64,000 nucleotides of DNA from Macrostomum lignano. Taxonomy: Eukaryota. Of the stretch, positions 1 through 64,000 are shown in pieces (within the stretch, counting starts at the first letter, position 1; every line of letters starts with the position of its first letter). The translations under genes and the position numbers were made by a program. The notes under the pieces are model-generated. The model saw only the letters and a list, made by a program, of their open reading frames with translations, did not search any database and had not been told where the DNA came from. The stretch spans positions 62,001 through 126,000 of the forward strand of contig NIVC01002896.1 in assembly GCA_002269645.1 (NCBI GenBank). Direction: 5' to 3'.

Positions 1-114
1 GATTACATGGCCTGATATAGCTTTAATATAGCCAACTATATTAAAGCTGTATCAGTTCGTTATGTGATTTAATCTCAAAATACATCGTAGTTTCTAATTG
101 ACAAAAAATTGCAG

Positions 115-518
115 ACGCGAATAAAGCTGCCATACATGTAAGCTATGAAGCTCATGCTGCTATGTCACCTCCTGAGACTCCTGCGAGACCACCTCTTCCG
201 GCGCCTGATGAGAGCCCGGCGCCTGATGAGAACCCTGCGCCTGATGAGAACCCTGCGCCTGCAACAGCTGATCCAGGACGTCCTATGTCCATTGCGCCAG
301 CAGTAGATGAGCCACCGGAGCCGGCCTATGACACAATTGTCTCGCTGCTTTACGACTTCAAAGACGACGCCCAGTCCAGCGTCCTGTCAGTGACAGCTGG
401 CGAGCAGGTCCTACTGCTCAGATGGGACGATGAATGGTCTCTAGTGTCTCGACTGGACAAGTCCGAGTCTGGCTACGTGCCAACCGCTTATATCTCTTCG
501 GAGACGCCTTCGGAATAG
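115..518 (+). CDS. Terminal exon of an SH3-domain protein (5' exons lie outside the window)
   Basis: Acceptor ttgcag ends at 114 and the frame is open to TAG at 518. The C-terminal ~60 aa (IVSLLYDFKDDAQSSVLSVTAGEQVLLLRWDDEWSLVSRLDKSESGYVPTAYI) have the SH3 signature (ALYDF-like start, W, GYVPxxY). A Pro-rich linker with three 18-bp PDE(N/S)PA repeats (~203-262) precedes it. Confidence 0.8.
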
Positions 519-1599
519 AATGAAATCGAAATAATGGAGACTGCAGGACATCGGAGATCAATAATGTTGTTTAATCATTGACCGTCATTAAATCTTGTTT
601 CGAATTCACGAGCTCTGTAAAATTTTCGGTTAAAATATGATAGATTGAGAAGTAAAGAACCAGACGGGAATTTAAAGTCAGTCCTGGAAGCAGTTGACCC
701 TAAGTTAGAAGGGAAGCAGCTACACACACGCACACAGGTGTGTTACGTCTGCCCCGATTTTTCCTTATCGTCAGGCTCAACGTGTCTTCTCCATGCCTTC
801 ATCAAATTGCCGATTTCCTTCCAAATTAACGTGGCTAAGAATAGTTGCGAGGGTGTGTTGGAATCTTTGATCACTTGATTGTCATTTCCGATAGAGTTTG
901 CTTAGGACGCAGTGTTCCTGATTAACGAACGGCACATTCACCAATACAAAAATCATATTTTTATAGATCGTACTAAGCAGAATATTAAGTTATTTTCAGC
1001 TCTTGAGCATTCTGTTTTTGGTTGTTCTTTCATGATTCGTGACGCCATTTTTAGCGACTTGTTAATATTCCAGAGCAGTGCATCCTTGTGCACCATTGTG
1101 ATATATACATCTAACTGTCCTTTTGACACTATATACTTTAGAGTTGTGCTCTTCACATAGGCTCATAGTTTTTTAATCCTAATTATAACAGATATTTTTG
1201 CGTGTTTTATCTTTTTACATTCATTTTTAGCAGTATCGCTGATCAGCATAACGCATAAGCATAACGCAGCTCACTAAGTTTGAACGTGTGTCTTCTTTGT
1301 TGTACGAGTGACTAAACTTTTGTTATATACCCTCGTAGATACTCAAGCATCGATTTATTACCGAGTTCGCTTTTTTAAAAATAAAATTTGCCTCCATTTT
1401 AAAAGCTTGCTGTAATTTATCAATCAGAAAATTGTCGAAATGCATTTGTTTCATTTGGCCGAGCATTGAAGTAGGGTGGTCAGCGAAAATGGTTCTCCTA
1501 CCTACAATGTCCCTATCCACGTGTCCTGTAAGGCTGGACTTTGGCCTAATTACAATCTTCAAAAAGGGCCAAAATCGTAGCGGACCCAAAGACTATGCG

Positions 1600-3680
1600 T
1601 GAAAAGTGGCCGCAAGTTTTCGCGACCTAAATGCTGTTTACCTTAGTTATTCATGCCTGCTCGGTATGCATGTGGCTTCTTTTATCAGAAACAGAATACA
1701 AGTCTCAACGGGTGACAGACTGCAACACGATGGCCCCGCTGTCCATCCGATCCGACCATCGCCTGCTTTTCTGCAACCTTCGCACCCGGGACCCGCTCTA
1801 CAAGCCTCCCAAGCGACCCCCACGCCGCTACTACAGGGCACTGTGAGACTCCAGTACCCGCGGCAAGTTTGTCTAGGCGTTCGCCGCCGCACTGGGAGAG
1901 TCCGCGAGCACCGGCAACTATTCTGAAATAAGCGCGGCAGTGGCGACAGCCTCTAGCAAGACGCTGCCACTGATGCAACCTGCAGTCTGTAGTCTCCCGG
2001 TCTGGGCGAATGACAAAGGAGGTTCAGGAGGCGAGGCGGACAGTCGATAGGCTGCGACGGACCAGGCGACCGACGGCCGAGGCCGAGAAAGCCCTGACAG
2101 ACGCCTACACCAGGCGGCAGCAAGCCGCTGTTGACGATGCCATCCAAAGCGTCACCTCGGCGGGGCTCGACCAACGGAATCGGCTCGTCTGGCCCACAAT
2201 CAACGCCCCGACTGGCGCAAGAAGAAAACGGCGCTGAACTTGACCGGCGATACACCAGAGGCGCGCAGAAACGAACTGCGCGACTTCTTCGCTGATATTG
2301 TCAACTCGCCGCCACCGCCTCTGCCGGAAGCGATGCTATTGCCACTCGAGACAACGCTGCCGTCGCAGGAGGATTTCAGCACTCAGCCAGTGACCAGCAA
2401 CGACGTAGTGCAGTTCGCTCGCCAGGCGCCGGGAGTTTGCGCCCCCGGACTAGACGAGGTGCCTATCGAGGCGCTGCGAGTCATGAGGGTCGACACTGAG
2501 GTGGCCTGCGTGATGAACAATGTCCTCTCTGGAGGTGCCGCGCCCCGCGAGAGGATAAACGCGCACATCGTTGCGATTACGAAGAAGCTAGGCACGATAC
2601 GGAAGGAGGAGCACAGGGGGATCTCGCCGCGTCCTGCGCCGCGAAGCTGTTCAACCGCGTGCTGCCAGCTCGGTTGCAGCCTGTGCTGGACCAGTTTCTG
2701 CGCCCTGAGCAGAACGGGTTCCGCCCACATCGCAGTACAGTGACGCACATCCTGGCCCTCTGCCGCCATCATCGAAGAGGCGCGCATCCATCAGTCAAGT
2801 TTCGTGGTGATCTTCATTGACTCCCTCAAGGCTTTTGACTCGTTGGTTCGCGGCGCGCTGCCTCTCGTGCTTCACGCGTACAATGTACTGAAGCAACTGA
2901 TTTCCACCGTCATGGCGATGTACCAGGACACGACCACTTCGGTGATGACGCCAGATGGACTGTCGGACCATTTCAGCACGTCGTGTGCTAGCATTGGATT
3001 GGGTGCTGAGGACCGGCCTGCCCGACCCGGATGACGGTTTCCAGCTGAGAAGACGCACGAGTCGGCGGCACCCGGAGAAGCGGCTCTCCGTTCCCGGCTA
3101 CGCGGACGACCTCGCGCTGCTGTCATAGACGGCTGAAGGCGCCCAGTGGCTGCTGGATGGCCCGACGGCGGCAGCATCGCGAGTCGGCCTCATGCTGAAC
3201 GCGCGGAAGACGGTGGTCTTCACGGTGACCTCCAACCTGCCTGCCGAGATCAACTGCCGAGACGCTGCCGGGGAGGCAATCATGCTTACCCGTTGCCAGC
3301 GGTTCCTGTACCTCGGCGGCCTCGTGCCGGACGTTGCCGACGACCTGGTGAGACGACGAGGACTGGCCTGGGCCGCGTTTCGTTCTGTGCGCTTCATACT
3401 TAATTCTGAGGTCCTGGATGATGAGCTCAGGGCTCGGCTGTTTCAGGCAGTCGTTGAGACTGTCCTGTTGTAAAACGCCGAGACCTGGACCCTGACGGTT
3501 GCTTTGGAGAGGCAGCTGGACGCTACACATGCGGCCATGCTGCTTGCGGCGTTCGGAGTACGCAGCGGTCCAGGCAGCGAGACCAACGCCGCGCTCTACG
3601 CAAGGGCGCGCCTGATGCGGCCTCTGACCTGCCGCGCGGGTGATGACTTCGACTTCGTATGGCACATACTTGTTGCGATG
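1600..3680 (+). mobile_element. Decayed, truncated non-LTR retrotransposon (APE endonuclease + reverse transcriptase), multiple frameshifts and stops
   Basis: Endonuclease C-terminal motif SDHRLL (~1755-1775). RT motifs lie in shifting frames: EQNGFRPHRST (~2706), VIFIDSLKAFDSL (2804 ORF), catalytic GYADDLALL (~3097-3123), LNARKTVVF, FLYLG and ARLFQAVVETVLL. Confidence 0.9.
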
Positions 3681-4319
3681 AGTGAGAGATCTTTTGTTTA
3701 TGTATTCCTTTGACCAGAATAGCTATAGTCTAAAGTATATACTGAGATCGCCAAGACCAGCGAGAGTATCGAGTTAGCTACATCTAAGGCGAAATCGCCT
3801 AATTACTCGTTGGCGCAGCCTCCACTGACTGTACGTGTAGCTAAATGTACTGTAAGACATGCAAGGTCGTTTTGATGAAAAATGGAAAATTCAGTGAGTG
3901 GTCATTTCCTGGATGGAAAACCCACAAAGAATTGCTATTTTATGTCTGAACTAAAATCTACAATTTTTTTAGATTTCCGTCGGAAGATATCTAGGAAAAA
4001 TTGCAACGAACATGTGTTATTTTTGTATACGTAACTGTACGTTTTACTGTACAGTTTATTAAATGCGAATATCCGTGTGAGCTTTGTGCCTTTACAGTAT
4101 TTTTTTAATTTTTATTGCAAATTGAATTACAAACCGGAACTGCAACTAGAATATTTCGATGATGAACTCTCACAACGATCTGCACAAAATTAGATTGGCA
4201 CATTTTAAGAGCAAATAAACAAAACAAACTTAAATCCTACTTACTAGTTTTTGCATTACCTTTTAAACATCTACTAGGTGTCAACGCTAAATGATTTTTG
4301 TATCCAAGATGAAACTATG

Positions 4320-4418
4320 CTTGTTACCGAAACGCGATGTCACCACAGGGTCTAGTCTTGTCACCGAAGTGACTTTTGCTTGTAACTGAAGTGACTGTCA
4401 CCGAAACGACTGTGCATT
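4320..4418. mobile_element. Isolated Mutator-type terminal/subterminal repeat cluster (right end)
   Basis: Short repeats cttgttaccgaa (4320), cttgtcaccgaa (4357) and tgtcaccgaaacgac (~4396) have the same organisation as the MULE ends at 12637 and 14174. The partner end was not found. Confidence 0.5.
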
Positions 4419-4734
4419 TAATCCCTAACCCCTGTAAGAAACGTGACCTATAACTGAGGAAGCGCCTTTGGGCCGTAAAGCAAATGAATCGATACTCCTT
4501 AGGTTATTACTCGAGATTTAAGCCATAAACTCCAATGGGACGCTAAAAATGGTATTCAATAATATCGCAGTAACTTGTAGACGGTAGCTCGTATTTGCAA
4601 CAGTTGTCTGAACATTCGAAATTAACATATAGATTATCTAGCTTACCTATCGATTTTGTACAGCAAGTGTCGAGCACAGACCGTGTCATTGATTAGTTAT
4701 TAATAATTAGCCAAGTCCAACGTGAAGTGTTCAG

Positions 4735-6060
4735 ATGAATAATCGATCGGAAGAGCAGACTGAGACATTATTGGACAAGTGCAGCGACCTTTTGATTGCC
4801 CAGAGCCAGCAGTTGCAGCAGATGTTGCAGCAACAGCGACAGTCGTCTGAAGCCGCCTCATCTGCAGCTGGTTTATCAAGAAAGCTTTGCTCGGCTCTGC
4901 TCATTTTGGAGCTGCACAGCAACTACAGTGGCCGATTGTTCGACCTACTCAAGTCTGAGCTGCTCACAGCGCTTAACCTTGAATTAAATACGCTTAGAAA
5001 TATCGATGTATCTAGCCTGGATTACCGCGAGGCGACGAGACTGCTCAAAGACTTGTGCCTGCGCAGCAAGGCCATGTCGCACGACGTCATCAAGGGCAGT
5101 CGGGATCTTTTGAAGGCATTCAAAACTGTTCAGCGATCGGACAAACGACCACGCAGCAGCAGCGCCTTGAGCCGGGTGCGGGACCTGGCCATGGCCCCGA
5201 GTAAGTGCCGTTCAAACTCCCAGTCAGGCCGTCAAACGGCTACCGCTTCCAGTCGAGACGCAACGGATACTAGCAAAGCCGACAGGCCTATGGCTCAGAA
5301 GCCAATGATGGTCAAGTCATTTGCTCTATTTGGTTTGAAAAAGAGCCTCACAGATCGTCCACCTAAGCAGCTGCCACCACTGCCTCCTGCTACCGCCTCT
5401 ACCCCAGTGCCCGCTGCTTCAAGCCCGCTGTGCCCGCTGCGGAAGCCAAAGGCATCCAAGTCAGTCACTCTGCTCAGTCTGGCGAGGAGTCACTCGTACC
5501 TTTCGCCAAAGTCGTCGAAACCGTCGCTGCCACCGCCTGTCGCAGACGCCTCAGAGTCCAAGGGTCCAGTGCCTCCACGGCGAAGCAGTTCCTTAAACTC
5601 CATGCCACCCGATCTGCAGCTGATTCTACAGCGACACCGTCAGCTGCATCAGCCGCAGTCTCAGTCATCGCAGCGGAGATTGGCTGAGCCAAGAATTGGT
5701 CGCGAAACTGCCTGTTTTCCTTGCTTGAAAATCGCAACTACAATGGAGCAACAACGTACATTTGGACCGACCATCTTGCAACAGCAGCAGAGCGAAGCGC
5801 ATAAGCTAGGGTCATTAAAGGCATCCGTGAGTACTGAAGGCACAACTCAGCTGCTGCCCAGCGAGACATCCGGCTCTCCGAATTCGGTTGGCGATTCGAA
5901 ACGGATTCCGGACAAAGTTGAAACCATTTCCGACACGGCCACTAAAGTGTCTGAGCTGGATGGCGCCTGGAATGGCTTCTACAGCAGTACCAGCGCCAAC
6001 TTATCCGAGTTGGACTGCACCGAATCGGCTGCGGTGCGCAATCAGATAGCGCCCAGGTGA
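4735..6060 (+). CDS. Intronless 441-aa orphan ORF: helical N-terminus, S/P/Q-rich disordered remainder
   Basis: Long GC-rich open frame in non-repetitive sequence, ATG start, AATAAA at 6115-6120. No recognisable domain. Confidence 0.6.
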   Translation: MNNRSEEQTETLLDKCSDLLIAQSQQLQQMLQQQRQSSEAASSAAGLSRKLCSALLILELHSNYSGRLFDLLKSELLTALNLELNTLRNIDVSSLDYREATRLLKDLCLRSKAMSHDVIKGSRDLLKAFKTVQRSDKRPRSSSALSRVRDLAMAPSKCRSNSQSGRQTATASSRDATDTSKADRPMAQKPMMVKSFALFGLKKSLTDRPPKQLPPLPPATASTPVPAASSPLCPLRKPKASKSVTLLSLARSHSYLSPKSSKPSLPPPVADASESKGPVPPRRSSSLNSMPPDLQLILQRHRQLHQPQSQSSQRRLAEPRIGRETACFPCLKIATTMEQQRTFGPTILQQQQSEAHKLGSLKASVSTEGTTQLLPSETSGSPNSVGDSKRIPDKVETISDTATKVSELDGAWNGFYSSTSANLSELDCTESAAVRNQIAPR

Positions 6061-6164
6061 GTTGCTTCCGAGTCTTGGGCTTGAGAATTCTAGCTACATC
6101 GATTTGCACTTTAAAATAAACAATTTACAAAGTTTGTGACTCAATAATCTCAATCCATTATTGG

Positions 6165-6910
6165 TGATTCACTCTCGACCCAGTGTCTGTGATTCACTCT
6201 CGATGCAGCGTCTGTGATTCACTCTCGATGCAGTGTCTGTGATTCACTCTCGACCCAGTGTCTGTGATTCACTCCCGATGCAGTGTCTGTGATTCACTCT
6301 CGATGCAGTGTCTGTGATTCACTCTCGATGCAGTGTCTGTGATTCACTCCCGATGCAGTGTCTGTGATTCACTTTCAACGCAGTGTCTGTGATTCACTCT
6401 CGATGCAGTGTCTGTGATTCACTCTCGATGCAGTGTCTGTGATTCAATCTCGATGCAGTGGCTTGTGATTCACTCTCGACACAGTGTATGTGATTCACTC
6501 TCGATGCAGTGTCTGTGATTCACTCCCGATGCAGTGTCTGTGATTCACTCTCGATGCAGTGTCTGTGATTCACTCTCGATGCAGTGTCTGTGATTCACTC
6601 CCGATGCAGTGTCTGTGATTCACTCTCGACCCAGTGTATGTGATTCACTCTCGATGCAGTGTCTGTGATTCACTCCCGATGCAGTGTCTGTGATTCACTC
6701 TCGACCCAGTGTATGTGATTCACTCCCGATGCAATGTCTGTGATTCACTCCCGATGCAATGTCTGTGATTCACTCTCGACCCAGTGTATGTGATTCACTC
6801 TCGATGCAGTGTCTGTGATTCACTCTCGATGCAGTGTCTGTGATTCACTCTCGACCCAGTGTCTGTGATTCACTCTCAATGCAGTGTCTGTGATTCACTC
6901 TTAACCCAGT
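6165..6910. repeat. 25-bp minisatellite GTGATTCACTCTCGATGCAGTGTCT (~30 copies)
   Basis: Direct tandem periodicity of 25 bp with minor variants (ccc/ctc, gacc/gatg). Confidence 0.97.
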
Positions 6911-7116
6911 CCGCTATTCGCTCAATTCTGCTCATTTTTAACTCTCAATCAAGAGTGGTCATTCACTCTCAGTCTATATTCAAGGATCGATTATCCATCC
7001 TTTGTCCGCGATTACATGTATTCAGTGTCAGTATCAATTCAGTGTTCAGGGATTCAGTGTCAATCTACGCATAGTTTGTATTTTTGCTAGACGACAAAAA
7101 TTTCTATTAAAGTGTA

Positions 7117-7578
7117 TTGATTATCCCGTCCTCATGTTTTAGCTTACGTGTTTCCATGTCTTGCAGAAGCAGCCCACAGCAAGACGCGACCATAGTTGAT
7201 TCTACAGCTGTCCCTGCAGAATCGAAAGCCTGCATTCAAAAGCTCCACCAACTCCAGAGGCTGCCAGCCGATGATGAAGCAACTCAGAGCCAACCAGTTC
7301 CGGTCTTGGTAAGGCGTCAAAGGCGCCGCCGGCCTAGGCGAACTCATCCGTCTCTGATCAGCGGCGGGACGAGCGGTAAGCCAGCTGCAACTACGGCAGT
7401 TGCCAGCAGACCCAGAAAGTTTTCGGAGGCGCCACCGACAACAAGGAGAAGCGGCATCGGCAGCGGCTTCAGTGGCGACGACGAGTCAAGCAGGACGCAG
7501 TCGGCGAGTCAAAAGCGTCGGCCGTGCAGCGGCAACGTCAGATACTTGGCTAGCGACGTCTTGGAGACGGATGTTTAG
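7117..7578 (+). CDS. Possible exon or ORF, low-complexity S/R/A-rich
   Basis: GC-rich 153-aa open frame with no ATG start and no recognised domain. Confidence 0.25.
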   Translation: MIIPSSCFSLRVSMSCRSSPQQDATIVDSTAVPAESKACIQKLHQLQRLPADDEATQSQPVPVLVRRQRRRRPRRTHPSLISGGTSGKPAATTAVASRPRKFSEAPPTTRRSGIGSGFSGDDESSRTQSASQKRRPCSGNVRYLASDVLETDV

Positions 7579-7804
7579 GCCAATCTAATAATCCGTAGAG
7601 ATACTCGTATCTAGAGGAATTACTCAAAGCTAAATTTATCTATTGTACATAGGAGCGCATTGCTTTAGCGTGAAGTAATCATTTAAATAGTTAAGAACAA
7701 AAGAACAGCTGCAGACTCAAAGCACAATAGGCCACGGTCGATAATTAGAATCGTTCCAATGGTGCAAACTGTTCAGAGCGGTAAAACGACAGAAAATGGT
7801 AGAT

Positions 7805-8002
7805 CTGAGATTGGAAAACTTTTTTACCACAAGGGCCAGATAAAGAGGAGAGATGAGAGGAAGGGAGAGAGGGGAGAGAGGAGAGAGGAGATGAGAGAAA
7901 AGAGACGTTAAAAGTTGAGACATGAACCTAAGCGGGCCGGATTGCTATTGTGAAGTTTCAAAGGACCCGGGGGCTTCGCGAGGCGGAGTTTGCCGACCCC
8001 TG
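7805..8002. mobile_element. hAT-type MITE (~198 bp)
   Basis: Perfect 8-bp flanking duplication TGGTAGAT (7797-7804 and 8003-8010). Right TIR ggagtttgccgacccctg; degenerate left TIR ctgagattggaaaacttt. Subterminal gggccaga / gcgggccgga motifs are shared with the 11141 element. Confidence 0.8.
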
Positions 8003-8518
8003 TGGTAGATACGAGCTAAAAACAAAATGCTCAAGCACATCGATAAGAGTTTCAAGTCTAAAAATGACACTTCACCTAAAGATTCGTCGAATTTTAATAA
8101 TTAGTTTTTGACACGCAGATTTTAATGTTTGCATAGATGACTTTTATTTTGTGGCTTCTGTGTACTTTCGTTATTTTTATTTCGTTCCTACAGTACGTAC
8201 AGCTGTTTCTAATTCGCATCTAATTTTGCTACATAGACTTTAGAGTATTGTACAGTGTCATACCGTAAGCTTGCGCAGCATTTTAATGGAAAACTAAACG
8301 CATAATTTTACTTAGATGTAATATAGGAACTAGCCAATACTGTATAGATTATCAAGGGAATCTCAGTGGTCAATGTTTGAACTCGAACGCAGACACAAAA
8401 ATGCACTGTGTTTGAAGACGGCTACGTATATTTCAAGTTCGGCATGCGCAGTTAGCTAGCGAAATCGACATCAGCTTTTCTCGTGAAGACGATTGTCGAT
8501 ATGGACTTAGTTATTACG

Positions 8519-9577
8519 TGACCCGGGCTGCACGAAAACACCTGTGCAACCCTTGGGCTCTGGCGCTGAAGGGTACAACCACCAGGCCTCATCCTCTAGA
8601 CTTTGTCCTCTAGACTAGATCCCATTATCTAGACAGTGGGCCACTAACGAGACGAGACTTTTGGTCTGTAACAGACGAAGGTTCTTGAACCCAGCTGTAC
8701 TACGAGTAGAAATGGCCGATTAAGGGACTCTATGCGAGGCATACAAGGACAGCCTAGTCAGTGCTGGAAACGAGGACTTTTGCATAGGGGGATATTTTAG
8801 CTGGTGAGCGATTTTAGACTACAATTCCCTCCTAAGCCCCAGGATCCCAAAGATGGATAGTAGGTAACGCCATTTTGATGTCTTTTCGCCTAGATGGGTT
8901 CGGTGCGGCAGGGGGTGGTGACGGGCAGGGCTGTTCGGCGCGGTGGTCGTCGGATGGTCACGGCGACGGCTGCAGTCACGGACGATCCAGAAGTCTCGGA
9001 TTGGGGTGGGTGTTAGGGAAAGTCAAAAACGATAGGAAAGGACAGTTAGCGGGGGGAGATCCTGAGGATCTTGGGGCAAACAACATATTTAGAGGCGATT
9101 GACTTTGTCATAGAGAGAGATCGCCGCCGATTCGGGTGCTGAGTCTCCCGAGGAAGGTTCGGTCTCACGAGAAAACAGAACAACGCAAGGAACCGAAAAC
9201 CAGTGTGATGTGCAGGGCAAGAAGACGTACGCCCGAAAGCAGCAGGGTGTAAAGTAAAGTTGCCTCTCAGGGCAAAAAAACAGGCTCCTATTTATAGCCC
9301 TGAGATCATGCGTCACGCGACCACGTGAGCGTGATGCGTGACATTGAAGGCTGTGACCTGTCCTTGACCTCCGTTACCAAGCAACAATGATTGGACAATA
9401 AATTGGAGTTGGGGCGCAGCGGAGAAAAATGATTTATGATGGGGGTTATCTAACAGGCGAGAAAATGCTTGGAGAGATAGGGGTCATAAAGCTGTCACAT
9501 GCATGATTGATTTCGAACAAAAGAAAGGAGGTGGGGTTGGTGCGCGGAGGAGTGGGTGAGCGATAAGCATATGTCAT
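8519..9577 (-). mobile_element. ~1.06-kb LTR-like / promoter-bearing repeat module
   Basis: TGAC...GTCA ends. Minus-strand TATAAATA (9289-9296) with upstream CCAAT motifs (9390, 9402), E-box CACGTG and CRE-like motifs. No TSD, PBS or PPT found, so the LTR identity is unproven. Confidence 0.35.
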
Positions 9578-9741
9578 CTAGAGTTTTAGACTAGATTTTA
9601 GTTTAGCATTGTACATAATAAACTAAACATTGTACATTTTACATGTACACTCCCTGGAAGTAACTTTTCGTAGAAATGATCGGTCCTCATGCAGTGTCGG
9701 TCGTGCCTTTGCGCCGTGAGGTTGCATCGTGCAGTTGCAAA

Positions 9742-11132
9742 ATGCCTCGCGGGCGTCGGCGAGCTCCGAGATGCCCTACTTGCCGAAAGGGCATCAAGGA
9801 CGGCGAGGACGGACTCGACTGCGACAGCTGCAGGAAATGATTTCACTGTGCCCGCAACATTGGTGCGATACTTTCAGCATTCTTTAAATTGGACTGTGGG
9901 GCGCTACCTCCAAACTTTCTGATCAGTGACGTCAGAGTGCAAGGCACCTCGCGGCGGCATCTGCTGTTTGCAAGTACAGCTATTGTGCTTCATGGTAATG
10001 TCCAGCCAGTCCAAGCAGGACTACGAGCTCGTACGTAGCAGTCTTCGGGCACCTGCGCCATTGCGACCACGTTGTCTTAGAGTCCGTCATGTTGGACTTT
10101 GAGGCCGCCGTCTGGCAGGCACTGCACGAATTGCTGCCGTCAATAGTGCCAAAAGACTGCCTTTTCCATTACTTGCAGGAAGAGCCAGCACTGGCAGCCT
10201 CGGCCAGCACTGGCAGCCTGTGCTACAAACACAATGCTGCTACGCGCCAGCTGCGCAGGCAATTGATGGCGGTGCCGTGTCTGCCTGCGTATGAGATAGT
10301 GGAGGCTTACACCAACGTGCGGCCAACCACAACAGCGACAAACGAAAACTACAAATTTACCACCCTGCTGCACACCTACGTCGCCCGCGTACGTCCATGG
10401 ATGTGCATGCAGCTGCGTCTGGTCGCTCGTCGAGCTCTCGGCCTTCAACCAGTTCGAGAGAACTAACAACGCCGTCGAAGGCTGGCCATTTGGGCTTTGC
10501 TAAACGCGCAAGTATCTGCAACCTGAACCGCGCCTCGCGGAACTGCTTTCTGCTTTCGACAGCGGGCCAGCAGGCAGCCGTCGTGGGGATTTCTCTCGCA
10601 CACAGCAGTGAGAAATCCGCGGCAACTCTTTGAGGTGCAGCAGCGTGACCAGGACCTGCGTACAGCCTCACAGGCCTACTCCATCGTAGGGTTCCAGCCC
10701 TTGCAGCTCCTCAACGCCTGCGCAGCGGTATAGTGGGCGCCAAACGTCGATCCATTTGAGGCGGTTTAAGCTTTATGGCTGTGACTTCCCTCTTTTTATT
10801 TTGGACATGTCATGTGAAGGCATTTTAACTGCATTTTTATCTTATACGAGCGCATTACTTTCCCTTTGTGACTGTTAATGTGGGCTGTATTCTTAAATAG
10901 GAATTTTATAGCTATTCACTTATTACTTTTTAAAACCAACCAACCATGGCTCAAGACACTATAGGCTGTGCTTTAAATTTTGTGCTTTTGTAACTTTATC
11001 TGTACTTCTCTATCGAAATATCAAACAAACATATGCTTCAAACAAAATTATCATGACACTTGTTAACATTAAACATAATTCTGGCTTGAAACAAATGCCC
11101 GGTTGACAAAATGCCAGTTTGACGAAATGTCC
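9742..11132 (+). mobile_element. Degenerate Mutator-like (MULE) transposon with N-terminal PHD finger
   Basis: ATG 9742 begins MPRGRRRAPR-CPTC-...-CDSC-RK*FHC (PHD pattern, W replaced by TGA). MULE core ...VMSSQSKQDYELV, MLDFEAAVWQAL...DCLFHYLQ (CxxH motif), RKLMAVP-like and RTNNxxEGWH-like segments lie in broken frames. Subterminal gacaaaatg/gacgaaatg repeats occur at ~11090-11132. Confidence 0.75.
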
Positions 11133-11140
11133 GTTTCACT

Positions 11141-11642
11141 CAGGGGTTGGCAACCTTTTCCACTTGAGGGCCAGATGAGGTTTTCAGTTCAAGACCACGG
11201 GCCACAGCTAGGTTGCCCCATCGATTACTCCGCCCCCCTCGATTACTTCGCCCCCCCTCATTGGGTCTTTACCCTCCAGAATCTGCCCCCTGGGTCTTTA
11301 GTACATTACTACATTTGTACCCCCCCCCGTTGTTAGCCCGTCGCCATCTCACTTTCCTTCGCCGTCAGTTCCCGTATTTCTATTTTATTCAAGTTTTAAC
11401 TGGTGTGTTGCCTAGTCTAGACTTTGTAAACAGCCACTTATACTCAGTTCGTGTCTCATTACTTTTTGTCATTAAAGTTGGCAATTGAGGAAAGAAATTA
11501 CCCATTTTTAGTGCACAAAACTTTTTTGGATTAAACAATGCAGTTACAATAAAGGTGCGGGCCGGATTATAATAATGAAGATAAAGGAAGTTTGCGCGGC
11601 CCGCATAGAAAGTCTTTGCGGGCCGGAGGTTGCCGACCCCTG
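11141..11642. mobile_element. hAT-type MITE (~502 bp) inserted at the MULE right end
   Basis: TIRs CAGGGGTTGGCAACCT / AGGTTGCCGACCCCTG. 8-bp flanks GTTTCACT (11133-11140) and GTTTAACT (11643-11650) match at 7 of 8 positions. Confidence 0.85.
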
Positions 11643-12636
11643 GTTTAACTGGATCATATACGCGAGGAAGAGTTTGAAAATTACTCTCTCAAAGGCATAG
11701 CAGTATAGTTTCTGCCAAGGAAATTTGTTGAAGCCAAAAAATATGAAAATTATAGATTCCAGACGTAAATCTTGAGTTTTTTATACTAACTACTATTTTT
11801 TTAAAAACTTAAATCTGATCCGTTAGTGTGTGCAGGTGTGCCCCCCCCCCTGGTACGCATTTGTTTCCCGATCGATATTCAGATTGATATTCGAAAACTA
11901 ACAAAATCTCTGCTCTGCAAAAATATTTTAGAACGCTGTTTGACAGGAAAAAGTGCAACTTAGAACATTGCAAAAATAAAGTTTCAGCTCGATCCGTCCC
12001 TCTGACTCTAAATGGCACCGATTTTCGATGTGCTCCCATTTAAAATACATGTGATTTTATAAGGCAGATCGATATTCGAGTTCGCTCACTTTGGCTCGAC
12101 CATTCAACATGAAATTTTACACACTAAAAAGTGCAAACCAGAAACCGATAAATATACAGTTTCAGATCGATCCGTCACTCTGGCTCGAAATGGCACCGAT
12201 TTTCGATGTGCTCCCATTTAAAATACATGTGATTTTATAAGGCAGATCGATATTCGAGTTCGCTCACTTTGGCTTGACCATTCAACATGAAATTTTATCT
12301 GTTCGAGCTGCCAAAACTTATTTTCGATCTGAACGAACGAAGCAACTGCAAATTACGTAGTGAATTTAAACAGCGCTTTTTTAATTTTACGAGAACATCT
12401 AGGATCTAGACTGTTTCTTAAAGCATACTAGGTAATCGTATATTAGGAATTACGAATCGTGCATCTCATCGGTCGTGCAATCGCACAGTTTTTTTGTTAT
12501 AATTTTCCTTTACAAACTCTCATACTCCATCAGCCAGGTGCGGATCCAGGAATTTCTTGAGTGGGGCCTAATGCAATGCTAGATAACCGAGGGCCTTGGG
12601 GCCGGATTGGAAGGGCCGGATCTGGCCCTGGGGCCG

Positions 12637-14174
12637 GGAACCAGTTAATTCGGCGACAGGTTGACTTGGCGACAGTCAGTTCGGCGACATGAGGGGCCAT
12701 TGCGTTGAGTTTGAGTTTGCATGTTTACTCGGATTTCAAAATCAACATCGGATCGTATGTACATTACATGCACAATGAACTGTGTTCCACTCAAAAGCTC
12801 ATTCACAACCGCTATCAAATAAAGCTATCAAATCACACGACTGCTGTACAAAGTATAATGAAAAAAGGGAACACAAAGTTAAGTTAGCTTTTAAAATATA
12901 CAAAGCGAAGATCGAAAGTAAAAATGAGCTGCTTGCTGCTGTCCGCAGTCTTGTGCCACATGCACAACCTACAGCTGCTGTCATGGATTTCGAGGCTGCA
13001 GCTTGGCGAGCTGTCAGACAGCAGTTTCCAGATGCTCAACTTAGAGACTGTGTTTTTCACTATACGCAGGTGTGTAAGAGAATGAAATAGAACTTTGAAT
13101 GGGACCTTTAACAGATACTGTTAAACAGATTACTGTTACAGACCCTACTGTACTATAAGTTTTGCTTGCTTAAATTTACTTGTGTCATCAAACACATGCG
13201 TTTTACAGGCAATCTATCGCCACATTCAAAGCTCTGGACTGCAAAATTTGTACGTATCTGACTTTGAAGTACAGTCTGTGTGCCGAAAATTAATGTCGCT
13301 GCCGTTTCTTTCACATGAAGAAATTAGTCAGCAGTTTTTTCGGCTACGAACTGTAGTTCAGCTGGAGCCTCTACAACTTTTGTGCGACTATGTGCAGGCT
13401 ACATGGCTGCGAAGCACAATCTGGAGCATCCGGGAACTCAGTGTTTTCAAGAAGGACGTGCGCACAAATAATGACACCGAAGGGTGGCACAGGAAGCTGA
13501 ATGCCAGAGCACAGCGCGGTCGACTTCAATTTTACCTGCTGGTGCGGCTGTTGCACGAAGAGGCCCAGATAGTCTCGATCAGCGAAGGCGACGAAGACCA
13601 AATTATCGTCGAATGGAACAACAGTACCAGCGCTTCTGGGGCGAATACACGTCAGGAGCGCGGACCGCCGAAGGCTTGCTAGACGCGTGCAGCTTGCTGA
13701 ATGGCCCAAACTGATTAAGTTTTATATTGTTGTACGGCCTACTCCACCTAGTTTAAACTTTTTAAACAATTTTAAAAACTTTTTAGCTTTGAAACTTTTA
13801 AACGTTTTAGACTAACTTTTACACTCGCACAATCCATTAATTTGCTTGATCGTCAACATAAAATGAGTTGTACATGCAATGACAAATAAAATCGTAAATT
13901 AAATATGATGTGCATGCATACTTCTCTAATAAATAATTAATGCGTCAAAATGCGACTCGTAGACTGGGCGTACATTTAACCTCTTTGAAAACGTGTTATT
14001 TGGCATGGTTAAAACAAACCTTTATTTAAATGGCAAGGATGAATAGCAATATGTTAAATTTCGTTTTCTAGTTTCGTAGCTTTCGTAGCATTCGCCGAAT
14101 TGGCTGTCACCGAACTGACTTGTCGCCGAATTGGTTGTCGCCAAATTAGCTTGTCGCCGAATTAACTGGAAGCC
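12637..14174 (+). mobile_element. Mutator-like element, internally deleted, transposase pseudogene with one intron
   Basis: Perfect 9-bp TSD CTGGGGCCG (12628-12636 and 14175-14183). TIRs GG(A/CT)(A/T)CCAGTTAATTCGGCGACA with subterminal ttcggcgaca repeats. MDFEAAAW...DCVFHYTQ splices over a GT-AG intron (13070-13208) in frame to AIYRHIQ...RTNNDTEGWH. Frameshift near 13575; N-terminus missing. Confidence 0.92.
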
Positions 14175-14639
14175 CTGGGGCCGAGGGCTGTTGACCCCCT
14201 GCTATAAGTCTTAATTTATAAGTAAGTTAATTCTCATATAGCTCCAAGTCCCAAACAACGTTGTTGCCTTCATGCGTAAAATTTATGAGAAAGAAATAAC
14301 GTTTCCTGTCAGAATAGAACAAAACTTCTGGAAGGAACGTTTTCAACCTCGTTCTGACCCCCAGATTTGTGGTTTTTTTTCTGTTTTTGGTGATTTATGG
14401 CCGTCTAGCTGTCACTTTTGGCTCCAGCCTGTCTGGGTCAAAGAGGTCTTTCCAGCTTTCTCCCCACTCACTCTGTTGCTTTCTCCTTGGATTTATGGGC
14501 GTTTTGCTGTCACTTTTGGCGCCAGGATGTCTAGACAAGTGACTTTTATTATGTTTTGCTTATGATTTATGACCGCACCTGTCAACTTCCCTGGGGTCTG
14601 AAGGCCACCTGGTGGGGTGGGTTTTGGGGTCTTGAGCTC

Positions 14640-15117
14640 AGCCAATCAGAGTCGACCTAACTGCCCCTGGCTCGACCAATCAGAAAATTCGGCGCCTATT
14701 TTAACAAAAGCTCTCAGCCAATCGGAAAATTCGGCGTGCGTTATAACAAATCGGCCGCATGAGAGCTATAAAAGGCGGCAACTCGACCCGCGCTCGAGTA
14801 ACCCGCCTCCTCCGGGACCTTCCCTGCCCTGCTGCTTCCTCTTCTGGTCCTGCCGACCTGATCCCCCTTTCCCCGGCAGTTTCGGCTTCAACAGCTAAGT
14901 TCCCCCTAAGAAGCATCATCAATATCTCCCGGCAGTGATCTAAGAGCAGCAACGACTATCGGCAAGCGAAGAGCAGCGGCGGCAATTCGTCAGTCAAGAT
15001 CAGCAACAGCATCCCATCTGAGCGCTTCAGTCTCTGTGGATTCCTTGGCTACCGGCCGATAGGTCCTCTGATTGGTTTGGTTTTAGACAGCTAAAAGACA
15101 CTAGATGGCAGGTAAGT
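14640..15117 (+). promoter_or_regulatory. Pol II promoter-like module: three CCAAT boxes, TATA, putative non-coding first exon and splice donor
   Basis: CCAAT at ~14643, ~14676 and ~14718; TATAAAA at 14767-14773; CAG|GTAAGT donor at 15112. It lies within a ~1.02-kb TGTCAG...CTGACA-bounded segment (14307-15326). Confidence 0.55.
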
Positions 15118-15990
15118 GCAGTGCCCCTCTAGTCGGAAGTCCGATTCCGATAGCTCCGGTTTGGTGAGCCAGGGCGCACGGACTGGTGGCAGCGAGTTAG
15201 TTAATCCGCGGGTTAGCTAATTTCTACCTTTCAAATTCTCCCTGCTTGTCTCTCGCTGTCTTCGCCTAGCTATAGGACCTTGCTGCTCGCCCACAATCTA
15301 GCTACCATGGGGCTGACCATCTGACAGGAGTGAGAGGCCAGAGTTCTAAGTGATTTATTTCTGAGTTCTGAGGCCCGAAGCTACAGGCTTAAAAAGGCCG
15401 AACCCACCAGGAGCACATCGAAAATCGGTGCCATTTCGAGTTAGAGGGACGGATCGATCTGAAACTGTATATTTATTGGTTTCTGGTTTGCACTTTTTAG
15501 TGTGTAAAATTTCATGTTGAATGGTCGAGCCAAAGTGAGCGAACTCGAATATCGATCTGCCTTATAAAATCACATGTAGCTATTTTAAATGGGAGCACAT
15601 CGAAAATCGGTGCCATTTAGAGTCAGAGGGACGGATCGAGCTGAAACTTTATTTTTGCAATGTTCTAAGTTGCACTTTTTTCCTGTCAAACGGCGTTCTA
15701 AAATATTTTTGCAGAGCAGAGATTTTGTTAATTTTCGAATATCAATCTGAATATCGATCGGGAAACAAATGCGTGCCCCCGGTCGGTGTGCATACGGCAT
15801 ATTAGATCTTGGATCAGAAAAGAAGAGATGCGACGGTCGACGGAGACTGGTAGGCCTATACTATGTTTATAACCAGATAAGTCTAGACCACTCATATATT
15901 TGTTATATAAGACGTGTATTAACTGAAACATCTAAAATAGGCCTATCAACTGCCAACTGGACTAATCTCAAAATCCAACTACTGTGGTCT

Positions 15991-16495
15991 GTGTGTAATA
16001 TATGCTAGAAAATTCTGGCATACAAATGACCTTTTTCAAAGTTGGCATAGGCTACAAATTTTGGCATACAAATTCATGCAATTTTTTGGTGTACCAGTAT
16101 TGGTGATACTGATGTCGTGCATGAAAATTGTAAAGTAACAACTTTTTTATGTGAAATAATAGAAAATTTATATAGTCTAGAAAGTCAGTGATAAACTTTT
16201 TTCATCTTTAAAATTAACAATAAATAAAATTAGTATAAATAATTGCTGAGAACATAAATTTTGCATTATTATTTATGTAGGTTTGATTTAAGTTTGTTTA
16301 AAATGAAAATATTTGTAATATTTTAAAAAGACTTTTCATACAAAAGCCTTTCTTAGGAAACTCTACTTGTGAAAACTGAATGAAATTTTTAGGCAGAATT
16401 TTTGGCATACATTTTAGGGAAATTTTTTGCTTTTGGTATATATTGGTATACATTTAGCAAAGATAGGATTCTTGTTCTGGCATATATTACTACAC
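15991..16495. mobile_element. Decayed MITE at the left edge of the CpG-void block
   Basis: TIRs gtgt(a)gtaatatatgc(t/c)agaa at 15991 and, reverse complemented, ending 16495. Multiple subterminal ttggcatac repeats. Confidence 0.6.
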
Positions 16496-18532
16496 AATCT
16501 GGACCCTAGAGGCCTACTTTTTATTTTAGATTACTATTTTCTTAGTTGGCTAGACAACTAGTGGCTCAAGTTGCCTGAGACATCACCTATGTACACAATA
16601 AGCTTCCAATATAGCAATGCCTCAGGGTAGTTAGGTCGTAGGTCAAATTGGTAACAAGACATTTTAGTAATAATAACTTTGGTAACAACTTGGGACATTT
16701 TGATTATACCAATGGTCAATTTAGTAACAAACTTTTTAGGTATGCAGTCATTTTGTCTGCTGCCTTTTTATCTGCTCGCAGACAAAATGATTATTAAAAA
16801 GAAAAAGTAAAGTATAGATATATAGGCCTAACTTGTCAAGCTATTTTTTGACAAAATTTTATGACAATAGTAGCCAGACAGGTAGTTTGCAGTTAAATAT
16901 GATCATGATTGGCTGGCTATTATGAGCATTGTTATGATCCTTGGCCCCACCCCCATCTAATGATAATAATGCATTTGCTATCCTATTGCAAAGTTTATTC
17001 ATAATGAACAAAAAGTTAGTATATAGGTCGAGTCAAGTCGATGTTTGGTGGTCTCTTGGGTAATATTTTTAGATAAATTTGTATTTTTAAAAATGATTTT
17101 GTTATCTTAGCTTTAGGTATTTTAAGATATACAGTATATATAATCCTTTTAATTGGTAGACAAAATAACTGCATTGCATTTTTGCAGACAAAAGAGTAGT
17201 AGACAAACTGGCAGCAGATAAAACGACCATCAACCACTTTTTATACTTGATTTTACTATTTTCCATTGTTAAATATTGATATATAGCTGTTGATAAACTT
17301 TTATTAAAGTTATAAAGGTCTGTATGATAGGCCTATCAATTATCACTTTTTAATACATTCTGAAACAAAACACTACAGTGCACACTTGCATTATAAGCAC
17401 AAGCATTAGCTATGGGTGCACATTGCATGGCAGTGGTTCTTTTTTCCTGGTTGGAAGTCTTCACTGGCTTTGCAATTTAAGGTCACAGCATAGTATATGT
17501 AGATTATGCTGAGTGCATCTGTAATATTCATGATCATCATACCTATAGTAAAAACCATAGCTATATGAGTATCCTTTTGAATAAACAAAAATGACTGAAC
17601 CTCCAATTGCTTCCATTTTGAAGTACCTCAAATGTCTCTAGACAATTGTGATCAGTGATTGGTTAAACATCTAGGTCTTCAATCTATAAATCAGCAATAG
17701 TAGCAACTTGAATTTTGGCATTGCTCTTTACCTCATCACTTGCTACTACCAGCAGCAGCAACTTTAAATTTAGCATCACTTTCTATATGTACCTCCTGAG
17801 TAATGCAGATCATATAGCACTAAGAAAAATAACTCTTCATCATTTTTTTATACAATGCAGCAGAAATGAATAATGCTCCTAAAAAAACAAAAACAATTTA
17901 GCAATTTACCCTTTTTCCACATACCCTTTCTCCCCTCTTCTTTCTTTCCCTTCTGTCTTCCCCCCTATCTTTTCTATTCCCTCTTCATTCTCTCCTCTAC
18001 CTTCTTCCTTTCTACCCTCTTTTTCCCTCTTCCATTCTAAGAGTGAATACATGCTAATTTGATAGAATGCAGAATATAAAGCATAAACTTACTACTCAAA
18101 CACAGTTGATGGAACCAATGTTTGCAATGTCATAACTTAGTGCAGGTTGCTCATTAGTTACTGCTCTGACATATGCTAGATAGACATCTTCAACTTCCAT
18201 TAGACAATTAGTTAATGAGCTGGTATACTTTAGCTAGCTAGTTGCTTTTTAGATGCAAAGAAGATAAAGTTGATATTCTTGATAGTTAAAGAGTAAATAT
18301 ATTGGTATATGGTCTTGTGTTCAATTGCTTCTATACAAATATAGATATAGGATATACACGCAATATATAATACATATAATGTGATGGCCATCTTAACCAA
18401 TATGATATATCACAGAAGTTCAATTGCATAGAAAGAAATAAAGTAAGCAATTTTGATAGACCACATCCATTCAGATTACCTAGAATAACTTACTTCTATG
18501 ATTCATAGGTTTAGCAGGCTGCAACAAGTAAT

Positions 18533-18928
18533 TGTAATGCAATGATCAAGTGCCAACAATAGCATAGCAATTTTCTTACATAGTATAATTATCATTTTCA
18601 CTTAATTGTGTTACTAAATGAACTAATAGGTGTTATTTATTTACTAAATATAGAAGACCAAGTTTGTATGACTTATATTCATATGTTTGATACAATTTGA
18701 TACAATATGATATAACATAGATATATTATAGATACAGATACTATGTTATATCATATTGTATCAAATTGTATCAAACATATGAATATAAGTCATACAAACT
18801 TGGTCTTCTATATTTAGTAAATAAATAACACTTATTAGTTCATTTAGTAACACAATTAAGTGAAAGTGATAATTATACTATGTAAGAAAATTGCTATGCT
18901 ATTGTTGGCACTTGATCATTGCATTACA
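18533..18928. repeat. Near-perfect inverted repeat (188-bp arms, 20-nt spacer)
   Basis: 18533-18720 is the reverse complement of 18741-18928 with two transition mismatches seen. Spacer atatattatagatacagata. Confidence 0.95.
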
Positions 18929-19329
18929 TATTTCACATAGTCACAAGCTATGACCATAAGTTTACTTGCTTCAATATCAATGTTAAATGCTTCAATGTCA
19001 ATAGAAACTGTATGCCAACAATTTATCTTGCTCAATTAACTAACTTAACCATAATCTATATTCTATAAGGTGCATAGTGGTGGACTTTTATAGAAAAAGT
19101 GTGGATGTAGTCTTATATAAAAGAAAAATATTATTTTGACAAATATGTCAAAACCAACTTTCAAGGAGTTGCACTCATTTAATTATCACTTGAATGCAAT
19201 CCTCTATTATAAGGTTAAAATTTCCAAGGGGTCTTTAGCTCGTATAAGAGATATGCTTCCCAAGTCAGACAATACTTCTTGTCCATCTTGTCTAGCAGTT
19301 AGAGCCAGCTAGCTCAAATATATAGCACC

Positions 19330-19715
19330 AACCATTATCCTGCTTATTGATATTTTGTTATATATAGTAGGCCTTCTTTATTAGTAGATAGTCAATGTTT
19401 GAAGGCAGCAGCTTCTGAGCTCCATTGTTGTGCCATTGATGCTAGTCATAGAAGTAGTCCTTGTCATCTAAAATAATGTTTTTAGTTGATCAAGTTAATA
19501 ACTGGTAATATATTGTGGGTAACTAAATAATGTATAGTTCACTTACAGTTCTCTTTGTCAATAGCAAACAAGAAAACATCTTTACAATTTGGTCTAACAG
19601 GAGGCTTGTCAATACAGACAGATTTGTCTAATTTACATAAAATATCATATGCCTCAACTGGAATCAGTATATAGTGACCTTTAGAAGTATAATAGTCATT
19701 GACACTGAGAATGAA
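19330..19715 (-). pseudogene. Relic spliced coding sequence with a CG-1 (CAMTA-type)-like DNA-binding motif, probably transposon-derived
   Basis: Manual translation: KGHYILIPVEAYDILCKLDKSVCIDKPPVRPNCKDVFLFAIDKEN | GT-AG intron 19546-19468 | YDKDYFYD*HQWHNNGAQKLLPSNIDYLLIKKAYYI*. PPxRPxxxxVFLF...DxxxDxHxW resembles CG-1 domains from memory; unverified. Confidence 0.4.
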
Positions 19716-20389
19716 ATTTTAACTCCTAGCATTCTTACAATTCATTTCAAGTCAAAAGAGCTACTTGACTTTTGCAAAAAAGCCTGTTTTTCAAATATTT
19801 AATCCATTTAGCATCAAGCAATTTCTTAGCCAAGATACATGTACTGGCACAGGAAAATTTCTAATTGAACATTACAAGTTCAAAGAAAATTGGTTGAGCT
19901 GTTTTTTCTAATTGATCACATAGTCATCTAAAATTCTAAACAAACTTTTAGCACTTGTAACTTTTGAACCATAACAGAACAGTTTTTGCGCTTCTATGTG
20001 TTTAGTTATTTTAGAATTCATAAGCAGCTATGTGAAAAATATAAAACTAGAAGTTTGACACTTCTGGTTACATAATTCTAGTTAAATAATACATAATTAA
20101 GCTAAGGGGGCTAAATAGGAACATTATATCATGAGCAAGGTATATTATTATGAGCAAAACATTATAATGAGCATGGGTGACTAAATATAATGAGCATAAT
20201 ATAATGAACAAGACATTATACTACAAAAGTAGCATGTAAACAATAGAATGTAATATTATAAGCAATGGCATGTGAGCATAATAAAATAAGCAATAACATA
20301 AAAATATTTTGCAACTTTATTTTACTCAAAATGTCAGTTCAATTGAAATTAGTTTATGCTAAACTCCATTGACTGGCTATCTTGTACTG

Positions 20390-20950
20390 GTCAATTGACT
20401 TCTATTACAGTCTAGCACATTTCATGTTGCAGCTGAAGCTGCCAGTAAGCCTAGCTGGACTGCATGATCAATTGCAGTGCATATATTACCACTTGCTTTT
20501 AGGTGACTATGCATTGTTCATGTGAAAATGAGGCTCTTAGCTCTTGGAACACCATCTTTGGTTCACTCATCTAGGGTAAAAACCCTTTGCCATCTAATCG
20601 TAGTAGTGCAATTCACATAAAATAGATCTTCAGCTGGCCAATCAGTTGTTTGTAGCTTTCATGTTGCAAGCCTAGGATCTCTGCTAGAATGGCCTAATAG
20701 TTTTCCCCAAATGCCATCTTATTTTGTTGGGCTGGTCACTGGTTCCTATGCACCCCTAGTGACCAGTGTGCTTTTCTGCTTGCCTTTTCAATATTGCCAG
20801 GCAAGTGTTGGAATTGTGTGGCACCAGAGTCATCTTTATGACAAACAATTTCAGAGCTGGCCACTTACTCTCTTGAATGTTTACCACCCCTCTTGGCTAT
20901 TGGGTGTCCATCACCTCTTTTGAGGTATGTACCACCTCTTCTTTTGTTCT
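20390..20950 (-). pseudogene. Relic open reading frame interrupted by isolated stops
   Basis: About 185 codons of protein-like translation (…HLPGNIEKASRKAHWSLG…AILAEILGLQHESYKQLIGQLKIYFM…) with only scattered single TAG/TGA/TAA stops. Family unidentified. Confidence 0.3.
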
Positions 20951-23900
20951 AGAAAGATGAATATAGCATTGGCAGTACCATTTTAAGCAATTGTCATATT
21001 TCACTTGCAATTTACATATAGTAACTGATAATATTTCAATTAATAACAAAAAATAGAAACATAATAGTAGTTAAGATGTGATGAGATGGCTAAAACATGT
21101 GTTTTCCAATGTAATGTCACACAAGTTGAATTGAGCATCTAGCATTCAAAACCAGGCTTATGCATTGTTCCTATTAACAGATAGGACTTTAAGACTTATC
21201 ATAGCAAGGGTGGATTCCTTGTTTAGTATAGGCTGTTTAACTTGTATTGATGCAGGTAAAGCCACAAATGATGAAACATGTTGTTTGTCGCAGTTGGTCA
21301 AGTCAATTGTTTGGTAGTCATTTAGATGCCTCATAGGACCAGTTGTAGCAATTTAATTAAATGAGTGAGGCAGAAGGGTGGTTCTAATTCGTGTTTGTTT
21401 TGTTTTGTTATCAAGAAGTCAGAAAAAGAGGTGCTTATCAGCTAGGTTTGCCTGGTGGATATTTATATATATATATAGAGAGAAAATAATGTTGTTCTAG
21501 AAATATGTTTGGGATTATAATAAAGATACAATATTATACTTGTAACATGTTTTGTAACTATAATGAGCAAACACATTTAATAATAATATGGCTAATAATT
21601 AAACTATAAAGTAAATAAAGTTAAAGCATAGAAATAGTTTGTTATGGAAATTTCTAGAGAAATGTAGAAACTTCTTTGACTTAATTTGGAAATTTTACTT
21701 TAGAATATATGAAAGGAAAGGAAACTTATAGAAGTTAGGGACATTGGAATAATGCTAACTAGCAAGATGCTACAGTTGACTGCAACTTACCCAGTCAATA
21801 TTTTTGCTAGTGGAAAGGACATCTATTTCTTCTTCTACAATGCCAACATAAATGTTATTTATTTATTAGTGTTTTAAATATTAACTTTTGTCAAAGTTTA
21901 AATATCTTTTCATTATTTATCATAGTGGCCAAGTTGAAGCAAAGATTCATCTTCAGTGGGACCTAGAAAGCAAAAAGGTAAATTATGACTCCACAATTTT
22001 TTCTATCCTATTGAAGTGCATGCTTTACTTTGATGATTCTAAACTTGTCCCAATAGTAAATATGCCTAATGGAGCTGATTAAAAAATAGAAAATAGTACT
22101 TATATAAAACTAATTCATGATTAAATATACAATTAATCAGTCACATATTAGCTGCAAACAAAACAATAATATTAATTAGGTATAAAAATGTTTTTGAGCA
22201 CTTAGGTAACATTTGCTTTATGTTTAAACAAAAAGAGATATCTAGATCTTGCCACCTTAATGACATATGGGTAGTTAGGTTCAGAATTGAAATAGTATGC
22301 TATTTAAGTAATACAAATACAAAACAAAATTTGCAGTAATACAAAATTACTGCAAAAATACCTGATAGTTTAGATACTAATTTGGACTTCATTTTCTTGT
22401 TGCCATTGAGTAATTGATCAACTATGTAATGCATCAAACAAACAACTATCATGCTGATCTTTAGCTGTAGCAATTAATGGCTTTACAACCTGAGAGATGT
22501 CATGTGTTAATAAAACTTTCTCTTAAAACTAGTAAATGTATAACAATATAACAATATAATAATTTACTATAACAACTAAAGACAAGCATAACTTTTGGCA
22601 ATACTTATGCAGCTGCCCTAAGTAGAAGTGAGTTGCAATCATAGTGCTAAATAGGAAATTGATCATATTTCTCCTCTGTTGAACTATTGAAGTATTCAAT
22701 ATTGATATTTGATGACAACAAGGTTTAGATAATTTTACATGCTTTGATCACTCCAATCTCTATGCATCTACCTTTCTTCTATTTCTTCATTATTGCTAAT
22801 GATCATCATTGCCTTTATCATGTTCTATACCATGACCATTTGCCTCTATTTACTTACTGTATAGATACTTAGTTGTCACATTGCCACTTAATGGCTATTC
22901 TCATATTATCAGTGGTACCCTTGTCATGGCTGGCTTTAGTGAAGCCCCTTTGCTAGCAATAGATACCAATTTGCCATAGACTTGCTTAAGAACTTTATGT
23001 AAGGCTAATAAAAATTGTCTAAAATAGGTTATATATATATAGCAATTGGTATTGCTCTTTGCTATAGCTTAATAAAAGAAAAGCAAATGACATGTCTTAC
23101 TAGTCTATATGCTATAGGTGACACTAATACCCTAGTGACTTGTCACCTGTTTGCAATCCAAAGTAGGTTGGTTATATCTCATTTGTACTTTTTCCATATA
23201 CCTTGCTAAAGTCAATAAGTACCACTAGGGGATACATACTTAGCCAAAATTTATCATGCAAAATTTGCATTCCATAAAGCAGATAATTGCTTCTGCCATT
23301 GATTTTTTGGGTTTATGATGGCAACTTGCAAAAAAGTTAGGTAGGGGTGATCAGTTTGTCATCTAGTTGGCTTCAAGTATTTTAAATGTTTGCTTGGCAT
23401 GTCCAATAGGTTGTATATTTGAGTGCAGTGCAAAGCTCCTTGTGGCACAAGCTTTGCTTGGATATGTATTGCTTTTTCAGTTTGGTTGTTTGAAGTGATA
23501 TGACAATATTTTTACTTTGTTATCAAATTAGCTTGTAATTCCCTATTCATGTTTTACAACATAAGATATAAGGTATTTTTATAACAAAACCAAAACTGTT
23601 AAAAGTGCTACACATTTCTAGACTAAGTTTAGGTTACAAATGTTTTTGAAAATAAAGCTACTATTGATTTTTCCATTGACAGGATTTTTGAAATGTAAGA
23701 CAAATATATATAACATGATATTTATGAGTGAAAAATAGAAGAAAGTTAAGAAAAGCACAATTGATTTAAGCTTGTATATTGATATATTATAGTATTCTGT
23801 TTCACACCTTTGCCATACATTTCTGTTACAATTTTTTAAAATAGAACTTGCAATATCCATCTTGCTCTAGCACAAATCAACACAAACAACATCTAGTTAG

Positions 23901-24164
23901 AAAAGCAAAAAATCTGATGAGATTTTTACATGTGCCCTCTTGTAAGTTAAAGGCCACATGTAATTGCTATAGACTAAGACTGAATGGTCACTTCTGTGCA
24001 TTTCTTTAGTGGAAGATCATCTAGCATGGATGAAGAAATAACCCTGATCACAATAATGTACACAATAAGAAGGAAAAAGATGCTCTCAATCAGCCCTAAT
24101 ATGTCTATGGCTAAACTTTTCATTTAATTGCACAAAAAGATTTTCAGCCTTGGAACACAAGATT

Positions 24165-24918
24165 TAAGTGTCCATTGCTGGGGGTGGCATTTAAGGGTCC
24201 ATGGCTGAGGGTGGCATTTAAGGGTCCATTGCTGAGGTCGGCATTTAAGAATCCATGGCTGATAGTGGCATTTAAAAATCCATGGCTGAGGGTGGCATTT
24301 AAGGATCCATGCCTGAGGGTGGCATTTAAGGATCCATGGCTGAGAGGGGGTGTTAGGGTCCATTGCACTGAGGGTGGCATTTAAGGATCCATGGCTGAGG
24401 GTGGCATTTAAGGATCCAAGGCTGAGAGGGGGTGTTAGGGTCCATTGCACTGAGGGTGGCATTTAAGGAGCCATGGCTGAGGGTGGCATTTAAGGATCCA
24501 TGGCTGAGGGTGGCATTTAAGGATCCATGGCTAAGGGTGGCATTAAAGGATCCATGGCTGAGGGTGGCATTTAAGGATCCATGGCTGAGGGTGGCATTTA
24601 AGGATCCATGGCTAAGGGTGGCATTAAAGGATCCATGGCTGAGGGTGGCATTTAAGGATCCATGGCTGAGGGTGGCATTAAAGGATCCATGGCTGAGGGT
24701 GGCATTTAAGGATCCATGGCTGAGGGTGGCATTTAAGGATCCATGGCTGAGGGTGGCATTTAAGGATCCATGCCTGAGGGTGGCATTTAAGGATCCATGG
24801 CTGAGGGTGGCATTTAAGGATCCATGCCTGAGGGTGGCATTTAAGGATCCATGCCTGAGGGTGGCATTTAAGGATCCATGGCTGAGGGTGGCATTTAAGG
24901 ATCCATGCCTGAGGGTGG
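24165..24918. repeat. 27-bp minisatellite GAGGGTGGCATTTAAGGATCCATGGCT
   Basis: Tandem periodicity of 27 bp. It produces the spurious RVAFKDPWL ORF extension. Confidence 0.97.
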
Positions 24919-25043
24919 AATCACACTGCCATTTAGCATCCTCAGTCCGAATTCGAAATGCCGAAATTGAAGTTGATTTTTCACTGACACGCGCTATGAC
25001 AAAATTAAAATCTATATCAATGCACGCGCCAAAGCTTGCAGCA

Positions 25044-25481
25044 ATGAGGCTGATCACTCCCGAGATCTCCTGGCACGAGACTACGCCAATTTATTCGTGC
25101 GACATTCAGCAGACATTGAACACGGATTCTAACGGCGCCAACGGCTGGTACCGCCTAGCAACAGGCGGTAGGGACAATCGAGTCCAGCTGTGGAAGCTGC
25201 CCGCCGCGGGCGACGCCGTCGTAGAGTTTTTATCGTCGCTGCGTCGACACGAAAAGCCGGTCAATGTGGTCCGATTCTCGCCAGACCAGCGCCTGTTGGC
25301 CAGCGGCTCTGACGATGCCACCGTGCTGTTGTGGGCCCGGCAGGAGGTCCAGCCTGAGCTCCCCGCTCCCTCGGCAGCGGACGAGGATGACCTCGTGTGC
25401 AAGGAGACTTGGACTGTTTGGCGGGCGCTGCGAGCTCACTTGGAGGATGTGTACGATCTGGGATGGATGCCAGACTCCATG
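25044..25481 (+). CDS. CHAF1B: Chromatin assembly factor 1 subunit B (p60/Cac2), exon 1
   Basis: MRLITPEISWHETTPIYSCD matches the characteristic CHAF1B N-terminus (MKxxTxEIxWH). WD40 repeats LATGGRDNRVQLW, VNVVRFSP, LASGSDD, LEDVYDLGW. Donor GTGAGT at 25482, phase 0. Confidence 0.93.
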
Positions 25482-25501
25482 GTGAGTTTGGCTTAACTCA
25501 T

Positions 25502-25720
25502 TGATCCATGAGATTTTGAGTACTCATCCTCAAATTTGATCCATGAGATTTTGAGTACTCATCCTCAAATTTGATCCATGGGATTTCGAGTACTCATCCT
25601 CATATTTGATCTGTTAGATTTTGAGTACTCATCCTCATATTTGATATGTGAGATTTTGAGTACTCATCCTCATATTTGATCTATTAGATTCTGAGTACTC
25701 ATCCTCAAATTTGATCCGTG
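25502..25720. repeat. 35-bp intronic minisatellite (~6 copies)
   Basis: Unit GATCCATGAGATTTTGAGTACTCATCCTCAAATTT with variants, in CHAF1B intron 1. Confidence 0.9.
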
Positions 25721-25827
25721 AGATTTAGAAGCCCCAACCCTCTATTCAATAGAATCTCACGCATTGGCTACCAGTCAAGCGAATAGATTATCAGTGATAA
25801 ATGAGTGAACCTTAACACCCCCCGCAG

Positions 25828-26370
25828 GGCCTCGTGTCCGGCTCAGTTGACCGGTCCATTGTCCGCTGGAACCTGGCCAAAGAGCAGCAGCGCACAATTG
25901 TACGCGAGCACGCCCACTTTGTCCAGGGCATCGCCTGCGATCCCCTCGGACGATTGGTGGCCACCCAGAGCTCGGATCGGACCGTGCGAGTCTACGGTTG
26001 CAGCGCCAGGGCCGTTGTGATAGCCAAGTGCGTCAGGAACACTGAGCAGCAGCAGCAGCAGCAGCAGCAATCCAACAATTATCGCCTATTCGCAGACGAC
26101 AGCTGGAAATCATTCTTTCGCAGGCTGTCATTCTCGCCAGACGGAAAAGTCCTGGCAGCCCCGGCCGGCCTGCATTGGAATGATAATTATTGCGTTCACC
26201 TGTTCGGCAGGGCCAAGCTGGACAAGCCGTTCGCGTCCCTGGTTACCGGCCAGTCCGCGCCCGTTGCTGTGCGTTTCTGTCAGCGCCGATTTGCGCTGGC
26301 TTATCATCCGCAACTGGAGCTGGGCAGGCGCAGGATTCAGCAGGATCTGGTTAAGCTGCCGTATAGATGG
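25828..26370 (+). CDS. CHAF1B: CHAF1B exon 2
   Basis: Acceptor ccgcag at 25827. GLVSGSVDRS, HAHFVQGIACDP, ATQSSDRTVR, LFADDSWKSFFRRLSFSPDG...APAG, LPYRW. Donor GTAAGG at 26371. Confidence 0.93.
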
Positions 26371-26589
26371 GTAAGGCTTTGGTGCGCTTTTATGAGGGCT
26401 GAGGTAGCTATGATTGATCAGCTGACACTTCACAAATCCTTTGCTAATGCTGGGATTTAAGTACTTTGGTGAGGGCGAGATATGAGGATTTAGTTAGTGA
26501 AGGATTTCGTTAGGGAAGGATTTAGATAGTGAAAAATTTAGTTTGTTAAAGATTCAGTTAGTGAAGGATTTAGTTAGTGAAGCATTTAG

Positions 26590-27205
26590 TTAGTGAGAGT
26601 GAGATTTAAGGATTTAGTTAGTGATGGTGAGATTTAAGGATTTGGTTAGTGAGAGTGAGATTTAAGGATTTAGTTAGTGAATGAGAGATTTAAGGATTTA
26701 GTTAGTGATGGTGAGATTTAAGGATTTAGTTAGTGATGGTGAGATTTAAGGATTTAGTTAGTGATGGTGAGATTTAAGGATTTGGTTAGTGATGGTGAGA
26801 TTTAAGGATTTGGTTAGTGATGGTGAGATTTAAGGATTTAGTTAGTGAATGAGAGATTTAAGGATTTAGTTAGTGATGGTGAGATTTAAGGATTTGGTTA
26901 GTGATGGTGAGATTTAAGGATTTGGTTAGTGATAGTGAGATTTAAGGATTTAGTTAGTGAATGAGAGATTTAAGGATTTAGTTAGTGAGGGTAGGATTTA
27001 AGGATTTAGTTAGTAAGGGTGAGATTTAAGGAATTGTTAGTGAGGGTGAGATTTAGGGATTTAGTTAGTGAGGGTGAGATTTAAGGATTTGGTTAGTGAG
27101 GGTGAGATTTAAGGATTTAGTTAGTGAGGGTGAGATTTAAGGATTTAGTTAGTGAGGGTGAGATTTAAGGATTTGGTTAGTGAGGGTGAGATTTAAGGAT
27201 TTAGA
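26590..27205. repeat. 28-bp intronic minisatellite GATTTAGTTAGTGATGGTGAGATTTAAG
   Basis: Tandem periodicity in CHAF1B intron 2, with a degenerate left edge from ~26490. Confidence 0.93.
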
Positions 27206-27314
27206 TAGTTGAGTATGAGCTTCGAGAACTCGCTAGCTATCGTGGGTGAGATCTAAGCATCTCGTAGTCAAGATTCCACTCTAAGCGGGAGCTTCATCCC
27301 AACCCAACGGGCAG

Positions 27315-27993
27315 GTGTTCGCCGTGGTGCTGGAATCCGGGGTGCTCCTGTGCGACACCCAGCATCCGTTCCCCATCGGGGCGCTGCGCAACCTGCACTA
27401 CCAGGCACTGAACGATGCCGCCTGGTCGGCAGACGGCAGCCAGCTGGTGCTGGCTAGCACAGACGGCTACTGTTCCATTGTGCGCTTCGGCGAAGGCGAA
27501 CTCGGCCAGCCGTTTGCCGAGCCGAGAAGGAGAATCTGGACGCTCCGCAGACTCCACTGGCGCCTCCGCCGCCGCCGCCTCCAACGCCGCAGTCGTCGAC
27601 AAAGCCGCCTCAGGCGCCGCCGGCCACCCCGCCAGCTGCTGCCGTCGCCGCCTCTTCCGCTGCTGCGCCCGCAGCCTCACCTGGCGACCCGCTGACACCG
27701 CGGGTCAGAAGCGTCGGGTGCCGTTCGTGACGCTGGCGACGAGCCTGGATGCAGCGTCGGCTGGCGCTGGCGCCAATTCGGCGCCTGGAACGCCGACAAC
27801 AGCGGCGCCAATGACGACAAGTGTAGCTGCCGCCGCTGCACCATCGACAGTTGCCTCGACATCGGCCGCCGGCACTTCCGACAATGTCGACAGTCCGTTG
27901 CGCAAGAAGCGCCGCGTGTCGTTTTTCACTATCAGCTCCTGCGTCGGAAACGGCGGTGGCGGCGGTGGTGGGAGCGGCAGCGAGGGCCAGTGA
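27315..27993 (+). CDS. CHAF1B: CHAF1B exon 3 (contains two apparent 1-bp deletions)
   Basis: Acceptor gggcag at 27314. VFAV...CDTQHPFP...NLHYQALNDAAWSADG...ASTDGYCS...ELG is typical of CHAF1B. The C-terminal KRRVPFVTL / KKRRVSFFTI motifs and TGA 27993 are reached only after frame changes at ~27523 and ~27690. Confidence 0.85.
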
Positions 27994-28614
27994 TATGCTT
28001 AGTGTTTTATCCGAGTGGTCGGTATTTATATGTATATAATACATATTTGTGTATGTATGAGACTTATTAGTGAGCCAACATCTGGCTTCAGCCTGCGGGT
28101 ATTAGGAGAAAACCACTTAGACTGGTTATTATGCATAGGCCATTCGCAAAATATTTTCCTGCAAAGTGCACGATCAACATTGAAGTCCATATAATACTTG
28201 TTTTCCGCATAAATTTAGTTTACAAAACTCGAAACAAACGCTCAATTGCAAGTAGTTAAAGCATTTAAATAATCAATTTGTGTCTAATATTTATGACCAA
28301 TGCATACTCTGCAGCATTTTAAATAGTGCCCATTTGTAGTGAGCTAATCCTTTGGTTAGTATGTTTATAGTCTACACATAGTCAAGCTTTTCTTACCCCT
28401 AATTATAGTGCATCGAATTCTTTTATGTATTTATTGACTTATTACTTTTTCTGTACCCCATCTACCACACCACTGTCACGGCTGCCCAGTTGCGGGCCTA
28501 TGAAATAAAATATTTCATGTCAATTTATTTTTCTATTTGCGCTACTCACTCTCCCGCTGCCCGTGGTGGCCAAGCAAAAATGCCATTTGAGTGTTATCGT
28601 GTGTGCCTACTTTC

Positions 28615-29355
28615 TGCATTCTCATGTCACTGGGGAGGCATTCTCATGTCACTGTAGCGGCATTCTCATGTCACTGTAGCGGCATTCTCATGTCACTGTA
28701 GCGGCATTCTCATGTCACTGGGGAGGCATTCTCATGTCACTGGGGAGGCATTCTCATGTCACTGGGGAGGCATTCTCATGTCACTGTAGCGGCATTCTCA
28801 TGTCACTGGGGAGGCATTCTCATGTCATTGTAGCGGCATTCTCATGTCACTGGGGAGGCATTCTCATGTCACTGGGGAGGCATTCTCATTTCACTGTAGC
28901 GGCATTCTCATGTCACTGTAGCGGCATTCTCATGTCATTGTAGCGGCATTCTCATGTCACTGGGGAGGCATTCTCATGTCACTGGGGAGGCATTCTCATG
29001 TCACTGTAGCGGCATTCTCATGTCACTGTAGCGGCATTCTCATGTCACTGTAGCGGCATTCTCATGTCACTGTAGCGGCATTCTCATGTCACTGTAGCGG
29101 CATTCTCATGTCACTGTAGCGGCATTCTCATGTCACTGTAGCGGCATTCTCATGTCACTGTACGGCATTCTCATGTCACTGTAGCGGCATTCTCATGTCA
29201 CTGTAGCGGCATTCTCATGTCACTGTACGGCATTCTCATGTCACTGTAGCGGCATTCTCATGTCACTGTAGCGGTATTCTCATGTCACTGTAGCGGCATT
29301 CTCATATCACTGTAGCAGAATTCTCATGTCACTGTAGCAGAATTCTCATGTCACT
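28615..29355. repeat. 22-bp minisatellite with two variants CATTCTCATGTCAC-(TGTAGCGG/TGGGGAGG)
   Basis: Tandem periodicity of 22 bp. Confidence 0.96.
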
Positions 29356-29805
29356 AGACAATTATGATTTTTGGCCAGGAAAAGACAGCTATTAAAAAGC
29401 AACAAAGTCAAATTCAGGGCTCTAGCAGAAACAGCTGTTGCAAATCTTGAATTGGGGTTCGATTTTAAAAGCTTCAGACGGGATAAGCCGGTAGCTAGTG
29501 TGAAAGTTCGCAGCATGCTTAACCAGCTCGTACCGGATTAGCAAGCAGTTAAACAAACTTTAGAACCGTAATCGCTTTATCATGGTTTTGTGCCGTTTTT
29601 TAAGCTGGCTAAGTGTGGTAAAATAAAATTTTAAAACCGCTTTTATCGGAAATTATGGTAATCTTGACAACTGGATTCTCTGCTTTCAGATTTCTTGTAT
29701 TTTATTGTCCTGCAAATAATCAGCTGAACTCTTTGATCTGATGCAGTGCTGCGTTTCTTAGTAGATTTGTGGCATTCAGAAGGTTCTATTTAACAGTCAG
29801 ACTAG

Positions 29806-30128
29806 ATCTGTCACACCCATCCCTCACTCCATCTGTCACACCCATCCCTCACTCCATCTGTCACACCCATCCCTCACTCCATCTGTCACACCCATCCCTC
29901 ACTCCATCTGTCACACCCATCCCTCACTCCATCTGTCACACCCATCCCTCACTCCATCTGTCACACCCATCCCTCACTCCATCTGTCACACCCATCCCTC
30001 ACTCCATCTGTCACACCCATCCCTCACTCCATCTGTCACACCCATCCCTCACTCCATCTGTCACACCCATCCCTCACTCCATCTGTCACACCCATCCCTC
30101 ACTCCATCTGTCACACCCATCCCTCACT
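29806..30128. repeat. 25-bp near-perfect minisatellite TCTGTCACACCCATCCCTCACTCCA (~13 copies)
   Basis: Exact tandem copies. Confidence 0.97.
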
Positions 30129-30275
30129 CTATACTATTTATCAAACTTTGGCATGGATTAGCAACTGTATGCGCGAACATGTAAATGGCGCTGGCTGGTG
30201 CTCCTTAGGCAACAGATGCTCAAAGTTGTATTTATTCAGAGCAGAGTTTATTGAATGTCGCCAAGCCGATCAGCC

Positions 30276-30486
30276 TCACTTCTCTGCTGCTCCAGCTGCT
30301 GCAGTCGTGCTAGATTTGGCTTTGCTCTTGTTTCGGCTATCGTTATTGGCTGGCTTGTGTGCGTAGGCAGCTGCGCTGCAACAGCAGCAGCAGAATTCCG
30401 CAGGCTGAGGCGGCGCGGCTGCGGTGCCAGATACACGCAGGCGAGTCGAGTCCCGCAGCGCTGCCGCCTCTCGCTTCCATTTGGTG
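30276..30486 (-). CDS. BARHL: BarH-class homeobox gene, exon 3 (end of helix 3 and C-terminus)
   Basis: Acceptor AG at 30488-30487. Continues the homeodomain as R|TKWKRE; TGA at 30278-30276. AATAAA on the minus strand at ~30247 and ~30230. Confidence 0.85.
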
Positions 30487-30644
30487 CTTGGTTGACAATG
30501 AAATCAGTTTTGGGGTGGGTTTAGGTGCAAGTACAGGGAGGTACTTCTATTGAATTGGATAGCTATGATCACAGATATAATAACTATAATCTGTGGCTAT
30601 GATACACATGAATTTCCCTGTCAGGTATTACACCGAGCTATAGT

Positions 30645-31530
30645 CAAATGGCGCCTCTCTCAACTGAAATGGCGCTTTCCTTAACTGAAATGGCGCTTTC
30701 CTTAACTGAAATGGCGCTTTCCTTAACTGAAATGGCGCCTCTCTCAACTGAAATGGCGCTTTCCTTAACTGAAATGGCGCCTCTCTCAACTGAAATGGCG
30801 CTTTCCTTAACTGAAATGGCGCCTCTCTCAACTGAAATGGCGCTTTCCTTAACTGAAACGGCGCCTCTCTCAACTGAGTTCTTTAGTTCCTTAACTTAAA
30901 AGGGCGCCCTCTAGACTGAAATGGCGCTCTCCTTAATTGAAATGGCGCCTCTCTCAACTGAAATGGCGCTTTCCTTAACTGAAATGGCGCCTCTCTCAAC
31001 TGAAATGGCGCTTTCCTTAACTGAAATGGCGCCTCTCTCAACTGAAATGGCGCTTTCCTTAACTGAAATGGCGCCTCTCTCAACTGAGTTCTTTAGTTCC
31101 TTAACTTAAAAGGGCGCCCTCTGGACTGAAATGGCGCTCTCCTTAATTGAAATGGCGCCTCTCTCAACTGAAATGGCGCTTTCCTTAACTGAAATGGCGC
31201 CTCTCTCAAATGAAATGGCGCTTTCCTTAACTGAAATGGCGCCTCTCTCAACTGAAATGGCGCCTCTCTCAACTGAAATGGCGCTTTCCTTAACTGAAAT
31301 GGCGCCTCTCTCAACTGAGTTCTTTAGTTCCTTAACTTAAAAGGGCGCCCTCTAGACTGAAATGGCGCTCTCCTTAACTGAAATGGCGCCCCTCACCCAA
31401 AATGGCACCCCTCAACTGAAATGGCGCCCCTTCAACTGAAATGGCGCCCTCTCAATAGAACTGGCGCTCCCTCAACTAAAGTAGCGCCCCCTCAGCTGAA
31501 ATAAAGCACCATCAAATGAAATGTCGCCCC
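30645..31530. repeat. 21-bp two-variant minisatellite with higher-order units (intron of the BarH gene)
   Basis: Alternating AACTGAAATGGCGCTTTCCTT / AACTGAAATGGCGCCTCTCTC units. A ~55-bp junction sequence recurs at ~30876, ~31086 and ~31317. Degenerate tail to ~31530. Confidence 0.95.
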
Positions 31531-31697
31531 ACTGCAAGCTTCCCATATTACTGAATCGCAAATCACATTGCGGAATATTTTATACCCTGTGGCACCCTGA
31601 TCTATGGGAGAATAAGTGCAGAAATTTTTAAGGACAAGAACGCGCCGCTAAACTGAACCCCAGTCACCTCGACAGCCCGCATCTGTCGGTCACTCAC

Positions 31698-31947
31698 CGC
31701 CGGTTCTGGTACCAGGTCTTCACCTGGACGTCGCTGAGGCGCAATCCGGCCGCTAGCCGGTTTCGGTCAGCCAGGCTCAGGTATTTCCGCTGGCTGAATG
31801 CTCGCTCGAGTCCACTTAGCTGCGCCTCGGTGAATGCGGTGCGAGCTTTGCGCTGCTTCCGTTGCCATGGCAATGCGGCCGCCACGGTGCCATTAGCTGA
31901 CTTTGATTTCAGCGAAGCGGCTGGTTGATGGATGCGGCGTAGCAATG
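31698..31947 (-). CDS. BARHL: BarH-class homeobox gene, exon 2 (homeodomain)
   Basis: [55 protein letters not shown]: the Bar-class WYQNRR (Tyr49). Donor GTGAGT at 31697. The acceptor at 31948 is weak and was chosen on phase consistency. Confidence 0.9.
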
Positions 31948-31964
31948 CTTTTCATGGGCTGACA

Positions 31965-32632
31965 TGACCATGTGAGCAATGAGCCCTATGAGCACTTGAC
32001 CACCTGAGCAATGAGCCCTATGAGCACTTGACCATGTGAGCAATGAGCCCTATGATCACTTGACCACCTGAGCAATGAACCCTATGAGCACTTGACCACC
32101 TGAGCAATGAGCTCTATGAGCACTTGACCATGTGAGCAATGAGCCCTATGAGCACTTGACCATGTGAGCAATGAGCCCTATGAGCACTTGACCATGTGAG
32201 CAATGAGCCCTATGAGCACTTGACCATGTGAGCAATGAGCCCTATGAGCACTTGACCACCTGAGCAATGAGCCCTATGAGCACTTGACCACCTGAGCAAT
32301 GAGCCCTATGAGCACTTGACCATGTGAGCAATGAGCCCTATGAGCACTTGACCATGTGAGCAATGAGCCCTTTGAGCACTTGACCATGTGAGTAATGAGC
32401 CCTATGAGCACTTGACCATGTGAGCAATGAGCCCTATGAGCACTTGACCATGTGAGCAATGAGCCCTATGAGCACGACCATGTGAGCAATGAGCCCTATG
32501 AGCACTTGACCATGTGAGTAATGAGCCCTATGAGCACTTGACCATGTGAGCAATGAGCCCTATGAGCACTTGACCACCTGAGCAATGAGCCCTATGAGCA
32601 CTTGACCACCTGAGCAATGAGCCCTATGAGCA
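31965..32632. repeat. 32-bp intronic minisatellite CACTTGACCATGTGAGCAATGAGCCCTATGAG
   Basis: Tandem periodicity of 32 bp, with ACCT/ATGT variants. Confidence 0.96.
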
Positions 32633-32829
32633 TTTGGACAATCATTCTACAAGCATATTGGGAGGGTTTGACATCCTAAGCGATTAATTCTCTTTGAGCG
32701 ATAGGAAAGAGATCTGAAACTTTGATAATTCTTCTATTTGAAGCATAATCCTTGATCTTTCCTTTGCTATTTGCTCATCCATCAGAGCTTGTAAATTGAC
32801 CAATAATCAGAACCAGAGATGTAACTCAC

Positions 32830-32992
32830 CGGTACGCCATGCTGTACTGTCGGCCTCGTCCAGCAGATCCTTGATCATGAAGCTCCGCTTTCTTTGGCCC
32901 GACTGCCGCTTCATCTGGTCACCGCTATTCGCGGCTGTCTTTTCAAGACTCTGCTGCATTTTGTCCTTGACAGACTGGGACTGCAATGCCAT
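32830..32992 (-). CDS. BARHL: BarH-class homeobox gene, exon 1 (eh1/Groucho-binding motif)
   Basis: ATG at 32992. SFMIKDLL fits the eh1 (FxIxxIL) motif typical of BarH proteins. Donor G|GTGAGT at 32829. The three exons total 624 nt = 207 aa + stop. Confidence 0.75.
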
Positions 32993-33242
32993 TTTTCCGT
33001 CCGGTATACAAGCGGCTCAGCTTGTAGGCTATCACGATTTTGTGACAGCCAATTGCGCAGATTGTGGCTCAACAGTCGGACAAAACGCGTGCTTGCTTTA
33101 CGTGTGCGGGTCCTTCTACGTGTGCGGGTGCGGGTGCTTTAGTTTCCATGACTACTCTACGAGCTAGAACAAGTAGTCACTAGCGGATATAATTGTGGTA
33201 TTCGGTGCACACTAATTATGTAATACTTTACTTTAGTAACCA

Positions 33243-34955
33243 TGTGTCTCAGCCTACAGTATGGATGTGTCTCAGCCTACAGTATGGATGTGTCTCAGCC
33301 TACAGTATTGATGTGTCTCAGCCTACAGTATTGATGTGTCTCAATCTACAGTATTGATGTGTCTCAGCCTACAGTATGGATGTGTCTCAATCTACAGTAT
33401 TGATGTGTCTCAGCCTACAGTAATGATGTGTCTCAATCTACAGTATTGATGTGTCTCAATCTCAACTAATAATGTGTCTCAGCCTACAGTATGGATGTCT
33501 CAGCCTACAGTATGGATGTGTCTCAATCTGCAGTAATGATGTGTCTTAATCTACAGTAATGATGTGTCTCAATCTACAGTAATGATGTGTCTCAATCTAC
33601 AGTATTGATGTGTCTCAGCCTACAGTATGGATGTGTCTCAGCCTACAGTATTGATGTGTCTCAGCCTACAGTATTGATGTGTCTCAATCTACAGTATTGA
33701 TGTGTCTCAGCCTACAGTATGGATGTGTCTCAATCTACAGTATTGATGTGTCTCAGCCTACAGTAATGATGTGTCTCAATCTACAGTATTGATGTGTCTC
33801 AATCTCAACTAATAATGTGTCTCAGCCTACAGTATGGATGTCTCAGCCTACAGTATGGATGTGTCTCAATCTGCAGTAATGATGTGTCTTAATCTACAGT
33901 AATGATGTGTCTCAATCTACAGTAATGATGTGTCTCAATCTACAGTATTGATGTGTCTCAGCCTACAGTATGGATGTGTCTCAATCTACAGTATTGATGT
34001 GTCTCAGCCTACAGTAATGATGTGTCTCAATCTACAGTATTGATGTGTCTCAATCTACAGTATTGATGTGTCTCAATCTACAGTATGGATGTGTCTCAAT
34101 CTACAGTATGGATGTGTCTCAATCTACAGTAATGATGTGTCTCAATCTACAGTATTGATGTGTCTCAGCCTACAGTATGGATGTGTCAGCCTACAGTATG
34201 GATGTGTCTCAATCTACAGTATTGATGTGTCTCAATCTACAGTATTGATGTGTCTCAATCTACAGTATTGATGTGTCTCAATCTACAGTATTGATGTGTC
34301 TCAATCTACAGTATGGATGTGTCTCAATCTACAGTATTGATGTGTCTCAATCTACAGTAATGATGTGTCTCAATCTGCAGTAATGATGTGTCTCAATCTA
34401 CAGTATTGATGTGTCTCAATCTGCAGTAATGATGTGTCTCAATCTACAGTATTGATGTGTCTCAGCCTACAGTATGGATGTGTCTCAATCTACAGTATTG
34501 ATGTGTCTCAATCTACAGTATGGATGTGTCTCAATCTACAGTATGGATGTGTCTCAATCTACAGTATGGATGTGTCTCAATCTACAGTAATGATGTGTCT
34601 CAATCTACAGTATGGATGTGTCTCAATCTACAGTAATGATGTGTCTCAATCTACAGTATGGATGTGTCTCAATCTACAGTATGGATGTGTCTTAATCTAC
34701 AGTATTGATGTGTCTCAGCCTACAGTAATAATGTGTCTCAGCCTACAGTAATGATGTGTCTCAATCTACAGTAATGATGTGTCTTAATCTACAGTATTGA
34801 TGTGTCTCAATCTCCAGTATTGATGTGTCTTAATCTCCAGTAATGATGTGTCTCAGCCTACAGTATGGATGTGTCTCAATCTACAGTAATGATGTGTCTT
34901 AATCTACAGTATTGATGTGTCTCAATCTCCAGTATTCATGTGTCTCAATCTCGAG
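33243..34955. repeat. 23-bp minisatellite GATGTGTCTCAATCTACAGTA(T/A)T, ~1.7 kb
   Basis: Tandem periodicity of 23 bp, with an internal ~343-bp block duplication. Confidence 0.97.
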
Positions 34956-35549
34956 TAATGGCCGGTCCTAACCAACAGTATTGCTGCTTCTAAATTTTAA
35001 GCAATACATTTTAAGAATATTGGATGGATGCATTTCAATTTCAAGTTTGAGTTGAGTACTCTACTCATCAATTGGAGAAAGTAGCGAGTAGAGAATATAA
35101 CTGCCGTATCCGGTGCACATTAAAAATATTCACGGAAAGCCGCAGTTTCAATCGCTTCTGCAACCTCACGAACTCGGAAGGTCTTTACGGTTTCCAATCT
35201 GCTGAGCGATTGTCACGTGTCACTCCGTCATCGCTCCGGGGGGTTGGAGAACTCTGCAGACCATGCTTGGAGCTCTATAGCTTATCACCATGGTGTAACC
35301 ATGCGCCCCAGCGATCCGTGATCAGAGACAGGCCGCAGCAGTACTTCTCTGAGCTGTCGGGTGATAAACTGGGCTCATTAATCAGAAGGCGCAGGGCGAC
35401 TGCAAGTTTCCTGTTTGAGAGGGCCGCACCGCAGCTCACGCGATGCCTGCTCGACCTCTTAATCTGCAAGGGAAGTGACTGGAGAGCGACCGAGCAGCCG
35501 ATTGCATGACAACAAAGGTCAGATGTGTCTCCGTCATCTACCTCTACCT

Positions 35550-35750
35550 GGGGTGTCTCAATCTCCAGTAATGATGTGTCTCAATCTGCAATAATGATGT
35601 GTCTCAATCTCCAGTAATGATGTGTCTCAATCTCCAGTAATGATGTGTCTCAATCTCCAGTAATGATGTGTCTCAATCTGCAGTAATGATGTGTCTCAAT
35701 CTGCAGTAATGATGTGTCTCAATCTGCAGTAATGATGTGTCTCAATCTGG
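35550..35750. repeat. Second short array of the same 23-bp family
   Basis: GATGTGTCTCAATCT(C/G)CAGTAAT units resume after ~590 bp of unique sequence. Confidence 0.9.
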
Positions 35751-36871
35751 AGTCTAATGTGTCCTAGTCTTTAGAAATTGTGTCACAATGGAGTCGATGT
35801 GTCAATTGCTCTTCTGAAAGTCGAACCAGACTGAAGATGAAGTCGCAAGCATAACAGCATTTGGCACTATTTTATCAGCGATTTGTCTGCTTTTGTAAAA
35901 CATTCTTTAGAAACCTTTTAAGAGGCCCAGCTTCTTTTAAAGAAAGCAGACAGGTGCAAAATCGTATGGTCTGTCAGTTATTTTTTATTAGCTGAGGCCT
36001 TCCCTGTGACTGAGGGGTCCCTAGGATAGCAGCAGACCTTTGCGTTGCCTGAATTCTGTTCCTTTTGCTGGCGCTTCAAGCTCTATTGGCCTCACCTTTA
36101 AAGGTGCATTCCGTCTGTTCCGCAAAAGCGATAGCTACGAATATAACAATCGACAATCTACATTTCATCCTCTCCTGGCCAATTATTAGGTAAATAATTA
36201 GATTCGGAAAAATACAGACACTTTTGCCCATTTCCAGCCACTTGTAACTACATTTAACCTTCAATTGACCTCTTGAGCTGAAATATATAGTTTAGCTGTA
36301 CGTCTCTGCGTTAAAAACTAGCCAATTCAGCGCTTTAATTTGGGCATTCAAAAATTTATTTAATCTTGTGGAAGGTCAAAACTGGATGACAGAAACAGAC
36401 AAACTGCTGTAACGGTTACAGCGAATCAAGTTGCAGTTGATTTTTTAAGCCTCTTCGACCGCTGATTCGCTGAAGGACCAGCAGGGTGGGGGGGGGGTGT
36501 GGTACTGGCTAATAGCTGCTTAAAAAGTAGCGGAGCTCCGATCTGTAAAGTGCTCTAAATCTGTTTTCCAGCACAGCGGCATCGATTTTCCGAATTCTCA
36601 AAACAGCAACCTTTTTTTCTGCGCCAGCTGGCAAGCGTTGTGAGTTTCACTTGAATTTGGTTCTGGCCTCTCTACTCTCTGTGTACTCCGTGGGGCTCTG
36701 TGATCGTTGCTGGGACTCAAAGTGGATTTTCTAATGCGTGTCTTATGCATGCGGCTGAGCTCACTTGCGACTCCGAGTGGAAGTTCAACCACCGAGTCTG
36801 CTTATCTATCGAGTGCTCTTCACCTGAACATCGCTTCCCCTGATCACGACCGAGTGCTCCATTCCGCCTGC

Positions 36872-37143
36872 GACTGACTGACTGACTGACTGACTGACTG
36901 ACTGACTGACTGACTGACTGACTGACTGACTGACTGACTGACTGACTGACTGACTGACTGACTGACTGACTGACTGACTGACTGACTGACTGACTGACTG
37001 ACTGACTGACTGACTGACTGACTGACTGACTGACTGACTGACTGACTGACTGACTGACTGACTGACTGACTGACTGACTGACTGACTGACTGACTGACTG
37101 ACTGACTGACTGACTGACTGACTGACTGACTGACTGACTGACT
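36872..37143. repeat. (GACT)n microsatellite, ~68 units
   Basis: Pure tetranucleotide run. Confidence 0.99.
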
Positions 37144-37823
37144 AAGACACAAGACAAGATGTAAAGAAATCAATAATTCCAACTGATTGAGCCTTCGCTA
37201 ACAAAAGTACAGACACCAGCACCCAATACCTGGAACAAGCTATTGAAGGGAAAAATCAAACAGCGGTGATTGAAGCCGAGATGAAAGAGCTGCACATCCC
37301 AATGTGATGCAGCACAGTTGGCCGCACAAACAGCTGCTTTGAGAGCCTTGAGGCGCACTTAGCGGCGGCTAGCGGCAGGCGGACAGACAGGCAGGCAGAC
37401 AGCCACAGAAGGCAGATGCCCCAGGGACTCAGTGGAAGTGGAAGGCAATTGTAGCGAGGCCACTTGGCCCAATTCCGCGGCCATGTGAGCTGTTATTATT
37501 GTCCGTCTCTTAATTCCTAGAGCTGCGGCTACGCATGATGAGGACCTGCTCTCGTGTTGCTATGGGGAATCGCGCTACATGAGAGAGCGCGGAACACAGA
37601 ATGATGAACTGCCCGAACTTTACTGCTCAGAGAAGGAACTGAGCAGCCCCGGCTGAGGCAGGAATAGTTGCAATCAAGTCCGCTGTAGCCAGCTGAAATT
37701 GAATTCCAGCTGGCCAACTGGGGCCTCTCGGAATCCACGGCTTATTAATGCGAAACTTGCCAAATACCTGCCAGCTTACTGAGTGCAAGTGTAGGTCTCT
37801 GTGGGTTCTATGGCTCTACACCA

Positions 37824-38614
<791 letters not shown>

Positions 38615-39441
38615 AACAGTGGACCCTAAAGTTACATTATGTAGCCGAGTTCCCATTCAGAATGGAAACCTGAAGCCGAAATTTCACTGAAGTCCAGCAT
38701 CATTAAAAGCACTGAGGAAGCTTCATCGACCAGTGCACGAAAGCAGCAGCCACCCAGTTGAGTTGTCGGACACTTTGCTAAGATAGCAGCTACAACAGGA
38801 GTAGCCGAGCTTTTGTAAATGTTTACTTGTTAATCCGTTAATAAGGGTACTTGTGCATAGATACCATTAGTATTATGAGTAGTACTATACATACACATAT
38901 GTAAATACAGTGCATGTGTATCACATAGTCATATGGTACATCTGAGAAGCAGGTGCAGGTACGAGTAGATAAACTTAAAATGCTGCAACTGAAATGCGCC
39001 GGGGTTACAAGCGGAGCGGGCAGTCTAACTGAGCGACACAATTTTGCAACAGAAATAATAACCGAGAATTAAACAAAACGTCTGACAGAGTTGAGTACGC
39101 TGCTCAGAAATGAATGATTCTTCCTGGTCGGAGTCGGTAGTGTTTGAAGATATGCTCACTTGCTGCTGCGGTTGCTAAGGGTAAAGAATGAAATGAATGG
39201 CCTAGGACTTTCAAAGCAAACGGACTTGAGCTGCCTCTCTCTCTCTCTCTCTCTCTCTCTCGCTCGGTTTCTCCTATGTAAATAATAAGTGCACGGCTGT
39301 CGCACTGCGGCCGACTAAAGACCCCCCCTCCCCCGACCACTCATCCCAGATCCAGTCGCATTTCCCGAGACCGCGGTTTCTTGATATTGAGTTGATTCCA
39401 GATGAAGTCGGTCGGGGGTCGGGGGGGGGGGCTCTGGGTGC

Positions 39442-40392
39442 TCAGCAGCATTGGCAACGGTTCAGCCAGCCCGTCAGCGCCTCTTTGACCTTCGCACCGA
39501 CCCCGGACTTTCGCCCGTCGTCGCCCTTCGCCTTGCCGACTCCGCTGTCTTCGACGTCGCCGTCTCCGCAGCCGCTGGACGAGTCGGGACTCGGGCCGGC
39601 CGGCAGCTCGCCAGCTGGGCCCGGCCGCGGACCTCCAAGCGGCCGGCTGTGCCTCTCCGTGAGCTCCTTGGCCACCTCCAGCATCATGGCGTCGACCTCG
39701 ACGTTCTCGTCGTCGGCCAAGACGCTGAGGCAGAAGATTGGCGCAGCTGAGGCGGCCAGCTGCCTTGCGGCGGACAGGGTGGCGGTGTGCTGCCCGAGGT
39801 CGGTCTTGTTGCCCACCAGCACCAGCATCGGGCGCGGCGGGCCGCAGGTCTCGGCCAGTGCGCACCATCTGCCCAGCTCGTGGGTGCAGTCGCGCGACGC
39901 GTCAAAGACGATGAACAACGCGTGCAGGAAGCGCAGCTGCCTGTCCAGGCCGGTTTCCAGGGTGGCCCGGCCTGGCGTGTCCCAGCACTGGAAGGTCACG
40001 TGATGCCTACCGATGGCTACGGCTTTGGATCGCGGAGCGGCCGACAAAGTCTCTGTGTAGCCGTCGCTGAACTGACTGTGGGTGAAGCGGCAGATCAGTT
40101 TGGTCTTGCCGACCCGGCTCGGACCGGCGAACGCCACAGTGAAGTGCCAGTTCCGGCCCTCCTGCGGTGGCGGTAGAGGCTGCAGCGGCAGCGGCTGCTG
40201 AGTGATGCTGGCGCTGCCGGCCGAGTGCAACTGAAACTCTTGAACTGGTGGCTCTCCTGCTGGATCTGCCAACGGTTCTTCAACTGGTGTTTCCTCATCT
40301 GACGCAGCTTCGGTTTGTTGCTGTTGCTGGTCTGGCTGCTCGTCTGGCTGCTGTGGCATGACAAGTTCTTCCACTGTATCCGGCTCAGGCAT
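39442..40392 (-). CDS. Intronless atypical Rab-like small GTPase with acidic/Q-rich N-terminal extension and C-terminal CQCC
   Basis: G1 GPSRVGKT, G3 WDTPGR, G4 GNKTD, and a terminal Cys cluster (prenylation-type). 316-aa single ORF. Confidence 0.85.
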   Translation of the reverse strand: MPEPDTVEELVMPQQPDEQPDQQQQQTEAASDEETPVEEPLADPAGEPPVQEFQLHSAGSASITQQPLPLQPLPPPQEGRNWHFTVAFAGPSRVGKTKLICRFTHSQFSDGYTETLSAAPRSKAVAIGRHHVTFQCWDTPGRATLETGLDRQLRFLHALFIVFDASRDCTHELGRWCALAETCGPPRPMLVLVGNKTDLGQHTATLSAARQLAASAAPIFCLSVLADDENVEVDAMMLEVAKELTERHSRPLGGPRPGPAGELPAGPSPDSSSGCGDGDVEDSGVGKAKGDDGRKSGVGAKVKEALTGWLNRCQCC

Positions 40393-41429
40393 AGCTCTTC
40401 TTCTACACTTCTAGAAGGCAACAGACAGCCAGAGAGCAACCTTTTAGCTTATTGAATAATAATGGGTTCTATAGCAAGTACTCGAGCTGAGTATTTGAGA
40501 CCTGATGGGGAATAAACAAGCTGGTTAAGCAGAGCATTGAGCTGTCTATGGGCAAAAGCTCCCATGCCTCCTCGTCTTGGAAATCCTCCATGCACTTGGG
40601 GATTAGCGACTGTCATGTTTTAAGTCTTGAGTTGGGGTGCCCAGTTTCCACGGTGCAGGAACCAACAATTCGATCGAAATTGAGCCCCGAGACTTAACGC
40701 ACTTTTCCCGCTTTGCTATTGGAAAGAAGCCTCCCGTAATTAATGCTCACCGCGGCCATTATCAACTCGTCTTACAGCCTGCAACTGGAGACTCTGGCGG
40801 AAAACTATGCTCATAATTATCCTGCTTCTCGTCTCTCTCAATCATGTGCCTCTCTAGTTGTATAAAATATTCTTCTCTGACTGGGAGGCCTGGGGCAGCT
40901 GGATAGTGAGATGAAGACAGGCCTTTTTGAATTTTGGCTCAGGCCATCCCTCGGATGCGTGACGGGGCGCCTGTGTTTGCTCCGCCAGCAATGGCAAACA
41001 CGAAAACTTCTTCAAGGCCAGCCTTCACACTCTTGAGCTGCCTGCCATGAAATCCTCTCTACCATGAAAAGAGCTCACTGAACAGGTGACTGCCAATTCA
41101 CCAATATGCCCTTTGTTGCAATAGCAGTGCGGAGCGTCAGAGAATAGGCGCGCACAATGAATTGTACTGTAGGCTAAGGAGCATCTCTGCTGTATTCAAG
41201 GAAAGGTCGCTCACGAGGTTTGTACAGACAGCAGCCCGGTGCACTTTTACGCACTTGGGCCCTGGGCTTTTTCACGCATTTATTAGTCAGAGATTTCTGA
41301 AAATGTAAACTTATAAAAGCGAAATCCTTGCTGGTCTACTCACTCCACGATTCTCAAGTATTTTGTATGTATAATTTAGAAGTCCTTAACGGCTAATGAT
41401 GGCAAGTTCTGTATGCAATTCTTTGAATT

Positions 41430-41710
41430 GATTGCACCTGCCCCAATTGGGCCAGTTGTGCAACCGACAGCTCAGCCGCAGCTATTGCGCGGCGCATCTG
41501 AAGGCTGCGTACGGCTGTTCAGTCCAAGGACTGGGGGGTCGCCACACACCCTCAATTACCCCAGCTAATGCTGGCACCCATTTTACAGCTGGGTGAACTG
41601 AAGCAATGCAGAGTTAAGTGTCTTGCTCAAGGATATAAATTGTTCCTGGGTCGGGAATCGAACCCCCGACCTTTCAGTCGTGAGTCCCATGCTTTAACCA
41701 CTAGGCTACA
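41430..41710 (-). mobile_element. tRNA-derived SINE with a CORE(MIR)-like central domain
   Basis: Minus-strand head GTAGCCTAGTGGTTAAAGC (A box) ... GGTTCGATTCCC (B box) at ~41709-41650. Adjacent cccattttacagctgggtgaactgaagcaatgcagagttaagtgtcttgctcaagg (~41575-41632) resembles the CORE consensus. The tail boundary is approximate. Confidence 0.75.
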
Positions 41711-41948
41711 ACCCCTTGTAGGCAATCTGTATGCAAAGACTACTAAAATACTATGGACATGTAGAGCAAAACTTATAGGCCGACGAGCTTTCAACTTTTA
41801 TTATCATGGACTTCTAAAAATAGCGCCTGGACTAAACTTCCCATTTTGGCAGTGGTGCTTCCAGTCCAGGTACTTATAGCTTTAGAAGTCCACGCTAATG
41901 GACAATCCAACCCCGTAATCAGCTCTCCAGTTCGACCCGCCAAAACCG

Positions 41949-42788
41949 ATGGCCGACACCTGCTGCGGCGGCCAGTTGGACGCCGGCAACGCCTCGCTGT
42001 CAGTCTGCGAGCTGCCGAGCCAGAGCGGCGCGAACATCTGGCCGACCCTCAGCCTCTTCCTCGTTGGCGCCGCCGGCAACCTGCTCGCCCTGCTGGTGCT
42101 GCTGCGGCGTCGCCGGCCGGCGAAATCGGGCCGAGCCAGCCTGTTCTACTCACTGCTCACCGCCCTGATTGCCGCCGACCTGCTGGCCCAGCTGCTCACC
42201 TCAAGTGCACCGCTGGCCGTGTACGCTCAGGGCAGCTACAACTCCAGCTCCCGTCGGCTGCGCCTCGTCTGGACTGGCGGCGATCTGGCCTGCCAGGCTC
42301 ACGCGGTTGTCATGACAACCGTGTCTCTAGGCGAGCCCCTTCTAGTACTTTGCATGTCGATTGAACGGCTATTGTGCCTGGCTAATAGGCGCAGGTGTCA
42401 CGTGACCAGGTGGTTGCTAGGCCTGCTCTGCGCGGCCCTGCTGACGGCCTGCCTGCCCCTGGCCGGGCTGGGCTCCTACCGGCTGCAGTATCCGGCCACC
42501 TGGTGCTTCGTCGACTCGCGTTCCGGACGTCCGGCCGACCGGGCCTTCGCCGCGGGCCTGGGCCTGTGGAACGTGGCCGTCATTGTGCTCATCGTGGCCA
42601 GCAACCTGTGGGTCATCTGGCGGCTGCTGTCCGTCCGGCGGGTCCGCAAGGCGATGGCCAGGGGCAACGATAGGCCGTCGTTTCGCGGGGCGGCGCGGCC
42701 GAAGTACATGCGGGCCATGGAGGTGCAGCTGCTGGTCATCCTCGTGGCCATCACGGCATCCTTCGCCCTCTGCTGGTCTCCGCTGATG
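41949..42788 (+). CDS. Prostanoid-receptor-like class A GPCR, exon 1 (TM1-TM6)
   Basis: GAAGNLLAL (TM1), LIAADLLAQL (TM2), MSIERLLCL, ECL2 YRLQYPATWCF (prostanoid QYPGTWCF-type), MEVQLLVIL...LCWSPLM. Donor GTGAGG at 42789, phase 0. Confidence 0.88.
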
Positions 42789-42999
42789 GTGAGGGCTCCG
42801 ATCTGCGTCCATAGGTTGCATTGTGTATGTTAAACACTCTCTTTGATCCCAATATTCCCAAAGATACTCCTCTAGGTTTTCCTCTCAAAATTCCCTGAAA
42901 TTTCCTTGAAATCTGAGAAAACTGATTGAGATTCCGCTGAAATACCAATTCGTTGAGATTTTCCGTGATTCCCTTTAAGATTCTCTCTGAAATTCTCCC

Positions 43000-44120
43000 T
43001 GGACTTTTTTCAATATTCTCCCGAGATTTTCCCTGAAATTCCCCCAGATATTCTCTCTGGAATTCCCTCTGAGATTCTCCCTGGAATTCTCCCCGGGATT
43101 CTCCCTGAAGTTCCCTCCGAGATTCTTCCTGGCGTTCCCTCCGAAATTCTCCCTGAAATTCCCTCCGAGATTCTCCCCAGAGATTACTTCCGAAATTCTC
43201 CCTGAAATTCCCTCCGAGATTCTCCCCAGAGATTACTTCCGAAATTCTCCCTGAAATTCCCTCCGATATTCTTCATGGAATTCCCCCAGAGCTTCTCCTT
43301 GAAATTCCCTCCTTGAAATTCCCTCTGAGATTCTCCCTGAAATCCCTTCAATATTCTCCCTGGAATCCCTCCGAGATTCTCCCTGGAATCCCTTCGAGAT
43401 TCTCCCTGGAATCCCTTCGAGATTCTCCCTGGAATCCCTCCGAGATTCTCCCTGGAATCCCTTCAAGATTCTCCCTGGAATCCCTTCAAGATTCTCCCTG
43501 GAATCCCTCCGAACTTCTCCCTGGAATCCCTTCAAGATTCTCCCTGGAATCCCTCCGAGATTCTCCCTGGAATCCCTTCAAGATTCTCCCTGGAATCCCT
43601 CCGAGATTCTCCCTGGATTCCCGACGAGATTCTCCCTGGAATCCCTCCGAGATTCTCCCTGGAATCCCTCCGAGATTCTCCCTGGAATCCCTTCAAGATT
43701 CTCCCTGGAATCCCTCCGAGATTCTCCCTGGAATCCCTCCGAGATTCTCCCTGGAATCCCTCCGAGATTCTCCCTGGAATCCCTCCGAGATTCTCCCTGG
43801 AATCCCTCCGAGATTCTCCCTGGAATCCCTTCAAGATTCTCCCTGGAATCCCTCCGAGATTCTCCCTGGAATCCCTCCGAGATTCTCCCTGGAATCCCTT
43901 CAAGATTCTCCCTGGAATCCCTCCGAGATTCTCCCTGGAATCCCTTCAAGATTCTCCCTGGAATCCCTTCAAGATTCTCCCTGGAATCCCTCCGAACTTC
44001 TCCCTGGAATCCCTTCAAGATTCTCCCTGGAATCCCTCCGAGATTCTCCCTGGATTCCCGACGAGATTCTCCCTGGAATCCCTCCGAGATTCTCCCTGGA
44101 ATCCCTCCGAGATGCTCCCA
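43000..44120. repeat. 23-bp intronic minisatellite GAGATTCTCCCTGGAATCCCT(CC/TC)
   Basis: Tandem periodicity, degenerate at the left and homogeneous at the right. Source of several spurious ORFs. Confidence 0.95.
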
Positions 44121-44629
44121 GAGCAAAAGTTTCCCAGTTGATGTGGTCCTGGTCCTGTTTCTTGGCAAAACTATCAAGCAGTTTCGCATCAAAGAACCCA
44201 CTTTAGCCGGTACAGGATTTCAAACTCTTCTTATTTGCCGAACACAGGATTGAAGAGCAAACAGTAGCAAGAGCCTTTCAAAGCAATAAACCCGGGTTAA
44301 AAAAGATTTTTGCTTCTGATTTACAGCTGGTGGCCCGAAAATGCGGCCTCTGCTCCAATTCTGTTCCAGTTGCTGCTTTTCCCTGCTCTCCAGCTCGTTC
44401 GGGGCAAAGTTGACAAATTGTAAATTTCTTTCTGCAGCGCACCGCCAGAGGGTCTGAGCACAGTTTATTGGCTTTGCAATGCAAACACCAGATTCAAATG
44501 CTGAGGGGATGCTGCGCTGCCGCCTGCTTCAACCAATTCTGCAGCTCAACTGGGTTTGTCCTTGAAACGACCTTCGAAGCATTCTCATTCCATCTTCATC
44601 ATCTGTCACAGCTTCTTTCGCACCTGTCT

Positions 44630-44890
44630 CCTATCTGTCTTCTTCTTCCTCTCACAGCTGTCTACCTCTCACAGCTGTCCCCCTTTCCCACCTGTCTTCC
44701 TCTCACAGCTGTCTACCTCTCACAGTTGTCTCCCTCTCCCACCTGTCTCCCTCTCACAGCTGTCTCCCTCTCACAGCTGTCTCCCTCTCCCACCTGTCTC
44801 CCTCTCACAGCTGTCCCCCTCTCCCACCTGTCTCCCTCTCACAGCTGTCTCCCTCTTTCCCTCTCTCTCTCCCTCTCCCTCTCTCATTCT
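44630..44890. repeat. Pyrimidine-rich intronic repeat (ctctcacagctgtc / ctcccacctgtc)
   Basis: Short tandem array related to the 45800-46520 array. Confidence 0.8.
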
Positions 44891-45799
44891 CCCACCTAGT
44901 TCTAGCCTTTCCTATCTCAAATTTACTGCTTTCTCAGACTACTTTAACCCAAAAGTGCACAAATATGAGCTACAAAACCGTAAAGAATATAAGATTCATT
45001 CCCTAATGTCCTTCCTAGCTATTCTCCATACTCAATGGGTCTCCCATGCAGAGCGGAGTATCAATCTAATGAGCCACTTACTTCACACTTCACTTCCCAA
45101 CCGAGGTTTAAAGAAAAATTTTCAACCCGTCAGTCAGCGCAGCCAAATTCTTAAAATTATTTGTTTGAATTTTATAGTAAGTCAGCACGTATAATTCGAT
45201 TTAAAAATTTTGAGCCAACAGTATTTATTGCGTTGTATTGTACTTTGTTCTTCTGGGTAGCTAAAAATATCTACCGCACGAATATTACTCATAGTAAGCG
45301 AAGGGTCTTTATGGTATTTTATACTTAAACGACCGATGGTGTTTGTGTTAAAATGAGCCTTAGAAGCTCTTTGCTAGTGAAAATTAAAGTTTATTAAGTA
45401 CTCCAATTCCTATAAGTTCCTGTGCTTTTAAAAAGCGAGTTTTTTACTCTGCTTGGCTACTGGAAGTAGCTGTCTCGGAAGATACAAGTATTAATGTATG
45501 AAATATAAAATATTTAAAGTGTGATATGTAATTCTCTGATTTAGCATTCAGGTAATATAGGTGTTGCAGCGATAAATCACTGAATAAATGAGTAATGCAC
45601 TGAATGAATTCCTGATTGCACGCTAACCGCGCCCAACTCTACTTAACTTGCAGTGCTATCGTTCATTCTGCCGATTATGCATCATATTTCATGATATTCA
45701 TCATATATTTTGCCTAATTTATTCATTTTTACAACCTAATGTGGCTGATAAATGTCTGATATCAACAATTACTACTTATAGAGCTTTCTAATAATTTAC

Positions 45800-46520
45800 A
45801 GCTGTCTCCCTCTTCCATCTATCTCCTTCTCTCCCTCTCCCACCTGTCTCCATCTCTCCCTTTCCCACCTGTCTCCATGTCTCCCTCTCCCACCTGTCTC
45901 CATGTCTCCCTCTCCCACCTGTCTCCATGTCTCCCTCTCCCACCTGTCTCCATGTCTCCCTCTCCCACCTGTCTCCATGTCTCCCTCTCCCACCTGTCTC
46001 CATGTCTCCCTCCCCCACCTGTCTCCATGTCTCCCTCTCCCACCTGTCTCCATGTCTCCCTCTTCCATCTATCTCCTTCTCTCCTTCTCCCACCTGTCTC
46101 CATGTCTCCCTCTCCCACCTGTCTCCATGTCTCCCTCTTCCATCTATCTCCTTCTCTCCTTCTCCCACCTGTCTCCATGTCTCCCTCTCCCACCTGTCTC
46201 CATGTCTCCCTCTTCCATCTATCTCCTTCTCTCCTTCTCCCACCTGTCTCCATGTCTCCCTCTCCCACCTGTCTCCATGTCTCCCTCTTCCATCTATCTC
46301 CTTCTCTCCTTCTCCCACCTGTCTCCATGTCTCCCTCTCCCACCTGTCTCCATGTCTCCCTCTTCCATCTACCTCCTTCTCTCCTTCTCCCACCTGTCTC
46401 CATGTCTCCCTCTCCCACCTGTCTCCATGTCTCCCTCTCCCACCTGTCTCCATGTCTCCCTCTCCCACCCGTCTCCCTGTCTCCCCATCTCCGTCTCCCA
46501 CATGTCTCCCTTTCTTCGCT
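45800..46520. repeat. 25-bp pyrimidine-rich minisatellite TCTCCCTCTCCCACCTGTCTCCATG with ~83-bp higher-order units
   Basis: Tandem units interleaved with a recurring ttccatctatctccttctctcc segment. Confidence 0.93.
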
Positions 46521-46601
46521 CTCTACGACTAAATTCGTGATAGTTTCGCACCGTTTCAATTAGCTAAATTAAAGGAAATGAAACCTTGAATTTCCTCGCA
46601 G

Positions 46602-47096
46602 ATCCGCCTTGTGCTCAACTCGCTGCTGCAGTCGCGCTTTGACTGCGCACGCGACCTCTCCGCCGTCCACCTGGCCAGCATCAACCAGATCCTGGATCCC
46701 TGGCTGTACATCCTGCTGCGCAAGTCCAACTTCCTGCGCGCCTGGCGCATTGTCCGCCGGTTTAACTGGTGCGGCCGGTCGACCGGGGCGGTGGATCGCG
46801 GCGGCGATGACGGCGTCGCCAGGCGGCGAAGGCGTCCGCCGTCGGCTCTGTTACTGCGTCGTTGCTGCACACAGCGGCTGGGCCTGGCAGCTGCTACGCT
46901 GCCGCAACGCCAGCTGGCTGCGGACGCCGCATCGCCGTCGCCGCCGCCAGACGGCGAAAACTGGCAGTGGCGAGTTGCTGGCCAGGCCCGCAGCCTGCCA
47001 GACCTGCGCAGCTGTCCGCAGTTGCGGTGCCGCGCCTGCGCCAGCCATCAGTCTGTGGAGGAGGCTGGGCCTGTGGGACACCTCCTGGCTTCATAA
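46602..47096 (+). CDS. Prostanoid-receptor-like GPCR, exon 2 (TM7 and C-tail)
   Basis: Acceptor ttcctcgcag at 46601. LASINQILDPWLYILLRK is the prostanoid-type DPWxY TM7. TAA at 47096; AATAAA at ~47335. Total 444 aa. Confidence 0.88.
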   Translation: MRLVLNSLLQSRFDCARDLSAVHLASINQILDPWLYILLRKSNFLRAWRIVRRFNWCGRSTGAVDRGGDDGVARRRRRPPSALLLRRCCTQRLGLAAATLPQRQLAADAASPSPPPDGENWQWRVAGQARSLPDLRSCPQLRCRACASHQSVEEAGPVGHLLAS

Positions 47097-47887
47097 GCAT
47101 CGGAGCGTACCGACCAGCCTTGCTAAATATAATTGGTTTGACCTGATTGAATGGCATTTATGGCTCTATTTACAGCTTCATGAAATACAGACCATTGAAA
47201 CAGGTTTTTGAAGTCATTCAACCCAATTGAAACTTTTCGCCAGCCGAGTAATTTTCAGATTTTATTGACACTTTAAGCAATTGTTTGTAAATCCTTCAGC
47301 TCTCGGTGATTGCCGAATACTTGTGGATGCTGAAATAAATAGATTTAATTACATATTGTATATATCTAATACTATTAAATTGCTTAATAGACCAATCTGA
47401 TCCTTATGCTGAATTTCCTGCTCAAAAGAAAGAGATTCTTACAAAAATGGAAAATCCGCGACAAGAGATTTCAATATAGAATTGAATTCAATTCAACTCT
47501 GAAGGCTTCGTTCGTTTTAATCTTGAACTAAATCTTTTGAGCCTGAAGGCTCAACAGCGCTCTCCACTGGGACTGCGAAGGTTGCAGCAGCAGCAGCTCT
47601 CGTGCGGCCATAAAAATCCGATTTGCATCTTTCCAATCGGCTGCAGCTGCATTGTTAAGAGGTGATTAAAAGCTGAAATCAGTTAACAATGGAGGTTGTA
47701 AAAAATGGTTAATCAATTCCACGCCTCGCTTTGCAAGGAATCGGACGAATAGTTAGACTACCAAATTTGGACCGGCAAGCGCCCATTGCAAACTAGAAAA
47801 TATTTTAATCGGCCGCTGATCCAATCAATCTGCCGGAGCTGTCCAAGCGCAAGTATCGCGATGCCGATCTCATGCTGAAACAGCCAG

Positions 47888-47895
47888 CATAAATA
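47888..47895 (+). promoter_or_regulatory. Candidate TATA-like box (CATAAATA) of the CAP-ShKT-kringle gene
   Basis: About 110 bp upstream of ATG 48005, with CCAAT-like motifs further upstream (~47821). Confidence 0.35.
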
Positions 47896-48004
47896 CCGCT
47901 TCTGGGGGGCTCTGCCTGTCCCAGTCTGTCAAGGCGGGGACTTTGGCTTTCTCTCAGTCAGCTTGCTCAGTCTAATTCAAGCCTTACTTGCCTAGAAATC
48001 AGCA

Positions 48005-49988
48005 ATGAAACTCTTTGCTCCCATCGTTCTGCTGGCCCTGCTGCCGTCTGGTAAGTGAACTCTTCACTCCAACTGTGAAGCTAAACTGCAACAAACCAGC
48101 ATCCTTGACCTCCGCCCCATCATAACGCCAGCTTTCTCGCTGTACGGCCCGCTGGAGCACGCCATCGGTCTGTCGGACAATGCCAAGTTGTACATCATGT
48201 GCCAGCACAACCGGATCCGAGCTCAGGTGGCCAAGGGTGGAGATACTGGCTACAAGTCGCAGCCAAAGGCTGCCAACATGCAGGCCTTGGTGAGCTCTAG
48301 TTTAAACCCAGCCGTTTACGTACGACACCACACGCTCTTTTGATGGGTCCTTTGATGTTCCCCGACACCTAGGACCCCTCCGCCTGAAACTCACCCCTCT
48401 ATATTGTTCATTGCTCATTACTCATCGCTACTTTATCAAGTGCTGGTGCGAGGAACTCGTCGCCAAGGCCCAGGAGCACGCCAGCAACTGCAGCGGCCCG
48501 CCGCACGACAAGCGATCCGGTCGGAAGACGGCCAACTTCCCGGATGTAGGCCAGAGCCTCATGAACACCTTGCGATCGTCGCCAATTGATGAGTGAGTTT
48601 TGAAATCCAACCATGTTTTCTAAGAACTTGCAAAGATTGAAACCAAAGGGTTCCCTTCCGCACGGTAATTGGTTTTGAAAATTGTCGTAAGACTTTCGTC
48701 CGTGAGGCAAACAAAATCAGATCGGTGGAACAGTCATCACTTCTTGTTGGCTCTGAGAACTCCTGTCCACTGTCGGCCTGATATATGACAATGCTCAAAA
48801 GTTCCCAGGTCATCTGGTAATTTTCGAGTCACCTCAACTCTGCCAGAAAAAATTCTATCCATCTATCCTTTTTCACATTGTTTTCGCTCTTTGCTCGTAA
48901 TTAAACGATCTTGTTGGACGTGCAGCTGTATGCCACTTGGGTGCAAGCGATTCTGCAACACGATTGTACGTTACCGTTTTTCAGGGCTATGGAGGGCTTC
49001 CTTGAAGAGTGCAACGGCTACGACTTCGAAAACAACTATTGCGACACCGCCAAGGCCGGCCGGGCCCACGTCTGCGGCCACTACACGGCGCTGGTGTGGG
49101 CGGAGACGCAGTGCCTCGGCTGCGCCTACGACCAGTGCTCCGGCAAGCCGCACGGCCGACTCGTCTGCAACTACGGCCCCGGCGGCAACATCGAGGGCAA
49201 GAAGCCCTACGTTAGTGGCGAGCCGTGCACCCAGTGCAAGAGCGGCCAGATGTGCCTGGACAACGGGTTGTGCAGCGACAAGATGAACTGCGCCGGTGAC
49301 CGCTGCTCCGCGCCGCCCAGCACAGACAGCACCAGCGAGTGCAAGGACCTCAACCCGTCCTGCCCTGCCTACAGGGACTACCCCACCATCCGGGCCTGCG
49401 ACGCCGATTCGCCCTACCTATTGTTCGCCCAGCAGAACTGCAAAGCCACCTGCGGCTGGTGCGGCGGTGTCAATGTTGGCAAAGTGTGCGCCAAATCTAT
49501 CAACGTGACCAGCGACTTGTGCGAGAAGCTGACAACCATTGACAGTGAGTTGGTGCCACCCTGGCCAAACCGGGCTTGAGGCGGCTTGAGCAGCAATGCG
49601 GCAGAAATGTTATCAGTGCACTCTCAGTGCACTATCACTGGCTGTGGTCTGTGACTTAGTGGGGTTGGTAGATGTGGGAGGCTTCATCAATGAGCAAACT
49701 TTGGATGAGGCCATTCCATAAATGTCACTATCACACCACGCAGGGAGGGAGTGCAAAGTCGGCAACGGTCTTACCTACGCTGGAACAAAGAGCCAAACAA
49801 AGAACGGCGAGGCCTGCATCCCGTGGAAAACCAACGACGCCAGGACCAACTACTACAACGGCTTCGAGTTCCCGGACCGGAACAAGAACGACGCGCAGAA
49901 TTACTGCAGGAACCCCGCCTCGTCGGGCACCGGACCCTGGTGTTACACGGCTAGCAGCTGGGGCTACTGCGACATTCCCGACTGCTGA
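48005..49988 (+). CDS. Secreted CAP(SCP)-hinge-ShKT-kringle protein, 5 exons: 48005-48050, 48081-48289, 48441-48592, 48985-49544, 49744-49988 (403 aa)
   Basis: Signal peptide MKLFAPIVLLALLPS. CAP motifs HNRIRAQVA, AANMQAL, WCEEL, GHYTALVW, CNYGPGGN. CRISP-like hinge PYVSGEPCTQC...C. ShKT-like CKDLNPSC...CKATCGWC. Kringle NYCRNP...PWCYT...YCDIPDC. All splice phases are consistent (1212 nt). AATAAA at ~50080. Confidence 0.88.
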
Positions 49989-50807
49989 GCCTCAACAGCT
50001 CAAACCGACAAAGGACGGGATCTGATAAACAAACAATTTCAATGGCATTACAAAGTCTGCCAATTTACTTTTTGGTGAAAAATAAATTTGGGTTCAGTCA
50101 GAAGCAACTGCCGTTCGCCGTTTTTTTTCATTAGCCAACAGGACAAAGGCGGAAGGCGCGGGGATGGCGAGGACGACGAAGGGCAGGCGAAGCGAGCCCG
50201 CTATCAAGTACGAGTATATTTCGATAGTATTGAAGCATAAAAGAAACAAAATTAAGTAAACAGGAGAAACAAAAATCATAGGATAACAGAAAAAGTGTGC
50301 GCCACGTACATAAAAGGCCAGCCTCCCCGCCACCCCACGCACCCCCACACGCCGGCACATGAAGAACAGCCCGCGCAAGGCACGCCCGTCATCAGTACCC
50401 CAGCACTGAAATCACCAACTTGCATTATTAATGATGCTGAATGGTGGCTCAGGAAGTTACTCAGGAAAGTAAAGGGTTCACAAAGCTGGAGGTATCGTGC
50501 GCTTGTGCATATCTAATGCACACGGAACGAAGCAATTTGTGACTACAAATATTTTGAATTACAGCTTACGAATGAAGACGAACTCCAGTAATAGAGTTCT
50601 CTCTGTGAATTCTCTCTGTGTTACTGCCGCTTTCAGTGCAGTGCTGATATATAAAGGGTGAATATGGCGGAAGCTGTGGCTGTTCGACATCACACGAGCG
50701 TTGAGATGAGACCTCGCTCCATCCATACCAGCGAATGCTCCCCACCAAAGCATCGTTGAGGGACCCCCGTTTGACACCACCGCGGGGCAGAGTCAATAAA
50801 ATAATAA

Positions 50808-51125
50808 TATAGCTTTTGTCATGCTATCTCAGCCTAGGGACATCCAAACTCAGCCAATATAGATTTCAATTGCAAACAGATCTCAATGCTATCATTTCTA
50901 TAACGTGACATGAAATGGCAACAAACAGCAATGAATGAACGCAGCAAGAAAAGTCAGTAAGAATCTGAAAAGTGGCTGAGATTGCATGTCCCAGGCTGAG
51001 ATAGCATGGCCTTAAGAAGCATGTCTATGGTAAAACTTGACTGGCTTACGTAAAAAATCGCACTGTTGAGATGGGCTGGCTGAGTTTGGATGTCTCTAGG
51101 CTGAGATAGCATGACAAATACTATA
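50808..51125. mobile_element. MITE (~318 bp) with ~50-bp TIRs
   Basis: tatag(c/t)(t/a)tttgtcatgctatctcagcctag(g/a)gacatccaaactcagcca occurs at both ends in inverted orientation, with TA at the termini. A partial third copy of the motif lies inside (~50985). Confidence 0.8.
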
Positions 51126-51626
51126 CAAACGTATCACTCTAACAGTTTTTAATAATTCAAAATGCAATGAAAAGAATGGTTTTTAATTATTGAATAATAA
51201 GGGTTTGATTTTTTCAATAAATGTTAAAACCCCACGAGTGCTTCGGTTCTATTTGTGCAATGAAACGATATTAAAAATGGCACACTGCGTGCAGTGCAGT
51301 AAAATAATTATTACTTATTTTTCTTCAAAGATTAAAATTGCTGGATTGATAAGTAAATAAGCAAATATACTCAAATATTTCATCAATTACTCTAGCATTG
51401 AGGCAATGAAATTCTACATGAAATTCTAAATGAAACAAAAAAGTTATAATTAAATTACAATCAGCCAGGGCTGATATTTCAAGCAGTTGTATGAAATTCT
51501 ACATAAGAGTACTACTCCGCAAAATGTTTAGTAGTATATAAAGCGTTTAAAAATCATCTGGGTTAAAATTGAATATAAATAGCTAGTGCACTGCTAACGC
51601 TCGTTGAACAATGCAAATTTAAGCAT

Positions 51627-51970
51627 ACCTCCACACTGAACTGGGGCTACCCTCCACACTAAACTGGGGCTACCCTCCACACTAAACTGGGGCTACCCTC
51701 CACACTAAACTGGGGCTACCCTCCACACTAAACTGTACCCTCCACACTGAACTGGGGCTACCCTCCACACTGAACTGGGGCTACCCTCCACACTGAACTG
51801 GGGCTACCCTCTACACTAAACTGGGGCTACCCTCCACACTAAACTGGGGCTACCCTCCACACTAAACTGGGGCTACCCTCCACACTAAACTGGGGTTACC
51901 CTCCACACTAAACTGGGGCTACCCTCTACACTAAACTGGGGCTACCCTCCACACTACACTGGGGCTACTC
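51627..51970. repeat. 23-bp minisatellite ACCCTCCACACTAAACTGGGGCT
   Basis: Tandem periodicity. Confidence 0.95.
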
Positions 51971-52451
51971 TCCATAGGGAATCCCGAAGTACTGCTTCAT
52001 TACTCAATTTGCACTCAAGGGCGTAAGTTAAAAAAGTACATTTAAAATTTCGCTGGAATGTATATTGATATAAAATAAAAATGGTGTTAAACACAAAGAT
52101 AGTTGAATTTTATACAAAAAATCACATCTACTAGGACGGACTCTATAAAATCGCAAAAAATGAAATCAAATTTTAATTCTCATGCTGTGCAAGAAACCAT
52201 GAGTTCTTTAATGATAACAGCATATATAGTCACTGAGAATTATGGTAGAAATTTTTAAATATAATTTTATGGCAGAACCTGTGAGGAGAGACTGAGAGAT
52301 ATTACTGAATCCTTATGGCAAAAGATTTTTACAATGAGTATAATGAAACCCAGTAATTTGTTTGATTTTTCAGAGAGATATAGCTGTGTAAATACCAAGT
52401 ATTTGTAACGAAATTTGACAGTGGAATAGCAACTGCCAATCATATTTGGAA

Positions 52452-52915
52452 TGTCTATGGCCCTAATTCCCCCGATCGTGTCTTTGGTCCTAATTCCCCC
52501 GATATGCCCTGATTCCCCGATCATGTCTATGGCCCTAATTCCCCCGATCGTGTCTATGGTCCTAATTCCCCGATAATGTCTATGGTCCTAATTCCCCCGA
52601 TCATGTCTATGGTCCTAATTCCCCGATCATGTCTATGGTCCTAATTCCCCGATCATGTCTATGGCCCTAATTCCCCGATCATGTCTATGGTCCTAATTCC
52701 CCCGATCGTGTCTATGGTCCTAATTCCCCCGATCATGTCTATGGTCCTAATTCCCCGATCATGTCTATGGCCCTAATTCCCCGATCATGTCTATGGCCCT
52801 AATTCCCCGATCATGCCTATGGTCCTAATTCCCCGATAATGTCTATGGCCCTAATTCCCCGATAATGTCTATGGCCCTAATTCCCCGACCATGTCTATGG
52901 TCCTAATTCCCCCTC
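52452..52915. repeat. 26/27-bp minisatellite ATGTCTATGG(T/C)CCTAATTCCCCGATC
   Basis: Tandem periodicity. Confidence 0.95.
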
Positions 52916-53071
52916 GACTATGTTTAATGAAGCTCCCCTATCCTTTTCGATTTGCTCCCAGATGTACTTTTTGACAACGCCAATGAACTAAGCATGCCAG
53001 GCAAAGGGGGATACACATATTTAAAATCTTTATGTGCAGTGTAGCACCAATAGATAGCAGCCATGCGCTCT

Positions 53072-56000
53072 CTATTCGCTTCCAAACTTCTTGGCCAGCC
53101 TTATCAGCTCATAGCGGTCTGGCAGTCGGCCGCAGAGCCTCAATGCCTCTTCAAGGCTGCAGCCTTTGAACTGATGCAGATCGGCGTTAAGAAATTTCCA
53201 TCCGCCGATCGGCCGGTCAACAAAAGCAATCGGAGCGCCTGTGAGTAGAATATAGTTTAGACTACTGTGAGTAGTAGACAAAAGAGCATACATTTTAGCG
53301 TACAAATTTTTAAAACAAGCATAAAAAGTAGTTTTGTTTTTGCAAATTCGAAAAACAAATATTTTTGAGCAGAGGGACACGTTGATGTTATTTTAAACAG
53401 CTACCTTTCCAGAGTATCACCTGATTTACCTGGAAGAAAAATTGCTAAAAATAGAAGCTTTGTGGGCTTGAGAGGCTGCTGTCGCGTGCACAATTAGTGC
53501 CATGCTCGTTCGTCTCTCAATGTACATTGGCAACGCTTGTTCAGTCGAAAGTGGAACTTTGAATCCATTCAAGTCTAGTTTGTATTTGCTCGCGCGGGGG
53601 CGTTTATAGTCAAGCAGTTAGTTGAGTGAGCCACAGCAGCACCAGCTCGTAAACTATGAGTAACTCTGCTTGAGATTTTTACAGCCTTGTTTTCCGATGT
53701 ATTTTTAATCTAATTTGGCACTCTATCAAACACAATCCGGCACTCTATCAAACACAATCCGGCACTCTATCAAACACAATCCGGCACTCTATCAAACACA
53801 ATCCGGCACTCTATCAAACACAATCCGGCACTCTATCAAACACAATCCGGCACTCTATCAAACACAATCCGGCACTCTATCAAACACAATCCGGCACTCT
53901 ATCAAACACAATCCGGCACTCTATCAAACACAATCCGGCACTCTATCAAACACAATCCGGCACTCTATCAAACACAATCCGGCACTCTATCAAACACAAT
54001 CCGGCACTCTATCAAACACAATCCGGCACTCTATCAAACACAATCCGGCACTCTATCAAACGCAATTCGGCACTCTATCAAACACAATCCGGCACTCTAT
54101 CAAACACAATCCGGCACTCTATCAAACACAATCCGGCACTCTATCAAACACAATCCGGCACTCTATCAAACACAATCCGGCACTCTATCAAACACAATCC
54201 GGCACTCTATCAAACACAATCCGGCACTCTATCAAACACAATCCGGCACTCTATCAAACACAATCCGGCACTCTATTAAACACAATCCGGCACTCTATCA
54301 AACACAATCCGGCACTCTATCAAACACAATTCGGCACTCTATCAAACGCAATTCGGCACTCTATCAAACACAATCCGGCACTCTATCAAACACAATCCGG
54401 CACTCTATCAAACACAATCCGGCACTCTATCAAACACAATCCGGCACTCTATCAAACACAATCCGGCACTCTATCAAACACAATCCGGCACTCTATCAAA
54501 CGCAATTCGGCACTCTATCAAACACAATCCGGCACTCTATCAAACACAATCCGGCACTCTATCAAACACAATCCGGCACTCTATCAAACACAATCCGGCA
54601 CTCTATCAAACACAATCCGGCACTCTATCAAACACAATCCGGCACTCTATCAAACGCAATTCGGCACTCTATCAAACGCAATTCGGCACTCTATCAAACA
54701 CAATCCGGCACTCTATCAAACACAATCCGGCACTCTATCAAACACAATCCGGCACTTCCTTGACTCGTCATTGCTCTGAACTTTGTGTTTCGCAGTCCCC
54801 TAATTTAATTGCTTATGGCTCTAGACTTTCAACTAGGTTATTTCAGACTAAGCCAACTGCAAGTAATTAGCATCATTAGTTGAACGTATAATGCTCAGCG
54901 AGATCGAGATAATAAGAGCGGTTAAAGGCCCGAACGAAAGCGTGAGCCTTTCTGCCTAGCAGCACTATGAAGACAGAAATTCTCATCATTCTTTCTTAAG
55001 ATTTGTTTTTTAAGGCGACAAGACTACACAATAGCAGCGTTAAAGATAGGGTTAGAGAGCCGGAATAGGGACGTAGCCGTATTTTTTGAGCAGCAAATAA
55101 ACGCAACAGTGCAGCCGAGTCTTGAGAGCTGACCTACAGTGCTCTTGAGTATTGCTCTGTATGTTGTCATAAACAATAAACAGCCACTGTGAAACTCTAC
55201 AAGGCTGCTCTGATACACAGTTTTTGTTGTGTTTTTTGCATGCGCTGAATTCTTAGTTAAAAAAATAGTTTAAAAAAAGTTTAGAATTGTGTTTTAGCAA
55301 CATATTTTACTCACATCCATTGCGACAGAGCTTCTCTAACAGGTGTCGAAATATCTGCTCGGATTGTAGCAGAGCGGACTCGACTAGAGGTCCGAATAGC
55401 GAGTCGCCGTCGCCATCTTTTAGAAACAAACAGCAATATTCAACACCCGAGAGGTCTTGTCGGCTCGCCAGAATCATTAGGGCTGTTTGGTTGTCGCAAT
55501 TCGGCTGGAACAGCCCACTGCACGTGAATATGTCGCACAGGCTGTCATTGCGCAATAGGTTGACGTGGGCTGCCGTCACTGCGTCTCCACCGTTTGGTTT
55601 CAAAGCCATCTCAGGGAAAGAGATTTGCCTGCGTTCATTTGTGAGAGGGAATTATTGCAATAAGTTTTATTGTTGTGGGCTAAGGTGTCGGCAGTAGATC
55701 AAAAGTTTAGTCAAGAGTCAGCAGTTGATCAAGAGTCGGCAGTTGATCAAGAGTCAGCAGTTGATCAAGAGTCGGCAGTTGATCAAGAGTCAGCAGTTGA
55801 TCAAGAGTCGGCAGTTGATCAAGAGTCAGCTGTTGATCAAGAGTCAGCAGTTAATCAAGAGTCAGCAGTTGATCAAGAGTCAGCAGTTGATCAAGAGTCG
55901 GCAGTTGATCAAGAGTCAGCTGTTGATCAAGAGTCAGCAGTTGATCAAGAGTCAGCAGTTGATCAAGAGTCGGCAGTTGATCAAGAGTCAGCAGTTGATC

Positions 56001-56816
56001 AAGAGTCGGCAGTTGATCAAGAGTCAGCTGTTGATCAAGAGTCAGCAGTTAATCAAGAGTCAGCAGTTGATCAAGAGTCAGCAGTTGATCAAGAGTCGGC
56101 AGTTGATCAAGAGTCAGCTGTTGATCAAGAGTCAGCAGTTGATCAAGAGTCAGCAGTTGATCAAGAGTCGGCAGTTGATCAAGAGTCAGCTGTTGATCAA
56201 GAGTCAGCAGTTAATCAAGAGTCAGCAGTTGATCAAGAGTCAGCAGTTGATCAAGAGTCAGCAGTTGATCAAGAGTGTAAGAAAAAAAATCTGACTTACA
56301 ATGCAGGCTGCTCATCAGCGGTGGGGCCAGGACTCGGATCTGTAATGTTTGATCGGAGATATGCACAAAACATTGCAGAAGACTGTAATGTATTTTCGGA
56401 AGAAATTTTTTCTATTTCCATTTCCGAATTTTTAGCTATAGTGTAAGAATGAATTAAGCACTAAAGGTACTTTTTTCCTTTGTTAGAGTTGGAAAATGCA
56501 CCCAGCCAGTCTCCTTACCATTTCTTTTCTCCTTCACTTGCAGTTCTTCGCTCTTTTCACTATTGACAACATCCCATAGCTGTTTTTCGATTGCCTCAAC
56601 GCTTTTGACCTTTGGCTCATTATCTGGCGATATGTATCGCTGGTACAAGGCTTCTATAATGGCTATGGGATTTTCTTCAGCTAAATTTCTCTTTTGCTCC
56701 TTCGGCGACTCCGGCTGCCAGTCGGCTCCATCGCTAGTGAACTGCAAGTTGTTCATTTGCTGGATCAGCTGGCTCCCAGATGGGGAAGTCTGGACACTTG
56801 TGGCCGCGGCAAGCAT
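53072..56816 (-). CDS. Predicted 4-exon gene of unknown function with a weak ankyrin-like motif: 56816-56519, 56435-56300, 55628-55315, 53238-53072 (304 aa)
   Basis: All junctions are canonical GT(A/G)AG...AG with matching phases (1, 2, 1), total 915 nt. Exon 3 carries DNQTALMILAS...LFLKDGD and LLEKLCRNG|CAP, reminiscent of ankyrin repeats. Confidence 0.6.
53716..54757. repeat. 22-bp intronic minisatellite GGCACTCTATCAAACACAATCC (~47 copies)
   Basis: Highly homogeneous tandem array. Confidence 0.98.
55695..56276. repeat. 18-bp intronic minisatellite GATCAAGAGTC(A/G)GCAGTT
   Basis: Tandem array inside intron 2 of the minus-strand gene. It gives the spurious (ESAVDQ)n ORF. Confidence 0.97.
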
Positions 56817-59800
56817 TTTTATCTTGTTGTCCTTTTTAGTTTATAATATTCACTGATTATTTAATTCGCTGAAAAGGTTGTTCACTCAATTTGTACTAAA
56901 GCTGCATTTTATAAAAAATAATAACAAATTGATAATTCATTAATCAAAAAATATTCTAAAATATTTTAGTTTATTTCAAATTAAATGGCAATTCCAATTC
57001 AAGCAGTTAAATTTAGATGTAACATTTCATTTTAAATTGTAAAAATTAATGCTGCCAAAATTGAAAAAAGTTAATTTTTTGTACTTTGTCAAATGCTATA
57101 GGCTATGATTATAAAATTCTGAAAGTGCTGACTGCAATAAAATGTGCCAGCAGACAAATGAATACTTTTTAAGCGACACAATTATTGCATTTCTATACCT
57201 ATTTATTATTACAGTATAAATTTAGGATAAAATAAAAAACTTTGCTTCTTTAACAATCACACCAGTTACTTTTGGGGTTGCAAATTAATGATAACTTCAA
57301 ATAAACTAGGCCTATTTAACACAGAAACTACAGTTTAAACAAACAAAAAACCTGCCTATCCATTATTCTGAAATTATTTTTTTTTGATCTCCAGCATTTT
57401 TTCGATAGATTATTTATAGACTTACAAGATTCAGTAGTGCAAAGACTAAAGAGTGAGCTTGAGATTCCTTTAGGAAGACAGGGATGAAGAGAATAGAGTC
57501 GAAGTTAATTAGTATCACTTAATTGCTAAATTAATTAAAATGTTAAGTCACTTCCGTATACTAAGTTCTACCTTCGATCTCCGTTTCGTATAAGTTTAAA
57601 TTTTTATCTTTGGATTTTTCCTTGGACTCAGTGAAGTGAGAACGGTTTCACCCAAATTTAAAATAGCTAAATTATTAACCGTGGTTCGAAACTTCGAATA
57701 AAAGCTTTCAAATTCATATTTTAGTAAAGCTAAAGAGTAAAGATTCTTTGAATGACTTCACATAGAGTTGCACAGATTTTTTAAAAAGTTGTGATCTTTA
57801 CTTTGTTATTATTCAACTAAAAATAACGACAAAAGTATAATTCCACACAACGTTTGGCTCTTTTGTATTTTACAATTTCTTTAAAAAAACTAAAATAAGT
57901 GAAATTTTCTATTATAGTACATAATTTTTTGTAATGAAATGATGTAACTGAAATTGTGCTCTTAAATTTTCGCATAAAGTCGAACTACACTGCAGAAATT
58001 CACTAAGTGATGCATTTTTTACATGGCGTTTATTATTTAATCCTGTCCTTCTGATCGTTTTTGAGATTTTCTTGAGAAAAAAACAGAGCAATATAGAGAG
58101 ATTTAGATATTCGTGACTTGTCAAGAAAATTTGTAATTGATTAATCTTTTAGCTACTGTTATATCTCTTAACATATATGCATGTACATTCGATGTATGCA
58201 CTAAAAATAATCCAACGAAAATCCGGATTTAATCTGGCACTGCATCTGTCAGCTAGTAGCTTTGATTACAAGACTTGAAGACTCTCAACCTCGCAGGCTC
58301 AAGGCCTAGCGATCGGCTACAGCTGTAGCTACGGTGTGCATGTACATGTACATGTACGTGCGTTGGACATGCAGACCAGATAGTCCGTCCCCGTTGCATT
58401 TATTTCTCAAATATCCTTTTGAATAGCTTTAAGACAGGCCAAACACTGCAGTTCTTACCCGAACTCCGGTAGGCAGGCGCAATCTTTCTCCTGTTCTCCG
58501 CCTCGTTGAAGACCGGTGCAGGTTATTCTTGCTGTCATTTTCAGTGTTCCAAAATATCATTTTAGAACGATGGAGCTATAGTGTCTCAAACCTTGAAACC
58601 TTTCTCGCTTTGGCAATTAGCATGAACTTCTACTATCTCTACCTCTTTATGCTTACGCACTTATATTTAGACTTTTGCCATGGACATTCGTGTCTAAATA
58701 TCGCTGTCATTCCCCCCGGCAATACATGTAGCATGACGTAGCATGTAAAACGATTCTCCTGAATTGCTGAGCCAGCAGAATGCATGCAGCGACTCAGGCA
58801 AACACGAAATTCAAGAAAAGACGGGCCAAGCTAACTTATATTGTTGTGTTCCTTCTCAAGCACCCCTCCAGTCGACCTTCAAGATATTCAACGATTCCGC
58901 CAGAATATCTTTTACAAGCTAGTGAATTTAGTACCACTCTGTGCGCCTCAGTACAGCCCTGCTAAGCCTTCAAATTTCATCCGCACATCGACCGCATGCA
59001 CTTCGGTGGTCACTGGCCTTCCAACTATATGCCGCGGAGCTTCTGGACCTTCAACAGAAGCCACCTGGTCCTGGCCCTCAACGTCAACGCAGCCAACGTG
59101 AGACCGAGCTGCAACTAAAAGCTGCTGAATTCTGATTCACTCTTGTCTCATCAGGTCGGTCGTCAGAAGTGAAATCATTTCGATTTCGGGTTTGCCATGG
59201 CGTGACCGTGGCTGATTAAATTTCAGATCAATTTTTCATTATCGGCGACAATCTATTCTTCATGTGGCCGCATGCTGAGAGACATGCAATTTGTAGCTGC
59301 AAGAAAACCGAGTCGCATGTATTCATTAAAATTGTGATAAACGCAAGCAACTCTAACAAATCTGAGATTTCTCAGAGACCATCAGTCTTAAAACAATTAA
59401 ATTCTAGGCAACAGTTTTGAGAATGCCTATGAGACTCGGCACAATATCCTTCATTTTCTACTGCGTGTAGAAATGAAATTTGCGAGTTGATACCGGTAGC
59501 ACAGAGAATCAACGATCATTTTCCTACTCTAAGTAGTGCTTACGCAAGTTCTTCATCTAAAAGCATGCCGAGGTTATAACAAAGCAGCAGAGGTTGGATA
59601 TTCCTAAGGGCTGATCTCAGATGAATTTTTGCGAAGACCAGACAATTAAGGTTCCTATCTAGTCGAAAAACTTTTATTAGAAATAAGCTTTTGAAATAAA
59701 TATTCAACTGTCCATTGAAAGCGATCCTGACACGTCCAGATGCAATGGTGTAACTTCGAGTGGTCGTTGTTAGTCCATGAAGCGGCAAAAAGGAACTGAT

Positions 59801-61557
59801 CCCAAACCGATCCCAAAGGGTGACACAGCTTCGTCTTGACGAGCTGCTCAGTTGAACAAAACATCATTTTAGAATGATGGGCCGTTGCCTGCTGTTGTAA
59901 GCAGTTTGCATACTGTCCAGCTGCCCTGTGACCATTTTGCTGCAATCAATTTAATCTGCATTGGTCCGCTATGCTGTACTCAGGGGCGTAGACAGGTGGT
60001 CAACAAACAACAATCTGAAGCTGCCCGATTAATTACTAAATAAGGAGTAACTAATGCGCTTGCTCAAGTAAAATGATTTCACTCGAAAGATTCAAGTTTC
60101 ACTGCTGCATTTTGCAATGAACAATCGCGCTTGGTAGAACTATAGAGGCTTTGCGCATAGCAACTGCTCTCCCTGCATTATTGACTCCACCCGGCCGTCA
60201 TTTAACCAGCGGCCTTCTATTCGTACTTGTATATTGCAATCGATTGAGTTTCTCGTTCGCCCTATTTCCATGTGCGCAGTTTAGCTGCAGCAAGGTATAT
60301 AGTCAAGCATGTAAGTGCACTGATACAGTTTGTTTTATGCGAGCGTAAGGCCAATACTCAGTGCCTGCTGGGGTTAATATTCTTTTATTTCTTTTGGTTG
60401 CATTTATGCAAATTCTCTCTTTAAAGTTAACGCCTCAATAGTCAGAAGCAGTTGCAATTCGCGAAAAAATACAAAGCTGTTCTGAGGAATTCGGCTGAGC
60501 TTCCTGGTCACGGGGACCGGCTAGCGTTTTACATGTAGACTCGGGACCGCAAGGTTCGGCTTGAAGGTTGAAACGCGAGAGCGGAAATCGCTTCTTTTGC
60601 ATATGCAGCATAACGTTTCGATGCAGTCTTATGCGTTGGGCTCTCTTGCGCACACGCATGCTATCGAAATGAGCGGCCAGTGAAAGAGAAAATTCTGGTC
60701 CAATTTCTAAGGCGATTTGCTCTGCCCACTGTTTCAGCCCTGAGCGCACAATCATTGCATACTTGGCCTGGTTGTCTGAGATTTTTGGCTTCCTGGCCCT
60801 GCCTTCTATTCTGGCCGTCTTTCCGTGTCTTCTGTCTGTCTGTATTTGCGCACGCACGATCTATAGGTAAGGTTTAAAGCTCAGGGGGGTTGGCGATTAA
60901 AAGTAAGGGGCCAAGCTCAAGCCCGCGGACAATTTGTGTGAACCCTTGCGCTTCGCCCTCTCTGTGCTGTGCTGCCTTTCGGCGCCTATTGGTTAGCACT
61001 GCATGGGGTTGGCAGCCGCACGACTATGTAAAGCGACGACCCACCCCAACTTTCGTCTGGAAAGTTATTCTTCCACTCATCAACTGTCGCACTCGTCTAG
61101 CTTTTCCATTCGCAAAGTAGAGCTGACAATTGTAAGAACCGAGGACAAGCTTGTACAACAATCTTCAAGAATATAGTCTTGCCCGAAGCGTGCTGTTGTT
61201 CTCACCGATAGAATAATACGGTACAAACGCTGCGCAGCAGCAGACAGTGTCCAAATCAGACAGAATTTTCAACTGCTCAGGAATTTTAACCTCGCGTCTG
61301 GTGTGACTCACTGTGAAGCGAAGCCGCAACACTGTCACAAAAGAAATTCTGCAATCTAGGACGAGAACAGACGAGTGCTTGTGCAACGTGTGCTTTAAAT
61401 TACCCCTTAGGCGTGGCAATAGACGCCTTAAAACCATTTCATCAGGGAGAGTTTAAAACCCTCGACAAAATGCAAGTAGGGGCGAGAGTAGCTCCGCACG
61501 GTAAGCACGCACCTTAGAGCATGGTACAGCAGTGCTCTCTATAGTCTGCCGAACGAA

Positions 61558-63999
61558 ATGCTGCATCTGTACTATCAAGACTTTCTCGGAGTGCACTTGA
61601 ATGGACGAAAGAACGCCTCCAGCGATAGTCAAGAGCGGTTAGCTGCGCAGGAGCGTCTGGCAGCCCAGTGTGACACTAGCGCCGTCGACCAGCTCAACGA
61701 GGCTTTCTGCCGGTCCGAGCAGTGTCAGCACTGTCGGTTGATTGGCGAGGTGCGCGACTTTTCTGACTGGCGTGCCAAGGCTCTGAAAGAGCTAGCCCAG
61801 CACAACTCCGTGGTCAACTGTTGGGTGCACATCCTCGCCGCTCCAATTGACTGGAAGACTGTCCGGTACGATCCCTGTCTATGCCCGTTTGCGTTCGGCT
61901 ACTGGGGCCTGAGATGGCAGCCGTCAAATGTGGAAGCAGCCTGCCTGCTGCTGGCCCAGTCGTTTGCGGTTGGCGTCGACGTTCATTTGAGACTATCAAA
62001 CTCAGCCTCGCTCATTCCGTGCCATTCGTTTCTGCTCCATGACTTTATTCGACTATATAAGCATCGCTCCTGGCCACAGGACAGCAAAAGCCAGCTGCTA
62101 AAGGAGAATGGAAAGCTTATACTTCAGCTCAACTACAAGTATTACTCGTTAGAGATTCTCCAGTTTGTATTATACTCGGCTTACGGATACATAATCAACC
62201 TCAGCGCAGAGGAGATCACAAGTCAGACATTCACTTTGCTGAAGTCGGTAGTGCAGCATTTCACAGGGGAGCCTAGATCAATCTGCAGGCACCTTGTTGA
62301 CATTCCTGGCCTCCTTACAAACCTCATTGTGCTGCTCGATCGACTGGTTCGGCGATTAGATTTTTCAGACCCAGCGCTCTGTCAGCTGATTCCCGACATG
62401 GTCAGTCTGTTCCGAGTGAATCGCCTGTTTGATGAGCTCCGACAGAAGTTACTTGGCAGGTTGTACTCGGAAGCGAAAGCCCGTCTAGAGGACGGTGTCG
62501 CAGATGTTTCGATCTTGCGGCGACTTCACCAGCCGGAGCGCTGCCACGAAGGCGACTGCATTTATCTGGACGTGGCGGTTAATCTCTTTAAAAATCAGGT
62601 ACTGCGCCTCCAGCCGGTAGAAAACGGAGGTCTAACCACATTGGAAGCAAGTCTGCAAGCTTATCTGTCCGATCTCGTAGATTTGTACGAGATTAATAAA
62701 TCTGAAGCGATGATAAAGGCGACTCGGGATCTGCGATGTGTCGCGGGAATTTTGTGCCTCTTGGGCCCAACTTGTTCTGGCAGCGTTTCCAGTTTTCAAA
62801 GCTTTCTAACTCACGTGCTAGACACATTGATGCTGCTTTTATGCGACCAGATTGTGCTAAACTTCAGCGAGGTTTTGCTGATTCACAACGCCAGATTTTC
62901 TAAGCGAGTCGCCTTTCAGTCCCATCTGAGTCTTATTAGGCACCACAATATGCCTGACAACACATTTTGGAATCCGGTAGCCACCGCGAGCAAACAGAGA
63001 GGACTCGAATTGGTACTCGTGCACTTCAGATTTGCAGTATCTTCCGCCCAAGCAATCATTCATCTAACGAAGCGTCTAAGGCATTCGGGCTCTGCCGACT
63101 TTACTGATATCGATCTCGATCTGCTGAACGGATTTTACAAAGAGCTGAGCAGCTCCGAACTATCCGACATCGTAGGATATCAAACTCTGGCCCGAGGCGT
63201 CGAGCAGTTACAACAGGCTGTTGCCAATGTGAGCGCACGCGACATGAGAAGCATCGCCTACGCTTCGTACTCAACAGTACGCATGCCGCGCATGCGGTTG
63301 GTTGCACAAACCGTAGCTTTGCTGAGCGACACCGCTGCCTCTCAACATAATATTGAGAAGCTGCTCGCGTCTGAAGTCAACCAGGCGTCAGAGGGTCGGC
63401 AAATTCTGTGCACGGAAGAGGCGCTGAAACGCCTGGTCCGAGAGCTCAACCCCGTACAGTTCTTCGCGAGACTGCAGCACAACACGGAACTGTGGAATCG
63501 ACTCGAATCGTTCGACGCGTCGTCCAACTGTAGCTTCAGCGCAATCACCGCGAAACCGCAGCAGCACCAACCTGCCTGCCCCGATCATGGCTCCTACCAT
63601 CAGGCATGCCTTCTGTGGGCCTGGTTCCGCTCGGTCGTGTCAGCAGTTGCCGTTCTCCGCCGGACCAGCCGCGTGTTCGCCTCACCGGACGCAGTTCGAG
63701 GCAGCGTAGAGCGCTTCATCGCCGTCAATGCGGACTTCTTTGAAGCGCACGCTGGCGACCTGCTGGAGAGTGGCGAGATGGAGCCGGCGCTCCACGACCT
63801 GCTGACCGACTTGCTAACCAAGATTCGGCAGCGCAGACGAAGGGTCCAAGCCCTATCGCGTTTACCGCCACCGCCCGGGGCGGCTGCCCCAGGCCAGTCA
63901 GAGGTGGGTTCCGCAACAGCGGCCAGTGTAAATGGTTTGTCATTCGAATTGAGACTTCTGCCCAGCCTGTGCTTTCATTTTGTACAGCAGAAAGCTTAA
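61558..63999 (+). CDS. 813-aa single-exon ORF with a BTB/POZ-like segment followed by a long helical region
   Basis: Uninterrupted 2.4-kb frame in unique sequence. aa ~139-212 (DVHLRLSNSASLIPCHSFLL...LEILQFVLYSAYG) follow the BTB pattern DVxLxV...xHxxxL...LxFxY. The 3' end may instead splice (possible donors near 63904 and 63928). Confidence 0.7.
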   Translation: MLHLYYQDFLGVHLNGRKNASSDSQERLAAQERLAAQCDTSAVDQLNEAFCRSEQCQHCRLIGEVRDFSDWRAKALKELAQHNSVVNCWVHILAAPIDWKTVRYDPCLCPFAFGYWGLRWQPSNVEAACLLLAQSFAVGVDVHLRLSNSASLIPCHSFLLHDFIRLYKHRSWPQDSKSQLLKENGKLILQLNYKYYSLEILQFVLYSAYGYIINLSAEEITSQTFTLLKSVVQHFTGEPRSICRHLVDIPGLLTNLIVLLDRLVRRLDFSDPALCQLIPDMVSLFRVNRLFDELRQKLLGRLYSEAKARLEDGVADVSILRRLHQPERCHEGDCIYLDVAVNLFKNQVLRLQPVENGGLTTLEASLQAYLSDLVDLYEINKSEAMIKATRDLRCVAGILCLLGPTCSGSVSSFQSFLTHVLDTLMLLLCDQIVLNFSEVLLIHNARFSKRVAFQSHLSLIRHHNMPDNTFWNPVATASKQRGLELVLVHFRFAVSSAQAIIHLTKRLRHSGSADFTDIDLDLLNGFYKELSSSELSDIVGYQTLARGVEQLQQAVANVSARDMRSIAYASYSTVRMPRMRLVAQTVALLSDTAASQHNIEKLLASEVNQASEGRQILCTEEALKRLVRELNPVQFFARLQHNTELWNRLESFDASSNCSFSAITAKPQQHQPACPDHGSYHQACLLWAWFRSVVSAVAVLRRTSRVFASPDAVRGSVERFIAVNADFFEAHAGDLLESGEMEPALHDLLTDLLTKIRQRRRRVQALSRLPPPPGAAAPGQSEVGSATAASVNGLSFELRLLPSLCFHFVQQKA

Positions 64000-64000
64000 T

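What the first reader, a model, noticed from the sequence alone, without database searches (positions are those of the whole stretch)
15950..24150. Sharply bounded 8-kb CpG-void island: footprint of localized methylation-deamination or hypermutation
Seen: about 12 CpG by eye in ~8.2 kb (none from ~21.4 to 24.15 kb), where roughly 200 would be expected even at ~32% GC. CpG is frequent immediately left (15780-15845) and right (24945 onward) and in other AT-rich stretches (57.4-58.2 kb), so AT-richness alone does not explain it. The neighbouring LINE and MULE relics (1.6-14 kb) are broken by frameshifts yet remain CpG-rich, so ordinary TE ageing does not explain it either. Established: 5mC deamination converts CpG to TpG/CpA. 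Inference: this block was singled out for dense, heritable methylation or an active C-to-T mutator, i.e. a regional genome-defence system that permanently erases a TE nest, in a lineage where global methylation is thought to be low.
Basis: partly seen in the sequence, partly recalled or inferred. Interest (0 to 1): 0.85.

Follow-up and report, generated by a model that had tools for sequence, protein, structure and literature searches.

The report
CpG-void AT-rich island, flatworm genome
An 8.3-kb stretch of non-coding DNA just upstream of the CAF-1 p60 gene of the flatworm Macrostomum lignano has lost about 94% of its CpG sites and a third of its G/C bases while its neighbours have not; this is most likely the fossil footprint of a locally methylated domain, in an animal whose methylation map has not been described.

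Summary
Window 15846-24130 (8,285 bp, GC 31.4%) holds 13 CpG where 204 are expected (o/e 0.064, Poisson p ~3e-63). The flanks have o/e ~0.9-1.1. Every other long CpG-free run in the window is a minisatellite.

The window is Macrostomum lignano, contig NIVC01002896.1:62001-126000. The block is unique and non-coding. It has no TE hallmarks, and it ends 97 bp before the CAF1B start codon if the CpG-free minisatellite is counted.

A two-parameter model reproduces its whole dinucleotide signature. I took the host's own unique DNA and applied symmetric C>T/G>A changes, about 6x faster at CpG, until GC reached 31%. Leech or fluke DNA treated the same way does not fit.

Ordinary M. lignano DNA (window versus a 1.3%-diverged paralogous contig) shows only 1.6x CpG mutability. 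Age alone therefore fails, and the regime is local.

M. lignano retains DNMT1 and DNMT3 and has low 5mC, according to the literature.

Best reading (about 0.5): a long-standing, locally germline-methylated domain that decayed in place. "TE nest" and "genome defence" are unsupported. Foreign DNA, RIP-like hypermutation and misassembly remain rivals. The paralogous locus and methylome data would decide.

The parts
15846..24130 (.). CpG-void, AT-rich block of unique non-coding DNA (8,285 bp, GC 31.4%, CpG o/e 0.064, GpC o/e 1.53, no strand skew)
   Evidence: No ORF longer than 80 aa and no stop-free stretch longer than 100 aa. No Pfam or Rfam match. No homology to the rest of the window or to the paralogous locus.
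15846..17340 (.). Left sub-block. It holds 7 of the 13 residual CpG (o/e 0.21) and 5 of the 6 AGGCCT sites, 4 of them as TAGGCCTA. ATAGGCCTATCAA occurs twice (15936 and 17326).
17880..18050 (+). Polypyrimidine (C/T) tract. It may be a decayed C/T-rich minisatellite of the kind common elsewhere in the window, but this is not shown.
18533..18928 (.). Near-perfect palindrome with 188-nt arms (99% complementary) and a 20-nt loop. It is AT-rich and CpG-free, and the arm mismatches I read off are transitions.
20043..20300 (.). Decayed tandem repeat of about 14 nt (ATAATGAGCA-like units). It is the only satellite-like feature in the block.
24162..24918 (.). 27-nt minisatellite (28 copies, unit ATTTAAGGATCCATGGCTGAGGGTGGC, GC 52%, no CpG in the unit). 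It extends the CpG-free state to 24947. Its units show no gradient of GC>AT changes towards the block.
24948..25481 (+). CpG-dense 5' region and exon 1 of the CAF-1 subunit B (p60) gene. The ATG is at 25044 and a GTGAGT donor follows 25481. This marks the right-hand return to normal CpG.
15778..15845 (.). 68-bp spacer, GC-rich by eye, with 8 CpG, lying between the MULE terminal repeat and the block. It defines the base-pair-sharp left edge.
11852..15777 (.). MULE-like element. It has 368-bp terminal inverted repeats (11852-12214 and 15410-15777, 96.7% identical) around a MULE transposase relic. It is CpG-normal, and only 1 of its 7 TIR substitutions is at a CpG.
56868..57402 (.). Second, small CpG-void AT-rich patch with the same character (GC 0.25, 1 CpG against 8.3 expected, TpG/CpA o/e 1.3-1.4, GpC o/e 2.4, one TAGGCCTA). 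It abuts AT-rich DNA with normal CpG.

Best explanation
The block is M. lignano's own non-coding DNA that has sat for a long time in a locally, heritably (germline) CpG-methylated and probably heterochromatic state.

Spontaneous deamination of 5-methylcytosine removed about 94% of its CpG, turning them into TpG and CpA. Ordinary AT-biased C>T/G>A change lowered its GC from about 48% to 31%. The flanking DNA kept its CpG because it is unmethylated and is either young (a MULE, minisatellites) or constrained (the CAF1B promoter and gene).

The sharp edges would then be junctions with younger inserted or expanded sequence and with a protected promoter, not the limits of an enzyme's reach.

Shown here: the CpG void, the matching TpG/CpA surplus, the fit of a decay model started from host DNA, and the local nature of the CpG-specific regime.

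Inferred: that methylation was the cause, that the decay happened in place, and that it was slow rather than a burst.
For: 1. CpG o/e is 0.064 (p ~3e-63). The TpG+CpA surplus of 265 compares with a CpG deficit of 191, and it is strand-symmetric (583 TpG, 574 CpA; GC skew 0.00).

2. A decay model started from host DNA fits the block. I applied symmetric C>T/G>A changes to the host's unique DNA, about 6x faster at CpG, until GC reached 31.4%. This gives CpG o/e 0.01-0.08. The dinucleotide distance to the block (CpG excluded) is then 30-78. Decayed host segments differ from each other by 31-77. Before decay the distance was 122-151. Leech and fluke DNA treated the same way stay at 113-131. The block also shares the host's unusually high GpC o/e (1.53, against 1.24-1.45 in the host and 0.9-1.2 in the other animals). 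Its GC heterogeneity over 500-bp windows matches decayed host DNA.

3. The regime is local. Across 10,973 unique aligned columns between the window and the paralogous contig, CpG-site transitions run at only 1.6x the rate of non-CpG G/C transitions. At 1.6x, decay to 31% GC would leave CpG o/e at 0.64. The MULE 68 bp away has 1 of 7 TIR substitutions at a CpG.

4. A second small patch with the same signature (56868-57402) lies next to AT-rich DNA with normal CpG. The state therefore recurs and is separable from AT-richness.

5. Literature states that M. lignano retains DNMT1 and DNMT3 and has low-level 5mC (PMC11292947, PMC9246332, PMC10658182).

6. Both flanks are bona fide M. lignano sequence on one 131-kb contig.
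Against: - There is no direct methylation data.
- No ancestral or paralogous copy of the block was reachable, so the substitution spectrum is modelled, not measured.
- The non-CpG change needed (about 0.165 per site) is more than 12 times the paralog divergence (1.28%). The block must therefore be very old, yet it is not interrupted by the minisatellites that occur every 2-3 kb elsewhere (a rough Poisson estimate of mine gives about 0.03 for none in 8.3 kb).
- The left edge is sharp to the base, which is also what an insertion junction would look like.
- Invertebrate methylation usually marks gene bodies. Here the adjacent housekeeping gene is CpG-normal.
- The host-decay fit was contrasted with only two other animals.
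Confidence: 0.5

Rival explanations
1. Foreign or relocated DNA. The block was inserted, by horizontal transfer or from a distant compartment of the genome, already carrying an AT-rich, CpG-poor composition acquired elsewhere.
For: The left edge is sharp to the base. The raw dinucleotide signature is far from every host segment even without CpG (122-151 against 42-104). There is no homology to 85 kb of host sequence. There are no minisatellites in a genome full of them.
Against: The whole signature can be reached from host DNA with a two-parameter decay, but not from the two other animals tested. The block shares the host-like GpC excess. It has no coding capacity, no terminal repeats and no target-site duplication. 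A second small patch has the same signature. Exact-match scans of metagenome and viral collections and a search of 1.84 billion representative proteins gave nothing meaningful.
Confidence: 0.15
2. Active, RIP-like hypermutation. An enzyme-driven burst of C>T changes (a DNMT-like or deaminase activity), aimed at this segment, converted it quickly rather than over a long time.
For: A transitions-only model fits at least as well as one with 30% transversions (distance 42 against 62 at 6x, and 53 against 54 at 10x). The amount of change is more than 12 times the paralog divergence while the neighbours are untouched. The edges are sharp. From my own knowledge, the 31% versus 48% GC contrast resembles the AT-blocks of RIP-affected fungi.
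Against: No duplicate of the block was seen, so there is nothing to trigger a repeat-directed process. The classical RIP index (CpA+TpG)/(ApC+GpT) is 1.40, where RIP gives values below 1.03 (the threshold is from my own knowledge). No TE remnant is present. The young 188-nt inverted duplication inside the block is almost unmutated. To my knowledge no such system is known in any animal. There is no strand asymmetry of the APOBEC kind.
Confidence: 0.1
3. Assembly chimera or contaminant. The 8 kb was joined into the contig by misassembly of long reads.
For: The right junction lies at a minisatellite, which is a classic place for misjoins. The composition changes abruptly.
Against: This would need two chimeric junctions inside a 131-kb contig with host sequence on both sides. 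The block has no ORFs, so it is not bacterial, plastid or gene-dense diatom DNA. From my own knowledge of vertebrate values, its signature (GpC 1.53, TpA 0.94) is not vertebrate-like. It shares the host-like GpC excess. A second patch has the same character.
Confidence: 0.05
4. Nothing special: simply the oldest neutral DNA in the window, evolving under the same mutational regime as the rest of the genome.
For: The flanks are young repeats or constrained genes. AT-biased decay alone explains the GC drop.
Against: With the genome-typical CpG mutability of 1.6x, decay to 31% GC leaves CpG o/e at 0.64, and with no preference at all 0.94. The observed value is 0.064. AT-rich DNA at 57403-58200 keeps normal CpG.
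Confidence: 0.05

Closest known systems
Mosaic DNA methylation footprints in invertebrate genomes (bimodal CpG o/e; for example the CpG-based survey of gene-body and repeat methylation in Cnidaria, PMC8857923, and the classical Ciona work, which I cite from my own knowledge)
   Same: A delimited domain with a CpG deficit and a TpG/CpA surplus next to CpG-normal DNA, in an animal with DNMT1 and DNMT3. The inference runs from sequence to historical germline methylation.
   Different: The usual target is the bodies of transcribed genes, sometimes repeats. Here it is a non-coding, non-repeat intergenic block, and the adjacent housekeeping gene is CpG-normal. An o/e of 0.06 is far below the values I recall for methylated invertebrate compartments. 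The GC content has also fallen by 17 points.
Vertebrate- and sponge-type methylation with unmethylated CpG-rich promoters (Amphimedon, cited in PMC9246332)
   Same: CpG-void intergenic DNA runs to within about 100 bp of the start codon of a housekeeping gene whose 5' end is CpG-dense.
   Different: In those genomes the depletion is global. Here it is an island in an otherwise CpG-normal window (o/e 0.9-1.1).
Fungal repeat-induced point mutation and the AT-rich blocks it creates (Neurospora, Leptosphaeria; from my own knowledge)
   Same: Sharply bounded AT-rich blocks (about 31-34% GC) in a genome of about 50% GC, explicable by C>T/G>A transitions.
   Different: RIP needs duplicated sequence and prefers CpA, which depletes CpA/TpG. 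Here no duplicate was found, CpA/TpG are in surplus, and the preference is for CpG. RIP is not known in animals.
APOBEC-type editing of retroelements in vertebrates (from my own knowledge)
   Same: Clustered C>T/G>A change confined to one element.
   Different: That editing is strand-asymmetric and acts on retroelement copies. The block has no skew (GC skew 0.00, AT skew -0.02) and no retroelement features.

Membership tests
Historically methylated, CpG-depleted domain (5mC deamination footprint) | CpG o/e far below the flanks and below what base composition predicts | tested here: met
   13 observed against 203.8 expected, o/e 0.064, p 3e-63. The flanks are at 0.84-1.13.
Historically methylated, CpG-depleted domain (5mC deamination footprint) | A matching, strand-symmetric surplus of TpG and CpA | tested here: met
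   TpG is 583 against 455 expected and CpA is 574 against 437 expected. GC skew is 0.00.
Historically methylated, CpG-depleted domain (5mC deamination footprint) | CpG-specific mutability raised locally, relative to the rest of the genome | tested here: met
   About 6x is needed in the decay model. The window-versus-paralog comparison measures 1.6x. The estimate for the block is indirect and model-based.
Historically methylated, CpG-depleted domain (5mC deamination footprint) | The organism has maintenance and de novo CpG methyltransferases | not tested
   Taken from the literature only. DNMT1 and DNMT3 are retained and 5mC is low (PMC11292947, PMC9246332, PMC10658182). The primary paper (Wasik 2015) is not held.
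Historically methylated, CpG-depleted domain (5mC deamination footprint) | The residual CpG and the domain are methylated in the germline | not testable with these tools
   This needs bisulfite or nanopore data.
Historically methylated, CpG-depleted domain (5mC deamination footprint) | Substitutions relative to an ancestor or paralog are dominated by CpG>TpG/CpA | not testable with these tools
   The paralogous region could not be reached. No annotated gene lies near it.
RIP (repeat-induced point mutation) | The target is a duplicated sequence | tested here: not met
   No copy of the block was found in the window or in the paralogous locus, either directly or in a transition-collapsed alphabet. 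Only 85 kb of the genome could be searched.
RIP (repeat-induced point mutation) | RIP indices: TpA/ApT high and (CpA+TpG)/(ApC+GpT) low (below about 1.03) | tested here: not met
   TpA/ApT is 0.97, which is high. (CpA+TpG)/(ApC+GpT) is 1.40, which is the opposite of RIP.
RIP (repeat-induced point mutation) | Changes are exclusively C>T/G>A transitions | tested here: inconclusive
   The transitions-only model fits (distance 42-53), but a model with 30% transversions is not clearly worse (54-62).
Transposable element or TE nest | Remnants of TE proteins | tested here: not met
   The longest stop-free stretch is 100 aa. The ten longest stretches have no credible Pfam hit. The representative-protein search found only translations of tandem repeats.
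Transposable element or TE nest | Terminal repeats (LTR or TIR), target-site duplication, or multiple copies | tested here: not met
   No repeat links the two ends, and the only internal repeat is the 398-bp palindrome. Copy number across the genome could not be tested.
Horizontally acquired DNA or contaminant | A composition that cannot be derived from the host | tested here: not met
   Decayed host DNA is indistinguishable from the block (30-78 against a 31-77 baseline).
Horizontally acquired DNA or contaminant | An identifiable donor sequence | tested here: inconclusive
   Two 22-mers gave no exact match in the metagenome or viral collections. No eukaryotic genome collection was available to search.
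APOBEC-type editing | Strand-asymmetric G>A or C>T clusters | tested here: not met
   GC skew is 0.00 and AT skew is -0.02 over the block. The 2-kb windows lie between -0.04 and +0.09.

The most novel reading that the evidence does not exclude
M. lignano has a locus-directed C>T hypermutation process, functionally like fungal RIP but with a CpG preference and perhaps dependent on DNMT. It rapidly and permanently converts chosen segments into AT-rich, CpG-void DNA. The TAGGCCTA cluster at the left edge could mark or bound such domains. To my knowledge this would be the first such system in an animal.
Probability: 0.08. Interest if true: 0.9.

Novelty: new member of a known kind. Interest (0 to 1): 0.5.

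Why it matters
[quoted passage not shown] Other sources say M. lignano is a flatworm that kept DNMT1 and DNMT3 and has low 5mC.

If islands like this one are the methylated compartment, three things follow:
- Low global 5mC would be explained, because the targets have already lost their CpG.
- Methylation in this lineage would be aimed at particular non-genic domains rather than at gene bodies.
- A simple sequence scan (CpG o/e, GC, perhaps TAGGCCTA) would give a testable map of those domains in a tractable regeneration model.

If instead the block proves to be foreign or hypermutated, that would be more unusual still.

Tried and rejected
- **Reaching the paralogous copy of the block.** The Ras gene (39442-40392) located the source contig and a paralogous contig. 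The retrieved paralogous stretch, L001, covers only window ~31974-49142. Look-ups for P0001, for two ORFs inside the block, for the 441-aa ORF and for the SH3 ORF all found nothing on record. CAF1B does not appear to be annotated in the NCBI assembly.
- **Sampling more of the genome through a LINE RT query.** The M. lignano hits came from UniRef only, with no contigs.
- **Cryptic homology after collapsing transitions (purine/pyrimidine alphabet).** The only matches came from the polypyrimidine tract, and a reversed control gave the same lengths.
- **Hidden minisatellites preserved in purine/pyrimidine space.** Only a weak repeat of about 14 nt was found.
- **Purine/pyrimidine k-mer test of host-likeness.** The block falls within the host range, but so do leech and fluke DNA. 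The test does not discriminate and I discarded it.
- **A gradient of GC>AT changes in the minisatellite units nearest the block.** There is none.
- **Whether the MULE split a formerly larger block.** It did not. The DNA to the left of the MULE has normal CpG.
- **GC homogeneity as a sign of equilibrium or foreign origin.** It cannot be distinguished from decayed host DNA.
- **Pfam, Rfam, metagenome and viral exact-match scans, and the representative-protein search.** Nothing meaningful was found.
- **Decay simulation started from L001.** It fitted poorly (133-143), but L001 was not masked for tandem repeats, so I do not count this result.
- **Sources rejected by my own reasoning.** Bacterial, plastid and diatom DNA would carry ORFs. 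Human or other vertebrate DNA does not match on GpC and TpA.
- **Primary paper.** Wasik et al. 2015 is not held.
Full report
**1. The observation.**
The void is real and is larger than chance by any measure.
- In 1-kb bins, 16001-24000 hold 0-3 CpG each (12 in total) at GC 0.29-0.36. The bins on either side hold 44-65.
- CpG is dense up to 15841. It then occurs only 13 times up to 21390 and once at 24239. It is dense again from 24948.
- For 15846-24130 (8,285 bp, GC 31.4%) there are 13 CpG against 203.8 expected (o/e 0.064, Poisson p ~3e-63).
- TpG (583 observed, 455 expected) and CpA (574 observed, 437 expected) are in surplus by 265 together. That is about the size of the CpG deficit, and it is equal on the two strands.
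- Every other CpG-free run longer than 700 bp in the window is a minisatellite whose unit lacks CpG.

**2. Where the window comes from.**
- The gene just right of the block is CAF-1 subunit B (Pfam PF24105, E 6e-45). Its best hit is a Macrostomum lignano protein that is 98% identical.
- A single-exon Ras-family gene (39442-40392) is encoded on two contigs of assembly GCA_002269645.1.
- One of them, NIVC01002896.1, is 100% identical to the window over 20,951 bp. The window is therefore NIVC01002896.1:62001-126000.
- The other, NIVC01000527.1, is a paralogous copy. It differs by 1.28% in unique sequence.
- The window is typical of this genome. It has 22 or so minisatellite arrays, an RT relic, and a MULE-like element with 368-bp terminal inverted repeats (11852-12214 and 15410-15777, 96.7% identical) around a MULE transposase relic.

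**3. Anatomy of the block.**
- It is unique, non-coding DNA. No ORF exceeds 80 aa and no stop-free stretch exceeds 100 aa.
- The ten longest stretches have no credible Pfam match. There is no Rfam family above noise.
- No direct or inverted repeat links the two ends.
- Nothing in the rest of the window or in the paralogous locus resembles it, even after collapsing transitions.
- Its internal features are:
  - a polypyrimidine tract (17880-18050);
  - a near-perfect 398-bp palindrome (18533-18928);
  - a decayed repeat of about 14 nt (20043-20300);
  - a cluster of the palindromic motif TAGGCCTA in the first 1.5 kb.
- The left edge (15845/15846) is sharp to the base. It lies 68 bp beyond the MULE's right terminal repeat.
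- On the right, the unique block runs into a 27-nt minisatellite with a CpG-free unit (24162-24918).
- CpG returns at 24948, which is 97 bp upstream of the CAF1B start codon at 25044.
- "TE nest" is therefore not supported by anything I could detect.

**4. CpG loss alone is not enough.**
- The block differs from every host segment even when CpG is ignored. The dinucleotide distance is 122-151, against 42-104 among host segments.
- Its GC content is 17 points lower than the host's.
- I took the host's own unique DNA and applied strand-symmetric C>T/G>A changes at one rate for all C/G, with a multiplier at CpG, until GC reached 31.4%.
- With a multiplier of about 6, CpG o/e comes out at 0.01-0.08. 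The remaining signature moves onto the block (AA/TT, AC/GT, AG/CT, CA/TG, CC/GG, GA/TC and TA all move the right way).
- The block differs from individually decayed host segments by 30-78. Decayed host segments differ from each other by 31-77.
- The same treatment of leech (Helobdella) or fluke (Paragonimus) DNA leaves distances of 113-131.
- The block also shares the host's unusually high GpC o/e (1.53, against 1.24-1.45 in the host and 0.9-1.2 in the other two animals).
- Its GC heterogeneity over 500-bp windows is what decayed host DNA would show.
- The model implies about 0.165 substitutions per site, which is about a third of all G/C sites.
- A foreign origin is therefore not needed. Only two other animals were tried, so it is not excluded.

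**5. Is the regime local?**
- Across 10,973 unique aligned columns between the window and its paralog, transitions at CpG sites (2.05%) are only 1.6 times as frequent as at other G/C sites (1.29%). The transition:transversion count is 81:59.
- At 1.6x, decay to 31% GC would leave CpG o/e at 0.64. With no preference it would be 0.94. About 6x is needed for 0.06.
- The MULE 68 bp from the block has 19 CpG in each terminal repeat, and only 1 of its 7 repeat substitutions is at a CpG.
- The minisatellite units nearest the block show no gradient of GC>AT change.
- "It is simply old" therefore fails. The block had a CpG-specific mutational regime that its neighbours did not have.
- A second, 535-bp patch (56868-57402) has the same character: GC 0.25, 1 CpG against 8.3 expected, TpG/CpA surplus, GpC o/e 2.4, and one TAGGCCTA. 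It abuts AT-rich DNA with normal CpG.
- That recurrence argues for a state that is separable from AT-richness, and against a one-off artefact.

**6. Mechanism.**
- According to the literature, M. lignano retains DNMT1 and DNMT3 and has low-level 5mC. A 2022 review says methylation patterns are unknown in free-living flatworms (PMC11292947, PMC10658182, PMC9246332). The primary paper is not held.
- The best-supported reading is a long-standing, locally germline-methylated domain. Its CpG were lost by 5mC deamination while AT-biased change lowered its GC. Its sharp edges are junctions with younger or protected DNA (the MULE, the minisatellite, the CAF1B promoter).
- Weak points:
  - there is no methylation data;
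  - the spectrum is modelled rather than measured;
  - the implied age is more than 12 times the paralog divergence, in a block free of the insertions that pepper its surroundings;
  - the target is unusual for an invertebrate, being intergenic rather than a gene body.
- Rivals:
  - inserted foreign or relocated DNA (0.15);
  - a RIP-like burst (0.10), which shares the transition fit and sharp edges but lacks any duplicate, has the wrong CpA/TpG index (1.40), and has no animal precedent that I know of;
  - misassembly (0.05);
  - age alone (0.05).
- APOBEC-type editing is excluded by the absence of strand skew.

**7. Verdict.**
A local, CpG-directed C>T regime is supported. "TE nest" and "defence system" are not.
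- This is a new example of a known kind of feature, a methylation-decay footprint. It is unusually extreme, and it occurs in a lineage where the methylation map is missing.
- It is a worthwhile lead that rests on one locus and on indirect evidence.
- The paralogous locus and existing or new 5mC data would settle it.

Noticed in passing
window 15851, 15938, 16823, 17328 and 57307: The palindromic 8-mer TAGGCCTA occurs 5 times in the window, against 0.64 expected. All five copies lie in CpG-void AT-rich DNA: four in the first 1.5 kb of the block and one in the small patch 56868-57402. AGGCCT occurs 5 times in 15846-17400, against 0.10 expected. ATAGGCCTATCAA occurs twice (15936 and 17326). The flanks of the sites are not alike. 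I have no explanation. It could be a binding or boundary motif, or a relic of a short repeat.
   Followed up: partly
window 56868-57402: A second, small CpG-void AT-rich patch (GC 0.25, 1 CpG against 8.3 expected, p 0.004, GpC o/e 2.4). It lies directly next to AT-rich DNA with normal CpG (57403-58200).
   Followed up: partly
window 11852-15777: A MULE-like element with long terminal inverted repeats (368 bp, 96.7% identical) around a frameshifted MULE transposase relic (12782-13682; Pfam MULE E 1.4e-5, just under the curated cut-off). Part of the terminal repeat is also tandemly duplicated (178-nt unit at 11972-12297). A second MULE-like ORF lies at 10089-10466. No clear target-site duplication was seen.
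   Followed up: partly
window 18533-18928: A near-perfect 398-bp palindrome (188-nt arms, 20-nt loop) inside the block. The loop region gives weak miRNA-precursor-like Rfam hits well below threshold. It is young relative to the decay of the block.
   Followed up: partly
window 24162-27209: The CAF1B gene has a minisatellite directly upstream of its start (27-nt unit), one in intron 1 (35-nt unit, 25501-25726) and one in intron 2 (28-nt unit, 26580-27209). The 27-nt and 28-nt arrays are distantly alike (about 67-70% identical).
   Followed up: no
whole window; L001: The window is NIVC01002896.1:62001-126000 of M. lignano assembly GCA_002269645.1. A paralogous contig (NIVC01000527.1) is collinear over window ~32-49 kb. 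It differs by 1.28% in unique DNA and has large length differences at minisatellites. The NCBI annotation is sparse: CAF1B, a rhodopsin-type GPCR (41949-42833) and an 813-aa ORF (61558-63999, no homologue found) appear not to be annotated.
   Followed up: partly
window 15846-24130, residual CpG: Nine of the 13 surviving CpG are preceded by T (TCG). This is more than the 35% T content predicts. They may be newly created sites or may reflect context-dependent loss. The numbers are small.
   Followed up: no
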